Source: an uncultured delta proteobacterium
GTDB lineage: Bacteria; Myxococcota_A; Polyangia; Polyangiales; Polyangiaceae
Reading direction: 5' to 3'
Length of the DNA stretch: 64,000 bases
Assembly: GCA_963763745.1 (NCBI GenBank)
Contig: CAVXQJ010000016.1
Location: 449,029-513,028 of the forward strand
Under the pieces are notes generated by a model that did no database searches, had not been told where the DNA came from, and saw only the letters and a list, made by a program, of their open reading frames with translations. Position numbers and translations under genes: made by a program. Of the stretch, positions 1 through 64,000 are shown piece after piece; within the stretch, counting starts at the first letter, position 1; every line of letters begins with the position of its first letter.

Positions 1-1
1 C

Positions 2-745
2 ACCTCGAACTGGGCGGATCTCGAAGGCGCCGACGTGCTCATCGTCACCGCCGGCATTCCGCGCAAACCGGGTCAGTCGCGCGACGACCTCGTCGCGACG
101 AACCTCCCGATCATCCGCGACGTCGCGCAAAGCGCGAAGAAGCATTGCCCGAACGCGTTCGTCATCGTCATCTCGAACCCGCTCGACGCGATGGTCTACG
201 AGTACAAGCGCGTCACAGGTTGCCCGAAGGGCATGGTCGCCGGCATGGCAGGCGTGCTCGACAGCGCGCGCTTCGAGCTCTTCCTCGCGCGCGAGGCGAA
301 CGTGAGCATCAAAGACGTCCGCGCGATGGTCCTCGGCGGCCACGGCGACGACATGGTCCCCGTGCTCTCGATGTGCACGATCAACGGCGTCCCCGCGACG
401 CACTTCATCAAGCCCGATCGCATGAACGCGATCATCGAGCGCACGCGCAAGGGCGGCGGCGAAATCGTGAACCTCATGGGCACGAGCGCGTACTACGCGC
501 CCGCGACGAGCGCCGTCGCGATGGCCACGGCATACCTCCACGATCAAAAGCGCCTCCTCGCGTGTGCCGCGTATCTCGAGGGCGAATACGGCTACAAAGA
601 TCTCTTCATCGGCGTGCCCGCGATCATCGGCGGCAAAGGCGTCGAGCAGATCGTCGAGATCCCGCTCACGGGCGACGAAAAAGGCATGCTCGAGAAGAGC
701 GCAAAGAGCGTTCAGAGCGTCGTCGAAGTCTGCAAGAAGAGCTGA
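2..745 (+). CDS. mdh: malate dehydrogenase (LDH-like, NAD-dependent), 5' end truncated by window
   Basis: Frame continuous from nt 2. Motifs ADVLIVTAGIPRKPGQSRDDL, NPLD, GGHGD match MDH/LDH family. Stop at 743-745. Confidence 0.9.
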   Translation, partial: TSNWADLEGADVLIVTAGIPRKPGQSRDDLVATNLPIIRDVAQSAKKHCPNAFVIVISNPLDAMVYEYKRVTGCPKGMVAGMAGVLDSARFELFLAREANVSIKDVRAMVLGGHGDDMVPVLSMCTINGVPATHFIKPDRMNAIIERTRKGGGEIVNLMGTSAYYAPATSAVAMATAYLHDQKRLLACAAYLEGEYGYKDLFIGVPAIIGGKGVEQIVEIPLTGDEKGMLEKSAKSVQSVVEVCKKS

Positions 746-789
746 GTCGCGCTACCATTCCCGAAGGGCTTGCTTCGGGAGGTGATGCG

Positions 790-1572
790 ATGAAACGTAT
801 CGGAATTGAGCGTGCCAACGGCACGCGAAATGACTCTTGCTGGGAATTGCGGCGCAGCCGCAAGTTCCCAATTCTCGCGGGGATCTGTGGCGTCGCTGGG
901 CTCGTGTACGCCTGCGGTGGCGCGACGACGACGCTCGATGACGGTGGTGGCGTCGACTCCGGCAACGACTCGACGACAGGCAACGACTCGGGTGGCTCGG
1001 ACACCGGCACGAGCGACACGGGCGTCGGTGACGGCGGCTGCGGTGATGCGTGCGCGAGCTTCAACGGCGACTGCCCCGACGGCGGCTGCCCCGCGAACAA
1101 CGTTTGCGTGACGAGAACCGCGGGGCCAAGCACGACGCACCAGTGTTACCCGCTTCCCACGTGCTGCAGCGGAAAGCCGGCGTGCGAATGCATCGGCACG
1201 TGCGCGTGCGGAAACGAGCAGTGCCAACAATCCTCCGGCGGTGGCGGCATCTCGTGCCTCGGCCCGGTCTCGAAGCGCGAGTTCAAAACGGACATCGCGT
1301 ACGTGGACGAGGCGCAGCGCGCGGAGCTCGCCGAGGAAGCGCTCCAAACGCGCCTCGCGGAATATCGATACAAGAACGAGCCCGAAGGCGCGAAGCGCCA
1401 CCTCGGGTTCATCATCGACGACATGCCCGAGAGCAGCCCCGCCGTCGGCAGCGACGCGACACACGTCGATCTCTACGGCTACACGACCATGCTCCTCGCG
1501 ACGGTGCAGGAGCAGCAGCGGCAAATCGACGAGCTCAAGAAGCAAGTCGACACGCTCAAGAAGAAACACTGA
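790..1572 (+). CDS. secreted or lipid-anchored Cys-rich protein with C-terminal peptidase S74 (endosialidase intramolecular-chaperone) like domain
   Basis: ATG at 790 (M216 of the long spurious ORF 145..1572). N-terminal hydrophobic segment FPILAGICGVAGLVYACGG, then a Gly/Asp/Ser/Thr-rich linker and a Cys-rich module. The C-terminal ~100 aa (SKREFKTDIAYVDEAQRAEL...GFIIDDMPE...DLYGYTTMLLATVQEQQRQIDELKKQVDTLKK) resembles the PF13884 auto-processing chaperone domain. Confidence 0.6.
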   Translation: MKRIGIERANGTRNDSCWELRRSRKFPILAGICGVAGLVYACGGATTTLDDGGGVDSGNDSTTGNDSGGSDTGTSDTGVGDGGCGDACASFNGDCPDGGCPANNVCVTRTAGPSTTHQCYPLPTCCSGKPACECIGTCACGNEQCQQSSGGGGISCLGPVSKREFKTDIAYVDEAQRAELAEEALQTRLAEYRYKNEPEGAKRHLGFIIDDMPESSPAVGSDATHVDLYGYTTMLLATVQEQQRQIDELKKQVDTLKKKH

Positions 1573-1574
1573 CG

Positions 1575-2270
1575 TTGCGCGTCGCGGCGCTCGAGCTCCC
1601 AGCGCGCTTCGATCGCGTCTCCGAAAATCTGGCGCTCGTCGACTCGCTCCTCGCAAGCGCGCGCGCGGACATCGTGCTTTTGCCCGAGGCGTCGCTCACG
1701 GGATACGTGTCGCCCGAGGGCGACTTCGATCTCACGCGATTCGCGGAGCCGCGCGACGGACCCACGGCTCGCGCGCTCGCCGTGCTCGCGAAGAAACACG
1801 CGACGCACCTCGTCGGTCCGCTCATCGAGCGCGCCGGCGAATGCGTGTATAATGCAATGATCGGCTTCGACCCGACCGGCGCCGCGGTCCTCCACTATCG
1901 CAAGCGTCACCCTTGGTACCCGGAGACGTGGGCGACCGCGGGCGACGCGCCACACCCCATCGTCGACATCGCGGGCGCGCGCGTCACGATCGCGATTTGC
2001 TTCGACGTCCACTTCGGAGAGATCCCGCCCGCCGACGTCGTCTTGTTTCCGAGCGCGTGGGTCGAGAGCGACGACGACGCATCGCTCGAGCCCCTCCTCG
2101 CGAAGCTCGGCACGAACGTCGTCAACGCGAACTGGGGCGTTGGCGAGCCGCGCGTCCGCGGTCAGGGGAATTCATGCATTCTACACGCATCGGGCGAAGT
2201 CACACGCGTCGCACCCGGCGATGCCGTCATCAGTGGAACCGTTGCGCCGTCGAATCGCCCACGGAGTTGA
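1575..2270 (+). CDS. carbon-nitrogen hydrolase (nitrilase superfamily) family protein
   Basis: Probable TTG start at 1575, 3 nt after the upstream stop. Sequence RVAALELPARFDRVSENLALVDSLLASARADIVLLPEASLTGY...ICFD is typical of CN-hydrolase. Confidence 0.6.
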   Translation: MRVAALELPARFDRVSENLALVDSLLASARADIVLLPEASLTGYVSPEGDFDLTRFAEPRDGPTARALAVLAKKHATHLVGPLIERAGECVYNAMIGFDPTGAAVLHYRKRHPWYPETWATAGDAPHPIVDIAGARVTIAICFDVHFGEIPPADVVLFPSAWVESDDDASLEPLLAKLGTNVVNANWGVGEPRVRGQGNSCILHASGEVTRVAPGDAVISGTVAPSNRPRS

Positions 2271-2352
2271 TGCGCTTGCCGACCTTCTGAAACGTCGTGA
2301 AGGCCATCACTGCGATGACGACGAAGAGAAAGATGACGTGGTTCTTCGACAT
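2230..2352 (-). CDS. possible 40-aa single-TM membrane peptide (MSKNHVIFLFVVIAVMAFTTFQKVGKRINSVGDSTAQRFH)
   Basis: Small ATG..TGA ORF in an unusually AT-rich intergenic island; hydrophobic core. No clear SD. Speculative. Confidence 0.2.
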   Translation of the reverse strand: MSKNHVIFLFVVIAVMAFTTFQKVGKRINSVGDSTAQRFH

Positions 2353-2450
2353 GCAGGTGAATGTAGGTGCATATCGTATACCCGCATGCTTTCATTGAAA
2401 TCATTGATGAAATCGTGACAAAGGTGGATACCCAGCGATCCAGTTTGGGT

Positions 2451-2468
2451 AAGTTCGGATCCGAACTT
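2451..2468. terminator. 18-bp perfect palindrome aagttcggatccgaactt immediately 3' of the 2473..2928 minus-strand gene; candidate terminator or protein-binding hairpin
   Basis: Perfect inverted repeat seen directly in sequence, 5 nt downstream of the stop codon on the minus strand. No T-tract follows, as is common in high-GC genomes. Confidence 0.3.
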
Positions 2469-2472
2469 GGGA

Positions 2473-2928
2473 TTAGAAGCGAACGGCGAAGCCAAGGCGT
2501 GGACCGTCGCGCCACGCGAACGTCGGGGTCACGTTCACCTTCGTTTTCTGGTCGTACGGGACGAGCCCAACGCCGAGTAGGACGGCGCCCGTGAGCTCGA
2601 CGATGCCGTACGCGACGAGCCCTGGATCGACCCAAAGCGACGAACAGTCCGTTGTGTTCACTTGGAGCGGGCATGCGTGCGGGTTCGCCATGTCCCAACC
2701 GAAACCGATCCACGGTCCCGCGACGGGAATCATGATGAGCGGCGAGATGCCGCCAAAGCCCATGAGCCCCGCGGAAAGAACGCTCAAACCAAATCCGAGG
2801 CCGAGCAAACCTGCGCCCGTGAGCACGAGCGCCATGCGCGGCTTGTGCGCCACTTTGTAACCCGTCGTCTGCGCGGCCGCGGATTGCGTCGCGAGAATCA
2901 AGGCGAGGATGACGGCCGCGCGGCGCAT
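2473..2928 (-). CDS. hypothetical secreted/membrane-associated protein (signal peptide, Gly-rich hydrophobic core, C-terminal Phe)
   Basis: ATG at 2928. N-terminal [20 protein letters not shown] signal-like sequence; the protein ends ...GFAVRF. Confidence 0.45.
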
Positions 2929-2945
2929 GTGGTACCCAACTTCGC

Positions 2946-4126
<1,181 letters not shown>

Positions 4127-4130
<4 letters not shown>

Positions 4131-5029
4131 GCGTCCTCGTCGACAAGAACACGAAGCTGCTCGTGCAAGGCATCACCGGCAGCGCCGGGAGCTTTCACGC
4201 GAAGCAATGCATGGACTACGGCACGCAAGTCGTTGCAGGCGTGACGCCCGGACGCGGCGGAGAAAAATTCGAGGGTCCGTCGTCCGGCGCAGGAAGCGCC
4301 GGGGGGGTTCCCGTCTTCGACACGGTGAAACAAGCGGTGAAAGCGACCGGCGCGAACGCGACCGTGATCTTCGTTCCGCCGCCCGGCGCGGCCGACGCGA
4401 TCCTCGAAGCGTTCGACGCGGAGATCCCGCTCGTCGTGTGCATCACCGAAGGCATCCCGGTGATGGACATGATCAAAGTGCGCCGCGTGCTCGAAGGCCT
4501 CGACGGAAAGACGCGTCTCATCGGACCGAACTGCCCGGGCATCATCACGCCGGGTCAGTGCAAGATCGGGATCATGCCCGGGCACATTCACAAGGCTGGC
4601 AACATCGGCGTCGTGTCGCGCTCGGGCACGCTCACGTACGAGGCCGTCGGGCAGCTCACGGCGCTCGGCATCGGGCAGTCGACGTGCATCGGCATTGGCG
4701 GCGATCCCGTCGGCGGAATGGACTTCGTCGACGTGCTCACCTTGTTCAACGAGGACAAAGACACGCACGGCGTGATCATGATCGGCGAGATCGGCGGCGG
4801 CGCCGAAGAGCGCGGCGCGGCGTACATCAAAGCGAAAATGAAGAAGCCGGTCGCGTGCTTCATCGCGGGGACCACCGCGCCGCCGGGAAAGCGCATGGGT
4901 CACGCCGGCGCGATCATCTCGGGTGGAAAAGGAACCGCGGCGGCGAAGATGGAAGCGCTCATCGCGGCCGGTTGCAAAATCGCGCCGACACCGAGCGACA
5001 TGGCGTCCACGTTGAAGTCCATGATGTAA
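4127..5029 (+). CDS. sucD: succinyl-CoA synthetase alpha subunit
   Basis: ATG overlaps the sucC stop (ATGA). [24 protein letters not shown]...SRSGTLTYE...GIGGDP canonical SucD. Carries a ~10-aa Gly/Ser-rich insert ([12 protein letters not shown]) near the N-terminus. Confidence 0.95.
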
Positions 5030-5030
5030 A

Positions 5031-5321
5031 TCAGCGCGTGTCGTCGTCGCATTGCGCGACGATGCGCGCTTCGTGATCGCACGAGAGCGTGCACCCGTAC
5101 GATTCGCTCTCGTCCGACGAGCTCGTGCATCGCGCGGGCACGACGGAATCGCAGCCGATCGTCGTGAACGTAGAGGACGTGTCGCACGCGAGCGTGCATG
5201 TCGTCGTCGTTTCGCAGAAGATGGGCGCGGCCGCATCGGGTGTCGGCGCGGATGCGTCGGTGGAATTCCAAGTCGCATGCGAGCACGCGGCGACGAGCGA
5301 CAAGACCAGACTGCGTTTCAT
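5031..5321 (-). CDS. small Cys-rich lipoprotein (hypothetical)
   Basis: MKRSLVLSLVAAC lipobox-like signal; 12 Cys in the 96-aa protein; its ATG overlaps the stop of the upstream oxidoreductase gene. Confidence 0.4.
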   Translation of the reverse strand: MKRSLVLSLVAACSHATWNSTDASAPTPDAAAPIFCETTTTCTLACDTSSTFTTIGCDSVVPARCTSSSDESESYGCTLSCDHEARIVAQCDDDTR

Positions 5322-6898
5322 GCGCGCTCATCGGTCGCGCACGTAGTCAGTTGTGCGCCAAATCGGAAATCACGCGCGCGGCCGCGTTGTGACCTGCTGC
5401 GCCGATGACCGAGCCCGCCGGGTGCGTCCCCGCGCTGCACGAATAGAGATTCGCGATGGGCGTCGCGTACGGCAATCGATCGGCGAATCCCCATCCGTTG
5501 TCGACGTGATGAATGTGTCCGCGCGTGATGCCGAAGTGGCTCTCGATTTTCTTCGGGTGAAGCGCGAACACGTCGACGACGAGATCGCTCGTGCCGGGCG
5601 CGAAGCGATCGCAAATCGCGAGCAGCTTCTTCACGTAGCGCGCCTCTTCCGCCTCCCACGTGCTGCCCGCGATTTCGTACGGAACCCATTGCACGAAGAG
5701 CGCGGAGTTGTGGCGACCCTCGGCGTCTTGGAGCGACGCGTCGAGCGTCGTGTGGACGTACCACTCGATCGTCGGAAAATCGTAGAGCTCGCCGCGCATC
5801 GCTGCGTCGAAGCCGTCGCGCAAACGCGAGATGACCTCGCGCTCGTCGGGCAGAAGGTGAATCGTCGGCGCGAAAGGTTCGTCGAACGCGTTCGGCAGGC
5901 ACGTGAACTTCGGGAGCGCGGAGAGCGCGAGGTTCACTTTGAGCGTCGTGCCCGGTTTCTTCGCGTAGTCGTCGAGGCGGTCGTTGTATTTCTGCATCGA
6001 ACGCGCTTCGGCCCACGAGCTCGCGCATCGCGAACGGATCCGCGTTGCACACGATCGCGTCGGCCTCGATCGATTTCCCGCTCGCAAGCACGACGCCACG
6101 CGCGGTTCCGTTCTCGACGCGCACGCTACAGACCGGGTCGCCCGTTTGGATCTCCACGCCGAGCGCCTTGCAACGGTCCGCGAGCGCGCGCGTGACCGTG
6201 CCCATGCCGCCTTTCACGATCATCCACGTGCCGCCCGATCCATGCAGTCTGCACATGTTGTGAATGAGGAAGTTCATCCCCGTGCCGGGCGTGTCCCACG
6301 AGCCGCACAAGCCGGAGAACGCGTCGGTCGTCGCGTACATCGCTTGGAGCAGGTCGCTCGCGAAGTCGAATCGCGCGAGGTAATGCGAGATGGGTTTGCG
6401 ACAGAGATCGACGAAGATCGCGCGGAGCTCTTTGCGGACGTGGCGCTCGGCGGTGTCTTCGATCGAGAGCGGCGTTTCGAGCCACGTGGGCGCGATGTCG
6501 TCACGCAGCTTCGCGAGCTCGGCTTGCATCGCGGCGTGTGCGTCGTAGTCGCGCTGCGAGAAGAAGCGGATCATCTGCTCGCGCGTCTTCGCTTCATCGG
6601 AGCCGAAGAGGAGGTGGCGACCGGACGCGTCACTCGTTGGCAAGAAATAGTGTGGGTCGCGGCGCACGGTGGGGATGTCGATGCCGAGCTTCTGCATCAG
6701 CTCGGGCGGCATGAGACCGAGGAGGTACGCGCCCGTCGACGCGCCAAGCTCGGGCGCCTTCGTGAAGGGCCGCTCCGTGCGCACCGCGCCGCCGAGCACG
6801 TTTCGCGCTTCGATGACGCGAACGCTCGCGCCGGTTTGCGCGAGCATCACTGCGCACGCGAGCCCATTGTGACCACCACCGACGACGACGACGTTCAT
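5318..6898 (-). CDS. FAD-dependent oxidoreductase, phytoene desaturase (CrtI)-like family; carries one frameshift near 6000-6010
   Basis: N-terminal MNVVVVGGGHNGLACAVMLAQTGASVRVIEARNVLGG Rossmann/GxGxxG motif. The C-terminal half continues in another frame (ORF 5347..6099: ...MQKYNDRLDDYAKKPGTTLKVNLAL...). The junction is ...FAMRELVG / EARSMQKY. Confidence 0.7.
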   Translation of the reverse strand: MNVVVVGGGHNGLACAVMLAQTGASVRVIEARNVLGGAVRTERPFTKAPELGASTGAYLLGLMPPELMQKLGIDIPTVRRDPHYFLPTSDASGRHLLFGSDEAKTREQMIRFFSQRDYDAHAAMQAELAKLRDDIAPTWLETPLSIEDTAERHVRKELRAIFVDLCRKPISHYLARFDFASDLLQAMYATTDAFSGLCGSWDTPGTGMNFLIHNMCRLHGSGGTWMIVKGGMGTVTRALADRCKALGVEIQTGDPVCSVRVENGTARGVVLASGKSIEADAIVCNADPFAMRELVGRSAFDAEIQRPPRRLREETGHDAQSEPRALRAPEVHVPAERVRRTFRADDSPSARRARGHLAFARRLRRSDARRALRFSDDRVVRPHDARRVAPRRRGSPQLRALRAMGSVRNRGQHVGGGRGALREEAARDLRSLRARHERSRRRRVRASPEENREPLRHHARTHSSRRQRMGIRRSIAVRDAHRESLFVQRGDAPGGLGHRRSRSQRGRARDFRFGAQLTTCATDERA

Positions 6899-6971
6899 TG
6901 TAAAGGCGACGCTAGAACAAACGCGGGGATTGCTAAATCAGCTTCCGTTCGGTAGAAGCCGCAGCGTCAAC

Positions 6972-7400
6972 ATGGCTCTAGAACGCACGCTCTGCATCGT
7001 GAAACCGGACGCAGTCGAGAAACGAAAAGCGGGAGCGATCCTCGCTCGGCTCGAAGAAGAGGGCTTCGAGATCGTCGGGCTTCGCCGCACGCACCTCGAC
7101 AAGCGCACCGCCGAAGGATTCTACGCCGTTCACAGCGCTCGGCCGTTCTTCGGCGAGCTCGTGACGTTCATGACGCGCTCGCCCGTCGTGATCGCGGTGC
7201 TCCAACGCGACGGCGCGGTCGCGAAATACCGCGAAGTCATGGGCGCGACGGATCCCGCTAAAGCGACCGCGGGAACGCTCCGTAAGCTATTTGGAAGCAA
7301 CGTCGGCGAGAACGCCGTCCACGGGTCGGACTCGCTCGAGAACGCGAAGATCGAGATCAGCTACTTTTTCCCCGGCAGCGAGGTTGCTCCGGCGGCTTAA
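6972..7400 (+). CDS. ndk: nucleoside diphosphate kinase
   Basis: MALERTLCIVKPDAVEKRKAGAILARLEEEGFEIVGLRRTHL...NAVHGSDS canonical Ndk, 142 aa. Confidence 0.92.
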   Translation: MALERTLCIVKPDAVEKRKAGAILARLEEEGFEIVGLRRTHLDKRTAEGFYAVHSARPFFGELVTFMTRSPVVIAVLQRDGAVAKYREVMGATDPAKATAGTLRKLFGSNVGENAVHGSDSLENAKIEISYFFPGSEVAPAA

Positions 7401-7446
7401 TTTCGACAGAGCATTTTTCACGCGTGGGGGGATTGAAGGACTGCGC

Positions 7447-8280
7447 GTGGCGAGCAAGAAAGCAGACACCCCACACGAAACGACGCCACCGTCCGCCGAG
7501 CGATCGCGGAGCTCGGGAGCGGCGCCGCGATCGCACGAGGTCACGGCGCGGCGTGGGCGGGTGCGCGACGCGCTGGCGGCGCTCGGAAATCTCGAGACCG
7601 TTCTGCGATCTTCGGCGCGCGTGCTCGGCGGTGAAGAGCTCGACGAGCTTCGTCGCGGTCTCTCTTGGGTGCGCGAGTCGTTCACCGCGGCGACGCTCGA
7701 GGCCGACGGCGATCAACGCGCGGCGCGCGTGGAGCTCGAGAAGTTCGCGGCGTCTCGCGTCGGCGAGATCGAAGCAGCGCTCGACGCGCCGAACGCCGAC
7801 GCGATTTCCCGCGCGAGGCGAGATCTCGAAGCGGCCGCGGGCCTGCTCGAGCTCGCCGAGCGATCGACCGAAGGCGCGCAGGTCGACGTGTCCGTCGCGA
7901 CGCTCGCGGAGCAAGCGCTTCACCTCGCGTGGACGATTCGTTCGTACGGCGCGCTCGCGGTTCACGTGCTGCCGTGCGAGGGCGACTGTTCGGTGTCGTG
8001 CGATCCGCACGTCGTCGCGCGCGTCCTTGCCATCGCGGTCACGCTCGTCCGCGAGGCGGCGGGCGCGGTCGTCGTGCGGACGCACGTCGAAGACGACGCG
8101 GGCGTCATCGAGGTGACGCGTTACGCATCGGAGGATCTCGCAGCGCGCGTCATGCAAACGCGCGTCGCGCCGCTCGTCGCGCCGACGGACGTCGTCGTGG
8201 CGGCCGCCGCGCGCGCAGCGGGCATCCAGCTCGTCATCGCGCCGGCACGCGTGCTCGTGAGGTGTCCGCGCGTCGTGTGA
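7447..8280 (+). CDS. hypothetical protein with degenerate GHKL/HATPase-like C-terminal region
   Basis: Possible GTG start after ndk. The C-terminal ...VLAIAVTLVREAAGAVVVRTHVEDDAGVIEVTRYA...GIQLVIAPARV resembles a histidine-kinase ATP-binding fold without a visible DHp/His box. Start and function uncertain. Confidence 0.3.
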   Translation: MASKKADTPHETTPPSAERSRSSGAAPRSHEVTARRGRVRDALAALGNLETVLRSSARVLGGEELDELRRGLSWVRESFTAATLEADGDQRAARVELEKFAASRVGEIEAALDAPNADAISRARRDLEAAAGLLELAERSTEGAQVDVSVATLAEQALHLAWTIRSYGALAVHVLPCEGDCSVSCDPHVVARVLAIAVTLVREAAGAVVVRTHVEDDAGVIEVTRYASEDLAARVMQTRVAPLVAPTDVVVAAAARAAGIQLVIAPARVLVRCPRVV

Positions 8281-8298
8281 GTCGTGATAGGCAAAGGC

Positions 8299-9123
8299 AT
8301 GGACGACCGCGAGCTGCGCACCAAGATCGAGGCCGCGTTTGCCGATCGCGAAAAGCTGAAGGACGAAACCTACGAGCGCGCCGTGGAAACGGCGATCGCG
8401 CGACTCGATCGCGGCGAGCTGCGCGTCGCGGAGCTCGAAGGCGACGCGTGGGTGACGCACGCGTGGGTCAAGCAAGCCATTCTTCTCTATTTCGCGATTC
8501 GAAAAATGGAGACGCTGACGGTCGGCCCGTTCGAGTTCCACGACAAGATCCCGCTGAAGAAAGATCTCGCGGAGGCCGGCGTGCGCGTCGTTCCGCCGGG
8601 CGTCGTGCGATACGGCGCGTTCGTCGAGCGCGGTGCGATCGTCATGCCCGGCTACGTGAACATCGGCGCGCGCGTCGGCGCGGGCACGATGGTCGACACG
8701 TGGGCCACCGTGGGATCGTGCGCGCAGATCGGTCGCGACGTGCACCTCTCGGGCGGCGTCGGAATCGGCGGCGTGCTCGAGCCGCCCGCAGCGTCGCCCG
8801 TCATCATCGAGGACGGTGCGTTCGTCGGATCGCGCGTCGGTCGTCGTCGATGGAGTGCGCGTCGGCGCGGAGGCCGGTCATCGGCGCGGGCGTCGTGCTC
8901 ACGGCGTCGACGGCGATCCTCGACGTGAGCGGACCGAGCGTCGTCGAGCATCGCGGCGTCGATCCCACCGCGCAGCGTCGTGATTCCCGGGACGCGCACG
9001 AAGAAATTCCCCGCGGGCGAGTTCGGCGTTCCGTGCGCGCTCATCATCGGTCAGCGCACGGCGTCGACCGATCGCAAAATGAGCTTGAACCAAGCGCTGC
9101 GCGATTTCTCGGTGCCTGTTTGA
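8299..9123 (+). CDS. dapD: 2,3,4,5-tetrahydropyridine-2,6-dicarboxylate N-succinyltransferase, disrupted by 2 frameshifts (~8835 and ~8990)
   Basis: MDDRELRTKIEAAFADREKL...hexapeptide repeats...IIEDGAFVGSR, then the frame jumps to ...VVDGVRVGAEAVIGAGVVLTASTAILDV..., then again to ...IPPRSVVIPGTRTKKFPAGEFGVPCALIIGQRTASTDRKMSLNQALRDF*. All three pieces are DapD-like. Confidence 0.75.
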
Positions 9124-10180
9124 TCGACGAGACGCTCCTCTGGCTCTGCTCCATCGCGTCGCCCATCGGCGAAGAAGGCGCGATCTGCGATGCGGTCGAA
9201 GCGCGCCTCGCGAAAATCGCGGCCCCGCGCCGCTACGGGAGCTCCCTGGTTGTCCCATGGATCCGCGAAGGTTCGGATCCGAACCTAAAGCGAAAACACA
9301 TCGTGCTCGCCGGCCACCTCGACACCGTGCGCACCGAGAACGGGCCCGCGCGCATCGAGGGCGACCGCTGCTTCGGCTCGGGATCGAGCGACATGAAGAG
9401 CGGCCTCGCGGTGATGATCGAGCTCGCCGAAAACCGAAGGTTGCAGAATGCAGATACGACGTGACGCTCGTCTTCTATGCGCGTGAAGAAGGGCCGTTCG
9501 TCGAGAACGAGCTCGCCGTCGTGCGTGGAGCGCGATCCCGACGCTGCGCCGCGTCGACTTCGCCGTGTGCCTCGAGCCGTCCGACAACAGGCTCCAGCTC
9601 GGTTGCATGGGATCGATCCACGCGACGGTCACCTTCGAAGGGCGCACGGCGCACAGCGCGAGACCGTGGGAAGGCGAGAACGCGTTGACGAAGGCCGCGC
9701 CGTTCATCGCGGAGATCGGCGCGCTCGCGCCCGAGGAGCACGTCATCGACGGCCTGACGTTTCGCAGCGTGATGACGATCACGCAGGCGCAGTGACGGCG
9801 GGCGCGGGCGCAACGTCGTGCCGGACCGATTCGTCCTCAACGTGAATCATCGTTTCGCGCCCGACGTGACGCTCGAAGCCGCGAAGCGGCGCATCGTGGA
9901 GATAGTCGACGGCCGCGGCGCCATCGAGTTCACGGACTTGAGCCCCGCCGCGATGCCGCACCGCAATCATCCGCTCGCGCAGCACCTCGTCGATTGCGGC
10001 GTCGCCGCGGTCGAACGCAAACAAGCATGGACCGACGTCGCGCGCTTCGCGCAAATCGGCGTGGCCGCCGTGAACTTCGGCCCCGGCGAGAACGCGCAAG
10101 CCCACCAGAAGAACGAATCGACTTCGCTCGCGCTCGTTCACGACGGCTACGAGATCTTTCGACGCTTCGTGACCTCTTAA
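9120..10180 (+). CDS. dapE: succinyl-diaminopimelate desuccinylase (M20 peptidase), disrupted by at least 3 frameshifts
   Basis: The pieces IDETLLWLCSIASPIGEEGAICDAVEARL...HIVLAGHLDTVRTENGPARIEGDRCFGSGSSDMKSGLAVMIELAE / YDVTLVFYAREEGPFVENELA / CLEPSDNRLQLGCMGSIHATVTFEGRTAHSARPWEGENAL / FVLNVNHRFAPDVTLEAAKRRIVEIVD...AVNFGPGENAQAHQKNESTSL lie in different frames, and all match DapE. Confidence 0.7.
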
Positions 10181-10219
10181 ACGAACAACTCCACGCGCCG
10201 CGCGCCGACACGGGAACAA

Positions 10220-11584
10220 ATGGCGAAACTGCAAACGAGATACGTCTGCCAAGCGTGCGGCGCGAGCTTCGCGAAGTGGCTCGGTCGCTGCTCCGAGTGC
10301 GAGGCGTGGAACACGGTGTCGGAAGAAGTCGTGCGCGACAAACCGCGCGGCGCCACGCCTGCTGCGCGTGCGGTGCCGCTCTCCGAGGTGAGCGCCGACG
10401 AGTTCGCGCGCGTGCCGACGGGAATCGGCGAATTCGATCGCATCTTGGGCGGCGGCGTCGTGCTCGGCGGCGTCACGCTCGTCGGCGGCGATCCCGGCAT
10501 CGGAAAATCGACGCTCCTCTTGCAAGCGCTTGCGGGTCTCGCGTCGCGCAAGCTGAAGTGTCTCTACGTGTCGGGCGAAGAGAGCGCGGCGCAGACGGCG
10601 GCGCGCGCGCGGAGAATCACGCAGCGCAGCGGAGGCGCGAACGACATCGACTCGCTACTTCTCCTCGCGGACACGCAGCTCGAGAGCATCGAGTCCGCGA
10701 TCGACGAGCACCATCCGCGCGCGCTCGTCGTCGACAGCGTTCAGACGATTCGCTCCGCGGGTCTCGACGCGGCCGCCGGAACGGTGAGCCAACTTCGCGA
10801 GGTCACCGCGCGCGTCATCGAGCGAAGCAAGCGCGACGGCATCGCGGCGCTCCTCGTCGGTCACGTGACGAAAGACGGCGTGCTCGCGGGTCCGAAGGTG
10901 CTCGAGCATCTCGTCGACACGGTCCTTGCGTTCGAAGGCGAACGCTCACACGCGCTCCGAACGCTCCGCGCGCAGAAAAACCGTTTCGGAAGCGCGACGG
11001 AAGTCGGCGTGTTCGAAATGCGCGCCGAAGGTCTTCGCGAAGTGCCGAACCCGAGCGCGCTGTTTCTCGCCGAGCGTCCGCGCGGCGCGCCGGGAAGCGT
11101 CATCGCCGCAACCGCGGAAGGCGCGCGCGCTCTCCTCGTCGAAGTGCAAGCGCTCGTCGGCGCGCCGAGCAACAACGGATCGCCGCGACGCACGGCGAAC
11201 GGCGTCGACACCGCGCGCCTCGCGATGCTCATCACGGTGCTCGAGCGCCGCGCGGGTTTGCACGCGACGAGCTGCGATGTGTTTCTCAACGTCGCCGGCG
11301 GCGTCCGCGTCGACGAGCCCGCGGTGGATTTGCCCGTTGCGCTCGCGCTCGCGTCGAGCTTGCGCGGGCGTCCCGTCCCGGAGGACGTCGTCGCGTTCGG
11401 CGAAGTGGGCCTCGCAGGAGAAGTGCGTGGCGTGTCGCGCGTGCGCGCGCGTTTGGCCGAGGCGGCCGCGATGGGTTTTCGCCGCGCCATTCTTCCCCGC
11501 ACCGACGAAAAAGTAGACGGCATCGACCAGGTCGAACTGATCACCGTGCGCACCCTCGCCGAAGCGCTCGAAGTTGTTTTGTAG
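10220..11584 (+). CDS. radA: DNA repair protein RadA (Sms)
   Basis: MAKLQTRYVCQACGASFAKWLGRCSECEAWNT zinc finger; Walker A GGDPGIGKSTLLLQ; KNRFG; Lon-like C-terminal domain. Intact, 454 aa. Confidence 0.95.
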   Translation: MAKLQTRYVCQACGASFAKWLGRCSECEAWNTVSEEVVRDKPRGATPAARAVPLSEVSADEFARVPTGIGEFDRILGGGVVLGGVTLVGGDPGIGKSTLLLQALAGLASRKLKCLYVSGEESAAQTAARARRITQRSGGANDIDSLLLLADTQLESIESAIDEHHPRALVVDSVQTIRSAGLDAAAGTVSQLREVTARVIERSKRDGIAALLVGHVTKDGVLAGPKVLEHLVDTVLAFEGERSHALRTLRAQKNRFGSATEVGVFEMRAEGLREVPNPSALFLAERPRGAPGSVIAATAEGARALLVEVQALVGAPSNNGSPRRTANGVDTARLAMLITVLERRAGLHATSCDVFLNVAGGVRVDEPAVDLPVALALASSLRGRPVPEDVVAFGEVGLAGEVRGVSRVRARLAEAAAMGFRRAILPRTDEKVDGIDQVELITVRTLAEALEVVL

Positions 11585-11604
11585 GAGTGGTAGAGAGAAC
11601 CTTC

Positions 11605-12138
11605 ATGCGTTCTCTTCATCGCCTCTCTCTCCTCGCTGCCCTCGTTCTCGCTGCTTGTGATTCGACGGGCACGGGCGGCGGCGCCGAATCCGCCTCGGGA
11701 TCGTCTCACGAGCTCGTCGGCAAGCCCGCGCCGTCCTTCTCCGTGAGCACGGCGAACGGCAAAGGCAAAGTCGACATCGCGAGCCTCAAGGGCAAGGTCG
11801 TCGTCGTGGACTTCTGGGCGACGTGGTGCGGCCCGTGCAAAGAGTCGTTCCCGAAGTTGCAGGAGCTCTACACGAAGTACCAATCGAACGGCCTCGAAAT
11901 CGTGGGCCTCTCGGAGGACGACGAGAACCAAGGCATCGCCGAGTTCGGCCAAGCGCACGGCTCGGTCAAGTTCCCGATCGGCTGGGACAACGGCAAGAGC
12001 ATCGCGGGCCAATACAAGCCGCCGACGATGCCGACGAGCTTCGTCGTCGACAAGAACGGTATCGTACGTTTCGCGCACGTTGGCTACCACGACAACGACC
12101 AGGCGGAGATCGAGAAGGAGCTGAAGGGTCTTCTCTAG
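11605..12138 (+). CDS. TlpA/ResA-like thiol:disulfide oxidoreductase lipoprotein (thioredoxin fold)
   Basis: MRSLHRLSLLAALVLAAC lipoprotein signal; WATWCGPCKESFPKLQELY active site. The stop TAG lies inside the CTAG target duplication of the downstream IS. Confidence 0.85.
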   Translation: MRSLHRLSLLAALVLAACDSTGTGGGAESASGSSHELVGKPAPSFSVSTANGKGKVDIASLKGKVVVVDFWATWCGPCKESFPKLQELYTKYQSNGLEIVGLSEDDENQGIAEFGQAHGSVKFPIGWDNGKSIAGQYKPPTMPTSFVVDKNGIVRFAHVGYHDNDQAEIEKELKGLL

Positions 12139-13021
12139 AGGGCATCTCATAAACGTGTAGTTTGCAAGTGATCGGAATTGCTCCATGTTTCGCCCGGTAT
12201 TTCCATCCGCTCGCAGGCGTGCTGTGAGTGGTGGTCATGGACCTCACCGACAAGCAGTGGCGTCTGATCGAACCGCTGATACCGAGACGCAAACGTCGCA
12301 GCGACGGCAAAGGTCGTCCTCCGAAGGATCGCGCCCGAGCTCTCTTGAATGGGATGCTTTGGATTCTGCGCACGGGTGCGCAGTGGAAGCATTTGCCAAG
12401 AGAATATCCTCCGCGTGCGACGACACATCGTTGGTTCCAACGATGGTGCGCCGACGGAACTTGGGAATCGATACGACTCACGCTGCTGAACGACTTATGC
12501 GTTCGCGGCGGCCTGTCGCTCGAAGAGTGTTTCATCGACGGCAGCTTCGCGGCCGCCAGAAAAGGGGGCTCTGCGTTGGTCCGACGAAGGCCGGCAAAGG
12601 CACCAAGCGCATGGTGGTTGTCGATGGCCATGGCACTCCAATCGGAGTCTGCATCGAAAGCGCCTCGCCCGCCGAGATCAAACTCGTCAACGCGGTCCTC
12701 GACACCATCCCAGCGCACTTGCTCCCCGAATTCTTGATCGGCGATCGCGCTTACGACAGTGATCCGAAAGACGCCGAGCTGCTGAACGAATATGACATCA
12801 AGCTCGTTTCTCCGAATCGCAGCAATCGCATTCGGCAGACGCAAGACGGTCGAACGCTGCGACGATATTGTCGTCGCTGGATCGTCGAGCGCACGAACGC
12901 GTGGCTTTTGAATTTCCGCCGCCTCGCGAATCGCTGGGATCACCATGCGTCAAACTACGCGGGGTTTCTGCGGCTTGCGTGCATCATCATCATGCTGAGG
13001 CATTTCTGAGATGCGCTCTAG
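12135..13021 (+). mobile_element. IS5-family (IS427-group-like) insertion sequence, ~880 bp, 15-bp imperfect terminal inverted repeats, CTAG target-site duplication
   Basis: IRL ctagagggcatctca (12135-12149) matches the reverse complement of IRR tgagatgcgctctag (13007-13021) at 14/15 positions. ctag flanks both ends (12135-12138, 13018-13021). It carries two-frame transposase orfA/orfB with an A_AAA_GGG slippery motif at 12560-12566. Confidence 0.8.
12237..13009 (+). CDS. IS5/IS427-group transposase OrfAB (orfA 12237..12737; orfB frame to 13009; predicted programmed -1 frameshift at AAAAGGG ~12560)
   Basis: OrfA MDLTDKQWRLIEPLIP...GRPPKDRARALLNGMLWILRTGAQWKHLPREYPP (DUF4096-like). OrfB frame ...GKGTKRMVVVDGHGTPIGVCIESASPAEIKLV...IGDRAYDSD...RWIVERTNAWLLNFRRL (DDE). 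Neither frame contains a stop, so the element appears intact. Confidence 0.8.
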
Positions 13022-13028
13022 TCTCATC

Positions 13029-13050
13029 GCGCGTGCAAGCCTGCACGCGC
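13029..13050 (+). terminator. GC-rich hairpin gcgcgtgca-agcc-tgcacgcgc, candidate displaced terminator of the thioredoxin-like gene
   Basis: 9-bp perfect stem seen in sequence just outside the IS right end. A T-rich run (gctgctttttgtgtg) follows ~25 nt later. Weak. Confidence 0.25.
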
Positions 13051-13100
13051 GAGGAACGCGGCTTCTTGTCTGGCTGCTTTTTGTGTGGTGATCTTTTCGT

Positions 13101-13919
13101 GTGAGGGTATCGCGCGCGGTCGTTGTCGCGATCGCCGTCGGCGTCGTCCAGATTTTTGGACAGTCGGCGGTGGCGCAGGACATCTCCGTCTCGAAGCGCG
13201 AGCTCGCGTCGTCGTCGGATTATCGCGTGCGCGTCGCGTCGGCGCTCGCGCTCGGACGCAGCCGCGATGCGACCGCGCGTCCGCTCCTCGAGCAAGCGCT
13301 CTCCGACACGAACCCCGCGGTGCGCACCGCCGCGGCCGCTGCGCTCGGTGCGCTCGGCGATGACGCCGCCGTTCCCGCGCTCGAACGCGCGAAGGCGCAC
13401 GAAGCATCCGACAGCGCGCGCGCGCAGATGGAGAGCACGATCACCGCGCTCAAGCGCACCTCGAATCTTCAAGGCGTGCAGCTCGTCGTGCAAATCGGAA
13501 CGATGCGCAACAACACGTCCGTGCGCGGCACTGACGTCGCCGATGTCTTGCGCACCGCGGCCACTTCGCGCGCGCGCACGATGAACCACGTGGCCGTCGC
13601 GACGCCGCAAGACTCGACCATGGTGCTTCGCGCGGCGGGTGCGCAGCACATTCCGGTCGTGCTCCTCGACGGGAACGTCACGCGCCTCGCGCAGAGCGCG
13701 AGCGCATCGACGGTGACGTGTCAGGCCGAGGTCGAGTTCGTCGTTCGGAAGATTCCGGATCAAACGCTGCGAAGCACGCTCTCGGGGAAAGCCGCCGCGA
13801 TGGGAACGGGAACGACCTCCGCGCGCGGGATGGCGTCGCTTCAGGACCAAGCCATCGGCGGCGCCGTCGAGAGCGCGCTCCGAAACGCGGACGAGGGTCT
13901 ACGTCTCGCTGCGCGCTAG
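13101..13919 (+). CDS. secreted HEAT/PBS-lyase-repeat protein
   Basis: N-terminal signal (AVVVAIAVGVVQIFGQSAVAQ). Repeated ...VRVASALALGRSRDATARPLLEQALSDTNPAVRTAAAAALGALGDDAAVPALERA... HEAT-like repeats. Confidence 0.55.
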   Translation: MRVSRAVVVAIAVGVVQIFGQSAVAQDISVSKRELASSSDYRVRVASALALGRSRDATARPLLEQALSDTNPAVRTAAAAALGALGDDAAVPALERAKAHEASDSARAQMESTITALKRTSNLQGVQLVVQIGTMRNNTSVRGTDVADVLRTAATSRARTMNHVAVATPQDSTMVLRAAGAQHIPVVLLDGNVTRLAQSASASTVTCQAEVEFVVRKIPDQTLRSTLSGKAAAMGTGTTSARGMASLQDQAIGGAVESALRNADEGLRLAAR

Positions 13920-13949
13920 TCACGACCCTTTTCGAGTAGAGTCCGGCGC

Positions 13950-15041
13950 GTGCGCGTCCTCTTCGTGTCGAAGCCCATCGTTCCGCCGTTCGACGACGGA
14001 TCGAAGTGTCTCGTTCGCGACATCGCATGCGCGCTCACGGTCGCCGAGCCGACGGTGATGGTTTCGCCCGGAGGACCCACGCTCGGCGCGCGCGTTCACC
14101 GCGAGAACGTCTACGGAACCGCGTCGCGCTTCGCGCCTTCGCAAGCGGCGCTCGCGTTCAATCGTCTCATGTTCGGCGATCCGCAGGATCTATGGCACTT
14201 CGTGTTCGCGCCGAACGCGGCGTCTTCGTCGGCCGCGCGCCTCGCGATCCGATCGCAGCGCTCGCGCGGGTGGAAGGGCAAAGTCGTCCAGACGATCGCG
14301 AGCAAGCCCAAATCGTTCGAGGGCGTGCGCGCGCTCCTGTTCGGCGATCGCATCGTCGCGCTCTCCGAGTGGACGCGCGGGCAGCTCCTTCGCGCCGGCG
14401 TACGCGACGCGATCGTGCGCGTGATCCCGCCGTGCGTGTCCGAGCCGAAGCCGCGAAGGGCGCGCGAAGAGGTGCGCGCCCAACTCGACGTCGGCGATGG
14501 TCCGCTCATCGTGTACCCCGGCGACTTGCACATCTCGTCCGGCGCGGCGACGGTCGCGCTCGCTGCGTCCGAAGTGCTGCGCGCGGTTCCGGGCGCGCGC
14601 TTCGTGTTCGCGTGTCGGAGAAAAGGCAAAGACACGGCGATGTACGAAACGGGTCTCCGCGAAGCGCTTCACGGCCTCGAGCCCTACGTGCGCGTCGCGG
14701 GCGACGTGGACGACATGCACGCGCTCCTCGCCGCGTGCGACGTCGTCGCGTTTCCCGTCGACGATCTCTACGGCAAAGTCGATCTCCCGATCGTCCTCCT
14801 CGAATCGATGGCGCTCGGCAAACCGCTCGTGCTCGCATCGGGCGGTCCGCTCGAAGAGCTCCCCGGAAAAATGGTCGCGCCACGCGATCACATCGCGCTC
14901 GCGGACGCGCTCATCGAGCTCGCTCGCGACGTCTCGGCGCGCGCGCACTTCGGATCGCTCGGCCAAGCGACGTGGCGACAGCGTCACACCCCCGAAGTCG
15001 TCGCCGCGCAACACGACGCGCTGTATGTCGAGCTTGCGTGA
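13950..15041 (+). CDS. glycosyltransferase family 4 (GT-B, group 1)
   Basis: MRVLFVSKPIVPPFDDGSKCLVRDIA N-terminal fold. C-terminal ...VVAFPVDDLYGKVDLPIVLLESMALGKPLVLASGGPLEEL matches the GT1 E-x7-E region. Confidence 0.65.
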   Translation: MRVLFVSKPIVPPFDDGSKCLVRDIACALTVAEPTVMVSPGGPTLGARVHRENVYGTASRFAPSQAALAFNRLMFGDPQDLWHFVFAPNAASSSAARLAIRSQRSRGWKGKVVQTIASKPKSFEGVRALLFGDRIVALSEWTRGQLLRAGVRDAIVRVIPPCVSEPKPRRAREEVRAQLDVGDGPLIVYPGDLHISSGAATVALAASEVLRAVPGARFVFACRRKGKDTAMYETGLREALHGLEPYVRVAGDVDDMHALLAACDVVAFPVDDLYGKVDLPIVLLESMALGKPLVLASGGPLEELPGKMVAPRDHIALADALIELARDVSARAHFGSLGQATWRQRHTPEVVAAQHDALYVELA

Positions 15042-15064
15042 TGTGCTAAAAAACCGCGTCGATC

Positions 15065-17755
15065 ATGTCGCTCACAGGCGTTCCGGACGAGCTGAAGAAA
15101 ACTTCCGCGCAAGTGCGCGCCGCGTTCCTCGATTTCTTCGCGCAGCGCGGCCACTCGGTTCAGCCGAGCGCGTCGCTCGTTCCGCGAAACGATCCCACGC
15201 TCATGTTCGTGAACGCGGGCATGGTCCCGTTCAAAGACGTCTTCACTGGTAAAGAGACGCGTCCGTACAAGCGCGCGACGTCTTCGCAGAAGTGCATCCG
15301 CATCAGCGGCAAGCACAACGACCTCGAGAACGTCGGCGTCACCGCCCGCCACCACACCTTCTTCGAGATGCTCGGTAACTTCAGCTTCGGCGATTACTTC
15401 AAAGAAGAGGCCATCGCGTTTTGTTGGGAGCTCCTCACGAAGGGCTACGGCCTTCCGAAGGAGCGCATGGTGTTCACCGTCTTCGGCGGCGAGAGCGGCG
15501 TGCCCGCCGACGACGAAGCACGCGCGCTATGGAAGAAGATCGCGGGCGTCGGTGACGATCGCGTCATCGGCATGGGCGCGGCCGACAACTTCTGGCGCAT
15601 GGGCGACACCGGTCCGTGCGGCCCATGTACCGAGGTACATTTCTACCTTGGTAACTTGGACCACGGCGTCCCCGACTACTCCACGTTCGGCCAAGAGCCC
15701 GCGCCCGACGGCACGGGATGGTTCGAAGTGTGGAATCTCGTCTTCATGCAATTCAACCAAGGCGCGACGCTCGAGCCGCTCCCCGCGCCCTGCGTCGACA
15801 CGGGCATGGGGCTCGAGCGCATCACGAGCGTCGTGCAAGGCGTGACGAGCAACTACGACACCGACTTGCTCCGCGCGCTCGTCGACGAAGCCGCGAGCAT
15901 CGCGGGCAAACCCTATCGCGCGACGGGCGCGGACGACGACGTCTCGATGCGCGTCATCGCGGATCACGCGCGCACGACCGCGTTCTTGATCGCGGAAGGC
16001 GTCTTCCCCGATCGCGACGGCAAGGAATACGTCCTTCGTCGCGTGATGCGCCGCGCGATCCGCCACGGCCACCGCCTCGGGATCCGCCAGCCGTTCTTGC
16101 ATCGCGTCGCGCTGCGCGTCGTCGACGAGATGGGCGACGCGTATCCCGAGCTCCGCGAGCGCCGTGATCTCATCGCGAGCGTGTCCGAGCAAGAGGAAGT
16201 GCGCTTCCGCGAAACGATCGAGCGCGGTCTTGGATTGTTGAATACCGAGATTTCTACGACAGCATCGCTTGGCTCGACAACGATTTCGGGCTCAGCCGCT
16301 TTCAAACTCTACGACACGTTTGGATTCCCGTTGGATTTGACGCAGGTGATCGCAAACGAGCGAGGGTTTGATGTCAACACTGACGGCTACGCAGCGGCGC
16401 TCGAAGCGCAGCGCGCACGTAGCGCGGGATCCAAAGTCGGCGACGAAGCCGTCGAGAAGGTGTGGCACGAGATCGTCGAGAAGCACGGCGCCGCGAAGTT
16501 CACCGGATACGAGCGCGAGGACGGCGAAGCGCGCGTCGTCGCGATCGTGAAGGCGGGGGCGCTCGTCGACCGTGCAAGCGTTGGCGACGAAGTGTCGATC
16601 GTCGTCGATGTGACGCCGTTCTACGGCGAGTCCGGCGGGCAAGTCGGCGATCAAGGCGAAATCACGGGAAATGACGCTGGATTTCATGTGCAAGATACAC
16701 AGAAACCGATCGCGGGCATCATCGCGCACGTCGGCAAGGTGACGCGCGGCGCGATCGCGGTCGGCGATTCCGTGAAGCTCGAAGTCGATCACGCGCTCCG
16801 CACGGCGACGCGCCGCAATCACTCCGCGACGCACCTGCTTCATTGGGCGCTCCGCACCGTGCTCGGCGAGACCGCCACGCAAAAAGGATCGCTCGTCGGC
16901 CCCGAGCGCCTTCGCTTCGATTTTGCGCACGGGAAATCGCTCGGCGAAGACGAAGTGAAGCGCATCGAAGATCTCGTGAACGAGAAGGTGCTCGGCGACG
17001 CGCCGGTTCGGACCGAAGTGCTTCCGATCGACGAAGCGAAGAAGCGCGGCGCGATGGCGATCTTCGAAGAAAAATACGGCGACGTCGTCCGCGTGCTCAC
17101 GATGACGAAGGACTCCGTCGAGCTATGCGGCGGAACGCACGCGCGCGCGCTCGGCGAGATCGGCATGTTCAAGATGGTCAGCGACGCGGCGCTCCAAGCG
17201 GGTGTGCGTCGCATCGAGGCGGTCACCGGAATGAACGCGCTCGCGCACGTGCGCAGCGTCGAGAGTGCGTCGAAGCACGCGGCGCATTCGCTCGGCGTCG
17301 GCGTGTCGCAGCTCGTCGAACGCGCGGACAAATTGGTCGCAGAGAAGAAGGCGCTCGAGCGCGAGGTCGCGGACTTGAAACGCAAAGTGGCCATGGGCGG
17401 AAGCGGCGCAGCCGATCACACCGCGAACGCACGGGAGATCCCCGGTGGAAAAGCGCTCGCCGTGCGCGCCGACGTGCCCGACGCGGCGACGCTGCGCGAG
17501 CTCGCCGAAAAGCTTCGCGACAAGCTCGGCTCCGCGGTCGTTCTCGTCGGCGCCGCGAGCGCGGACAAAGCGATGCTCGTGCTCACCGTCTCGAAGGACC
17601 TCACCGATCGCTACAAAGCGGGCGACCTCATTCGCGGCATCGCGCAGCTCGTCGGCGGAAGCGGCGGCGGGCGCCCCGACATGGCGCAAGCCGGCGGGAC
17701 GAACGTCGCGAAGCTCGACGAAGCGCTCGAGAGTCTCTACGCGCGCCTCGCGTGA
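15065..17755 (+). CDS. alaS: alanine--tRNA ligase
   Basis: Full-length 896 aa with FLDFFAQRGH, class II motifs, editing-domain HSATHLL and C-terminal DHHA1. Intact. Confidence 0.97.
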   Translation: MSLTGVPDELKKTSAQVRAAFLDFFAQRGHSVQPSASLVPRNDPTLMFVNAGMVPFKDVFTGKETRPYKRATSSQKCIRISGKHNDLENVGVTARHHTFFEMLGNFSFGDYFKEEAIAFCWELLTKGYGLPKERMVFTVFGGESGVPADDEARALWKKIAGVGDDRVIGMGAADNFWRMGDTGPCGPCTEVHFYLGNLDHGVPDYSTFGQEPAPDGTGWFEVWNLVFMQFNQGATLEPLPAPCVDTGMGLERITSVVQGVTSNYDTDLLRALVDEAASIAGKPYRATGADDDVSMRVIADHARTTAFLIAEGVFPDRDGKEYVLRRVMRRAIRHGHRLGIRQPFLHRVALRVVDEMGDAYPELRERRDLIASVSEQEEVRFRETIERGLGLLNTEISTTASLGSTTISGSAAFKLYDTFGFPLDLTQVIANERGFDVNTDGYAAALEAQRARSAGSKVGDEAVEKVWHEIVEKHGAAKFTGYEREDGEARVVAIVKAGALVDRASVGDEVSIVVDVTPFYGESGGQVGDQGEITGNDAGFHVQDTQKPIAGIIAHVGKVTRGAIAVGDSVKLEVDHALRTATRRNHSATHLLHWALRTVLGETATQKGSLVGPERLRFDFAHGKSLGEDEVKRIEDLVNEKVLGDAPVRTEVLPIDEAKKRGAMAIFEEKYGDVVRVLTMTKDSVELCGGTHARALGEIGMFKMVSDAALQAGVRRIEAVTGMNALAHVRSVESASKHAAHSLGVGVSQLVERADKLVAEKKALEREVADLKRKVAMGGSGAADHTANAREIPGGKALAVRADVPDAATLRELAEKLRDKLGSAVVLVGAASADKAMLVLTVSKDLTDRYKAGDLIRGIAQLVGGSGGGRPDMAQAGGTNVAKLDEALESLYARLA

Positions 17756-17772
17756 GACGAGTCGAGTCGACC

Positions 17773-17784
17773 ATGAATATTCAT
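17773..17784. promoter_or_regulatory. AT-rich palindrome atgaatattcat in the alaS / ATPase intergenic region (candidate operator)
   Basis: 12-bp perfect palindrome inside an AT-rich stretch (catgaatattcatcattgaacattgaatatacatgg), ~40 bp upstream of the GTG start at 17820. The local AT-richness is striking for a ~70% GC genome. Confidence 0.25.
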
Positions 17785-17819
17785 CATTGAACATTGAATA
17801 TACATGGTAATATCGAGCC

Positions 17820-18956
17820 GTGGATCGAGCGGCTGCTCGCGGACGGATCGAAGCTCTACTCCGTGACAATCGCGTCGTCGCGCTTGTGGGCGCGCGGCAG
17901 GTGGGCAAGACCACGCTCGCTCGAGCGATCGCCCGCGATCGCCGCGCAACCTATTACGACTTGGAAGATCCAGTCGACCTCGCGCGGCTCGATGAGCCGT
18001 CGCTGTTCATGGAAAGCGCGCGAGGCCTCGTCGTGCTCGACGAGGTTCAGCGGCGGCCGGACATTTTCCCCGTCTTGCGCGTCCTCGCCGACAAGCCGCG
18101 TGGGCCACGTTTCTTGGTGCTCGGGAGCGCATCGCCCGAGCTCTTGCGGCAGTCGTCGGAGTCGCTCGCTGGACGCATCGCGTACATGGAGCTCGAGCCG
18201 CTCGGTCTCGCGGAAGTCGCGAATGCACTCACGAAGCTCTGGCTGCGCGGAGGTTTCCCCCGCTCGTTTCTCGCCGCGTCCGATGCCAAGAGCTTCGCGT
18301 GGCGCGAGAGCTTCGTGCGATCGTTCGTCGAGCGCGATGCGCCGCAGCTTGGTGTGAGCGTCAGCGCACCGACGCTGCGAAAGTTTTGGGCGATGCTCGC
18401 GCACGTCCACGCACAGACGCTCAATTACTCGGAGCTCGCGCGTTCGATGGGCGTGTCGGACATGACGATTCGCCGGTACGTCGACGCGCTCGCGCACACG
18501 TTCATGGTGCGCACGCTCCCGCCGTGGTTCGAGAACATCGCGAAGCGGCAGGTCAAGGCGCCGAAGCTCTTCTTCGCGGATACGGGGATTCTACACACAT
18601 TCTTCGACGTGCGTACGCAGAGCGAGCTTCGCGTTCACCCGCGCGTGGGCGCTTCATGGGAAGGCTTCGCGATCGACGCGGTCGTGCGCCGACTCGGCGC
18701 TCGGCGCGAAGATGCATACTTCTGGGCGACTCAGCAAGGCGCAGAGCTCGACCTGCTCGTCGTGCGCGGACGGACGCGCCTCGGGTTCGAGGTGAAGCTG
18801 ACGGCGGCGCCGAACGTCACACCCTCGATGCGCATCGCGCTCGCAGACTTGAAGCTCGACTCGCTCGACGTCGTCCACGCGGGTCGAGACACGTACCCGC
18901 TCGGCAAGAACATTCGCGCTCTCGCCCTGTCGCGCGTCGACAGCGATCTGGGGTGA
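17820..18956 (+). CDS. AAA+ ATPase, COG1373/DUF4143 family (paralog 1)
   Basis: Walker A VALVGARQVGKTTLA; LVVLDEVQ Walker B; conserved C-terminal DUF4143-like region (...WEGFAIDAVVRR...). ~60% identical to the 24325..25548 product. Confidence 0.8.
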   Translation: MDRAAARGRIEALLRDNRVVALVGARQVGKTTLARAIARDRRATYYDLEDPVDLARLDEPSLFMESARGLVVLDEVQRRPDIFPVLRVLADKPRGPRFLVLGSASPELLRQSSESLAGRIAYMELEPLGLAEVANALTKLWLRGGFPRSFLAASDAKSFAWRESFVRSFVERDAPQLGVSVSAPTLRKFWAMLAHVHAQTLNYSELARSMGVSDMTIRRYVDALAHTFMVRTLPPWFENIAKRQVKAPKLFFADTGILHTFFDVRTQSELRVHPRVGASWEGFAIDAVVRRLGARREDAYFWATQQGAELDLLVVRGRTRLGFEVKLTAAPNVTPSMRIALADLKLDSLDVVHAGRDTYPLGKNIRALALSRVDSDLG

Positions 18957-18989
18957 TTTCACGCAACCGGGCGCATCCGTCGTCGATGG

Positions 18990-19397
18990 GTGGGCATGAT
19001 CAAGCTCATCACGATTTCCATCGCCCTCGCGGCGGCGGCTGGATGCGGCGGCACGGTGATGACGTGCCCGCGCGTCGAGACGCCGGTGCTTCTCGGTCCG
19101 GTCGATCGCATCGGCGGCACGCCGAGCGCGGTTCCGTCGACTGATCGAACGCTCATCGCCAACGCGGAGTTCAGCTTCCAAATGGCGCACGGCGCGGGCG
19201 GCATGTACACGAGCGCCACGCGCACGGCGCGGTCCGCGGGAGCGGCGCCGGTTTGGGAAGCGCGCCTGCATCGCGACCAAGACATCCGCGTGGCCTCGGC
19301 GCGCACGAGCGGTTTCGTCTGGGACGCGTTCGGCATGTTTTGGATGGACAACGAAGTTCGACTCGAGATGGCCGTGACGAAGGCAGGTGCGAAATGA
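18990..19397 (+). CDS. hypothetical lipoprotein
   Basis: MGMIKLITISIALAAAAGCGG lipobox; first of three translationally coupled (ATGA overlaps) small lipoprotein genes. Confidence 0.45.
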   Translation: MGMIKLITISIALAAAAGCGGTVMTCPRVETPVLLGPVDRIGGTPSAVPSTDRTLIANAEFSFQMAHGAGGMYTSATRTARSAGAAPVWEARLHRDQDIRVASARTSGFVWDAFGMFWMDNEVRLEMAVTKAGAK

Positions 19398-19816
19398 AAT
19401 GCCTCTTGCCGCTTTTTGGGCTGCTCATCGTCGGTTGCGCCGGCGCGCGAACGGATGTCGTCGCACCGACTGCGTCGGTTCCCATCTCGTTCTCGCGCAG
19501 CGTGCGCGATCAGAACGGAGAGATCGTCTCCGAGGCGAATCGCCAAGTCGTCGGCCACTTCGAGTCGCGCCACAACGCGTGGGGACTTCTTTATTCGACC
19601 GTGAGGCTCGATCCGATCACGAACATCTCGAACGAGATCAACGAGCAGGTTCGCGCAGCCGGCGGCGATGCGGTCATCCGCTTGTCGATTCGTTCGAAGC
19701 CGTGCGCCACCGACTTCGTGCCCGTCTTCAACTTTCTGCCGTTCTGGCCTGGATGCACGCGCGTCGTCGTCGAGGGAGACATCATTCGCGTGCGACGCAT
19801 GGAGGCAAAGCGATGA
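19394..19816 (+). CDS. hypothetical lipoprotein
   Basis: MKCLLPLFGLLIVGCAG lipobox; ATGA overlap with the upstream and downstream genes. Confidence 0.5.
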   Translation: MKCLLPLFGLLIVGCAGARTDVVAPTASVPISFSRSVRDQNGEIVSEANRQVVGHFESRHNAWGLLYSTVRLDPITNISNEINEQVRAAGGDAVIRLSIRSKPCATDFVPVFNFLPFWPGCTRVVVEGDIIRVRRMEAKR

Positions 19817-20136
19817 AAACGATCAAGACGTTGTGTGTGGTTGCGCTCGCGAGCGTGGCGTGTGGCGGCGGTCGTCCGCCGGAGTTTCCGCAAACGTTCG
19901 TGAGCGAATCGCAAGACGAGTGGCTCGAGACGCACTGCGAGTCGCGCGGCATCCTCACAACGAGCACCGCAGCCTTCAACGATGCGATGAAGAACGCGGA
20001 AGCGAACTTCGGCGAAGTGGTGCACTACCAAGGCGGAATGATCGGCGCCGCACCGATCTCCGTGAAAGCGTTCGCCTGCAAATCGCGCCCGATTTGGTAC
20101 AGCCGCGACACGCTCGAAACGCCCGACGATCTCTAG
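19813..20136 (+). CDS. hypothetical secreted/lipoprotein
   Basis: MKTIKTLCVVALASVACGGG signal; third gene of the coupled triplet. Confidence 0.45.
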   Translation: MKTIKTLCVVALASVACGGGRPPEFPQTFVSESQDEWLETHCESRGILTTSTAAFNDAMKNAEANFGEVVHYQGGMIGAAPISVKAFACKSRPIWYSRDTLETPDDL

Positions 20137-21114
20137 TCAGCCCTCGTCCGGCTTCGGCGCGTTGCCGAGCACCTCGTCGATGCGCTTCATCGCGTTCTTG
20201 TCGAGGTTCTTCGCGACATCGAGCGCCTTCATGTTCTCGACGACTTGCTCTCTCTTGCTCGCGCCGGTGATCACCGAGCTCACGTTCCGATTCTTCAAGC
20301 ACCACGCGATCGCGAGCTGCGCCATCGTGCAACCGAGGACGCTCGCGATGGCCGAGAGGTTCTGCACGTACGCGATGCGGTCTGCGTCGAGCACGCTCTC
20401 GGCGAGCCACTTCATGTTCTCGAGGTCGAGGCGCGAGCCCTTCGGGATCCCACTGTTGTATTTTCCCGTGAGCACGCCCGACGCGAGCGGGCTCCATGTC
20501 GTCGTGCCGTAACCGAGCTCGGCGAAGAGCGGCAGGTACTCGACCTCCATGCGCCGCCGCCAGAGCATGTTGTATTGCGGCTGCTCCATCACCGGCGGCG
20601 TGAGGCCATTCTCCTTCGCGATGCCGTGCGCGCGCATGATCTCCGCCGCGCTCCATTCGCTCGTTCCCCAATAGAAAATCTTTCCCTGACGAACGAGGAC
20701 GTCCATCGCGCGCACGGTCTCTTCGATCGGCGTCTCGGGATCGGGCCGGTGGCAAAAACAGAGATCGACATACGTGAGCTGCAATCGATCGAGCGCGGCG
20801 TTCACGCCCTCGATGACGTGTTTGTGCGAGAGGCCTTTGTCGTTCGGCCCGTCGCCGCCCCAGAAAATTTTCGTGGAGATGACGTACGACGAGCGCTTCC
20901 ATCCCGCCTTCTTCAAGACGTTGCCCATCGTCTTCTCGGCCTTGCCGCCGCCGTACGCTTCGGCGTTATCGAAGAAGTTCACGCCCGCATCCCACGCCGC
21001 GTGCATGCATTCGCCCGCGACGTCCTCGCCGATCTGGCTCCCCATCGTGACCCACGAGCCAAGCGACAGCGCGCTGACTTTCAACCCCGATTTCCCGAGC
21101 CGGCGGTATTCCAT
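20137..21114 (-). CDS. aldo/keto reductase family oxidoreductase
   Basis: True start is M151 of the long ORF ([21 protein letters not shown]...[12 protein letters not shown]...). Only the C-terminal ~326 aa of the ORF is AKR-like. Confidence 0.85.
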
Positions 21115-21137
21115 CGGGGGGATGATAACGTCGTCGC

Positions 21138-21518
21138 ATGCGAGCGTGGGTCTTGTTGATCGTGCTGAGTGCGTGCCAAGCGAAGAGCGAGGCGCGCAAT
21201 CTCGTCGCGGCGGTCGACGCGTTTCGCGAGGCCAGCAACGACAACAAACCCGGCAAGGCCGACGCGCTCGACAAAGTCGAATGCACCGACAAAGAAGTCT
21301 GCGAGGTGAAGGCCGCGTGCACGAAATCCGCGGACGCGACGGCAAAGGGTCTACGCCTGCAACAAGACGTGCAGGCTCATGCGCACGACAGCGGACCTTA
21401 TCCGGACGATCTCGCGGACAAATGGAAAGAGGCGAGCTCCGATCTCGCGATGGGCTACGGCCTCCTCGAAGACTGTCGCAACAAGACGCTCGCGTTGAAG
21501 GAGCGGTTCGGCCTCTGA
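21138..21518 (+). CDS. hypothetical small lipoprotein
   Basis: [14 protein letters not shown] lipobox; helical, charged 126-aa product. Confidence 0.4.
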
Positions 21519-21545
21519 CAACTTTCGTGCTAATCCATCCGCCCC

Positions 21546-23168
21546 ATGTTCGACGCGCTCGCAAAAGGGTTCAAGCAAGCCAAAAATAGGCTCGCGGGCC
21601 TCACCGAGCTCACCGAGCAGAACGTCGAAACGGCGCTCCGCGAGGTGAGGCTCTCGCTCCTCGAAGCCGACGTCGAGCTCGGCGTGACGAAGGCATTCCT
21701 CGCGCGCGTGAAGGAGAAGGCGCTCGGCGAAGTCGTTCGCTTGAAGGCGAAGGGCAAAGACGGCGCGTCGATGAAGGTCACCGCCGCCGATCAGTTCGTG
21801 AAGATCTGCCACGACGAGCTCGTCGCGTTCATGAGCGCGGAGGGCGAAGCGATCACGTGGGTGAAGGGCGCGCCGACCGGCATCATGATGGTCGGTCTCC
21901 AAGGCTCCGGAAAAACCACGACGTGCGCGAAGCTCGCGCGCCTCCTCCAGAGCGAGAAGCACAAACCGATGCTCGTCGCCGCCGACATGCAACGGCCCGC
22001 GGCGGTCGAGCAGCTCCAAGTGCTCGGCGCGAGCTTGAACGTGCCGGTGTTCAACGTTCCGGGCGCGACGCCGCTCGAGATCTGCAAAGCGGCGCCTGCG
22101 GAAGCGAAGGCGAAGGGCTGCGACGTCATCGTGTACGACACCGCCGGCCGTCTCGCGATCGACGAAGCGCTGATGACCGAGCTCGCCGACATCAAAGCGG
22201 CCGTTCATCCCGAAAATATTTTCCTCGTCGTCGACTCGATGATCGGCCAAGACGCCGTCAAAGTTTCGAAGGGCTTCCACGATCGCCTCGCGATCACCGG
22301 CGTCGTCCTCACGAAGCTCGACGGCGACGCGCGCGGCGGCGCAGCGCTCAGCATCCGCGAGGTCACCGGCGCGCCCGTTCGGTTCATCGGCATGGGCGAA
22401 GGCACGGGCGCGCTCGAAGAGTTCCGCCCCGAAGGCATGGCGTCGCGCGTGCTCGGCATGGGCGACGTCGTCGGCCTGATGAAAGACTTCGAGCAAGTCG
22501 TCGATCAGAAAAAAGCCGCGGACGACGCGCTCCGCATGCTCGAGGGCAAATTCACGCTCGACGATTTCCTCGAGCAGATCCGCATGATCCAAAAAATGGG
22601 ATCGCTGCAGGACATCGTCGGAAAAATGCCGGGGATGGATCAGCTCCCCGAGGGCATGGCGCAGAACCTCGACGATCGCGAGCTCGTGAAGATCGAAGCG
22701 GTCATCTCGAGCTTCACGAAATTCGAGCGGCGCGATCCGAACGCGCTCATCCGCGAGCCTTCGCGCGTGAAGCGCATCGCGAAGGGATCGGGCTCGGAAG
22801 AGGGCGCCGTCAGCGAGCTCGTGCAGAAGTTCCTCTTCATGAAGCAGATGATGGAGGGCCTCGGGCAGAACATGGGCCTCCTCGGAAAAATTCCGGGGAT
22901 GAAAAATCTCGGCATGGCGAACGCGCTCCGCAAAATGCAAAAGGGCGGGGGAATGCCGGACTTGAGCGCGCTCGGCGGCATGGGTGGGCTCGGCGGGCTC
23001 GGTGGGATGGGCGGGCTCGGCGGCATGTTCGGCGGGATGCCGGGCCTCGGCGGCGGCGCGCCGGGCGAGAGCATGACGAAGATGAAAGTGCTCAGCGACA
23101 AAGAGCGCAACGCGAAGAAGGCCGCTCGCAAGCGCGAGAAAGAAGCGCGCCGCAAGAGTCGACGCTGA
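21546..23168 (+). CDS. ffh: signal recognition particle protein Ffh (SRP54)
   Basis: N and G domains ([20 protein letters not shown]); Met/Gly-rich M domain ([14 protein letters not shown]) and basic C-terminus. Intact. Confidence 0.95.
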
Positions 23169-24388
23169 TTTCTTCCATTCGCGATCGCAACATCTGGCTC
23201 GTCTACGCGAGCATCTTCCTCTTGGGCGTCGCGTATGGCGCATCGCTCTCGGTGACGCCGCTCCAGCTCGCGCACGTACACTTCTCGAAACGCGAGATCG
23301 GCACGCTCGCGATCTGCTTCGCGGGCGGCATCGTCGCGATGAGCATCCCGTCGGGCGCGCTGATTCGCCGATTCGGCGCGAAGGCGACGCTCATGGCCGC
23401 GCTCCTCGTCTATGCCACGTCCGTCGCGCTCTTCCCGCTGCAGACGACGTGGATCGGAACCGGTCTCGTTCGCTCGCTCGATGGCGCGGCGAGCGTCGGC
23501 GTGTGGGTCGCGTGCGAGACCGTCCTTCTCGCGCGCGCGGACAAAACACACAAGGCGCTCGTCATGAGCTTCTACGCGATGGCGATCGCGATCGGCTACA
23601 TCGCGGGATCCGGCTTCGCGCGCGTGCTGGCGATATTCGTAGAATACAAGTACACGTTCTTCACCTCTGCGCTGATTTCCGTCCTCACGGCGCTCTTCGT
23701 CTCGTCGCGGCTCGACCCGTCCGCGCAAGTCGCCGCGGAGGACCCAGGCGTCCCGTCGACGACCTCGAGCCTCGCTCTGCTCGTTCAGATCAAAACGTCG
23801 TGCGCCGCGACGTTCGCGTACGGGTACTTCCAAGCGGCGGTCGTCCTCTTCTTGCCGCTCTATTTGGTCGACTCGAAGAACGTCGCCGAGGAGAGCACCA
23901 TCCTCATCACCGCGTTCTTCGCGGCGGGCATGCTCATCTTCTCGAGCATCGCGGCGCGCATCGGCGACCGAGTCGGGCATTTGCGCGTGATGACGGTGCT
24001 CGCCGCGATCGGCGTCGTCATGATCATGGGCTTCGTGTTTCTCACGTCGTGGCCGCTCATGTGCGTCGCGATCTTCGTCGCGGGCGCGACGCTCGCGTCG
24101 ATTTCACCCGTGAGCTTGGCGCTCCAAGGCCACATCGCCGCGCCCGGCGACTACACCCGCGCGAACGCGATCTACAACGCGTGCTACGCGCTCGGCATGC
24201 TCCTCGGCCCGCCCATCTCGGGCGTCATCATCACGAAGTGGGGCGGGGCGGCGATGCTGCATCACTTCGCGGCTATGTGGGTCGGGTTCATCGTCATGAG
24301 CCTCGTGTTTCGGCGGGACGATCCTCACGCGATGTCCGAAAAGATGCGCGCAAGCGGCACGGCGCGAACGCGATCGCCGAGCGCGTAG
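23168..24388 (+). CDS. MFS transporter (start codon uncertain; no canonical start found just after the ffh stop)
   Basis: 12 predicted TM segments (IWLVYASIFLLGVAYGASLSV ... ). It sits in the +2 frame relative to ffh and runs from the ffh stop to 24388. It may be translationally coupled or have a non-canonical start. Confidence 0.6.
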   Translation: MSSIRDRNIWLVYASIFLLGVAYGASLSVTPLQLAHVHFSKREIGTLAICFAGGIVAMSIPSGALIRRFGAKATLMAALLVYATSVALFPLQTTWIGTGLVRSLDGAASVGVWVACETVLLARADKTHKALVMSFYAMAIAIGYIAGSGFARVLAIFVEYKYTFFTSALISVLTALFVSSRLDPSAQVAAEDPGVPSTTSSLALLVQIKTSCAATFAYGYFQAAVVLFLPLYLVDSKNVAEESTILITAFFAAGMLIFSSIAARIGDRVGHLRVMTVLAAIGVVMIMGFVFLTSWPLMCVAIFVAGATLASISPVSLALQGHIAAPGDYTRANAIYNACYALGMLLGPPISGVIITKWGGAAMLHHFAAMWVGFIVMSLVFRRDDPHAMSEKMRASGTARTRSPSA

Positions 24389-25548
24389 GTCTCGGTGCCT
24401 TCGTAGATCACGTCGAGACGATCGAGGCGCAGATCGGCGAGCGCGATGCGTATCGACGGCGTCATGCGCGGCGTGCTCGTTCGCTTCACTTCGAATCCGA
24501 TGCGCTTGGTTCCGTGGAGCACGAGAAGGTCAAGCTCGGCGCCTTGATGCGTCGACCAGAAGAAACATTTTTCGCGCCGCACGCCGAGGCGCGCGACGAT
24601 CTGATCGATCGCGAATCCTTCCCATGATGCGCCGACCTTCGGGTGACGCTCGAGCGCGCTCTGCGATGCGATCCCGAGCAGCGAATGGAGGATGCCGGAG
24701 TCGCCGAGATAAATCTTCGGCGAGCGCACCTGCCGCTTCTTCAAGTTCTCGTGCCACGGCTGGAGTTGCCGCACCATGAACGTGCCCGTGAGCGCGTCGA
24801 GGTACGAGCGCACGGTGCTCTCCGAGATGGCGAACGCGCGCGCGAGCTCCGCGCCGTTCCAGATTTGCGCGTGGTAGTGCGCGAGCATCGACCAGAATCG
24901 GAAGAGCGCTTGCGACGGGATGCGCAAACCGAGCGGCGCGAGATCGCGCTCGAGAAACGTTCGCACGAACTCGTCGCGCCAGCGCACGCTGTCGTTCTCC
25001 GTCCGCGCGAGAAACGAACGCGGAAAGCCGCCGCGTCGCCACAGCGCCCCGGTCTTCTTTTCGCCGACTTCGTCCGCGGTGAGCGGCGGCAGCTCGTGGT
25101 ACGCGATGCGACCCGCGAGCGACTCCGAGCCTTGTCGCGCGAGATCGCCGGCCGCGCTGCCGAGCACCAGAAATCGCGCGGGCACGCCGGGCCGATCGAC
25201 GAGGACGCGCAGCACGGGAAAGAGCTCGGGCGCGCGCTGAATCTCGTCGAGCACGACGAGGCCGCGAAGCGGCTCGAGTGCGAGGAGCGGATCGCGCAGG
25301 CGCTCGAGATCGCGCGGAGACTCCAAGTCGAACCGCGTGTGGCGCTTTCGCTCCGACGCGACGTGCGCCGCGAAAGTCGTCTTCCCGCTTTGCCTCGGAC
25401 CGACGATCGCAACGACCGGCGTCGTGCGGAGGAGGCCGTGGACGACGCGGACGTGTCTTGCGCGGGTGATCAAAGCGGCTCTCCATGAAAAGGCGCGCTG
25501 TGACCCACGAAATTCATGCTCCGAGCTTACCATGAAAAACATGGCCAA
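24325..25548 (-). CDS. AAA+ ATPase, COG1373/DUF4143 family (paralog 2; true start probably ATG at 25542 or 25533)
   Basis: VVAIVGPRQSGKTTFA Walker A; LVVLDEIQ Walker B; ...WEGFAIDQIVARL... colinear with paralog 1 over the whole length. Confidence 0.8.
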   Translation of the reverse strand: MAMFFMVSSEHEFRGSQRAFSWRAALITRARHVRVVHGLLRTTPVVAIVGPRQSGKTTFAAHVASERKRHTRFDLESPRDLERLRDPLLALEPLRGLVVLDEIQRAPELFPVLRVLVDRPGVPARFLVLGSAAGDLARQGSESLAGRIAYHELPPLTADEVGEKKTGALWRRGGFPRSFLARTENDSVRWRDEFVRTFLERDLAPLGLRIPSQALFRFWSMLAHYHAQIWNGAELARAFAISESTVRSYLDALTGTFMVRQLQPWHENLKKRQVRSPKIYLGDSGILHSLLGIASQSALERHPKVGASWEGFAIDQIVARLGVRREKCFFWSTHQGAELDLLVLHGTKRIGFEVKRTSTPRMTPSIRIALADLRLDRLDVIYEGTETYALGDRVRAVPLARIFSDIA

Positions 25549-25614
25549 CGCGGTGGATTTTCATGGTGCTTGGCGTCTCACCCAAACCCGCGAACTTCTG
25601 GTAAACCGCTCGGC

Positions 25615-27105
25615 ATGCTGAAAGCGCGAGCACTGGTTTGTGCGGCGATCGCCGCGTGTGCGATCGGATGCGTCGGTGGGTCGAAGGGCATCTCGAGCGA
25701 GGACAAGGAGAAGCTCAAGGCGTACATCGCCGACAGCGAGCCGGCCGACATCCCGCACAAGATCGACATCAACTTCGAAAACAAAGTGCACATGATCGGC
25801 TACAAGGTCGAGCCCGAGGTCGCCAAGCCGAACACGGACATCAAGATCACGTACTACTGGCGCTGCGACGACACGCTCGACGACGGTTGGGCGCTCTTCA
25901 CGCACGTCACCGACGAGTCGCAAGGCAAGAGCGACAACCTCGACTGGGCCGGCCCGCTCCGCGAGAACCGCGACAACAAGCAGCTGCTCGGCCCGTCTCG
26001 TTGGGAGCGCGGAAAATATTATCTCGACGAGCAGCCGTACAAAGTTCCGGACTGGGTCAAGGGCTCGGAGCTCACGTTCTACGTAGGCATCTGGAAGGGC
26101 AGCGCGCGCCTCCACGTCGTCTCGGGTCCGAACGACGGCGAGAACCGCGCGATCGCGGCGAAGGTGAAGACCGGAATCAACGCGCCGCCGCCACAAGAGA
26201 TCCACTCGGCGCTCCCCGACGCGATGCTCGGCAACAAGCTCGCGGCGAACGACAAGATCACCATCGACGGAAAAGCCGACGAACCCGCTTGGAAGGGAGC
26301 GCAGATCCTCGGCCCTTTCGTTGATGTGGGAACGGGCGCTGCCGCAGCGGCCACGTTCCCAGCGAACGGAAAGGTGCGTCTCTTGTGGGACGACACCAAT
26401 CTCTACGTGTTCGCAGAAATCACGGAGACGGATGTCGTCGGCGGATTCGACGACAAAACGAAGAAGGTCCCCGCGAAGGACGACAAAGCGGACAGCATCT
26501 GGACCACGGGCGGTCAGCCGAAGCTTTGGACGAAAGACGCGCTCGAGATGATGATCGACCCGGGCGCGAGCGGCGACAACAAGAACTACTTCGAGCTGCA
26601 GTTCAACCCGCAGAACAAAGTCTTTCACGCGCACTTCGACGACTTTCGCAATCCGTCGACGGAGCCGAACGGCCCATTCGGCCACGAGGATTGGGATCCG
26701 AAGTTGAAGAGCGCCGCCCTAGTGCACGGCACGGTCGACAAGGCCGATGATCAGGATCAAGGCTACGACGTCGAGATCGCGATCCCGTGGACGGCGTTCG
26801 CGAAGAACGCGACGAAAGCGCCGCCCGCGCCGGGCGACGTTTGGCGCATGAACTTCTACGCGATGAAGGCGAACAACGCGGTCGCGTGGTCCGCGCCGAT
26901 GGGGCAGGGGTTTCATCGCGCGGCGCGCTTTGGCCGCGTCCACTTCGGCCCGGCGATGCCCGCGGCGCTTCCGTTCGCGTCGGGGTCGGTCGGTCCCGCG
27001 AGCCCGATGGCCCCGCCGCCGCCGGGCATGCCGCGCATTCCGCGCATGCGCATTCCGGGCGTGCCGGGCCCCGTTCAGACCGCGACGACGAATACGAACC
27101 CGTAA
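25615..27105 (+). CDS. lipoprotein with carbohydrate-binding (CBM9/DOMON-like) domain and Pro-rich C-terminal tail
   Basis: MLKARALVCAAIAACAIGC lipobox (M34 of the ORF). ...KITIDGKADEPAWKGAQ...LWDDTNLYVFAEITETDV...NYFELQFNP...VWRMNFYAM pattern typical of CBM9-like domains. C-terminal PPPPGMPRIPRMRIPGVPGP. Confidence 0.55.
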   Translation: MLKARALVCAAIAACAIGCVGGSKGISSEDKEKLKAYIADSEPADIPHKIDINFENKVHMIGYKVEPEVAKPNTDIKITYYWRCDDTLDDGWALFTHVTDESQGKSDNLDWAGPLRENRDNKQLLGPSRWERGKYYLDEQPYKVPDWVKGSELTFYVGIWKGSARLHVVSGPNDGENRAIAAKVKTGINAPPPQEIHSALPDAMLGNKLAANDKITIDGKADEPAWKGAQILGPFVDVGTGAAAAATFPANGKVRLLWDDTNLYVFAEITETDVVGGFDDKTKKVPAKDDKADSIWTTGGQPKLWTKDALEMMIDPGASGDNKNYFELQFNPQNKVFHAHFDDFRNPSTEPNGPFGHEDWDPKLKSAALVHGTVDKADDQDQGYDVEIAIPWTAFAKNATKAPPAPGDVWRMNFYAMKANNAVAWSAPMGQGFHRAARFGRVHFGPAMPAALPFASGSVGPASPMAPPPPGMPRIPRMRIPGVPGPVQTATTNTNP

Positions 27106-27143
27106 ATTCGTCATCTGCGAAGGGCGTCCGATACGATGATGCC

Positions 27144-28205
27144 ATGCGTGTTTCGCTCGGCGTCGTGTTCTCGGGCGCGCTCTGTCTGATTGCGCAGAGC
27201 GCAACGGCGCAGATCACGTTCAGCCTCGACAAATCCCGTAGCGCCGCGGCGGATGGCGCACGCGCGAAAGCCGTCGCCGGCGATTGCAAAGGCGCGCTCG
27301 ATTTGTTCGACGAAGCGCTTCGACACTCGATCGATCCGACGCTCTACCGCGATCGCGGCGCGTGTCACGAGAAGCTCGGCAACGTGTATCCCGCGATCGA
27401 CGACTATCGCGCATACGTCTCGCAAGCGCCCACCGCGGGCGACGCGGACAAAATCCGCGAGCGCATCGAATCGCTCATCAAGACGGCGTCGCAAGACATG
27501 GCGCCGAGCCTCGGTCATGGCGGCGACTTCGAGTCCGAGATGCGCGGCGGCATGGTGGACGGCTCGACACCCGGCTCGACGACGAGCAGCACGACCAAAA
27601 AAGACGACGACTCGAAAGACACGCAGACCAAACCGGAAGACCCGAACAAGCCGCTGAAGACGGTCGAGTACGAAGAGGGCCGCGACAAACAAGCGGAGAG
27701 CGGCCCGCTGCGGAAGGGCAAAGGTCTCGTGCTCGGCGTCTTCTTGTGGCCGCGCTACGTCATCAACGACTACTCGTTCCAGTTCGGACAAGGCATCGCC
27801 GTGCGCGTCGGTTACTCGGTGAGCTCGTCGAGCACGCTCGCGATCGAGATCGGCTACATGAACCAGCTATCGACAGGCAGCGCATCGACCACCGACGGCT
27901 TCACGGGCACGTTCAACTACGAGTACCGCATCCCGCTCGATCGATGGGCCGACAACCAGCTCATCGTCGGCGCGGGCGCCGGCTTCGAAGACCTCAAGCG
28001 CAACGATCTCCAGCTCCAATACGCGAGCTTCGTGGGCCGCGGCCGCTTCGGTTACCGCCACGTCTTCGGCCCGTCGCTCGCGCTGGATGTCGCTGCGGAC
28101 GGCGGGCTCATGATCACGCTCCCAATTGACCCGCCGCCGGGCGTGGAGACGGCCAGCTTTGGGGGGTTCATTGGGGGGGTTGTGGCACTGAGTGTGGGGT
28201 TTTAG
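27144..28205 (+). CDS. secreted protein with N-terminal TPR-like region and C-terminal outer-membrane beta-barrel-like domain (ends ...ALSVGF)
   Basis: Signal peptide MRVSLGVVFSGALCLIAQSATAQ. Alternating-hydrophobic beta-strand pattern in the last ~200 aa and a terminal Phe typical of BAM substrates. Adjacent to, and convergent with, the Wzc-like gene. Confidence 0.5.
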   Translation: MRVSLGVVFSGALCLIAQSATAQITFSLDKSRSAAADGARAKAVAGDCKGALDLFDEALRHSIDPTLYRDRGACHEKLGNVYPAIDDYRAYVSQAPTAGDADKIRERIESLIKTASQDMAPSLGHGGDFESEMRGGMVDGSTPGSTTSSTTKKDDDSKDTQTKPEDPNKPLKTVEYEEGRDKQAESGPLRKGKGLVLGVFLWPRYVINDYSFQFGQGIAVRVGYSVSSSSTLAIEIGYMNQLSTGSASTTDGFTGTFNYEYRIPLDRWADNQLIVGAGAGFEDLKRNDLQLQYASFVGRGRFGYRHVFGPSLALDVAADGGLMITLPIDPPPGVETASFGGFIGGVVALSVGF

Positions 28206-28306
28206 ACGAGCAACATCGACGAGAAGACTGTTGCCGGCTTCGGCGACGAATGGGAGCGCTTCGATCAGCGCGCCGTCGATCCGGAGTTCAAGAGTTATTT
28301 CGACAA

Positions 28307-30588
28307 TCAGTTGGGCGGTGAAGCGCTCTCGCTCGGCTCGCCGTCATCATCGACGCCATGGGGTCGATACCCTTCGCTCCGATAGTAGTAATACTGTTGT
28401 AGTAGTAGCTATAGCTGCTCTTGCGTGAGGTCGACCGCGTTGAGCACCGCGCCGACGACGCGCGCGTCGACGTCGCGGAGAGCGCGCAGGCCTTGGCGCG
28501 CGAGGTGGTGGCTCGTCTTGAACGCGCGGACGACGAAGAGCGTAGTGTCGGCGAGCGTCGAGACGATCGCCGAGTCGGTCACGGCCGCGAGCGGCGGGCT
28601 GTCGATGACCACGCGATCGAAGTGCTCGAGCAGCTCGCGCAGGAACTTCTTGAAGCGCTCCGATTGGAGCAAGTCGGCGGGATTTGGCGGCGGCGGGCCT
28701 GCGGGGATGCGACACAGATTCGGAATCGCGTCGCCATCTGGTCCCGTCGAGCGCGGCTTCGCGACATCGCCGATTGATGCGTCGCCGACGAGGACCGCCG
28801 TGACGCCGGCGTCGCCCGAGCGCCCGAAGATGCGGTGAAGCCGCGGGCGTCGAAGATCGCAGTCGATGATGCACGCGCGTTGTCCCGCTCTGCGCCATCG
28901 CGATCGCGACGCTGCATGCGACCGTCGTCTTGCCCTTCCGAGGGCGCCGAGCTCGTCACGAGGAGCGTGCGGTGCGGCTGTCCGGGTTCATGAAATGGAG
29001 GTTCGTGCGGAAGCTGCGTGCAGCCTCGGCGACGCCGCTGAGCGGACGGTCGTGGACGTAGAGTGCCGGATCGCCGCTTGCGGCAGCGGCGCTCGACGTC
29101 GGCGCTTCTCCTTTTCTTGCCGCCGTACCGCCGTACGCAGGCGCGTCCTCGTCGAGCGAGGGAAGCATGCCGAGGAACGTGAGGTTGAGCCGCGTCTCGA
29201 CGTCCTCGGGCGTCTTCATCGAGCTGTCGATCTGCTCGCGCAAGACGGCCAAGCGCGATGCCGAGCGACGAGTCCGACGAGCGAGCCGATGCCGAGGTTG
29301 ATCAGCGTGTTCGGGCGGATCGGGCGCGCGCGGCTCGGTCGGCTCGTCGACGACGTCGACGTTGTTGACCTTCATGCGCCGCGCGAGGTCGGCTTCTTTC
29401 TGGCGCTCGAGGAGCGTGTTGTACATCTTCTCGTTCTGTACGCGTTGACGATCGAGGCGGTGGTACTCGAGCTCTTTCAGGTTGAGATCGACCGCGCGCT
29501 TGCTGCGCTTCTTCGTAGAGCGAGCTGTCGCCGGCTCTCTTGGTGCTTGATGACTGCGAGATCATGCTCGACGGCGCCCTGGATGTTGCGCACTTCGTCG
29601 ACGAGCGCGCGCTTCGCCTGCGTGATGCGCTCGTCGGCGGCCTTCACGAGCGGGTGGTTCTCGCCCTTGCCGCTCGCGAGAAGCTCCTGACGGTCCTTCG
29701 TTGGCGGCGAGATATTGCGTTCGAAGCGACTGGAGGAAACCGCTCGTGAGGAGCTCGGACGCCGGAAGCACGTCGACGTTGTCGATCGTCACCTTCGCGA
29801 GCTCGGCCTCGCGCGCCTCGAGCTCTTTGCGCTTCGTCCGCGTGTGCGTCAGCGCGTCGTCGTACGTCTGCATCTCGAGACGAATCATCTTGCTGACTTC
29901 TTCGACGGTGCTCGACGGGAGCTCGTTCTTCTCTTTGAACTCGTGGAGCGCGTTCTCGCTCGCCTCGAGCTCGGTGTTGTAGTGGTCGACTTGGCCGCCG
30001 AGCCAGAGCGCTGCGTCGGAGCTCTCGTCGACGCCCTTCTCGAGGTTGTGGTCGACGTACGCGTGCGCGACGGCGTGCGGAGCTGGGCGGCGAGCGCCGG
30101 GTCGGTGTCTTCGACGCGAACGTAGAAGAGGCGGCTGTTCTTGACCGGCTCGACCGTGATCTCCGCGCGCAGCGCGCGACCGCGTTTTCGTTCGCGAGCT
30201 TGGCCCGGCGCGACGCCACCGTTGAAGCGCGGATTGGCCTGAAGCCCCATGCTCGCGCACGACCTTCGTGAGCACCGTGTCGCTCGTCACGATCGTGAAC
30301 TGCGTCTGGTACATCTCCTGGCTGTCCAGGTAGAACATCCAGCCCGTCGTCGGGTCTTGCTGGTTGCCGATGGGGCGAACGGGGTTCGGATCGAACTCCA
30401 GCATCGACGACGCTTGGTAGATGCGCGGTCGCGATTTCGACCAAAGCAGCGCAACGCCGCTCACGAACAGCACCATCGCGACGACCATAGGCCCAATGCT
30501 TGCGGACTTGGCCAAGAAGCGCCTGAATGCTGAGGCCGCGACCGTCGTCTTTCGACCTTTGGGCGGTGGTCTCGGGTGGGCTTGCCAT
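28307..30588 (-). pseudogene. Wzc-like polysaccharide co-polymerase / BY-family tyrosine autokinase, broken by at least 8 frameshifts plus an in-frame TAG before the Tyr-rich tail
   Basis: All expected pieces are present but lie in different frames. They are: N-terminal TM plus Wzz domain (IGPMVVAMVLFVSGVALLW..IYQASSMLEFDP; LQANPRFNGG...VEPVKNSRLFYVRV), a second TM (NTLINLGIGSLVGLV), Walker A (LLVTSSAPSEG / KTTVACSVAIAMAQSG), IIDCDLRRPRLHRIFG, the Walker B region VVIDSPPLAAVTDSAIV, and a Tyr cluster (QQYYYYRSEGY) encoded after TAG 28409-11. Confidence 0.8.
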
Positions 30589-30731
30589 GGGCGATGAAGG
30601 ATGACGTCACTACCTCAAGATGAGGCGGCGTGCCAGTTCGATGCGTGGGACCTGCGGCGGATTCAAGCGTGAAAATACGAAAAATCTCGATGGTTTTCCA
30701 GCATGTGACGAGGGTAAAACGCGCGGATTCC

Positions 30732-32628
30732 GTGTGTGGCATTGCTGGCGTCTTTGGTCTGAGTCGCGTGAGCCTGACGCGACGGATTTCGCGCGGGCGA
30801 TGTGCTTGCGCATCCGTCATCGCGGTCCAGATGGGCAGGGGACCACGTTCGCTGCACGACGTTGCGCTCGGAATGGTCCGCCTCGCGATCGTCGACGTCG
30901 AGCACGGCAAGCAACCGATGCTCAACGATGACGGAGCAGTCGCGCTCGTCTTCAACGGCGAGATTTACAATGCGCCGGCGTTACGACGTGAGCTCCAGGA
31001 TGCGGGCGTTCGATTTCACACGCGAAGCGACACGGAAGTCATTTTGCGTCTCTACGAGCGTGATCCGCACGACGTCGAAGCGGCATCTCGCGGGCATGTG
31101 GGCGTTCTGCGTTCACGATCGACGTCGGCGCAGACTCGTCTTGAGTCGAGATCGCTTCGGCATCAAACCGCTTTACTTCGTCGACCGCGGAGCGCGCACT
31201 CGCGTTCGGATCGGAGCTTGGTGCTTTCGAGCCGCTTCGCACGACTACCAAGTTCGCGCCGGCGTTCGCGATCGATCACGGGGCCGCTCACGCGATGCTC
31301 GCGTGGTCGTACATCCCCAACGAAGACACGATCTTCGAAGGCGTCAAGCGTCGTCGCTCCGAGCACGCGCCTCGAAGTCGATCTCGAGACGGGCAGCGCA
31401 GACGACGACGACGTCACTACGTCGTTCGACCGTCCGACGAAGCCTCGCGCGTGAGAGCCTTCCACGACGCGTGCGCGCTGATCGAGCCGCTCCTGCGCCG
31501 ATCGGTACGCGAGCACCTCGAGAGCGACGTGCCCATCGCCGCTTTCTTGAGTGGAGGAATCGATTCTTCGCTGATTCTCGCGCTGGCTGCCGAAGAGTCG
31601 CACGCAAACCGATTCGTGCATTCTGCATTGGTTTCCGCGAGCCGCGTTTCGACGAGTCGCCATTCGCGCGCCGCGTCGCGGAAAAACTCGGCGTGGATCT
31701 GCACGTTGAAGTCTTCGACGAAGCATCCGCTGCAGCGTCTCTTGACGATGCGCTCGCCGCATACGACGAGCCGTTCGGTGATTCGTCGAGCCTCGCAACG
31801 TTCATGCTGTCGCGCGTCGTCGCGACGAACGCACAAGGTCGCGCTCGGCGGCGACGGTGGCGACGAGGTGTTCGCCGGGTACCACAAACATCAAATCGTT
31901 CGCATTCGTCAGGCGCTCGGGCGCGTCGCCCAAGCTGCGCGATGGTATGCGCGGGTCGTTGCTCGCGCACTGCCTGCTCGCACGGATCGCTCGAGCGCGT
32001 CTCGCCGAGGCGATGCGAGTCGTTCGACGCGTCGCGCGCGGGCTCGCAAGGGCGACGACTGCTGCTTACTGCGCGCTCACCCAGGTCGCGTCGCTCGACA
32101 AGGTCGCTCCGCTCGTCGTGAGCCCGGCGGCCCCGGCCCGATTCGTGGAGCCCATCCTTCGCACGTTTGCCGAAGCAGGAGGGAGCCGAGCTGCAACGAA
32201 CGCTCGTATGCGATCTCGCGAACGTGCTCCCGAACGACATGCTCACGAAAGTCGATCGCGCGAGCATGGCGTGCGGGCTCGAGGCTCGCGTGCCGATGCT
32301 CGATCATCGCGTCGTCGAAGCCGGGCTTGGATTGCCTGCGAAGTTCACCATCGCCGGTTCCGGTAAGCGTGTGTTGCGCGAGCTGTATCGGCGCCGCTTC
32401 GGAGAGGAGCTCGCGAATCGGAAAAAAACCGGATTCAGCGTGCCGGTCGAAGCTTGGATGCGCGGACCGCTCGCATCGAAGTGTGCGGATATGATGCACG
32501 GGCACTCGGACTTGTTGCATATGTCTCGCGAGCTATGGAGCGAGTGGCTTGCGCGAGATCCACAAGCGTTATGGCACGCGTTTGCGCTCCGCTCTTGGGA
32601 AGTGGCGCGCGCTGATGGAGTGCGCTGA
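30732..32628 (+). pseudogene. asparagine synthetase (glutamine-hydrolysing) family amidotransferase paralog 1, heavily frameshifted (at least 8 shifts)
   Basis: The pieces MCGIAGVFGL (GTG start, Cys2 nucleophile), REPDATDFARAMCLRIRHRGPDGQG, LAIVDVEHGKQPMLNDDGAVALVFNGEIYN, LAGMWAFCVHDRRRRRLVLSRDRFGIKPLYF, AAFLSGGIDSS, VALGGDGGDEVFAGY and the C-terminal ...MACGLEARVPMLDHRVVE... are scattered over three frames. Confidence 0.75.
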
Positions 32629-35133
32629 ATGGACGCGACGACGAGACGCGTCTGGGGAACATGGATATTCGCGCTAGCGGTCATTGGGGCTCCGCTCGCG
32701 ATTGGTGCGCTCGACCGAAGAGTGATGTGCGTCATGGCTCTTGTTATCGTCGTCGGTACAGCGCTCGTCCTCACCGCGTCGGAGCCTTATGGGCCCCGTC
32801 GGAGCGCGTCGATGCTCGTCGCGCTGATGGCGAGCCTGCTAGGATTCACGGCGCTACAAACGATTCCGATTCCTGCGGGCGTCGCTAGTCGGTTGAGCCC
32901 ACATGCCGCCGACATTTGGGCACGGTGCCTGCGGCCGCTTGGGGAAGCCGGACCTCGATGGCATCCATTGACCGTCGACCCACCTGCGACGCACCTCGAG
33001 GTTCTTCGATGGGCGACGTACCTCGTCGCGCTGCTCGGCGCACTCGCTATAGCGCGGACTCGCGAAGGAGCGAGGTTCTTGGTGCGCGTGCTCGTCGTCG
33101 GCGGAGTGTTGATCGCCGTTGCTTCCGTGATGCACGCCGCTCTCGGGCTCGACAAGGTCTACGGAGTCATCCGTCCGAAAACGCAAGTTGGGTGGATCGC
33201 GCCGCTCCTCAACAGCAATCACGCTGGAGGCTACGTCAACATTGCGTTGATGCTCATGGCGTCTGCCGTCATCTCGAAGGCGCCCGTCATACCGCGTATG
33301 CTCGCCATCGTCGGGTCGGTGGCCCTCGTTGCGTTCGAGCTGTGGAACGCGTCGCGCGGCGCGGCGGGGACGATGGTGCTCGGCCTGCTCGCGCTCGTAA
33401 TCCTGCATCGTCGCCACGGGCGCGTCGCGCCCGCGCACGGCGCCGTTCTTCCCGCGCTGTTGATACTCGGCGGCGTCGGAATGCTGGTGCTTGGCGCGTT
33501 CGAGAGCTCCGCGCGGGGTATCGCGGACACGAGCCTGACGAAGTTGAAGATCGTCGGCCGAGCCATCACGACGATGGTTCCCGCATATCCGTTTTTCGGT
33601 GTGGGACGTGGCGCGTTCGAATCATCATTTCCGGAGTTCATGAACGCGCGAAACGAGGGGTTCGTAGTCTTCACGCACCCGGAGAACCTCGTGGCGCAGT
33701 GGTTGTGCGAGTGGGGAGTCGTCGTGACGCTCGTCGCCGTGGGCGTGCTCGCAGTCGCGCTGCGTTCGCGAAACGCGCTCGCGCGTGGCGCAATTGCGAT
33801 TGGCGCTTGGGTGGCGCTCGTCGTCGTCGCGCTTCAGAACCTCGTGGATTTCAGCTCCGAGACTCCGGGCGTGATGCTCGCGCTCGTTGTGTGTGCGGCG
33901 ATCGTGACGTCCGGGAGTGGGCATCGCAGAAACGCTGATCGAGCGGACTCCTTCGCAACGCACCCGAATGCGGTCGCGGTGGTCTCCGCGATGGCGGTCG
34001 GACTCGCGTGTGCGTGGGTGTGCATCGAACGTGCGGAGGTTCTCGTCGACGCAAAACCGCACGTGCGCGACGCACTCTTCGACGCACGGTCGTCGCGCGA
34101 GGAGCGCACGATGCTCGAACGCAACTCGATGCTCGCTCATCCCGCTGAGCCGTACTTCCCGTTGCTTGGTGCGTTGCGCGCCGTCGCAGACAAGCAAGAC
34201 GTCCTTCCTTGGATCGAGCGCACGCTTGAGCGCGCGCCTATCTATGCGCCGGCGCATCTCGTGTTTGCGCGGTGGCTGCGTTCCCGATCTCCGTCGCACG
34301 CGCGGGTCGAATATCGCATCGCGACCGAAGAACTCATGGGTCCGCCAGCAAGTGAACTCTTGCCGCTCGTGGGATCGTTCGACGATGCACTCGAGGCGGT
34401 GCCCATCGACGCGACCGCTGCCGATACGCTAGACGGGTTAGCGAGTCTGCTCGAAAAAACTCACCCAGCAACGCGCGCTCTGATCGACGCAGAAATCGAG
34501 CGCCGCACACCGGGGCGATTGTCGGTCACCGCCCGCGCCGCGAACGACGCCTATGACGACGCGGTCGCACCCGATGTTTCGCCGTGGTGCAACGGCGACA
34601 GTTGTGCCCGGGATGCGCTTGCCCGCGCGGCGGACCTGGAACGTCGTGCGCCGCAATCGAGTATTGGATACGCCCTGACAATGAAACTGCTCGCGCTGCG
34701 CGGTGACGTCCGTGGCGCTCTAGCGCACATGCACGACGCATGCACCTTGCTCCGCGATCGGAGCGCGTGTTTGGTCGAAGTCGCGACGCTCGCAACCACT
34801 TCAGGCAGTGCCGAAGCTACGGAGGACATCGATGCGCTTGCGCGTGAAGGCTGCCCATGGAGCGAAAGCTGCGCGCAGAATCTCTTGTCGGCAGTGGCGC
34901 TTGAGCAACAACGGCACAACAAAAATCGAGCGCTCGTGTTTCTTCGGCGCGCCGCGGCGATCGACCCCGATCGCGCCGATTTGCAGGAGAGCGTTGCAGT
35001 ACAAGCGGCCGCCGCTGGCCTCCATGGAGAAGCGGCTACCGCGTACGAACGATTATCCCACCTGCATCCGACAGACCCGCGGTATTCAAAGCTTGCAGAA
35101 GGTGAACGTTTGCTCTCGCGCAGCAGCAACTAG
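32629..35133 (+). CDS. O-antigen ligase/Wzy-like polymerase family membrane protein with long C-terminal TPR-like soluble domain
   Basis: ~10-12 TM helices with the FTHPENLVAQWLCEWGVVV motif typical of the O-antigen ligase (Wzy_C) family. ~350-aa C-terminal helical repeat region. Intact, 834 aa. Confidence 0.7.
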   Translation: MDATTRRVWGTWIFALAVIGAPLAIGALDRRVMCVMALVIVVGTALVLTASEPYGPRRSASMLVALMASLLGFTALQTIPIPAGVASRLSPHAADIWARCLRPLGEAGPRWHPLTVDPPATHLEVLRWATYLVALLGALAIARTREGARFLVRVLVVGGVLIAVASVMHAALGLDKVYGVIRPKTQVGWIAPLLNSNHAGGYVNIALMLMASAVISKAPVIPRMLAIVGSVALVAFELWNASRGAAGTMVLGLLALVILHRRHGRVAPAHGAVLPALLILGGVGMLVLGAFESSARGIADTSLTKLKIVGRAITTMVPAYPFFGVGRGAFESSFPEFMNARNEGFVVFTHPENLVAQWLCEWGVVVTLVAVGVLAVALRSRNALARGAIAIGAWVALVVVALQNLVDFSSETPGVMLALVVCAAIVTSGSGHRRNADRADSFATHPNAVAVVSAMAVGLACAWVCIERAEVLVDAKPHVRDALFDARSSREERTMLERNSMLAHPAEPYFPLLGALRAVADKQDVLPWIERTLERAPIYAPAHLVFARWLRSRSPSHARVEYRIATEELMGPPASELLPLVGSFDDALEAVPIDATAADTLDGLASLLEKTHPATRALIDAEIERRTPGRLSVTARAANDAYDDAVAPDVSPWCNGDSCARDALARAADLERRAPQSSIGYALTMKLLALRGDVRGALAHMHDACTLLRDRSACLVEVATLATTSGSAEATEDIDALAREGCPWSESCAQNLLSAVALEQQRHNKNRALVFLRRAAAIDPDRADLQESVAVQAAAAGLHGEAATAYERLSHLHPTDPRYSKLAEGERLLSRSSN

Positions 35134-35234
35134 CTTAGTCTTAGCTAGCGCTCAGCGTGAAGTTTGACGGATCGGTCCTCACCGAGGAGTAGTCGAGGTC
35201 TTCGCCCATTTCGTCGCACTCTAATCATCTAGTG

Positions 35235-36992
35235 CTAGGCGATAGGCAGGAACAGAATGTCGAAAGCGGCATCCGCGGTAGCGGGTGCAGCACTCATCGC
35301 ATAGCCGACGAACCCGTTGGCTGGAGTTGTTTGCTTCATCACGCGTCCGGCCGTAAGTGTGCTGACGGTCACCGCATCCCCGACAGCGATAGACGCGGCG
35401 CCGTCATTGAGCACGGTCACCCGCTGGCCGACGCGAGCGACGCGCGTATTAACCATGGGCGACGCAGGATCCAGGCATGGCCCAAGGGCTTGGAACGATG
35501 AGTCTGACGTCTCTACGTGGGCCACGGTAGGCGCTCCATTAGTGGCAGTTCGCTTGACGAGCGCATTCGCGACTACGGTGGCGCTTGCGACTGCGAGGTC
35601 AGCCCAAACGCCAGACTGCACGATGACAGTACGCTTGGCTAAGGATCGGACGTTGGCTGCTAGCAGTGTGGGGGAATCGTGGATCTCCAATGAGTCGCAC
35701 GCAGAGTCTGCGGTGATGTAATTGGACGCGGCCGAATTGTTGACGACGAGGCCTCGAATCACTGTGCTCGCAACGGCCTTCAGCTCCAGCGTCGCCAGAA
35801 CAGCGACGGTATTGAAGCCTGTGTTGATGAGGCCATCAATGACAACTTGATTGACGTCTTGAAGTGAGACGCACGCCGTTGGACTGCCGATGATACTGGG
35901 GCTGAGAGTGTTGGACTCCATCTTGACGAACGAGACGTTGGACGTCGGACCACCAACGACGACGACAGAGCCGATGGCGCTCTCGTCAAAGATGCACCCG
36001 CGAATAACAACGCCGCGCTGCTGAGCGCCGGAGCCCGGTGGTTGTGAGTCATCGTGTCGGAACCATGGCCCCGCATTTGATGCGGTCTTGTCGGCGAGCA
36101 CATACCCGTTCATATGCCCAACATCATAGAACGTGCAGCAATCAAGCTCGACGTAGGCCGCGCCATTCGAGTGGACTACAGCGATAGGCGTAGTGCCGCT
36201 TATGGTCGCGCAATTTGTGAAGTCGCAGTTGCGAAAGACGACTGGCCCTACTTGGACGCGGACGACGTATTGAGCGCACGAAAAGTTGGCGAAGCGCACG
36301 CGCTCGAACACACACATATCCGTCGCGCTGACGGTAAAGCTGCTCGCGCAGTCCACGCCTGGCGTGGGTCCGTTGCCTAGGCAGGTGAGGTCGGCCGCCG
36401 AGAAGTCGTATATATTCGAGAAGATTGGCCCGTGTTCGCCACCGTTTTGGTATTGGATGATCGATGAGTCCATTCCGGTACCGCGAAGCCGAGCGGATGT
36501 CGTCAGACCGTTGAAGTCCCACGGGTTATTCGGCAATATGCTTGATAGCGTGAAGAGTCCTCGCGGGAAGAACCCCGTAAGTGGACTCTGCGGTAATGTG
36601 GCATTGTCCGCGCTGAGCGTGGTGAGCAAGACCCGCATGAGCTCAAAAGCCGAAGCGCAGTTTGTCGCGCCGGTCGCGTCAGCGCCGCAATCCATAACAA
36701 AGTCTACGTGTGGTCTACTCCCAATGGCGGCAACGAGGCCCCCGGCCGTGATGATGTGCGTGACCACGGCATTCGCAGCGTGGCAGGCGGCTGCCGTGCC
36801 CTCGATGCCGCGCACCACCGTGAACGTGGTCCCGTTCACGGCGGTGACGAGCAACAGCTCAGAGTGGATAAGGATGCGGAACTGTGGAACGGACGGGAAA
36901 GTTGCTGCAGATGCTACGACAAGCGACGTGGCGGTTGCCGTGATCGCGACGCTGAGCGCGGAGACGGCCTGGTTGGCGAATTGCTCCTGCAT
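35235..36992 (-). CDS. right-handed parallel beta-helix (pectate-lyase fold) repeat protein, 585 aa; possible glycan depolymerase or epimerase
   Basis: Start is M71 of the ORF (MQEQFANQAVSALSVAITATATSLVVASAATFPSVPQFRILIHSELLLVTAVNGTTFTVVRGIEGTAAACHAANAVV...). Many short beta-turn repeats rich in N/G/T/V/C (NCDFTNCATISG..., VVIRGCIFDES...). The N-terminal ~90 aa resembles the conserved head of phage tail-fibre/tailspike-like proteins (from memory, not checked). Confidence 0.55.
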   Translation of the reverse strand: MQEQFANQAVSALSVAITATATSLVVASAATFPSVPQFRILIHSELLLVTAVNGTTFTVVRGIEGTAAACHAANAVVTHIITAGGLVAAIGSRPHVDFVMDCGADATGATNCASAFELMRVLLTTLSADNATLPQSPLTGFFPRGLFTLSSILPNNPWDFNGLTTSARLRGTGMDSSIIQYQNGGEHGPIFSNIYDFSAADLTCLGNGPTPGVDCASSFTVSATDMCVFERVRFANFSCAQYVVRVQVGPVVFRNCDFTNCATISGTTPIAVVHSNGAAYVELDCCTFYDVGHMNGYVLADKTASNAGPWFRHDDSQPPGSGAQQRGVVIRGCIFDESAIGSVVVVGGPTSNVSFVKMESNTLSPSIIGSPTACVSLQDVNQVVIDGLINTGFNTVAVLATLELKAVASTVIRGLVVNNSAASNYITADSACDSLEIHDSPTLLAANVRSLAKRTVIVQSGVWADLAVASATVVANALVKRTATNGAPTVAHVETSDSSFQALGPCLDPASPMVNTRVARVGQRVTVLNDGAASIAVGDAVTVSTLTAGRVMKQTTPANGFVGYAMSAAPATADAAFDILFLPIA

Positions 36993-37420
36993 CACGGGGC
37001 CCCGACGCCAGGCTCTATCGACGCGAGCATCGAGAGCGGCGTGCCGAGCATGCCGGTGAATTGGGTCATTGTGATCTCGAGCTCTTCCTGCGTGGACGAA
37101 TCCTCCTTCCCAACGCAGCCCAGCAGCGCGGCGAGGGGTGAGACGCTTAGGAAAAATACGACCGAGCGGCGATGAGGGTCCACGCCACCGAATATACGGC
37201 ACCTCGTCCGAAGAACTAAGGGATCTCGCAATGGGTCACGCGCCGACGATGAAACGACGCGCGGAGTTGGTGTAAGTTGGCAGAATGTCAGATGGAATCG
37301 CAGTAGTTTGAACGTGCGAGCACGCGTATGCAACGCATGAGTGATGTCTCTTTCTCGTCGTGATCCAAGGGGCCAACGCGTGCACCGCGTCGGGCCAAAT
37401 GGTAAGACGGCGCCTCGACC

Positions 37421-38960
37421 ATGAGGGCATACATCGCCACGTTTGCGCTCGCGCTGGTCGTGTCGGCTGCGCTGACTCCTCTTGTTCGGCTGGTTGCGTT
37501 GCGTCTCGGTGCGACGTCGACGCCAGGCGGCCGAAACGTACACGTGACGCCAACGCCACGCCTCGGCGGTGTCGCGATTGTCATTGGCTTCCTTGCCCCG
37601 CTTGCCGCGCTGTTGTGTGTGAACTCTTCGGTCGCCACCTCCATTCGCAACGAAGCGCTACGCCCAATAGGGCTCCTCATTGGATCGCTAGCGATGTGTG
37701 TCGTTGGTGTGATCGACGACACCCGTCGCCTTCGAGCGAGTCACAAGCTTCTCGTTCAGGTGCTGACTGCAGCGCTTGCGTTTGGATGTGGGTTTCGGAT
37801 CGACTCCATCGCTCTCCCTTATTTCGGCACCCTGTCGATGGGAATTTTCGCTTTCGCCGTCACAGTTATTTGGATCGTCGGGATCGTCAATGCTGTCAAC
37901 CTGATCGACGGCTTGGACGGCCTCGCGGGCGGTGTCGTCCTGTTCGCCAGTTTGACGAACTTCGCAATCGCCGTAATCGAGGGCAACATTTTCATTGCGG
38001 CAATTACGGCATCGATTGTCGGCGCGGTTCTCGGGTTTCTATTTTTTCAATTTCAACCCAGCTCGCATTTTCATGGGCGACTCTGGAAGCTACTTTCTTG
38101 GTTATGCCGTGGCGACCGTCGCACTAGGTGGCCCGACGAGGTCGCAGAAGGCATCGACTGCTGTCGCGCTGCTCGTACCCTGTTTGGCGCTGGGAGTGCC
38201 CATCTTCGACACGCTCTTCTCGATGGTCCGTCGGTTCCTCGAGCGGCGCTCCATGTTTTCGCCCGATCGAGGCCACCTGCATCATCGGCTCATCGATATG
38301 GGTCTCACACATCGGCGCGCTGTGCTCACGCTTTACGGCGTGAGCGTCGTGCTATGTGTGTCAGCGATTGCGGTTACGTTCGGGCGCGGGTGGCAAGTAG
38401 GCCTTGCGGTGATTGTTGCCTCGTCCGTTCTGATGGCGCTCGTGCGCTTCGCCGGTTATTTCGAATATCTTCGAGTTCACCTGCGCCGCCGCGGGCGGAT
38501 GCGCAGTGGAGAGGCACAAGCGCTGCGTCGAGTCGTTCCCAACGCCATCGTGCAGCTGGCCGCGTGCAAGTCAGAGGCAGATGTTTGGAACAACGTTGAC
38601 GCGTTGACGGTGAAGCTGGAAAATCTTCACGCTGTCGTTAGAATTACGCGATTGTCGGACGGGAAGAGCATCTACCATTCCCCCACGCCGAGCAACGAGT
38701 CGAAGGACCTCGTAGTGATCAATACACCACTCGGCGACGAAGCAACGGCCGTCTCGCAAATCGTCGTCGCACTCGACATAGACAATGGTCTCGACATCGA
38801 AGTGGAGTTACTCGTGCAGTTGTTGGTAGATGCCATCGACGATGCGCTCGCGCACGTGAAGAGTCCGTCGGCTCGCTCATCTTCCCGTGTGACGGGCACG
38901 ACTCATGTTTGTGAGGCGATTGCGCCGACAGATCAGGTCGAGCCAAGCAGCTCGGCGTAG
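37421..38960 (+). CDS. WecA/WbpL-like undecaprenyl-phosphate N-acetylhexosamine-1-phosphate transferase (GT4 / MraY family) with ~170-aa C-terminal extension; one frameshift in a T6 run near 38046
   Basis: VIDDTRRL, IVNAVNLIDGLDGLAGG motifs. After ...GAVLGFLFF the frame shifts at ctattttttcaatttc to give ...NPARIFMGDSGSYFLGY...HLHHRLID... (second frame, ORF 37995..38960). Confidence 0.8.
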
Positions 38961-40066
38961 AGCTTGAGTGTGGCATGGGCGATTTGGTCGCTAGCGAACT
39001 CCATTGCAGCGAGATCACGACCACGTTGACCCATGTTCTTCCGCAAGACGGGGTCATCAAGAAGCCGGTCGATGGCGACCGCGAGCGCGCGCGCGTCGCG
39101 CGGAGGTACGAGCAGCCCGTTATCTTCGTGGCGTACGATTTCCCGGCATCCGGCGACGTCCGTCGCAACAATCGGCCGGCCACAAGCGGCTGCTTCCAAC
39201 AACGCTTTAGGCAAACCTTCTCCGTAGGACGGAAGGCATACGATTGTGGCCTGCGACAGCACTCGAGGCATATCATCACGCCAGCCGAGGAGTTCGACGA
39301 CCCCCTCGGTCGCCCACTCCCGAAGTCTAGCAAGCGGGACGGAGGCCGGATTGCCCGGATCCGGCTTCCCTGCGAGCGCGAAGCGCACGCTCGGTCGAGC
39401 ACGTCGCACAATCCGCGCAGCATCCACAAATTCACCAACGCCCTTGTCGTAAAGAAGCCGGGCCGGCAGAACCACGAGTGGGTCTCCAAGAGGCTCTGCT
39501 GTCTGCCGATACTCGTCGATATCGACACCTGCACCGCGAATCAGAGCGACGCGATCAGCGCGGATAACACCCCACGATACCCACGCAGCCACGTCGTCCG
39601 GATTCTGGAGTATGACGCGTCCGTTTGGCGCGTTGAGAAGAACGCGCAGCGCGGGCAACAGCGCCTGCCGGAGCGCGCGAGCGAAAAGCTCACCGGACAT
39701 GAACACATAGCCCATCCCCGCGATTGCGTTGACTACGGCGGGGACTCGTGTGAGCCGTGCCGCAACTGTCCCGTAAAGGATGGGCTTGAGTGCGACATGA
39801 TGTACAAGGTGAGGCCGCAGCGACGCATACAAGCGAGTGAGGCGCGTGACTGTCGCCAAGTCGGTCAGGGGGTTTCGGCCCTGACGGTCCAACGCGATTG
39901 GTACATAATGAAGGCCAGCCGCCTCGATTGTCTTGCGGTATGGGCCAGGTGGCGTGGCGACGTAAACATCGTACCCGCTCGCCGACACTCGCGTCGCCAA
40001 TGGCAAACGGTGACAACAAAAATACCAATCGTTCGCGACAAGGTAGAGAATACGACGGGGTGTCAT
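38933..40066 (-). CDS. glycosyltransferase family 4 (group 1)
   Basis: Start is M57 of the ORF (MTPRRILYLVANDWYF...). C-terminal ...VCLPSYGEGLPKALLEAAACGRPIVATDVAGCREIV matches GT1. Its 3' end overlaps the 3' end of wecA by 28 bp (convergent). Confidence 0.75.
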   Translation of the reverse strand: MTPRRILYLVANDWYFCCHRLPLATRVSASGYDVYVATPPGPYRKTIEAAGLHYVPIALDRQGRNPLTDLATVTRLTRLYASLRPHLVHHVALKPILYGTVAARLTRVPAVVNAIAGMGYVFMSGELFARALRQALLPALRVLLNAPNGRVILQNPDDVAAWVSWGVIRADRVALIRGAGVDIDEYRQTAEPLGDPLVVLPARLLYDKGVGEFVDAARIVRRARPSVRFALAGKPDPGNPASVPLARLREWATEGVVELLGWRDDMPRVLSQATIVCLPSYGEGLPKALLEAAACGRPIVATDVAGCREIVRHEDNGLLVPPRDARALAVAIDRLLDDPVLRKNMGQRGRDLAAMEFASDQIAHATLKLYAELLGST

Positions 40067-40149
40067 GAATCCCACGGCGATGATATCATGCGCTATGACC
40101 CTATGGTCACGACACGTGCGCCCAACGTGAAATACCGCGCAACCTGCTG

Positions 40150-41394
40150 ATGTTCGGCATCGTCCTTTCCATCGTTCTTGCTGTAGTGCTCGCGACGATC
40201 TTGCGCACGTTCGAGAAGACGAACCGACTCGCAATTCCTCTCCTCGCGGGTTACGTGCTGCGGCTCATCATTCAATCGTTCATTCGCGACGTGCCACTCT
40301 TCTCTCACGGTATCGGTGGCGACTACACCGCGTACGAGAGCTGGGCACAGGTAATCGCGGCCACATGGCACCATACGGGGTTACACTTCATAACGCAGTC
40401 AGAAGTTATCGAGGTGGGCCCCACGTCGCTACCGCCAAATCTGTTCGCCCTAGTCATCTATCTCAACGACGGTCTGACCCGCATCGGTTGTACTTCAACC
40501 GTGGCATTTGCGGCGGCCATGTCAATCTTCAACATCTACACTTTGTCCCTTCAATTCGGAGCAAGGGAAAAGGACGCGTTGCTCGTTGCGATGCTGCTCT
40601 ATTTTAATCCGACCTTCGTCTTTTATACATCCGACATGTTCAAGGACGGGTTGGTGGTGTGCTTTACAATAGGCGCACTTGCCAGTGCGATTCGACTTAG
40701 CTTCAAATTGTCTGCGTTGCACGCAATCATTGGATTGGCGTGTATCTTCGCACTCTGGTACGTGCGATTCTACCTCGTGTTCGTGACCGTTGCACCGCTT
40801 CTTGTCGGGTCTATTGGTATGGGGTCGAAGTCCGTAGTCCGACCGCTTCTCGTCGCCCTCGCACTCGGCGCATCGACAATCGCCCTCGTAGCGTTCACGG
40901 ACATACTGCAACTTGCGTCGCAACGCGCTAGCGACACTTTCCAAACGGCAACGGGCATCATGGTCCAAGCAAATGCTGCATCCGGCGGATCGAGCGTCGC
41001 GTTCGACGATGGCGGTTCACCGTTTGGTGCGCTCGGGGCGAAGCTCGCATATATGCTGTTTTCACCCTTTCCCTGGGCGAGTGGATCATTTGGGTTCCAC
41101 GTAGGGAAGCTAGATTGCGTTCTCTGGTATTATCTACTCTATCGGGCGGTGCGTGGAGTGCGCCTTGCCAATCCGCGACTCGTCATTGCGCTAGCAACGT
41201 TCATCGTGCCGTGTACTTTCATGTATGCAATGAGCATGGCGAACGTAGGGCTAATCGTCCGACAGCGACTCGTTGTAGTGTTCGCCACCGCCGTGTTGGC
41301 GGCATTGTATCGAACGAAGGAGCCGGTATCGCACGAATCGGTCGAAGACCCGAGACAAGCGAAGCTGTCGCGCTTCGTACGGGCGGCGCAATGA
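40150..41394 (+). CDS. polytopic membrane protein, possible second Wzy/EpsG-like polymerase
   Basis: ~11 TM helices with a large loop near the C-terminus; no soluble catalytic motifs. Sits in the middle of the glycan locus. Confidence 0.45.
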   Translation: MFGIVLSIVLAVVLATILRTFEKTNRLAIPLLAGYVLRLIIQSFIRDVPLFSHGIGGDYTAYESWAQVIAATWHHTGLHFITQSEVIEVGPTSLPPNLFALVIYLNDGLTRIGCTSTVAFAAAMSIFNIYTLSLQFGAREKDALLVAMLLYFNPTFVFYTSDMFKDGLVVCFTIGALASAIRLSFKLSALHAIIGLACIFALWYVRFYLVFVTVAPLLVGSIGMGSKSVVRPLLVALALGASTIALVAFTDILQLASQRASDTFQTATGIMVQANAASGGSSVAFDDGGSPFGALGAKLAYMLFSPFPWASGSFGFHVGKLDCVLWYYLLYRAVRGVRLANPRLVIALATFIVPCTFMYAMSMANVGLIVRQRLVVVFATAVLAALYRTKEPVSHESVEDPRQAKLSRFVRAAQ

Positions 41395-42374
41395 ACGACG
41401 AGCATGGCCCGAGTGCCTTGTGTCACGGTCGCGGTGATGATAATCGCCGGAACATGGTTGCGGTGGTGGTCTCGGACGCATTCATTAACGACGTATTCGA
41501 ACTCGAGCGGGACATCTGCGAACGCGTTAGCGGGCTGAGCGCAGAACAAACGCTTGCTCATATCCGGCAGATGGCGAACGCGACCGACAGTTCGTGGCTG
41601 CTGTTGCGCCATTTCCTTCCAAAATTTCGCGATCCGAAGATTCTCGAGGTGGGCGCCGGGTACGGCTTGGGGTTCTGTGGCCTGCTCTCGCGCGGTCTCG
41701 ACGCATTCGCTGTCGAGCCGGGACGCGAGCCCTTTGATGGGCGGTACCACATGGCGATGAGGTTGTTGAACGACAACGACCTCGATCCGGCGCGCCTACG
41801 TCGGGGTGTAGCGGAAGCGTTGCCATTTCCCAACGATACGTTCGACGTCGTCTACAGCAACGCGGTGCTCGAGCACGTACAAGATCCGTTGAAGGCGATG
41901 GATGAAATGGCTCGTGTGCTCAAACCAGGCGGTGTAATGTTGACGCACGTACCCAACTATCATTCGTTCTATGAGGGGCATTATCGTGTGTTGTGGTTTC
42001 CTTACATTCTGAAAAGCAAGTACGTGGCAAAAGCATACGTCGATCGCGTCCACGGTCGCGATCCAGCATTCGTCGATACACTCAACTTCGTTGACACTCG
42101 ATGGTTTCAAATCTGGGCGAAAGGTCGCGGCACGACACTGCATAAACTCCCCGTGCTGCCAGTCCTCGGCAGGGTCAACCGAGCGATCAGCATGGCCGAG
42201 CACCAAATCGCTCCGGAAGGGTCCCTCGCTTCGTGGTTGCAACGCCGCGATCCGCTGGCGCGAGGCATCCTGTCGGCATCCTGTCGCGTTGCCACATCGG
42301 TCGTCCTCTCCCTCGGGTTGGCGAAAGAAATCATCGTCGTGTGGTGGAAGGCCGACCAACAGAAGCCGCATTGA
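41391..42374 (+). CDS. class I SAM-dependent methyltransferase
   Basis: ILEVGAGYGLG (motif I), VVYSNAVLEHVQDP, VLKPGGVMLT. ATGA overlap with the upstream gene. Confidence 0.7.
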   Translation: MNDEHGPSALCHGRGDDNRRNMVAVVVSDAFINDVFELERDICERVSGLSAEQTLAHIRQMANATDSSWLLLRHFLPKFRDPKILEVGAGYGLGFCGLLSRGLDAFAVEPGREPFDGRYHMAMRLLNDNDLDPARLRRGVAEALPFPNDTFDVVYSNAVLEHVQDPLKAMDEMARVLKPGGVMLTHVPNYHSFYEGHYRVLWFPYILKSKYVAKAYVDRVHGRDPAFVDTLNFVDTRWFQIWAKGRGTTLHKLPVLPVLGRVNRAISMAEHQIAPEGSLASWLQRRDPLARGILSASCRVATSVVLSLGLAKEIIVVWWKADQQKPH

Positions 42375-42405
42375 CTTGCTTCGAGCCTGAGGTAGGCTCC
42401 CCGCG

Positions 42406-44235
42406 ATGCGAATTTATCTTGCGGATCTCGGACATAACCAGCTCACGAGAAGCTCGGATCCCTATCCGTTGGGCGTTGCCAACTTGGCCACGTACACCGA
42501 AGCCAACGTCCGCAGCGCGACGCCCTTGCAGATTTGCATGTTTCGCGAGCCCGAGGGCTTGAAGGCGGCGATCGACTCCGACCCGCCCGATATCTTGGCG
42601 CTGTCGAACTATGCGTGGAACGAAACACTATCGCTCCATTTTGCGCGCTACGGGCGCCGCCGCAACGAGCACACGCTTACGGTTCTTGGCGGACCCAACT
42701 TCCCGTTAACGGCACCCGAGCAGGAGGCCTTCGTTCGCGAGGTTAGCGACTCCGTCCACGTCGTCGTCAACGGCCCGACCTACGAAGGTGAGCGTGCGTT
42801 CGTCGGGTTGGTGCAACGGTTTTCGGATGCCGGTCGATCAATCGAGGGTCTGATGGAGGCACCCGTTGCAGGAAGCCTGTGGGTTGACTCGCAAGAGCGC
42901 TTCGTCGCTGGCGGCGAAGTTGAGCGGATCTCCGATCTCGACGAGATCCCCTCGCCATACCTCCGTGGTTGGATGGATCCGTTTTTCGCCACTGGGTACT
43001 TTCCGATGATGCAGATAGCGCGCGGCTGTCCGTTTTCCTGTGCGTTTTGCAACTCGGGAGTCGGGTCGAACAGCAAGATTTACGCGCATTCGATCGCGAA
43101 CGTGAAGGCTGACTTGGACTACATCGTTGCGCGCGTGCAGCCGGAAATCCCGTTGTGCTTCGCCGACGACAACTTCGGCATGTATCAGCGCGATGAGGAG
43201 ATTGCCGACTACCTCGGCTGGCTCCAAGAGAACAAAGCGTGGCCCAAGTACATCCGCACCACCACCGGAAAGAACAACTCGGAGCGAATCATCCGAGTGA
43301 TGCGTAAAGTCAAGGGCGCTCTACCCATGACGGCGGCCGTCCAATCCACTGACCCACACGTGCTCAAGTTGATCAAACGCGATAACGTCAAGCTCTCGAC
43401 CTACGCCCGGATTCAGCAGGAGCTGCGCGAACAGGGGATGCAGTCGTACGGAGAACTTATCCTTTGCTTGCCGGGCGAAACGAAGCAGACGTTCCTCAAG
43501 GCCGTACGCGATCTCATGGCAGCCGGTGCGAGTCGGATTTCCGCGCACCAGCTCATGCTCCTCCACGGCGCCGAGCTCTCCAATCCCGAAAGCCGTCGGG
43601 CGTTCGGCTTCGATACGCGATTTCGCATCGTCGCACGCAACATCGGTGATTATACGGGAGAGCCCGTGGTCGAAACGGAAGAGATGGTGGTGGCGACGCC
43701 GAGCTTCTCGTATCAGGACTACCTCGACACCCGCGTCTTCCATCTGCTCCTCACGATCTTCTACTACGAAGGCAACTTCGACGAGGCCTTCGCCCTAGCC
43801 AAAGAGGCTGGCGTGCAACCATTCGAGATCGTCGTCCACATGCAAGCGATGCTCGCTCAAGCACCGGCCGGCTTCCGGGCGCTCATCGACGACTTCCTCC
43901 GCGAGAGCCAAGACGAGCTGTTCACGACCCGCGCAGCGTGCGTCGAATGGGCAAAGAAGCACTTCGCCCAGCTGGTCGACGGCACGCTTGGCGGCAACTT
44001 GTTGAGCAAGTATTCCATGATCGGCCGCTTCCTGACGACGAAAGAAAGCCTGCGCTTCTTGCGAGATGGCATCGCGGGCGCAAGCGGGGTCGACCCTCGC
44101 GAGCTGGACGCCGTCATCGGATATCTCGACTGCGTTTTGCTGCGAGCGCCATTTCGGCGAAATGATCGAGGCGCGCCCGTGCTGGGAAACCGAGTTCGAC
44201 GTCGAGAGCTGGTACCAGAAAAGCAGTCGCAGTAA
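42406..44235 (+). CDS. B12-binding domain radical SAM enzyme (class B radical SAM family); may actually extend to 44443 through a T-run frameshift near 44131
   Basis: N-terminal B12-binding-like region; CPFSCAFC (CxxxCxxC) radical SAM cluster motif; long C-terminal domain. The downstream frame (ORF 44066..44443) continues protein-like with no break. Confidence 0.75.
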   Translation: MRIYLADLGHNQLTRSSDPYPLGVANLATYTEANVRSATPLQICMFREPEGLKAAIDSDPPDILALSNYAWNETLSLHFARYGRRRNEHTLTVLGGPNFPLTAPEQEAFVREVSDSVHVVVNGPTYEGERAFVGLVQRFSDAGRSIEGLMEAPVAGSLWVDSQERFVAGGEVERISDLDEIPSPYLRGWMDPFFATGYFPMMQIARGCPFSCAFCNSGVGSNSKIYAHSIANVKADLDYIVARVQPEIPLCFADDNFGMYQRDEEIADYLGWLQENKAWPKYIRTTTGKNNSERIIRVMRKVKGALPMTAAVQSTDPHVLKLIKRDNVKLSTYARIQQELREQGMQSYGELILCLPGETKQTFLKAVRDLMAAGASRISAHQLMLLHGAELSNPESRRAFGFDTRFRIVARNIGDYTGEPVVETEEMVVATPSFSYQDYLDTRVFHLLLTIFYYEGNFDEAFALAKEAGVQPFEIVVHMQAMLAQAPAGFRALIDDFLRESQDELFTTRAACVEWAKKHFAQLVDGTLGGNLLSKYSMIGRFLTTKESLRFLRDGIAGASGVDPRELDAVIGYLDCVLLRAPFRRNDRGAPVLGNRVRRRELVPEKQSQ

Positions 44236-44443
44236 GCTCGCGGAACTCCGTTTCGACGCTCCGCGCAAGTTCGTCGCCGAGGTCAGCCCCGACAACGCGT
44301 CTATGCTCAAGACGCGCCTCAAGACGTTCGGAGAGCATCCGTCGGGGCTTGGCAAGTTCACGCGTACGTTGTTCGCACGCAGCCTACGGCGCGAACTGCG
44401 TGATTCGGCCGCCGACTCTCATGGAGAGCGGCGCACAGCGTAG

Positions 44444-45583
44444 GTGACACTGCTGATTTTCTGCTCAACGGAGGTCGGCGGCTTCCCTTTTCAAATGGCC
44501 GCGATTCTCCGGCGTCACGGGTGGAACGCATATTACGTCTCGATTGACCGTGCCGATGGAGGACACGATTCGACGGTTTTCCATTTCGGTCGGAGTTCGG
44601 AGCCATGGGACCTGTCACACCGATTTACTGGGACGCTTTCGTCTCTGCAGGTGGTGCGACGTCTCAAACAGATCGCCCGCGAGTTCGGGATTTCGAACGC
44701 GCTCGCGACGGGCCTTCGGGCGTATTTGCTGCGCTCGGCAGGCATCGCATACCGTTACTGGACGTACGGTGCGGATCTCGACCAATACCACGTTACCCCG
44801 CCCGCACACGGCGACCTGCGCGGCATGATGCGCCTGCCGCTACGGTGGTTGTTCGTCAACGCATACATCCGGCCGATGTTACTCCGGACGTACCGGCGAG
44901 CCGATGCGGTGATGATTGCAGCTTATCAAAAGGACACTTTGCGACGCGTGCATCCGCATGCACCGCTGTTCTTTCTCCCGCATTTTTTCGAGACGCGATC
45001 GTGGGACGAGCTGCAGAAGCAGAGGCTGGCAGCGCACGCCGTTCTGTGCCGCCGGTTCGCTAGCGAATACGTCTTGTTCAGCTCCGTACGTCAATATTGG
45101 AAGGGCGCGAAGTGCCGCCGCAAAGAGAACGTGAGCAACTGCAAAGGCAACGACTTATTGATAGAAGCATTTGCAAAGTACTGCGTTGCCGACAAGAGGC
45201 GACGGACTACCCTCTTGTTGGTTGACAAGGGCCCCGACGTGGAAGAAAGCAAGCTCCTCGCGCGCAAACTCGGAGTGGGCGAACGAATTGTTTGGCTTAG
45301 CGAAGTATCTCGCAAGGAGCTCGACCAATACTATCTCGGAGCAAACCTCTGCCTAGGGAGCTTCGGAGAAGCTGGCGCGGCCAGCTTCTCCGCAATTGAG
45401 CCGCTCGCGTTGGGTACGCCGTGCATTTCGTGGCTCAAGGTGGACCCTGAAGTGCCGTTTTATTCCGAGGGCCCAACGCTGTTTTCATCCAGGAATCCGT
45501 CCGAGATCGGGCCCGTATTCGGAGCGTTCTCACTGATCCTGCAACGGAGGAGAAGCTATCGTACGAGGCGTGGAGTTGGGTGA
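44444..45583 (+). CDS. GT-B fold glycosyltransferase-like protein
   Basis: C-terminal ...LLLVDKGPDVEESKLLARKLGVGERIVWLSEVSRKELDQYYLGANLCLGSFGEAGAASFSAIEPLALGTPCIS resembles the GT1 nucleotide-sugar binding domain. The N-terminal domain is divergent. Confidence 0.5.
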   Translation: MTLLIFCSTEVGGFPFQMAAILRRHGWNAYYVSIDRADGGHDSTVFHFGRSSEPWDLSHRFTGTLSSLQVVRRLKQIAREFGISNALATGLRAYLLRSAGIAYRYWTYGADLDQYHVTPPAHGDLRGMMRLPLRWLFVNAYIRPMLLRTYRRADAVMIAAYQKDTLRRVHPHAPLFFLPHFFETRSWDELQKQRLAAHAVLCRRFASEYVLFSSVRQYWKGAKCRRKENVSNCKGNDLLIEAFAKYCVADKRRRTTLLLVDKGPDVEESKLLARKLGVGERIVWLSEVSRKELDQYYLGANLCLGSFGEAGAASFSAIEPLALGTPCISWLKVDPEVPFYSEGPTLFSSRNPSEIGPVFGAFSLILQRRRSYRTRRGVG

Positions 45584-45718
45584 ACGCGAATTGCTCTGAG
45601 GAAGCCTTTGTGCGAGCGATGTCGCAGCTTGTCTGAACCGCGCCATGCAAACTCGCACCGTATGATGGGCCCTCGACAGCGCGCGCAAATGTAGGTAGGG
45701 TCCACGGGATCAATTTCG

Positions 45719-47574
45719 ATGTGCGGAGTTTGTGGTTTCACTGGCGTACGCAATCACGAATCGCTGGTTCGGATGGCGACTGCCATCGCGCACCGTGGAC
45801 CCGACGACGCCGGCTACTGGGAGAGCGACGACGTCTCGCTGGGGATGCGTAGACTCGCCATCATCGACGTCGAGAGTGGCCAGCAACCGGTATTCAACGA
45901 AGATGGTTCAGTCTGCGTCGTGTTCAACGGCGAAGTATACAACCACGCCGAGCTCCGCGCCGACCTTGAATCAAAGGGGCATGCCTTTCGCAGCCATCAC
46001 TCCGACACGGAGGTGCTCGTTCACCTGTACGAAGAATACGGCGAGGAGTTCCTTCATCGGTTAAACGGGATGTTCGCGATCGCGATGTGGGACAACCGGC
46101 ACAAGCGTCTTATTCTCGCGCGCGACCGCGCGGGGATCAAGCCACTCTACTTCACGCAGAGCGGCGGCCGCGTTATTTTGCGTCTGAGATTAAGTCGCTG
46201 CTCGCGCATCCAGACATCAAGAGAGAGCCGTGCTTCACTGCGCTCTACCACTACTTCAGTTTCAAGCACGTGCCGGCGCCGTGGAGCGCATTCGCGGGCA
46301 TCGAACAGCTTCGCCCGGGCGAGAGGGTCATCTTCGAGCGAGGCGTGCTCCGTCGCGAGACTTGGTGGGCACTCAAGTTTCGAGAAGACGGCAAGCTTGA
46401 TGAGAGCGAGGCGGCGACGCGCATTCGCGCTCTCCTCGAAGACGCGGTTCGGATTCGCATGCGTTCGGACGTTCCGTTCGGCGCATACCTCTCGGGCGGC
46501 GTGGACAGCTCGACCATAGTGGCGCTCATGTCGCGCATTGGCGGACGGCGAGTGACAACGTTCTCGCTCGTCTACTCGGACGAGTTCAAACACAAGGCCG
46601 CCGACCAAGAATACGCGCGGCAGATGTCATCGCTTTATGGCACCGATCACCACGAGTACGTGCTCACGCAACGCGACGTTGTCGACAGCATCGGTGCTGT
46701 CGTTGCGTCCTTTGACGAGCCGTTTTCGGGAGTGACTTCCACGTATTTCATCACGCGGCTCATCTCGAAGCACGTCAAAGTCGCACTCTCCGGCGACGGA
46801 GCGGACGAGCTCTTCGGGAGCTACCTTGCGCACAGGCTGGCGCAACCCATTCATCATCTCGAAGTCATGCGCGATCGCTTGACGACACTCACGCCGGAAG
46901 AAAAGAACCTACTCCGGCCGTATCACGACAGACCGGAGTACCTAACAGCGATACTCGAACGCGGCGACGATGCGGCGCGTCGCGCGAGCCTCTACCTGTG
47001 GACCGACGCCGAGAAGGCTGAGCTACTGAGCACCGAAATGCTCGCGCGCGTGCCGCGCGCGAGCACGGAGGGTTTGATACGCGAAGTCTATGCGGCGTCG
47101 GGGACAAACGATCCGTTGAACCGTGCTCTCTACTGCGATTTCGTGACCCTCCTACCGGATCAAGTGCTCGCGTTCGTCGATCGGTTGTCTATGGCGCACT
47201 CGGTTGAAGTGAGGCCGCCGTTCCTCGATTATCGCATTATCGAGCTCGCTGGCACGATCCGCGGATCTATCAAAATCAAGGGCGGAAGAGAAAAGCACGT
47301 ACTAAAGGAAGCCGTCAAAGGACTGATTCCCGACGCGGTGATCAACCGTCCGAAAGAGGGTTTCGTTCTCCCGATCGACGAGTGGCTCGTCTCCGACATG
47401 CGGCCGTTCGTCGAAGAACTCCTCACGCCGTCGCGTCTCATGCGCCACGGCCTCGTGCGGCCTGAGCCCGTGCGAAGAATCTTGGACGAGCACTACGCGC
47501 GAAAGAAAAATCACGGCGCGCGAATCTGGAATCTGATGATGTTCCAGAGCTGGTGCGAGCGCTATGTCACATGA
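45719..47574 (+). CDS. asparagine synthetase family amidotransferase paralog 2 (one frameshift in a T-run at ~46175)
   Basis: MCGVCGFTG (Cys2), RRLAIIDVESGQQPVFNEDGSVCVVFNGEVYN, then a shift at gttattttgcg to ...FASEIKSLLAHP...AYLSGGVDSS...ALSGDGADELFGSY...VEVRPPFLD... Confidence 0.8.
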
Positions 47575-49042
47575 ATTGGCGCAGTTGACCCAGTGGTCGT
47601 CCGCGGCGGAGCGAGTCCTCCGCACCGCCTATGGGGCATTGCTTCTCTTGCAACTCGGCATGACGGCCCGGCAGTCGAAGCGGTTTTTCGTTTCGGAAAA
47701 ACACGGTGGTTACGTCGAGTCGTCGCCGCTGCGCGATAGGCTGCTTACTCCGTGGTCCGCACAGGTGGTGACGGTCGTGTGGATGCTCGCGGCTCTCGGA
47801 ATCGTCGCAGATGTTGCTCTGCTTCCCGCCACCATCGTTAACCTGGCACTCTGTCGCTACTTCTTCGTCGAGATGCGGTGGAAAGGCATCCTTCGCGGCA
47901 TGGGCGCGCCGGGCTACATGACGTATTGGATGGCATGCCTCGTGGCACTATTTGCCCTCGCACACGCCATTGATCGCACGGGATTGCTACGAGCCATTAC
48001 CCTTCTCACCTTCCGCGTCGACTACGCGTTGATCATGTTCATGGCCGGTGTGTACAAGTTGACTGCGGGGTACGCACGTGGTGAGGGATTCGAACGAGGG
48101 CTCGTCAATCCGTGGTGGGGTTTTTGGGCACGGCGGATGCGGAGGCTTCCGCCGCAGGCGGCGGCGTTTCGCGTCCTGAATCATTTGGGCTGGTCGGTGG
48201 AGATCGTCTGCGGCGTGCTATTTCTCGTTCCGCAAGTGGGAGTGTATGCGGGGGCACTCTTCGCCGGTAGTTTTCTGATGATCGCCGCAACGATTCGCCT
48301 CACTTTTCTCGCTGAGATGGTTGCCGTCGGCACCGTATTGTTCGTCTATCCCCACACCGGCTTCGACGATTGGTTGGTCGGCGTCATCCGTGTTTCGGAC
48401 GCGGCACCGTCCGGCTCCACGATTGGGGACGTATTGGCGTGGGCTCTCGTTGCCTGTTTGGTGGTGTACCTGGCGCTGCTTCCGCTCGCGTATGCTGGGA
48501 TGTCGGTCAACTTCTACGCGCGAAAACGCCTAGTGGGTCCGCTACAGCGCTGGCTTGACTGGTGGATCCGCCTGACAGGCCTGATCCTTTGGCGGGTATT
48601 TACGTCCGACGTGATCAACTTCTACGCGGACATCGGCATTCGATCGCAGGCTTCGGATCCCCCCACACCGTATCTGACCATGCGTCCCTGGGACGCGCGG
48701 ACCGAGTGGCGCTACATGCATGTCGGAGAGTTCATCTGCTTGGCGTCGATTTTCACCACTCTCAAGTACTATCCCAAAGATCGTGCGCTGTTCGAGGCGC
48801 GGATCCTACGTTACTGTCGCTCGCTGCCAGTGCCGTCCGGCGGCGAGGTTGTTTTCGACTATCGAACCATCGTAAAAGGTGCGACTGGCTTTGAGTTTCC
48901 CATCGTGGCACGCTTCGTCGTGAACACCGCGACGGGGAAAGTGGAAGAGCATACGCTCGATCCATCGTTCGACCTGCGCGCTCCGGCTCGCGCTTCTCCG
49001 GTATACGCCGGCACGCGCCCAGGCAGTTACGCGCCGAGTTGA
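47564..49042 (+). CDS. polytopic membrane protein, possibly HTTM (vitamin K-dependent gamma-carboxylase-like) domain family
   Basis: ~8-10 TM helices and Trp/Tyr-rich loops (NPWWGFWARRMRRLP). The 11-nt overlap with asnB2 suggests co-translation. The family assignment is from memory of sequence style, not verified. Confidence 0.4.
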   Translation: MSHELAQLTQWSSAAERVLRTAYGALLLLQLGMTARQSKRFFVSEKHGGYVESSPLRDRLLTPWSAQVVTVVWMLAALGIVADVALLPATIVNLALCRYFFVEMRWKGILRGMGAPGYMTYWMACLVALFALAHAIDRTGLLRAITLLTFRVDYALIMFMAGVYKLTAGYARGEGFERGLVNPWWGFWARRMRRLPPQAAAFRVLNHLGWSVEIVCGVLFLVPQVGVYAGALFAGSFLMIAATIRLTFLAEMVAVGTVLFVYPHTGFDDWLVGVIRVSDAAPSGSTIGDVLAWALVACLVVYLALLPLAYAGMSVNFYARKRLVGPLQRWLDWWIRLTGLILWRVFTSDVINFYADIGIRSQASDPPTPYLTMRPWDARTEWRYMHVGEFICLASIFTTLKYYPKDRALFEARILRYCRSLPVPSGGEVVFDYRTIVKGATGFEFPIVARFVVNTATGKVEEHTLDPSFDLRAPARASPVYAGTRPGSYAPS

Positions 49043-49046
49043 TTGG

Positions 49047-50387
49047 TCACGAGGGGCGCGCCGAGAACCCACGGCGCACGGCCGATCGAAACGCGGCCAG
49101 TTCCTGTCGAAAGTCCGGACGAATGAAATGTAACGGCGATTTACCGGAGACGACGCGCAATAGACCGAGCGTCATGCCAAAACCAATGAGCGTCGTGAGC
49201 ACGGTAGCCGTCGCGGCTCCGGCGCCGCGAAGCCGTGGGACCAATACGAAGTTTAATAACAACCCCAATACGCCAATTGCCACGGTGATGGCACCGTTGA
49301 TCCCGAACGCCCCTGCCTTGATGACGTAGGGCGCCGCGAACGACGACACCGACAGAGTCCACGCTGCCAAGATGAGCAGGCGAAACACGTCGCGCGCTTC
49401 CTCGAACGCGACGCCGCCGAACAGGTGCAACAACGGCCCGGCAAACAGCATCGACGGAAGTGTAAGGAGCACGCCACCGTAGACTGCGAGACGCAAAGAC
49501 CGAATCGTCACGGCAAATTCGTCGGACGCATGGATAACCCATGGGTAGAGCGCCATCTGGAAGGCGGCAAAACCGGTAAACAAGCCGAACGCGAGCGTAA
49601 GTGCGGCCGCAAAGAGCCCAGATTGCTTGTCCCCACAATAATGAAACACGATGAGTTGGTTAGCCTTCGTGTACGCGAATACGGATACGGTCGCGACGTG
49701 CTGCTTCAACCCGGCAGAGAGGAACTGCCAGACCGTTGCCGGCGTGAGGCCGCTGACGGGCGAGCGCGTGTCAATGCCCAATTTGCTCAGGAGCGTAACG
49801 CAACCGACGCCTTGAACGGCAATCGCCGTCAGAATCGCAAAGCGAACGTCGATGCGTCGCAGGAAGAACGCCGGGATGACGCACCCGACGTTCACGGTCG
49901 TCTGAAATATGGTCACGAGGGCGACAAGCTTCACGCGGCCGAGCGCCTGTCCCAACGTGACGAGGTTGACGCAGAAGATCGTCGTCACCAGCAGACCGAT
50001 CAAAAGCGGCGCATGAACGATCGCCTCCAACGAAACTTTGCTGGGCCATGCTTCGAACACAGTCAACAGCCCCGCCGCCGCGAGTACGGCCGTGGTGAGG
50101 CTACCGAGCACGACGATCAGCAAGCGCGCGCGGTCGCTCACGTCATATCGGTCGCGGTTGGCAAAGTGATAGATCGCTGTGTTGAGGCTGAGCCCGCAGA
50201 GCGAAACAAAAAGCGCGACCCACGTTTGCATCTCCGCGAGGACGCCGCGTCCGGCCGGCAAGAGAGCGCGGTTGATGAGAGCACCAGCGAACATAGCCCC
50301 TACGAGTTGCGAAACTTGCCCGGAGGCCGTCCAAAAAAAAGAATGTCTGAGGCTGATGATGGCACGCTCAGGCGACCTTATGCTCAT
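49047..50387 (-). CDS. Wzx-like polysaccharide flippase (MOP/PST family)
   Basis: 12-14 TM helices. Typical PST organisation with N-terminal ...WTASGQVSQLVGAMFAGALINRALLPAGRGVLAEMQTW. Last gene of a 5-gene minus-strand operon (ATGA overlaps). Confidence 0.75.
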   Translation of the reverse strand: MSIRSPERAIISLRHSFFWTASGQVSQLVGAMFAGALINRALLPAGRGVLAEMQTWVALFVSLCGLSLNTAIYHFANRDRYDVSDRARLLIVVLGSLTTAVLAAAGLLTVFEAWPSKVSLEAIVHAPLLIGLLVTTIFCVNLVTLGQALGRVKLVALVTIFQTTVNVGCVIPAFFLRRIDVRFAILTAIAVQGVGCVTLLSKLGIDTRSPVSGLTPATVWQFLSAGLKQHVATVSVFAYTKANQLIVFHYCGDKQSGLFAAALTLAFGLFTGFAAFQMALYPWVIHASDEFAVTIRSLRLAVYGGVLLTLPSMLFAGPLLHLFGGVAFEEARDVFRLLILAAWTLSVSSFAAPYVIKAGAFGINGAITVAIGVLGLLLNFVLVPRLRGAGAATATVLTTLIGFGMTLGLLRVVSGKSPLHFIRPDFRQELAAFRSAVRRGFSARPS

Positions 50388-51517
50388 TGCGACTCGTGCA
50401 CAGCGGCGTGAAGGGCTTCAACTGTTGCGCGGACATCGTCCTCAGGCATGCCTGGGTAAAAAGGCAGAGATAGCGTTTCATCGCCGATTGTTTCTGCAAT
50501 TGGGAACCGACCGCGGCGAAATCCGAATCGATTTACGAAGTAGGTTAGTAGGTGGATTGCGCGATAATTCACGACCGTACCAACGCCCGCCTCCCCAAGG
50601 CGCGCAACGACGTGGTCACGAATACGACCGTCCACGCGAACGGGAAAGAGATGTCGTGCGTGGACACCCGCTCGCGTTGCTGGCAGCCGAACACCGACGA
50701 TGGTCGAGAGTTTTCGTTCGTATGCGCGCGCCAGCGCGTGACGCGACGCTAGTTTTGCCGGCAATCGATTGAGCTGCGGGAGAAGTAGCGCGGCCTGGAT
50801 GTTATCCATGTTGTACTTCCAGCCAAGCACTAACATGTCCCAATGCCGATAACCTTCACGCTCGCGATCGGCGGCCGTCTTCGTCATGCCGTGCGAACGC
50901 AACAAACGTAAGCGTTCGGCGAGGTCGTTTCGGTCCGTCGCAACCGCCCCGCCTTCGCCGCATGTGAGGTTCTTCGTTGCATAAAAGCTGAAACAGACGA
51001 CATCCGACAGTTCGCCCGGTCTGACGCCGTCCCGTTCGCCCTCGATGCAATGCGCGGCGTCCTCGATGATCGCGAGGCCGTGCTGCTTGGCGACCCGGTG
51101 GATCTCGCGCATGTCGCACATCAAGCCGTACAGGTGAACGGGGATGATCGCCTTCGTCCGAGGTGTGATGGCTGCTTCGACCAGTCGTGCGTCGATGTTT
51201 GCGGTGTCGGGTTCGACGTCTACGAATATCGGCGTAGCCCCGGCTTCGAGGATAGCGGTGGCTGTCGCGATGAAAGTCATCGGCGTCGTGATTACTTCGT
51301 CGCCGGGACCGATGCCGAGCGCCATCAGCGCCATGTGCAACGCGCCCGTGCAACTCGTCACGCCGAGGACGTGACGACGTCCAATGAAAGCTGCGAACTC
51401 GCACTCGAAACGAGCGACGGTTTCTCCCGTCGTCAAGATCGGACCCGCCAGAACCGAGGCGATGGAGTCGATCTCAGGTTGGCCGAGGTCGTGCCGGTAG
51501 AACGGAACGCGCCTCAA
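50384..51517 (-). CDS. DegT/DnrJ/EryC1/StrS family PLP-dependent sugar aminotransferase
   Basis: ...FECEFAAFIGRRHVLGVTSCTGALHMAL..., FSFYATKNLTCGEGGAV (Lys in the SFxxxK-like motif). Full length, 377 aa. Confidence 0.85.
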   Translation of the reverse strand: MRRVPFYRHDLGQPEIDSIASVLAGPILTTGETVARFECEFAAFIGRRHVLGVTSCTGALHMALMALGIGPGDEVITTPMTFIATATAILEAGATPIFVDVEPDTANIDARLVEAAITPRTKAIIPVHLYGLMCDMREIHRVAKQHGLAIIEDAAHCIEGERDGVRPGELSDVVCFSFYATKNLTCGEGGAVATDRNDLAERLRLLRSHGMTKTAADREREGYRHWDMLVLGWKYNMDNIQAALLLPQLNRLPAKLASRHALARAYERKLSTIVGVRLPATRAGVHARHLFPVRVDGRIRDHVVARLGEAGVGTVVNYRAIHLLTYFVNRFGFRRGRFPIAETIGDETLSLPFYPGMPEDDVRATVEALHAAVHESQ

Positions 51518-52542
51518 TGCAGCTCCCTCGTGCCGTCAGCCAAGACGATGGGTATCTGCCGCATCCACCGCTGAGGAAGCCACCAGTCTTGGTTCGACTT
51601 ATACCAATCGATCGTCTTGCGCAGCCCCTCCTCGAACGAAATGTTCGACTGCCAGTCCAAGAGCTTTTTAGCTTTATTGGCGTTGCATGTGTGCCGAAAC
51701 ACTTGCCCGGGCCGATTACCTACAAAGGCAACTTCGCTCTTGGGGTTATCCATGAGTCGTCTTATCGCGACTGCAATCTCAAGGACACTGTGGTCCTGTC
51801 TGGTACCTAGGTTGATGACTTGACCGATGACGCGCTCGCGATCGGTGTGAATGAGTCTGTCGAGCGCGGTGCAATGGTCGTCGACGTGCAGAAAATCGCG
51901 GCGCGCCGAGCCGTCACCGTGGACGGTCAACGGCTCACCGAGGATGCAACTCGTGATAAAGCGCGGTACGACTTTCTCGAGGTGCTGATAGGGCCCGAAG
52001 TTGTTGAATGGGCGAACAATGATCGCGGGAAGCTGATAGGTCTGCTGATATGAGTACACTAGTCTGTCCGCGCCGCACTTTGCAGCGGCGTACGGGCTCA
52101 TCGGGTTGAGCGGATGGTCCTCGTCCATGTCTTCGGCAATGGCCGAGCCGTAGACTTCGGAGGTCGAGATGTGCACGAAGCGTTCGACGCGGTCGCGGTG
52201 CCGTAGAACGCTGTTGGAAACGACCTGCGTTCCGAGGACGTCGGTTTCGAAAAACAGTCGGTTGTCGAAAATGGATCGCGTGACGTGAGACTCCGCGGCA
52301 AAGTGCAGGACAATATCGGACCGGCTCACGAGCATGTCGACGAGGTCGGCGTTCAGCACGTTGCCGTACCAGAATTCGAAGCGCGAAGAGTTGAGACCGC
52401 CGCCGGGTAAGTTGGTGACGCTACCGGCGTAAGTGAGCGCGTCGAGGACTAGAAGCTGGTATTGTGGATATCTATCGTAGAGATAGCGGACGAAGTTACT
52501 CCCGATGAATCCTGCGCCACCAGTGATCAGAACCGTTTTCAT
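51514..52542 (-). CDS. NDP-hexose 4,6-dehydratase (dTDP-glucose 4,6-dehydratase-like, RmlB family)
   Basis: Start is M101 of the ORF (MKTVLITGGAGFIGSNFVRYLYDRYPQYQLLVLDALTYAGS...ISTSEVYG...YAAAKC). ATGA overlap with the upstream WbqC-like gene. Confidence 0.8.
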   Translation of the reverse strand: MKTVLITGGAGFIGSNFVRYLYDRYPQYQLLVLDALTYAGSVTNLPGGGLNSSRFEFWYGNVLNADLVDMLVSRSDIVLHFAAESHVTRSIFDNRLFFETDVLGTQVVSNSVLRHRDRVERFVHISTSEVYGSAIAEDMDEDHPLNPMSPYAAAKCGADRLVYSYQQTYQLPAIIVRPFNNFGPYQHLEKVVPRFITSCILGEPLTVHGDGSARRDFLHVDDHCTALDRLIHTDRERVIGQVINLGTRQDHSVLEIAVAIRRLMDNPKSEVAFVGNRPGQVFRHTCNANKAKKLLDWQSNISFEEGLRKTIDWYKSNQDWWLPQRWMRQIPIVLADGTRELH

Positions 52543-53228
52543 CGTGAGCCCTCCAATACGGCTGTACTCTCCGGTCCCATGTTCAGTAGTAGATCGAGGC
52601 CGGAAAGATACGGGCAGAAATCGCCGTGCAGTTGACGATAGACAGGATGCTCGTAACCGTGCCACACGACCGAGATGCCCGCGCGAACGAACATACTTTC
52701 GTCGAGGTAGTCCTTTGCCGAGTCGCCGCTGAGATAGCGGTCGGCACCGAAGTGAGAGCAGATCTGGACGAGGCGTTCGCTTTGCCCTCCGTGGATCCCG
52801 AGTTGCGAGGATCGCGCGATTGGCCGCCGCAGCCCAAGCCATTCACACATCAACTTGACGACTTGGATATCGAGATCGACGAGTCTCGTCCACGACTGCA
52901 TGAGGAGCTCCTCGAGTTTGGGCATATAGAGGCGCTTGTGAGGCGAGCGGGCGTAGCTCTGCGCGATGCTGGCGACGTGTTTGCGAGCCCAGTGCGTCCG
53001 GTTGTCGACCTCGACGTCCAGGAGCGTTTGCGTACTGCGGCCTTTCGACAAGACAGGAACCGTGAGCCAAATGGGCCCGCTTGCGGACTTGATGCGATTA
53101 CGATTGCGCCAGCCATGCTTGTCGAACTGCACGTCGTCGTAGTAGACGAAGAAATCGCAACGTCGCAGTTGATCGAAGAAGCCGAGCCACGGAAGGTAAC
53201 CGGGTTGCAAGACGACCACAGTAGTCAT
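52539..53228 (-). CDS. WbqC-like family protein (O-antigen cluster associated, function unknown)
   Basis: MTTVVVLQPGYLPWLGFFDQLRRCDFFVYYDDVQFDKHGWRNRNRI... matches the characteristic N-terminus of the WbqC-like family. Confidence 0.65.
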   Translation of the reverse strand: MTTVVVLQPGYLPWLGFFDQLRRCDFFVYYDDVQFDKHGWRNRNRIKSASGPIWLTVPVLSKGRSTQTLLDVEVDNRTHWARKHVASIAQSYARSPHKRLYMPKLEELLMQSWTRLVDLDIQVVKLMCEWLGLRRPIARSSQLGIHGGQSERLVQICSHFGADRYLSGDSAKDYLDESMFVRAGISVVWHGYEHPVYRQLHGDFCPYLSGLDLLLNMGPESTAVLEGSR

Positions 53229-53761
53229 CGGCCGATGTTAGTTGTCTGGGAGTATTCGTCCGCGAGGATTGACATCACGATCGAGTCGACGGGTGTGCCG
53301 TCGCGTCGTGTGTCGTGCCTCAAACGACCTTCGGTCATGAACCCGAGTTTCTCGTAGAACGCCTGCGCTCGGGGATTGTCGGCGAGCACTCGCAAATGCA
53401 CGCGATCGAGACGAAGAGCGGTGAACGCCCGACCAAGTAACTGCCTGACGGCAGTAGAGCCACCGCCACTTCCGCGACGCTCGCCCAGGTAGATCCAAAG
53501 CTCGCACTTCCTGCGGGTAACGTCGATGTTGCACAGCCCGCAGTTGCCAACATGACGGCCGTTCTCGACAATTGCGTAGTCCTCACGCGTCCGTTCGAGC
53601 CTTTTCGCGTGCCAATACGCGCGGTTGCTATCGGCAGTTGGTGCGGAGGTACAATCGAGTTGTTCGCGAAGTGCGGGATCTTGCAGCCAATCGTGAGTGG
53701 AGGCGAGGTGCTCGTCCGAGAGGCGAACAAGACGAACTTCATCGAGTGCAACCAACGACAT
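53225..53761 (-). CDS. GNAT family N-acetyltransferase
   Basis: ...HVGNCGLCNIDVTRRKCELWIYLGERRGSGGGSTAVRQLLGRAF... acetyl-CoA binding Q/RxxGxG/A motif. First gene of the operon. Confidence 0.75.
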   Translation of the reverse strand: MSLVALDEVRLVRLSDEHLASTHDWLQDPALREQLDCTSAPTADSNRAYWHAKRLERTREDYAIVENGRHVGNCGLCNIDVTRRKCELWIYLGERRGSGGGSTAVRQLLGRAFTALRLDRVHLRVLADNPRAQAFYEKLGFMTEGRLRHDTRRDGTPVDSIVMSILADEYSQTTNIGR

Positions 53762-53934
53762 CGTAAGGACTCGAAACTAGGCGCAATGTAGGCTGAACGC
53801 CGCAGCGATTGCTAGAAGAATCCGCAACATTGGGCGCGCGAAGAAGGCATGGCATTCATCCGTGGGGCTTGGGGGCTTAGGCCCCCAAGCCCTATGCTTG
53901 TGGAAGAGTTCACTGTGGGGGTTATGATGCCGAC

Positions 53935-54834
53935 GTGCGAGCCAGGACCATCGTTGCGCTGGCGTGTGCCAGCGCACTCGTAGCGCTAGCGGAATGTTCA
54001 CTCGATGAAAGCGGTACGGCAGTCGATGGTGCGGACGCGCTGATCATCGATGGAGGGGACGCGAGCTGCGTTCCGTGTGCTGATCTCATCACCTCGGGCT
54101 GGGAGCTGGTCGCGTACGCATCGGGAAACGTGACGTGCCCCAACGGATACGCGCAAGAAGGAGTTACCGCCAATCCGGTGCCCTCCGCCAGTACGTGTTC
54201 ATGCGCATGCGACTCGCCTGCCGGCCTATGCGAGAATGGAACAATCTCCCAGAGTTTCAATGGGTCTTCCTGCTCTACGGCTGCTTCACCTTTCATCGTC
54301 GACGGAAAATGCGTCCCATTCGGGAGTCAAGTAGGACTTTCGGATTATAACCAAATCTACTTCAAACCATCTTCGCCTCCACCCTGTACACCGAGGCAAT
54401 TGGACGCTGGGTCGGTCGGACAACCGGGTACGCTGTGCCGAGGAGGGACTAGCTGCGACGGGCGGCTCTGCTCGGGCACTCCGCTTCTCGGATTTGCTTC
54501 CTGCATAGCTACGCAAGGTGACGTGAGCTGTCCCGATGGTGGGTTTCAACAGCGTTCGCTCGTGGCGAATTCAGTTACGATCGTGTGCTCGCCGTGCTCG
54601 TGCGGTTCTGTGGCGGTCGCTTGCACGGGGGCTCTCAGCTACTACACGGACAAGGCGTGCGCCACGGACGCCCTTGACGTCGAGAACGAGGCGGGATGTC
54701 AGGCAAGTGCAGAGGCCGGAGCTCTCACGCAATCGTATCGATGGAACGGAGTGGTGCTCGACGCCGGTTGTCAGCCGAGCGGGAGCGACGCGTCCGTTAT
54801 CATGACCAACGAACGCACCGTGTGCTGCCGCTGA
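53935..54834 (+). CDS. secreted Cys-rich protein (299 aa, ~32 Cys), hypothetical
   Basis: GTG start; signal MRARTIVALACASALVALAEC; repeated CxC/CxxC spacing (CSCAC, CSPCSC). No recognisable catalytic motif. Confidence 0.5.
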   Translation: MRARTIVALACASALVALAECSLDESGTAVDGADALIIDGGDASCVPCADLITSGWELVAYASGNVTCPNGYAQEGVTANPVPSASTCSCACDSPAGLCENGTISQSFNGSSCSTAASPFIVDGKCVPFGSQVGLSDYNQIYFKPSSPPPCTPRQLDAGSVGQPGTLCRGGTSCDGRLCSGTPLLGFASCIATQGDVSCPDGGFQQRSLVANSVTIVCSPCSCGSVAVACTGALSYYTDKACATDALDVENEAGCQASAEAGALTQSYRWNGVVLDAGCQPSGSDASVIMTNERTVCCR

Positions 54835-54841
54835 CCCGTTG

Positions 54842-55747
54842 TCACTTAACGGGCTTGTAGAACCTGCGATTGCGGAAGGTGTGCACGTAGAGTCGTCCGT
54901 ACTCGTTCACGAGCGCATCCTTCAGCCGCCGGGGCATAGCGCGTACAACTCGACGAAGCACCGCGCGGCCGCGTGGCGTCTGTTGGAGAGCGCCCGGCCC
55001 TTCGTTCCACACGAGCGCGTAGTCGCTTTGCTGCGGAGCTCGCGCAAATGGCTCGGAGAGATGTCGTGTCTTGCGCGCATGAATCATGAGAAAGACCGGG
55101 AAACGGTTTGTTAGCGTAACGCGGTTTCGAAGCCGTGCTGGGTCCATGACGTCGTAAGGTCTCCCGCGAGCGCCGAACTCGCCCCCGAGATATTTCATCT
55201 CGATCGCCTGGAGGCGCTCGACGACGAACCCCGTATCGGGGCCGAGGCACCGGTAATAGAGCTCGGGGCTGAATTGGTAGAAGCCGTGTCCGAATTGGTT
55301 GTTGGCGGGCGTTCCTAGAAAGAGGTGACCGCCAACCTTGAGCGCGCGCATACAATTAGCGAGCGCTACTGGGAAGTTGAATATGTGCTCCAGGCAGCCA
55401 CCTTCGAGGACCGTATCGAAGGTCTCTTCCATGCCGTTCGGGAAGGGGAGATTCATGTCATGAAGGATCTGTGCACCTTCGTAATCGGAGTTGTCGACGG
55501 CGCTTAGTTGGTTGACGCCGAGGAAGACGCGGAAAAACTCGTCCGCGTATTTCTGTTTGACGCCGCGCGCGACGCGACCATCGATGTTGGCCTCGCGCGC
55601 GAAAGCGTCGAGTTGGCGCGAGCTCAGGTAGAATTCTTGGCGGCCGAGCGTGAGCATGTGGCCGAAAGGAACGCCGGCTCGTTTGGCGTCCCAAACAAAA
55701 ATCGCATTGTCGTTGGTTAAGGCCATTGAGAGATCGGATAGCCGCAT
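54842..55747 (-). CDS. class I SAM-dependent methyltransferase
   Basis: ...VLEGGCLEHIFNFPVALANCMRALKVGGHLFLGTP... motif II/III region. 301 aa. Confidence 0.65.
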   Translation of the reverse strand: MRLSDLSMALTNDNAIFVWDAKRAGVPFGHMLTLGRQEFYLSSRQLDAFAREANIDGRVARGVKQKYADEFFRVFLGVNQLSAVDNSDYEGAQILHDMNLPFPNGMEETFDTVLEGGCLEHIFNFPVALANCMRALKVGGHLFLGTPANNQFGHGFYQFSPELYYRCLGPDTGFVVERLQAIEMKYLGGEFGARGRPYDVMDPARLRNRVTLTNRFPVFLMIHARKTRHLSEPFARAPQQSDYALVWNEGPGALQQTPRGRAVLRRVVRAMPRRLKDALVNEYGRLYVHTFRNRRFYKPVK

Positions 55748-55769
55748 GCCTTTTGCGTGTCAAACCGCA

Positions 55770-56999
55770 TCACGCGATTGCGCGCAACAGCGTGGCGTAG
55801 CGTTCGACGCCAGCTTGCAGACCGAAATGCGGAGCGGTGATATCGCGCGCGCGCGCGATGGTTTCGGCGTCCGGCGCTGTATCGACAACACGCTTGGCTG
55901 CCATCCGAACGCAGGAGTCGTCGATGGAATCGAGGACGAAACCAGAGCCCGCCCGGCGTACCCACTTCATCATCTCCACGTTGCAACCGTGTACAATTGG
56001 CCTTACGCCTGCGGCAAAGAATTCTGCGAGCTTCGTAGGCATCGAACCGCGTTTCGCGGCGAGGTCCGGCAAGAGCAGGATACCCCAGTCAATCCAATGA
56101 ACCCATTGGGGCATCTCATCGTGTCGGGCGCTTGCGACTGTGAAGCGATCCGGACTCATGCCCGTGTGAGACAGCGCATCAACGTAGGCTTCGCGCTGTT
56201 GCGTCAGCACGAGTAGATGCGCGGTGTCGCTCGCTTCGCAAGCGAAGCCAGCCAACCGAAGCGCGGAATCGGTTGCATAGGACCGATTGAGAGACCCGAC
56301 AATCGCGATGACGTTCTTGTCTCGAAGGCGTCGCTGAATGTCCAGCGGAACGACCGTGCTGCTACTGGGCTTGGCGGGTCGCGACGACGAAATCCCAAAC
56401 TCATGATAGTCCGCGCAGGTAGGAACCACAATAACGCGCGTTGCGTCCCTTCGCCCGAAGGCACCGTCCACGACCTCGCGTGCGTGAAGTGCTGTGAGCG
56501 TCACGACCGCCTTCGCGTCCCGGTACAGGTGGCGTTCGACGAACTTGCCCGCCGCATACGACGACGGTGTCGAGAACCACTCGGGACGCTCTTCAATCCA
56601 GCAGCCGCGCGCATCGAAGAGATACGGAATGTCCGTTAAGCGTTTGGCCGCTTCGGCGACAAGAGCGCTCTGATACCCGCGCGCATGAACGAGGGCGATG
56701 CGCGAGCGTCGTACGATTCGAAGCACGGATGCGCTCATGCGCGCGAAGGCCTCCGCCGATCGAGCTGCCGAGCCGTTGAGGTCCACTCCAATTGCAGTCC
56801 ATCCCACTCCGAACCGAGACAGCGTGCTCCGTACGTGTTCCACGTTCGCGCGATCTTCGATGTCGCGCGTGCGTTCGACCGACAGCAGATGATAGGGGAA
56901 ACCGTGCCTCGCCAAGGCGACGATCACACGCACGACTTGCGAAAAGCCTAACGGTTGAAGCACACCGTCGAACGACACGTAGAGCAGCGACGACGTCAT
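55770..56999 (-). CDS. glycosyltransferase family 4 (group 1)
   Basis: Start is M5 of the ORF (MTSSLLYVSFDGVLQPLGFSQVVRV...). C-terminal ...MPTKLAEFFAAGVRPIVHGCN... GT-B. Confidence 0.65.
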   Translation of the reverse strand: MTSSLLYVSFDGVLQPLGFSQVVRVIVALARHGFPYHLLSVERTRDIEDRANVEHVRSTLSRFGVGWTAIGVDLNGSAARSAEAFARMSASVLRIVRRSRIALVHARGYQSALVAEAAKRLTDIPYLFDARGCWIEERPEWFSTPSSYAAGKFVERHLYRDAKAVVTLTALHAREVVDGAFGRRDATRVIVVPTCADYHEFGISSSRPAKPSSSTVVPLDIQRRLRDKNVIAIVGSLNRSYATDSALRLAGFACEASDTAHLLVLTQQREAYVDALSHTGMSPDRFTVASARHDEMPQWVHWIDWGILLLPDLAAKRGSMPTKLAEFFAAGVRPIVHGCNVEMMKWVRRAGSGFVLDSIDDSCVRMAAKRVVDTAPDAETIARARDITAPHFGLQAGVERYATLLRAIA

Positions 57000-57078
57000 T
57001 CGCGTGACCACACGTACCGCGTCCGCGCATGTACAGCAAGTTGCTTCAGCGCGCGACCTGGGCTACGTGATTGCTGAG

Positions 57079-58964
57079 ATGTGCGGCATCTTGGGCTCCG
57101 TGTTCGACGCTCAATGCATGGACGTCGCCGGCGCGCTCAAGCGCCTACGACACCGTGGGCCCGACGCCGAGGGCGTCTTTCGCGACGAGGGCGTGGTGCT
57201 TGGGCACACGCGGCTTTCGATTCTCGACTTAAGTCCGCTCGGCGTGCAACCGATGCGGAGCGCCGACGGTCGAGCCGTCGTCGTCTTCAATGGTGAAATA
57301 TACAACCATCATGAGCTTCGTGCGGAACTCCAGAAGTGCGGCCGTTCGTTTCGCTCTCGCTCCGATACGGAGGTGATCGTCGAAGGGTATTGCGAATACG
57401 GTGTAGCGTTTTTCGAACGACTTGACGGGATGTTCGCCATCGCCTTGTTCGACCGCAAACAGCGCCGACTCGTTCTCGTGCGCGACCGAACTGGGAAGAA
57501 GCCGCTCTTCTACACCCGCTGCGGCGGCAACGTACGATTCGCCTCGGAGATACGTGCCCTGTTCGCGCTTGGCACTCCGTCGACACTCCGATTGGCGTCG
57601 TTGCCGCTGCTGCTGTCACTCGGGTATGTGCCGCCGCCCGCGACGTTGTACGAACACGTTGCGCAGCTCCCACCGGCCACGATCCTTGACATCACGGAGA
57701 ACGCGTCGCCCGAGGTTCGCACGTTTTGGAGGGCGCCGTTCAACGCGGAGCCGCTCGACGTCGGCGTAATCGAAGCAACGCGCGAGGTGCGGCGCCTCAC
57801 CGAGCAAGCGGTGCTGAGACGCCTTGAAGCGGACGTGCCGCTCGGTGCATTTCTGTCGGGCGGCATCGATTCGTCGGTCGTCGTCGGGTTGATGGCGCGC
57901 ATGTCGACGAAGCGTGTGAAGACATTCTCCATCGGATTTTCGCAAGACGCCCGTTTCGACGAAACGCGTTACGCGCGAATCGCCTCCGATGCATTCGACA
58001 CCGATCACACTGAATTTACCCTCGAGCCAAGCTCGATCGACTTGCTCGATCGTCTCGTCGAGGCTCACGACGGTCCGTTCGGGGATTCGTCTGCAGTCCC
58101 CACGAGCGTCGTATCGATGCTGACGCGCAAGCACGTGACGGTAGCGCTTACGGGCGACGGTGGAGACGAGTTGTTCGCTGGATACAACATCTTTCTCCGC
58201 GTGACGGCCGCCGAAGCCGTGCCCCAACCGCTTCGAACGCTCGCACGGGCGCTAACAACACACCTTCCGTTAGACGGTCAAGCCTTCAATCGGTTGACAC
58301 GCGCCCTACACGTGGCGGCGCTATCGCTTCCCGAACGAATGCTGCACTGGCAGTCGTATTTCACGAACGACCTTGGCGCGCTCTTGACGCGCGAGCTGCG
58401 CACGAGCGTCGATTTGGATGCCGCTAAGAGTTGGATTCGTCTGCTCGGCGCGCGCACGGGGGCCGCCTCTCCACTAACACGCGCGTTGCAGATCAACTTC
58501 GATTCGTACCTACCATTTGACTTGCTGGTGAAGGCCGACCGTGCATCGATGCTTCATTCGCTAGAGCTCCGATCCCCGTTCCTCGACACCGAGCTCATCG
58601 AATACGCCTCACGGCTGCCGGATCGCTTCCGCCGGCGTCACAGAGTCACCAAATGGATCTTGCGGCGCGCCTTCCGCGACATTGTTCCAGCGCCGATTCT
58701 TCACGCGGCAAGATGGGATTTGGCATGCCGCTCGCGACGTGGTTTCGAACGAGCCTTCGGGAGCTCGTCCGAGACACGCTATGCAGGTCGGCTCGCCTCG
58801 GGCAGTTCGTCGATCTGGCCTACGTCGACCGCTTGCTCGATGAGCACGACAGCGGCGTGCGCGATCACCATAATCCGATATGGCTTCTCTTGACGATGGA
58901 GCGCTGGCTGCATCTTCTCCCCACGTGGACGCGAATGACGAACGCACCAGAGGTATCAGTATGA
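57079..58964 (+). CDS. asparagine synthetase family amidotransferase paralog 3 (one frameshift ~58705, probably a G-run indel)
   Basis: MCGILGSVFD (Cys2), TRLSILDLSPLGVQPMRSADGRAVVVFNGEIYNHHEL, AFLSGGIDSSVVV, ALTGDGGDELFAGY, LELRSPFLD. After ...APILHA the frame shifts to ...KMGFGMPLATWFRTSLRELVRDTL...*. Confidence 0.8.
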
Positions 58965-59986
58965 ATGCCTCGCCGCCGCTTGTGTCCGTGCTCGTTCCGA
59001 CCATCGGTCGCCCCGAGTTCTTCGACGACCTGCTGCGTTCGGTACGCCAACAGACGTATGCCAACATCGAAGTCGTAGTTCTCGACAATGCGAGCGGCGA
59101 CGACGCGGCGCGCGCATTCGCCGAATGGGCGCGCACCGACTCGCGTGTACGCGTGCGCCGGCTGGAATCACGCGTCCCGGTCTTTCGCAACCTCAACCGT
59201 GGCATTGCGGAAGCGAAGGGTAAATACGTCGTCTTCTTTCATGACGACGATGTTTATGCAGCGGCGCTTCTTGCGCGTGCGGTCGACGCGCTCGAGGCCT
59301 ATCCACGCGCTCGATTCTTCGCCAGCAACTACGACTTCGTCGACGAACGCGGCGTTCTGACGGAAAAGCGGCGATGGATTCGCCGCGACGCATGCATTCC
59401 CGGACGCCAATTCGTCGAAATGATGCTCCACCGCGGTCGCGGAATCGTGGTGACGCCGGGAGTCGTGTTCCGCCGTTCCACACTCGACGACGGCTTCGAC
59501 GAACGGCTATCGCTCCACTACGGTGATTACATAATACTGATGCGAATGGCCGAGCGCGGCGACGTGTACTTAGGCACCGACGCCCTCGTCAGCATTCGCC
59601 GACACGCTGCTCAGCAAAGTCTAGAGATGTCATTTTCCGCAGGCGATACGGCAGCGGACGAACTTGTTCCTCGATTATTGCGATGGATATCTGAGCCGGC
59701 ACCCCAACGATGCACGATTCATTCGCTCGATGAGGCGGCGCGTGATTTTGCTTCACCGTATCGGGCTCGTATGGGGATGGGCGACGGCGACCAACGACGC
59801 CGAGGCGTCGGCCTGCACGCGCGAACTCCGGGAAGCCGTCCGCGGTGTGGACCCGGCGCTGCGCGTTATCGAAGGTTTGAACGGCAGACGATGGGTTGGG
59901 CGCTTCGCGGGCCGCGCGAAGAAGCTAGGAGCACTTCTCGGTATGTAGCCACTCAAGCACGTCGCGCAGGCCTGATGTGCGATTGA
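58961..59986 (+). CDS. glycosyltransferase family 2
   Basis: VSVLVPTIGRPEFFDDLLRSVRQQTYANIEVVVLDNASGDD...FFHDDDV (DxD). ATGA overlap with asnB3. The last ~100 aa are low-complexity. An alternative C-terminus (ORF 59664..59948) suggests a possible frameshift near 59660. Confidence 0.7.
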   Translation: MNASPPLVSVLVPTIGRPEFFDDLLRSVRQQTYANIEVVVLDNASGDDAARAFAEWARTDSRVRVRRLESRVPVFRNLNRGIAEAKGKYVVFFHDDDVYAAALLARAVDALEAYPRARFFASNYDFVDERGVLTEKRRWIRRDACIPGRQFVEMMLHRGRGIVVTPGVVFRRSTLDDGFDERLSLHYGDYIILMRMAERGDVYLGTDALVSIRRHAAQQSLEMSFSAGDTAADELVPRLLRWISEPAPQRCTIHSLDEAARDFASPYRARMGMGDGDQRRRGVGLHARTPGSRPRCGPGAARYRRFERQTMGWALRGPREEARSTSRYVATQARRAGLMCD

Positions 59987-60833
59987 AATGTGGGCGAAAG
60001 CCCAGCTCCTCTCGCAGCCGCGCGACGTCGGCGACGATGTAGTCGGGGTCATCCGCGCGACGTGGCAGCGCTCCGAGGATGACCTTGCCACCGAGCAATC
60101 GTTCGAGCGTGCGTGCGATGTCGGCGACCACGACGGGCTCTCCGGAGGCTACATTGACGGGGCCGCTCACATGCGAGTCAATGATCGCGACCAACGCCCT
60201 GGCCGCATCGCCGACATGCATGAAATCGCGAACCTGGTGTCCGTGGCTGCAAAGGGCCTCTTCTCCGCGCAACATTGCACTTGCGATAGAAGTTACAAAG
60301 CGTCGCCGGTCTTCGTGCGGCCCGTAGAGAAAGAAGACACGTGCATGTGCCCAGGATAGGCCCGATTGAGTTGCGTAAGCCGCGACGACCCGCCTGAGTG
60401 CGTCTTTGCACACACCATAAGCGGTTGATGGTGCGATGCGCGATGTTGCTTCGCGAAGCGCTTCGCTTCCTTCCCACGCATACTCAGCGCAACTGCCAAC
60501 TGTAACGACGCGCTGCCCCCCCCCTTCACGGAACGCGCGAACGAGCTCGATCGATGCGGCAGCCCAACGCAGATTCTCAGGCGAATGCCAGAAGAGCCCA
60601 TGTTCGCTATACCAAGCGATGTGTAATAAGGATTCTGGCTTTGCGGCTGCCAGGAGCTTCGACCGTCCGTCCGCGGACAAAAGGTCGGCACGGTGCCAAA
60701 TGACGTGCTCAATATTGAGTGGTGGGATGGCCTCAACATGAGATGCATGCACTTCATACCCGGCCGCGAGCAGTTCGCTGACCGCATGACGGCCGATGAA
60801 TCCGCCCGCGCCAGTAACAAGGACCGATCGCAT
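59925..60833 (-). CDS. NAD(P)-dependent epimerase/dehydratase family protein (short-chain dehydrogenase fold; candidate NDP-4-keto sugar reductase/epimerase)
   Basis: MRSVLVTGAGGFIGRHAVSELLAAGYEV...YGVCK (YxxxK). 302 aa. Confidence 0.75.
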   Translation of the reverse strand: MRSVLVTGAGGFIGRHAVSELLAAGYEVHASHVEAIPPLNIEHVIWHRADLLSADGRSKLLAAAKPESLLHIAWYSEHGLFWHSPENLRWAAASIELVRAFREGGGQRVVTVGSCAEYAWEGSEALREATSRIAPSTAYGVCKDALRRVVAAYATQSGLSWAHARVFFLYGPHEDRRRFVTSIASAMLRGEEALCSHGHQVRDFMHVGDAARALVAIIDSHVSGPVNVASGEPVVVADIARTLERLLGGKVILGALPRRADDPDYIVADVARLREELGFRPHFNRTSGLRDVLEWLHTEKCS

Positions 60834-60836
60834 GGC

Positions 60837-62060
60837 TCAAACGATTCGAACGTCGGGTATCGGCACGATGAACTTGCCGCCGGCATCACGGTACGCCGCT
60901 TGTTGACGCAGAATTTCGTCCGCGAAGTTCCATGTAAGAAGTAGGCAGTAGTCCGGCATCGCCTCTGCAAGGTGCGCTGGGCCGAGAATCGGAATGTGTG
61001 AGCCTGGCATGTAATGATTTTGTTTGTGGGGACTGCGGTCAACCACGAAGTCGATTGTGTCGGCGCCGATACCCATGTACGTTAGTAGGGTGGTTCCCTT
61101 AGCCGCAGCACCATAAGCCGCGACACGCTTGCCTTGGCGTTTTAGATCGGCAAGCAGTGTCTTGAGAGTGTCGCGCAGTGTTTGGACTCGGCGCGCGAAA
61201 GTGCGGTAGAAAGCGAGATGGCCCATCCCCATGTGCGCTTCTTCTTCGAGAAGCCGTTTGACGTTCTCTCCGCGCTGAAAGCTTGATGCCGGAGACACAA
61301 AAATGCGAAGCGAGCCACCGTGCATCGGTATGTGTTCCACGTCCCGCAGCACCAAACCGCTACGGGCAAACAGTTTATCAAGCGCAGTCGCGGAAAAGTA
61401 ACAAAGATGTTCATGGTAGATCGTATCGAATTCGCATCGCTCAACGAGATCGCGCACATAGGGCGCTTCGATGATCGCAACACCAGTCGGCTTCAACAGC
61501 GTAGCAATGCCCTCAACCACCCCGTTGAGATCTGCAACGTGCGCGAGCACGTTGTTGGCATGAAGGACGTCGACACGTTTGCCATCGCGAGCAAGCTCAC
61601 TGGCTAACTCGGATCCGAAAAACTTCGCAAGCGTTGGAACGTTGCGTTCTTCGACGGCAACACGAGCAATATTGGTCGCGGGCTCGATGCCGAGTACTGG
61701 CACGCCGGCCTGGACATAATGTTGCAGCAGGTAGCCATCATTGCTCGCAATCTCGACAACAAACGAGTTGCGCGTAAGCTTTTCGGTTTCGATCATTCGC
61801 GTCGCGATGGTCTTCGCATGTGTGACCATCGTGTCGGAAAACGAGGAGAAATAGAGGTAGTCGGAGAAGAGCACGTCAGGCGGGACGGTCTCAGTGATCT
61901 GAACCAGCGTGCAGCAAGCGCAGAAGGCTAGGTCCAGTGGATACGTTTGCTCCGGACGCGACAATTCCTGCTCCGTGAGCAGTGAGTTCGCGAGCGGCGT
62001 CCTGCCAAGTGAGAGGATGAGGTCAAGATCAGTGGCCTGGCAGAGACGACAACGAGTCAT
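60837..62060 (-). CDS. NDP-hexose C-methyltransferase (TylC3-like family, N-terminal Zn-ribbon plus class I MTase)
   Basis: MTRCRLCQ...CACCTLVQ Cys4 ribbon; VVEIASNDGYLL; the C-terminal domain pattern matches sugar 3-C-methyltransferases. Confidence 0.7.
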   Translation of the reverse strand: MTRCRLCQATDLDLILSLGRTPLANSLLTEQELSRPEQTYPLDLAFCACCTLVQITETVPPDVLFSDYLYFSSFSDTMVTHAKTIATRMIETEKLTRNSFVVEIASNDGYLLQHYVQAGVPVLGIEPATNIARVAVEERNVPTLAKFFGSELASELARDGKRVDVLHANNVLAHVADLNGVVEGIATLLKPTGVAIIEAPYVRDLVERCEFDTIYHEHLCYFSATALDKLFARSGLVLRDVEHIPMHGGSLRIFVSPASSFQRGENVKRLLEEEAHMGMGHLAFYRTFARRVQTLRDTLKTLLADLKRQGKRVAAYGAAAKGTTLLTYMGIGADTIDFVVDRSPHKQNHYMPGSHIPILGPAHLAEAMPDYCLLLTWNFADEILRQQAAYRDAGGKFIVPIPDVRIV

Positions 62061-62207
62061 GCGTGATTCTTCTACTTTCTGCACCAGCTGCGTGCAAGAG
62101 CGGGTGGACGCTACAAGCCGACAATGCTAGAGACGCTGCGGAATCAGGGGACATTCACTGAATCCGGAGCTCGGAAGAGCAACGAACACACTCGTGCGGG
62201 ACGAATC

Positions 62208-63290
62208 ATGGCGAGAACAAGTGACGTTATCATCGAGGACGCGCGGTGGATCGTGGATCGGATGGAAACCGCCATGAATCCGTTACGTGGCACGACGTTG
62301 TTGTTGACGGGCGCCGGCGGGTTCCTTTGTAGCTTTATCCTGGACGTGCTGGTGGAGTTCAACAGGCGTCGGGGATCACCTGTGCGCATTCTCGCGGTTG
62401 ACAATTTCCTGAGCGGTGTGCCCGATCGCGTTGCACACCACAAGGGGCTTGCCGACGTCGTTCTGCTCACACACGACATGAGTAAACCGCTTGACGCACC
62501 AGAACCGTATCAATGGGTCATTCATGGCGCAAGCATCGCATCCCCCACGTTCTATCGCCGCTTCCCTCTCGAAACGATCGACGTGAATGTGAATGGCACT
62601 TGGCACCTACTCGAGATGTGCCGCACTCACCCCGAGATACGCAGTCTGGTATTTCTTAGCACCAGTGAGATTTACGGTGATCCGACACCTGATGCGATTC
62701 CGACGCCCGAGACGTATCGCGGCTTTGTGTCGTGTACCGGACCGCGTGCTTGCTACGATGAATCGAAACGCCTGGGTGAGACGCTGTGCACGACATACCA
62801 TCGGCTTCATCACATACCGGTGAAGACGGTTCGGCCGTTCAACGTCTACGGACCTGGTCAGCGGCTCGACGACATGCGCATCATGCCGGATCTCATTCGC
62901 GCGGCGCTTAGGCGAATGCCGATTATTCTCCATAGCGACGGTCGCGCAACGAGAGCATTCTGCTACGTGCGTGATGCAGCTTCGGCGATGCTTCATATCT
63001 TGCTCTCTGAAGCAAACGGAGAAGCGTTTAATGTGGGGAACGACGAAGAAGAGATTCCAATGACCGAGGTCGCCAAGCGCGTCGTGGAAGTCGCGGGGCC
63101 TCCTGCGATTAGAATCGACCACAAGGTCAGCGACGATCCGCTCTACCTTTCTGACAACCCTCTGAGACGCTGTCCCGATCTTAGCAAGCTGCGCAAGTAC
63201 TTCCCAACATGGTCGCCGACCGTGACCCTCCGCGAGGGCATCGCGCGCACCCTGCGTTCCTATCCGGCTGAGCCGGGGGAGGTCTCGTGA
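62208..63290 (+). CDS. NAD-dependent epimerase/dehydratase, UDP-glucuronate decarboxylase (UXS/ArnA C-terminal domain)-like
   Basis: Start is M29 of the ORF. LLLTGAGGFLCSFILDVL (GxxGxxG), STSEIYG, YDESKR (YxxxK). Confidence 0.7.
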   Translation: MARTSDVIIEDARWIVDRMETAMNPLRGTTLLLTGAGGFLCSFILDVLVEFNRRRGSPVRILAVDNFLSGVPDRVAHHKGLADVVLLTHDMSKPLDAPEPYQWVIHGASIASPTFYRRFPLETIDVNVNGTWHLLEMCRTHPEIRSLVFLSTSEIYGDPTPDAIPTPETYRGFVSCTGPRACYDESKRLGETLCTTYHRLHHIPVKTVRPFNVYGPGQRLDDMRIMPDLIRAALRRMPIILHSDGRATRAFCYVRDAASAMLHILLSEANGEAFNVGNDEEEIPMTEVAKRVVEVAGPPAIRIDHKVSDDPLYLSDNPLRRCPDLSKLRKYFPTWSPTVTLREGIARTLRSYPAEPGEVS

Positions 63291-64000
63291 ACGTCACGAT
63301 CTTCGGTGCCGGCTATGTCGGTCTTGTCACTGGCACGTGCTTGGCCGCGATTGGCCATGACGTAACTTGTGTTGATGTCGTACGCGAGCGCGTCGACGCT
63401 ATCAACGCTGGCAAAACGCCAATCTACGAAAGCGGTCTCGACAAGCTCCTCGCCGACACGCTATCCACCGGGCGTTTTCGGGCAACCGTCGACGCCGAAA
63501 ACGCGCTTCGGAACAGCGACCTGTCCATGATTGCTGTCGGAACCCCACCGCGCGGCGATCAGATTGACCTATCATACGTTGAACAAGTCGCCCGGACGAT
63601 CGGCCGCCATCTGCGCCACCGCGACGGGCGCCATACGGTGGTCGTCAAGAGCACCGTAGTGCCTGGCACGACGGCCGGACTTGTGCGTGAAAAATTGGAA
63701 CACGAAGCAAACAAGAAGGCCGGCAAGGACTTTGGGCTTGCGATGAACCCTGAGTTTCTCAGGGAAGGATGCGCCGTAGACGATTTCATGAATCCGGATC
63801 GCGTCGTCATTGGCCAGTTTGATGGCAGATCGGGCGATGCGGTTGCGGAACTGTATGCGCGCTTCGACTGTCCAAAACCTCGCGTGACGCTCGTCGATGC
63901 CGAGTTCATCAAGTACGCATCTAACACTCTTCTAGCCACGCTCGTTTCCTTCAGTAATGAACTCTATAGGCTTTGCGAAAACACCACCGGCGCAGACGGC
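63287..64000 (+). CDS. ugd: UDP-glucose 6-dehydrogenase, 3' end beyond window
   Basis: GTG overlaps the upstream stop (GTGA). VNVTIFGAGYVGLVTGTCLAAIGHDVTCVDV...GKTPIYESGL...MIAVGTP...AMNPEFLREG canonical UDP-Glc/GDP-Man dehydrogenase N-terminus. Confidence 0.85.
   Translation, partial: MNVTIFGAGYVGLVTGTCLAAIGHDVTCVDVVRERVDAINAGKTPIYESGLDKLLADTLSTGRFRATVDAENALRNSDLSMIAVGTPPRGDQIDLSYVEQVARTIGRHLRHRDGRHTVVVKSTVVPGTTAGLVREKLEHEANKKAGKDFGLAMNPEFLREGCAVDDFMNPDRVVIGQFDGRSGDAVAELYARFDCPKPRVTLVDAEFIKYASNTLLATLVSFSNELYRLCENTTGADG

Follow-up and report, generated by a model that had tools for sequence, protein, structure and literature searches.

A TylC3-family C-methyltransferase and its partner reductase in a bacterial polysaccharide locus: predicted last steps to a 6-deoxy-3-C-methylhexose

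The methyltransferase, its partner reductase, and the surrounding locus

The window analyzed here, meaning the whole stretch of 64,000 nucleotides, contains on its minus strand a gene (60837..62060) for a 407-aa C-methyltransferase (C-MT), which was assigned to the TylC3/TcaB9/KijD1/MtmC family from Pfam domains, PDB alignments, and conserved residues. The start codon (MTRCRLC) agrees with the public annotation (P0121). Pfam identified in the product a putative zinc-binding domain (Methyltransf_13, PF08421; E 1e-21, residues 4-65), a class I SAM domain (Methyltransf_23, PF13489; E 4e-17), and the C-methyltransferase C-terminal domain (Methyltransf_14, PF08484; E 4e-61, profile positions 1-160 of 160). 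Among proteins of solved structure, KijD1 (PDB 5t64; E 1.4e-90), MtmC (PDB 4rv9; E 3.6e-88), and TcaB9 (PDB 3ndi; E 7e-83, 38% identity over 402 aligned residues) are each collinear with residues 2-406 of the C-MT, the aligned chain running from 13 to 415 in 5t64 and 3ndi.

The zinc ligands of the C-MT (C4, C7, C47, and C50) have cysteine counterparts in TcaB9 and do not vary among 20 relatives. In 2012, Bruender and Holden reportedly mutagenized the active-site residues Tyr76, His181, Tyr222, Glu224, and His225 of TcaB9, and we take the PDB chain numbering to be offset by +2 from these residue numbers. All five have conserved counterparts in the C-MT (Y68, H174, Y215, E217, and H218), which are likewise invariant in the 20 relatives. 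The C-MT has in common with TcaB9, KijD1, MtmC, and TylC3 the zinc, SAM, and Methyltransf_14 domains and the catalytic Tyr/His/Tyr/Glu/His set. It differs from them in two respects. First, it is located in a polysaccharide locus, whereas they belong to actinomycete antibiotic pathways. Second, the partners of its clade are CDP-glucose enzymes, whereas theirs are dTDP enzymes.

An earlier note on this DNA had proposed a Zn-ribbon plus methyltransferase protein of the NDP-hexose 3-C-methyltransferase family, and the Pfam domains, PDB alignments, and zinc cysteines bear this out; the HMM assignment that it suggested as a check recovers both Methyltransf_13 and Methyltransf_14, and the ORFs were found at exactly the coordinates that it gave. 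Because the protein, judged by its sequence, genuinely belongs to the TylC3/TcaB9 family of NDP-sugar C-methyltransferases, the note's reservation that C-MT active-site residues might be missing falls away, all five TcaB9 residues being kept. The protein is predicted to transfer a methyl group from SAM to C-3 of an NDP-4-ketosugar.

The next gene (59925..60833, minus strand) encodes a 302-aa extended SDR, SDR302 (PF01370, E 2e-39). Its ATG, as read from the sequence, lies 3 nt past the C-MT stop codon, and the two genes form one two-gene operon. Motifs seen in SDR302 are GAGGFIG (residue 8), GSCAEY with the catalytic Ser (113), and YGVCK (139). In 24 of 80 genome loci, and also in contig L083, the methyltransferase is directly followed by a homologue of SDR302 with 33-56% identity, and SDR302 is 36-46% identical to the terminal SDRs of the rfbF-type cassettes described below. 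We infer that SDR302 is the NDP-3-C-methyl-4-ketosugar 4-ketoreductase that finishes the branched sugar, and the same applies to its substrate and to the stereochemistry of the reduction. The Pfam E-values of the C-MT and of both SDRs that flank it are far beyond chance.

SDR302 was also considered as a bifunctional epimerase/reductase resembling GDP-fucose synthase. This assignment was rejected, as the Cys109/His179 acid/base pair of E. coli Fcl is not matched. In the SDR302 family, the position of the Fcl Cys is shifted by one (motif G[ST]CxEY), and that of His179 is occupied by Arg throughout, even in cassettes with a separate epimerase.

The polysaccharide-locus setting claimed for the C-MT is confirmed by the glycosyltransferases, Wzy_C-domain protein, priming GT4, and Wzx candidate found around it. 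Frameshifts affect the flanking AsnB-like and GT2 genes as well as another AsnB-like paralogue (45719-47574), about 13 kb to the left. In L083, the homologue of SDR302 is frameshifted into pieces of 228 and 66 aa.

The divergent UXS-type gene, Ugd, and an RmlB-family protein

On the plus strand, an extended SDR of UXS type (62208..63290; PF01370, E 8e-43) is read divergently from the C-MT. It comprises 360 aa from the annotated start (P0127, M29) and 388 aa in its longest open reading frame (62124-63290), here called SDR388. The intergenic region (62061..62207) measures 147 bp to the annotated start and 63 bp to the first ATG at 62124. A sigma-70 consensus scan of this region returned no site; gene orientation suggests that promoters lie within it.

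The alignment of the plus-strand SDR with human UXS1 (2b69; E 1e-46, query residues 30-352) covers the whole catalytic domain at only about 30-35% identity, whereas its matches to dTDP-glucose dehydratases reach only about 1e-15 to 1e-19. The hallmarks of human UXS1 are a Thr-Ser-Glu catalytic motif, YxxxK, and a conserved Arg. In the window protein, STSEIYG (151), YDESK (183), and TRAF (248) align with the UXS1 counterparts, and STSE, YxxxK, and TRAF are shared. Its stop codon overlaps, as GTGA in the sequence, the GTG start of a gene for a nucleotide-sugar 6-dehydrogenase of Ugd type (63287..64000, plus strand), of which the window holds the first 237 codons before ending inside the gene. 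The Ugd-type protein matches PF03721 (E 2e-62) and TIGR03026 (260 bits against a cut-off of 190), passes only the generic nucleotide-sugar dehydrogenase model, and shares 73% identity with Ugd of L083, which is full length at 453 aa.

Each of the closest relatives of the UXS-type SDR (P0128, 78%; P0129, 70%; P0133, 64%) is followed by an overlapping Ugd gene, and a C-MT is missing near the latter two. The pairing with Ugd is seen in L083-L090, and in L086 and L088-L090 it occurs without a C-MT. Among the 80 methyltransferase loci, none contains an SDR388-like gene (at least 40% identity) and two contain a Ugd-like gene. By homology, 62208-63290 encodes a UDP-glucuronate-decarboxylase-type enzyme translationally coupled to the Ugd that makes its substrate, and the two would form a separate module leading to UDP-xylose or a related pentose, outside the C-methyl sugar pathway. 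The earlier note had described the methyltransferase as flanked by two SDR epimerase/reductases, the three forming a trio. The flanking genes are indeed both SDRs at the Pfam level, but they encode two kinds of enzyme in two transcription units. The trio itself does not stand, the relatives of the plus-strand SDR (64-78% identity) being always found with Ugd and usually with no C-MT nearby.

A further SDR of the RmlB family (51514..52542, minus strand, 342 aa) belongs to an atypical STSE subfamily and lies in a GNAT-WbqC-SDR-DegT-Wzx cassette (49047-53761). Against TIGR01181 (dTDP-glucose 4,6-dehydratase) it scores 333.4 bits, below the cut-off of 365.1. It reads STSEVYG, as do all 120 of its 120 nearest homologues, compared with STDEVYG in three solved dTDP-glucose 4,6-dehydratases (6bi4, 2hun, and 1r66). 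The GNAT-WbqC-SDR-aminotransferase-Wzx cassette is conserved in contigs L091 and L092 and recurs without any C-MT. The RmlB-like SDR probably serves an aminosugar pathway.

CDP-glucose cassettes of related methyltransferases

The usual gene order around related C-MTs is cytidylyltransferase, 4,6-dehydratase, C-MT, (RmlC-like) epimerase, and reductase. This widespread, uncharacterised cassette (rfbF - rfbG-like - C-MT - rmlC-like - SDR) is exemplified by L001, L020, L026, L054, and L093, and the window C-MT is 63-67% identical to the methyltransferases of such cassettes and nested among them. A nucleotidyltransferase and a 4,6-dehydratase are present in most loci of related C-MTs; RfbF-like genes lie within 6 kb of the C-MT in 61 of 80 loci, and in 56 of 67 once loci with less than 2.5 kb of upstream sequence are set aside. 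In L001, the cytidylyltransferase matches TIGR02623 (glucose-1-phosphate cytidylyltransferase; 353 bits, cut-off 300), and the CDP-glucose-4,6-dehydratase-like SDR scores 214 bits, which is the protein's best match yet below the model's 278-bit cut-off; C-MT, epimerase, and SDR follow it in this order. P0003, a C-MT 67% identical to that of the window, lies within the canonical dehydratase-MT-epimerase-reductase order. A simple neighbor-joining tree, which was built without TylC3, NovU, and CBU0691, placed the C-MTs of the window and L083 inside the CDP-cassette clade beside L001 and the actinomycete dTDP enzymes outside it.

The C-MT family comprises 4,739 clusters at 50% identity in bacteria and archaea. 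Its close homologues number more than 8,000 and its genome loci more than 600, in many phyla. These counts, together with published LPS precedents (PMC3539893, PMC7203242, PMC12961483), contradict the earlier view that the finding is uncommon.

Of the rfbF-type cassette, only the C-MT and the SDR are kept in the window, with the cytidylyltransferase predicted to be displaced and the dehydratase and epimerase absent. In the syntenic contigs L083-L085, genes for an SDR302-like protein and the C-MT lie on one strand, genes for a UXS-like protein, Ugd, a 319-aa protein, and an FkbM methyltransferase lie on the other, and a convergent glucose-1-phosphate cytidylyltransferase gene (453 bits) ends the arrangement. 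Purely from this synteny, at 67-78% protein identity, a glucose-1-phosphate cytidylyltransferase gene is predicted about 3 kb past the right end of the window. No 4,6-dehydratase was found in L083-L085. The window has neither a sugar-1-phosphate nucleotidyltransferase (no RmlA) nor an epimerase, and it lacks a canonical CDP- or dTDP-glucose 4,6-dehydratase, so that nothing in it accounts for the supply of the 4-keto substrate. A tblastn search of the window gave no RmlC-like cupin, and no member of the NDP-hexose 2,3-dehydratase, 3-ketoreductase, or 5-epimerase families was present among the ORFs scanned from 28.8 to 64 kb, the small ones in part.

Proposed pathway, alternatives, and significance

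With somewhat better than even confidence, we propose that the C-MT and SDR302 carry out the last two steps to a nucleotide-activated 6-deoxy-3-C-methyl-hexose for the polysaccharide of this locus, most likely in CDP-linked form. Family membership, catalytic residues, operon structure, and synteny are matters of observation; for the substrate, nucleotide, methylated carbon, and stereochemistry, the following is suggested. The C-MT would bind an NDP-4-keto-6-deoxyhexose, and the C-3 proton beside the 4-keto group would be removed, His218 being the counterpart of the proposed TcaB9 base. The methyl group of SAM would then be transferred to C-3, and SDR302 would reduce the 4-keto group. Since there is no 3,5-epimerase gene, the sugar should remain in the D series. 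With no 2,3-dehydratase, the 2-OH would be kept and the product would not be mycarose; with no genes for 2- or 3-deoxygenation or amination, the expected product is a 6-deoxy-3-C-methylhexose, not mycarose or tetronitrose. The nucleotide is most likely CDP because the C-MT clade is normally found in a cassette that also holds cytidylyltransferase, CDP-glucose 4,6-dehydratase-like, and reductase genes, and of this cassette only the C-MT and the reductase would have stayed together in the window lineage. The earlier note had named mycarose as an example of the product. Given that no 2,3-dehydratase, 3-ketoreductase, or epimerase was found among the ORFs scanned and that 2-deoxygenation genes are missing, this example is not supported. 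Its broader expectation of a methyl-branched sugar in a polysaccharide is a fair prediction, because a bona fide C-MT is present in a polysaccharide locus.

In Coxiella burnetii, the TylCIII-like C-methyltransferase CBU0691 has been proposed to act in the synthesis of virenose (6-deoxy-3-C-methylgulose) of the LPS O-antigen, in a pathway for which GDP-mannose was proposed and a dTDP route also considered (PMC3539893, PMC5843353). By description, the window C-MT is similar to CBU0691 in its TylC3 family, its surface-polysaccharide locus, its adjoining SDRs, and its predicted 6-deoxy-3-C-methylhexose. Unlike the GDP-mannose proposal for Coxiella, its relatives point to CDP-glucose. Other examples are 3-C-methylrhamnose in O-polysaccharides (PMC7203242) and 3-C-methylmannose in H. 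pylori (PMC12961483).

A dTDP route, in which the RmlB-family protein (51514-52542) would provide dTDP-4-keto-6-deoxyglucose, the C-MT would act at C-3, and both SDRs would be epimerase/reductases of a mycarose-type pathway, appears unlikely. It is true that the solved relatives TcaB9, KijD1, and MtmC all use dTDP-sugars, that the locus also contains the RmlB-family SDR at a distance of 8 kb, and that the window itself is devoid of CDP enzymes. However, the plus-strand SDR is UXS-type and Ugd-coupled, and RmlA, 2,3-dehydratase, and epimerase are all missing from the window. Furthermore, the C-MT clade is tied to RfbF rather than RmlA and is embedded in CDP-glucose cassettes, and in the RmlB-like protein the catalytic Asp is absent (STSE, not STDE), the score is below the NCBIfam cut-off of TIGR01181, and the surrounding aminosugar cassette is one that is also conserved where there is no C-MT. 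These last points also tell against the earlier note's suggestion that RmlB supplies the 4-keto-6-deoxy substrate.

Alternatively, the C-MT/SDR302 pair may have been cut from its cytidylyltransferase and dehydratase by rearrangement and may no longer supply a sugar, or the module could be decaying, given its frameshifted neighbours and the frameshifted SDR302 homologue of L083. No catalytic residue is missing from either window ORF, and both ORFs are intact and full length. Retention of the C-MT-SDR arrangement in the window and in L083-L084, despite a protein identity of only about 67%, speaks for selection. We consider a stranded remnant quite unlikely, even though the canonical cassette is without its front half, AsnB-like and GT2 genes are frameshifted, and the L083 homologue is split; the frameshifts may be assembly errors.

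A branched pentose is very unlikely. Here, Ugd would oxidize UDP-glucose or, via RfbF, CDP-glucose, and the UXS-type SDR would decarboxylate the product and let go of an NDP-4-keto-pentose; the C-MT would act at C-3, SDR302 at C-4, and the FkbM protein would O-methylate to give a 3-C-methyl-pentose. Such chemistry is feasible, because C-3 adjoins the 4-keto group of a UXS/ArnA-type intermediate, and the Ugd-type protein fits the generic dehydrogenase model only. In the window and in L083-L085, the C-MT/SDR302 and UXS-like/Ugd operons lie next to each other in divergent orientation, with RfbF and FkbM close by and no 4,6-dehydratase in the conserved neighbourhood. This association is nevertheless limited to one lineage (SDR388-like genes in 0/80 and Ugd-like genes in 2/80 methyltransferase loci), UXS-like/Ugd pairs of 64-70% identity are also found where there is neither a C-MT nor RfbF, and P0003, an equally close C-MT (67%), is part of a canonical 4,6-dehydratase cassette. 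We know of no 3-C-methyl pentose or CDP-glucuronate, and to our knowledge neither a class of 3-C-methyl (possibly O-methyl) pentoses nor a decarboxylase-fed route has been described in bacteria.

C-5 methylation is among the least probable readings: C-5 methyltransferases such as NovU also belong to the C-MT family, but all five TcaB9 residues for C-3 methylation are conserved. The same low rank is given to a C-MT that is also the 4-ketoreductase, as MtmC (4rv9, E 4e-88) is according to the passage of PMC3539893 that cites its 4-ketoreductase and C-methyltransferase activities, but the C-MT has a dedicated reductase gene translationally adjacent to it.

As for the 6-deoxy-3-C-methylhexose that we favor, the enzyme type is very common in environmental bacteria, and 3-C-methyl sugars are already established in O-antigens. 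The assignment is of use in glycan structure prediction, and a branched sugar as such is not surprising. Of broader interest is the very widespread and biochemically uncharacterised CDP-glucose-linked C-MT cassette, with RfbF beside the C-MT in about 80% of loci. Chemically, CDP-activated 3-C-methyl sugars such as CDP-vinelose of Azotobacter have been known since the 1960s, and we know of no genes assigned to them; the cassette is an obvious candidate. The window holds a rearranged, partial copy and is therefore not the ideal starting place for this idea. If the C-MT and SDR302 are active, the organism would carry a surface polysaccharide with a methyl-branched 6-deoxyhexose, a hydrophobic and unusual epitope of the evalose/virenose type.

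Methyltransferase and putative partner reductase

Three clean open reading frames were found in the interval flagged by the earlier note, at the coordinates it had assigned to them. On the minus strand, the methyltransferase (60837–62060, 407 aa) starts at an ATG at 62060, which is also the start of the public protein, and is followed by a short-chain dehydrogenase/reductase (SDR) of 302 aa, SDR302 (59925–60833). SDR302 starts 3 nt past the methyltransferase stop codon, and because of this spacing the two genes form one operon. On the plus strand, the longest ORF of the UXS-like SDR (62124–63290) encodes 388 aa, while the public annotation (P0127) starts at M29 (62208) and gives 360 aa. Its stop codon is overlapped (GTGA) by a fourth gene of the Ugd type, which begins with a GTG at 63287 and exits the window end. 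The G+C content of the window is 58–68%, and a promoter and terminator consensus scan of 59700–62400 returned no more sites than shuffled sequence.

Judged from its sequence, the methyltransferase is a member of the sugar C-methyltransferase family. Pfam searches identified zinc-binding (Methyltransf_13, E 1e-21) and class I SAM (Methyltransf_23, E 4e-17) domains, as well as Methyltransf_14, the C-terminal domain of C-methyltransferases, which is matched over its full length (E 4e-61, positions 1–160 of 160 in the profile). The only strong PDB matches were three structurally characterised sugar C-3 methyltransferases, KijD1 (5t64, E 1.4e-90), MtmC (4rv9, E 3.6e-88), and TcaB9 (3ndi, E 7e-83), each of which spans query residues 2–406; with TcaB9, the protein shares 38% identity across 402 aligned residues. 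The zinc cysteines are C4, C7, C47, and C50. The active-site set of TcaB9 (Tyr76, His181, Tyr222, Glu224, and His225, with a PDB chain numbering offset of +2) aligns with Y68, H174, Y215, E217, and H218, and all nine of these zinc and active-site positions are invariant in 20 relatives. Domains, PDB matches, and residues all indicated a C-methyltransferase, with neither a grouping with O-methyltransferases nor a loss of the C-methyltransferase residues. Some representatives of the family (P0395, P0408, P0428, P0450, P0465, and P0508; 550–955 aa) are fusion proteins, in which the methyltransferase unit occupies one end, N- or C-terminal, and is joined to partner domains.

SDR302 is a generic extended SDR with a GAGGFIG motif, the catalytic Ser in GSCAEY, and YGVCK. 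Of 80 related genome loci, 24 carry an SDR302 homologue directly after the methyltransferase, as does the closest relative, metagenomic contig L083; identities are 33–56%. SDR302 would be the 4-ketoreductase that finishes the sugar. The lack of an epimerase would be explained if SDR302 were an epimerase/reductase like GDP-fucose synthase, but this reading was rejected, as the Cys is not in register and Arg occupies the His179 position. In L083 (2189–3120, minus strand), the SDR302 homologue beside the closest methyltransferase relative is broken into pieces of 228 and 66 aa, either because this metagenomic contig has a frameshift or because the reductase is decaying.

Neighbouring modules in the polysaccharide locus

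The methyltransferase and its two flanking SDRs had been read as a trio. Among structures, the plus-strand SDR matches human UDP-glucuronate decarboxylase entries best (E 1e-46), compared to about 1e-15 to 1e-19 for dTDP-glucose dehydratases, and the decarboxylase motifs STSE(I/V)YG, GPRACYDE(S/G)KR, and TRAF are present. The gene overlapping its stop codon encodes a nucleotide-sugar 6-dehydrogenase (Ugd; TIGR03026). An overlapping Ugd gene is next in all three of the nearest UXS-like relatives (78%, 70%, and 64% identity), and no C-methyltransferase lies near the latter two. Among 80 methyltransferase loci, none contains a close relative of the UXS-like SDR and two contain Ugd. On account of these motifs, the Ugd coupling, and the separate occurrence elsewhere, the supposed trio is better described as two back-to-back modules, a C-methyltransferase with its reductase and a UXS-type decarboxylase with Ugd. 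As a main reading, the UXS-like SDR as stand-in for the missing CDP-glucose 4,6-dehydratase was rejected, given its decarboxylase-type motifs, its far better match to UXS1, and its constant coupling to Ugd. A metagenome scan with the UXS-like protein gave a single, uninformative match of 29% identity.

Nucleotidyltransferase, RfbG-like dehydratase, and cupin epimerase genes were not found by tblastn across the 64-kb window. Three metagenomic contigs (L083–L085) are syntenic with its right end. Their order runs from an AsnB-like gene through SDR302-like (56%) and C-methyltransferase (67%) genes on the opposite strand to UXS-like (78%) and Ugd (73%) genes, a 319-aa protein without family match, an FkbM-family methyltransferase, and finally a convergent 257-aa glucose-1-phosphate cytidylyltransferase (TIGR02623, 453 bits). 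Because of this cytidylyltransferase in the syntenic contigs, an enzyme that forms CDP-glucose is expected some 3 kb past the right end of the window. Like the window, L083–L085 showed no dehydratase. A 319- to 336-aa protein, with no Pfam or NCBIfam match, and a 279-aa FkbM-family methyltransferase stand beside the UXS-like/Ugd pair both in these contigs (L083 6920–8719) and in L088–L090 (L088 5688–7567), where no C-methyltransferase lies near the group. From synteny with both sets of contigs, these two genes are expected just right of the window end.

An RmlB 4,6-dehydratase (51514–52542, minus strand) had been proposed to supply the 4-keto-6-deoxy substrate. Its product resembles dTDP-glucose 4,6-dehydratases (E 6e-79) and scores below the NCBIfam cut-off for this enzyme (333 vs. 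365 bits). It carries STSEVYG in place of the STDEVYG of three solved enzymes, with Ser at the position of the catalytic Asp, and STSEVYG is common to all 120 nearest homologues. The gene is part of a minus-strand five-gene cassette (49047–53761), together with genes for a GNAT protein (53225–53761), a WbqC protein (52539–53228), a DegT aminotransferase (50384–51517), and a Wzx candidate (49047–50387). The RmlB-like gene was invariably found in this conserved cassette, for instance in Rhodocyclaceae and Magnetospirillum MAGs, where no C-methyltransferase was called in the surrounding 17–21 kb. The RmlB-like enzyme probably feeds the adjacent aminotransferase; with its STSE motif, sub-cut-off score, and aminotransferase cassette, it cannot be assumed to supply the C-methyltransferase with dTDP-4-keto-6-deoxyglucose. 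Searches of the membrane-protein ORFs at 38975–41394 and 47564–50387 for a Wzx/Wzy assignment gave no Pfam match at E up to 0.05, and the Wzx candidate is named from its position in the conserved cassette and about nine predicted transmembrane segments.

Other genes of the locus gave several side observations. First, there are three plus-strand asparagine-synthase-like amidotransferase paralogues (31295–32494, 45719–47574, and 57004–58964), the third of which scores 445 bits, below cut-off, against the XrtA/PEP-CTERM-system model TIGR03108; they hint at amidation of uronic acids or at an EPS locus of the PEP-CTERM type. Second, three apparent frameshifts were noted, representing either pseudogenes or assembly indels: the third paralogue switches frame near 58650–58790 relative to its intact 619-aa L083 homologue, the second is split at about 46120–46168, and a GT2 gene (58880–59986, plus strand) shows by its GC3 signal a change of coding frame near 59560–59600, so that its real end is probably at 59948. 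The GT2 gene has no counterpart in the syntenic L083; in the window, its ORF overlaps the AsnB-like gene on one side and the 3′ end of SDR302 on the other, and its site looks like a point of insertion or rearrangement. Third, the 609-aa product of 42406–44235 (plus strand) has its best NCBIfam match among KedN5-family methylcobalamin-dependent radical-SAM C-methyltransferases (E 8e-57; 193 bits, cut-off 700) and is a potential second C-methylating enzyme of the same polysaccharide locus.

Relationship to a CDP-glucose cassette

The C-methyltransferase family comprises at least 8,000 proteins at E 1e-20 in a word-indexed search and 4,739 clusters at 50% identity in an exhaustive search at E 1e-30. 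The window protein matched at least 600 genome loci at 47–62% identity, which among the matches listed were spread over Chloroflexota, Acidobacteriota, Planctomycetota, Verrucomicrobiota, Proteobacteria, candidate phyla radiation bacteria, and archaea. Gene order was strikingly constant: a glucose-1-phosphate cytidylyltransferase (in locus L001, 353 bits to TIGR02623, cut-off 300), a 4,6-dehydratase-type SDR whose best-matching model is CDP-glucose 4,6-dehydratase, the C-methyltransferase, often an RmlC-like epimerase, and an SDR. The cytidylyltransferase lies within 6 kb of the methyltransferase in 61 of 80 loci (56 of 67 when loci with enough upstream sequence are counted), and at least 34 of 81 loci have an RmlC-like gene as the next one after the methyltransferase. 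In a second cassette type (L041 8121–11215; about half of L002–L081), the cytidylyltransferase precedes a GalE-like SDR, which shares only about 25–30% identity with the RfbG-like dehydratase, and the C-methyltransferase, downstream of which a reductase was usually not detected.

In a neighbour-joining tree, the window methyltransferase paired with that of L083 and then L001 inside the CDP-cassette clade, with TcaB9, KijD1, and MtmC outside. The locus of a 67% identical relative (P0003) has the canonical dehydratase–methyltransferase–epimerase–reductase order. Given this nesting and the canonical order in P0003, the window arrangement is a derived, partial copy.

Predicted product and alternatives

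The C-methyltransferase would deprotonate its predicted substrate, an NDP-4-keto-6-deoxyhexose, at C-3 and then methylate C-3 from SAM, and SDR302 would afterwards reduce the 4-keto group. The nucleotide is most likely CDP, an assignment we favour by a little over even chances. As the window has no epimerase gene and no 2-deoxygenation genes were found in the scanned ORFs from 28.8 to 64 kb, the product is predicted to be a D-series 6-deoxy-3-C-methylhexose of the evalose/virenose class and not mycarose. The analysis itself establishes family membership, catalytic residues, operon structure, and synteny; substrate, nucleotide, regiochemistry, and stereochemistry are predictions. The FkbM methyltransferase predicted downstream might O-methylate the C-methyl sugar or the xylose.

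It is possible that the methyltransferase and SDR302 are a stranded or decaying remnant, as frameshifts affect the two adjoining genes on their left (AsnB-like and GT2), the second AsnB-like paralogue, and the L083 reductase; however, both ORFs of the pair are intact in the window. A dTDP pathway in which RmlB feeds the trio is weakened by the non-equivalence of the two SDRs, the CDP-cassette kinship of the methyltransferase, the genes absent from the window, and the atypical RmlB. A branched-pentose pathway, in which the methyltransferase would use the 4-keto-pentose of the UXS-type decarboxylase, would neatly account for the absent dehydratase and employ every neighbouring gene, but is very improbable, since the association is seen in only one lineage and each module occurs independently elsewhere.

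Both the enzyme type in LPS loci and 3-C-methyl sugars in O-antigens have precedents. Coxiella CBU0691, a TylC3-type methyltransferase of an LPS locus, was proposed to act in virenose formation (PMC3539893), 3-C-methylrhamnose is an O-antigen component in Burkholderia andropogonis and Azorhizobium caulinodans (PMC7203242), and 3-C-methylmannose is one in H. pylori (PMC12961483). Given these TylC3-type enzymes and 3-C-methyl sugars in LPS and O-antigens, a C-methyltransferase in a polysaccharide locus is not new in kind. The earlier note correctly spotted the enzyme and over-interpreted the details; its description of the find as uncommon does not fit a very large family with LPS precedents. 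Three side results stand out: how extensive the uncharacterised CDP-linked cassette is, the STSE subfamily of RmlB-like proteins, and the KedN5-family-like B12 radical-SAM gene.
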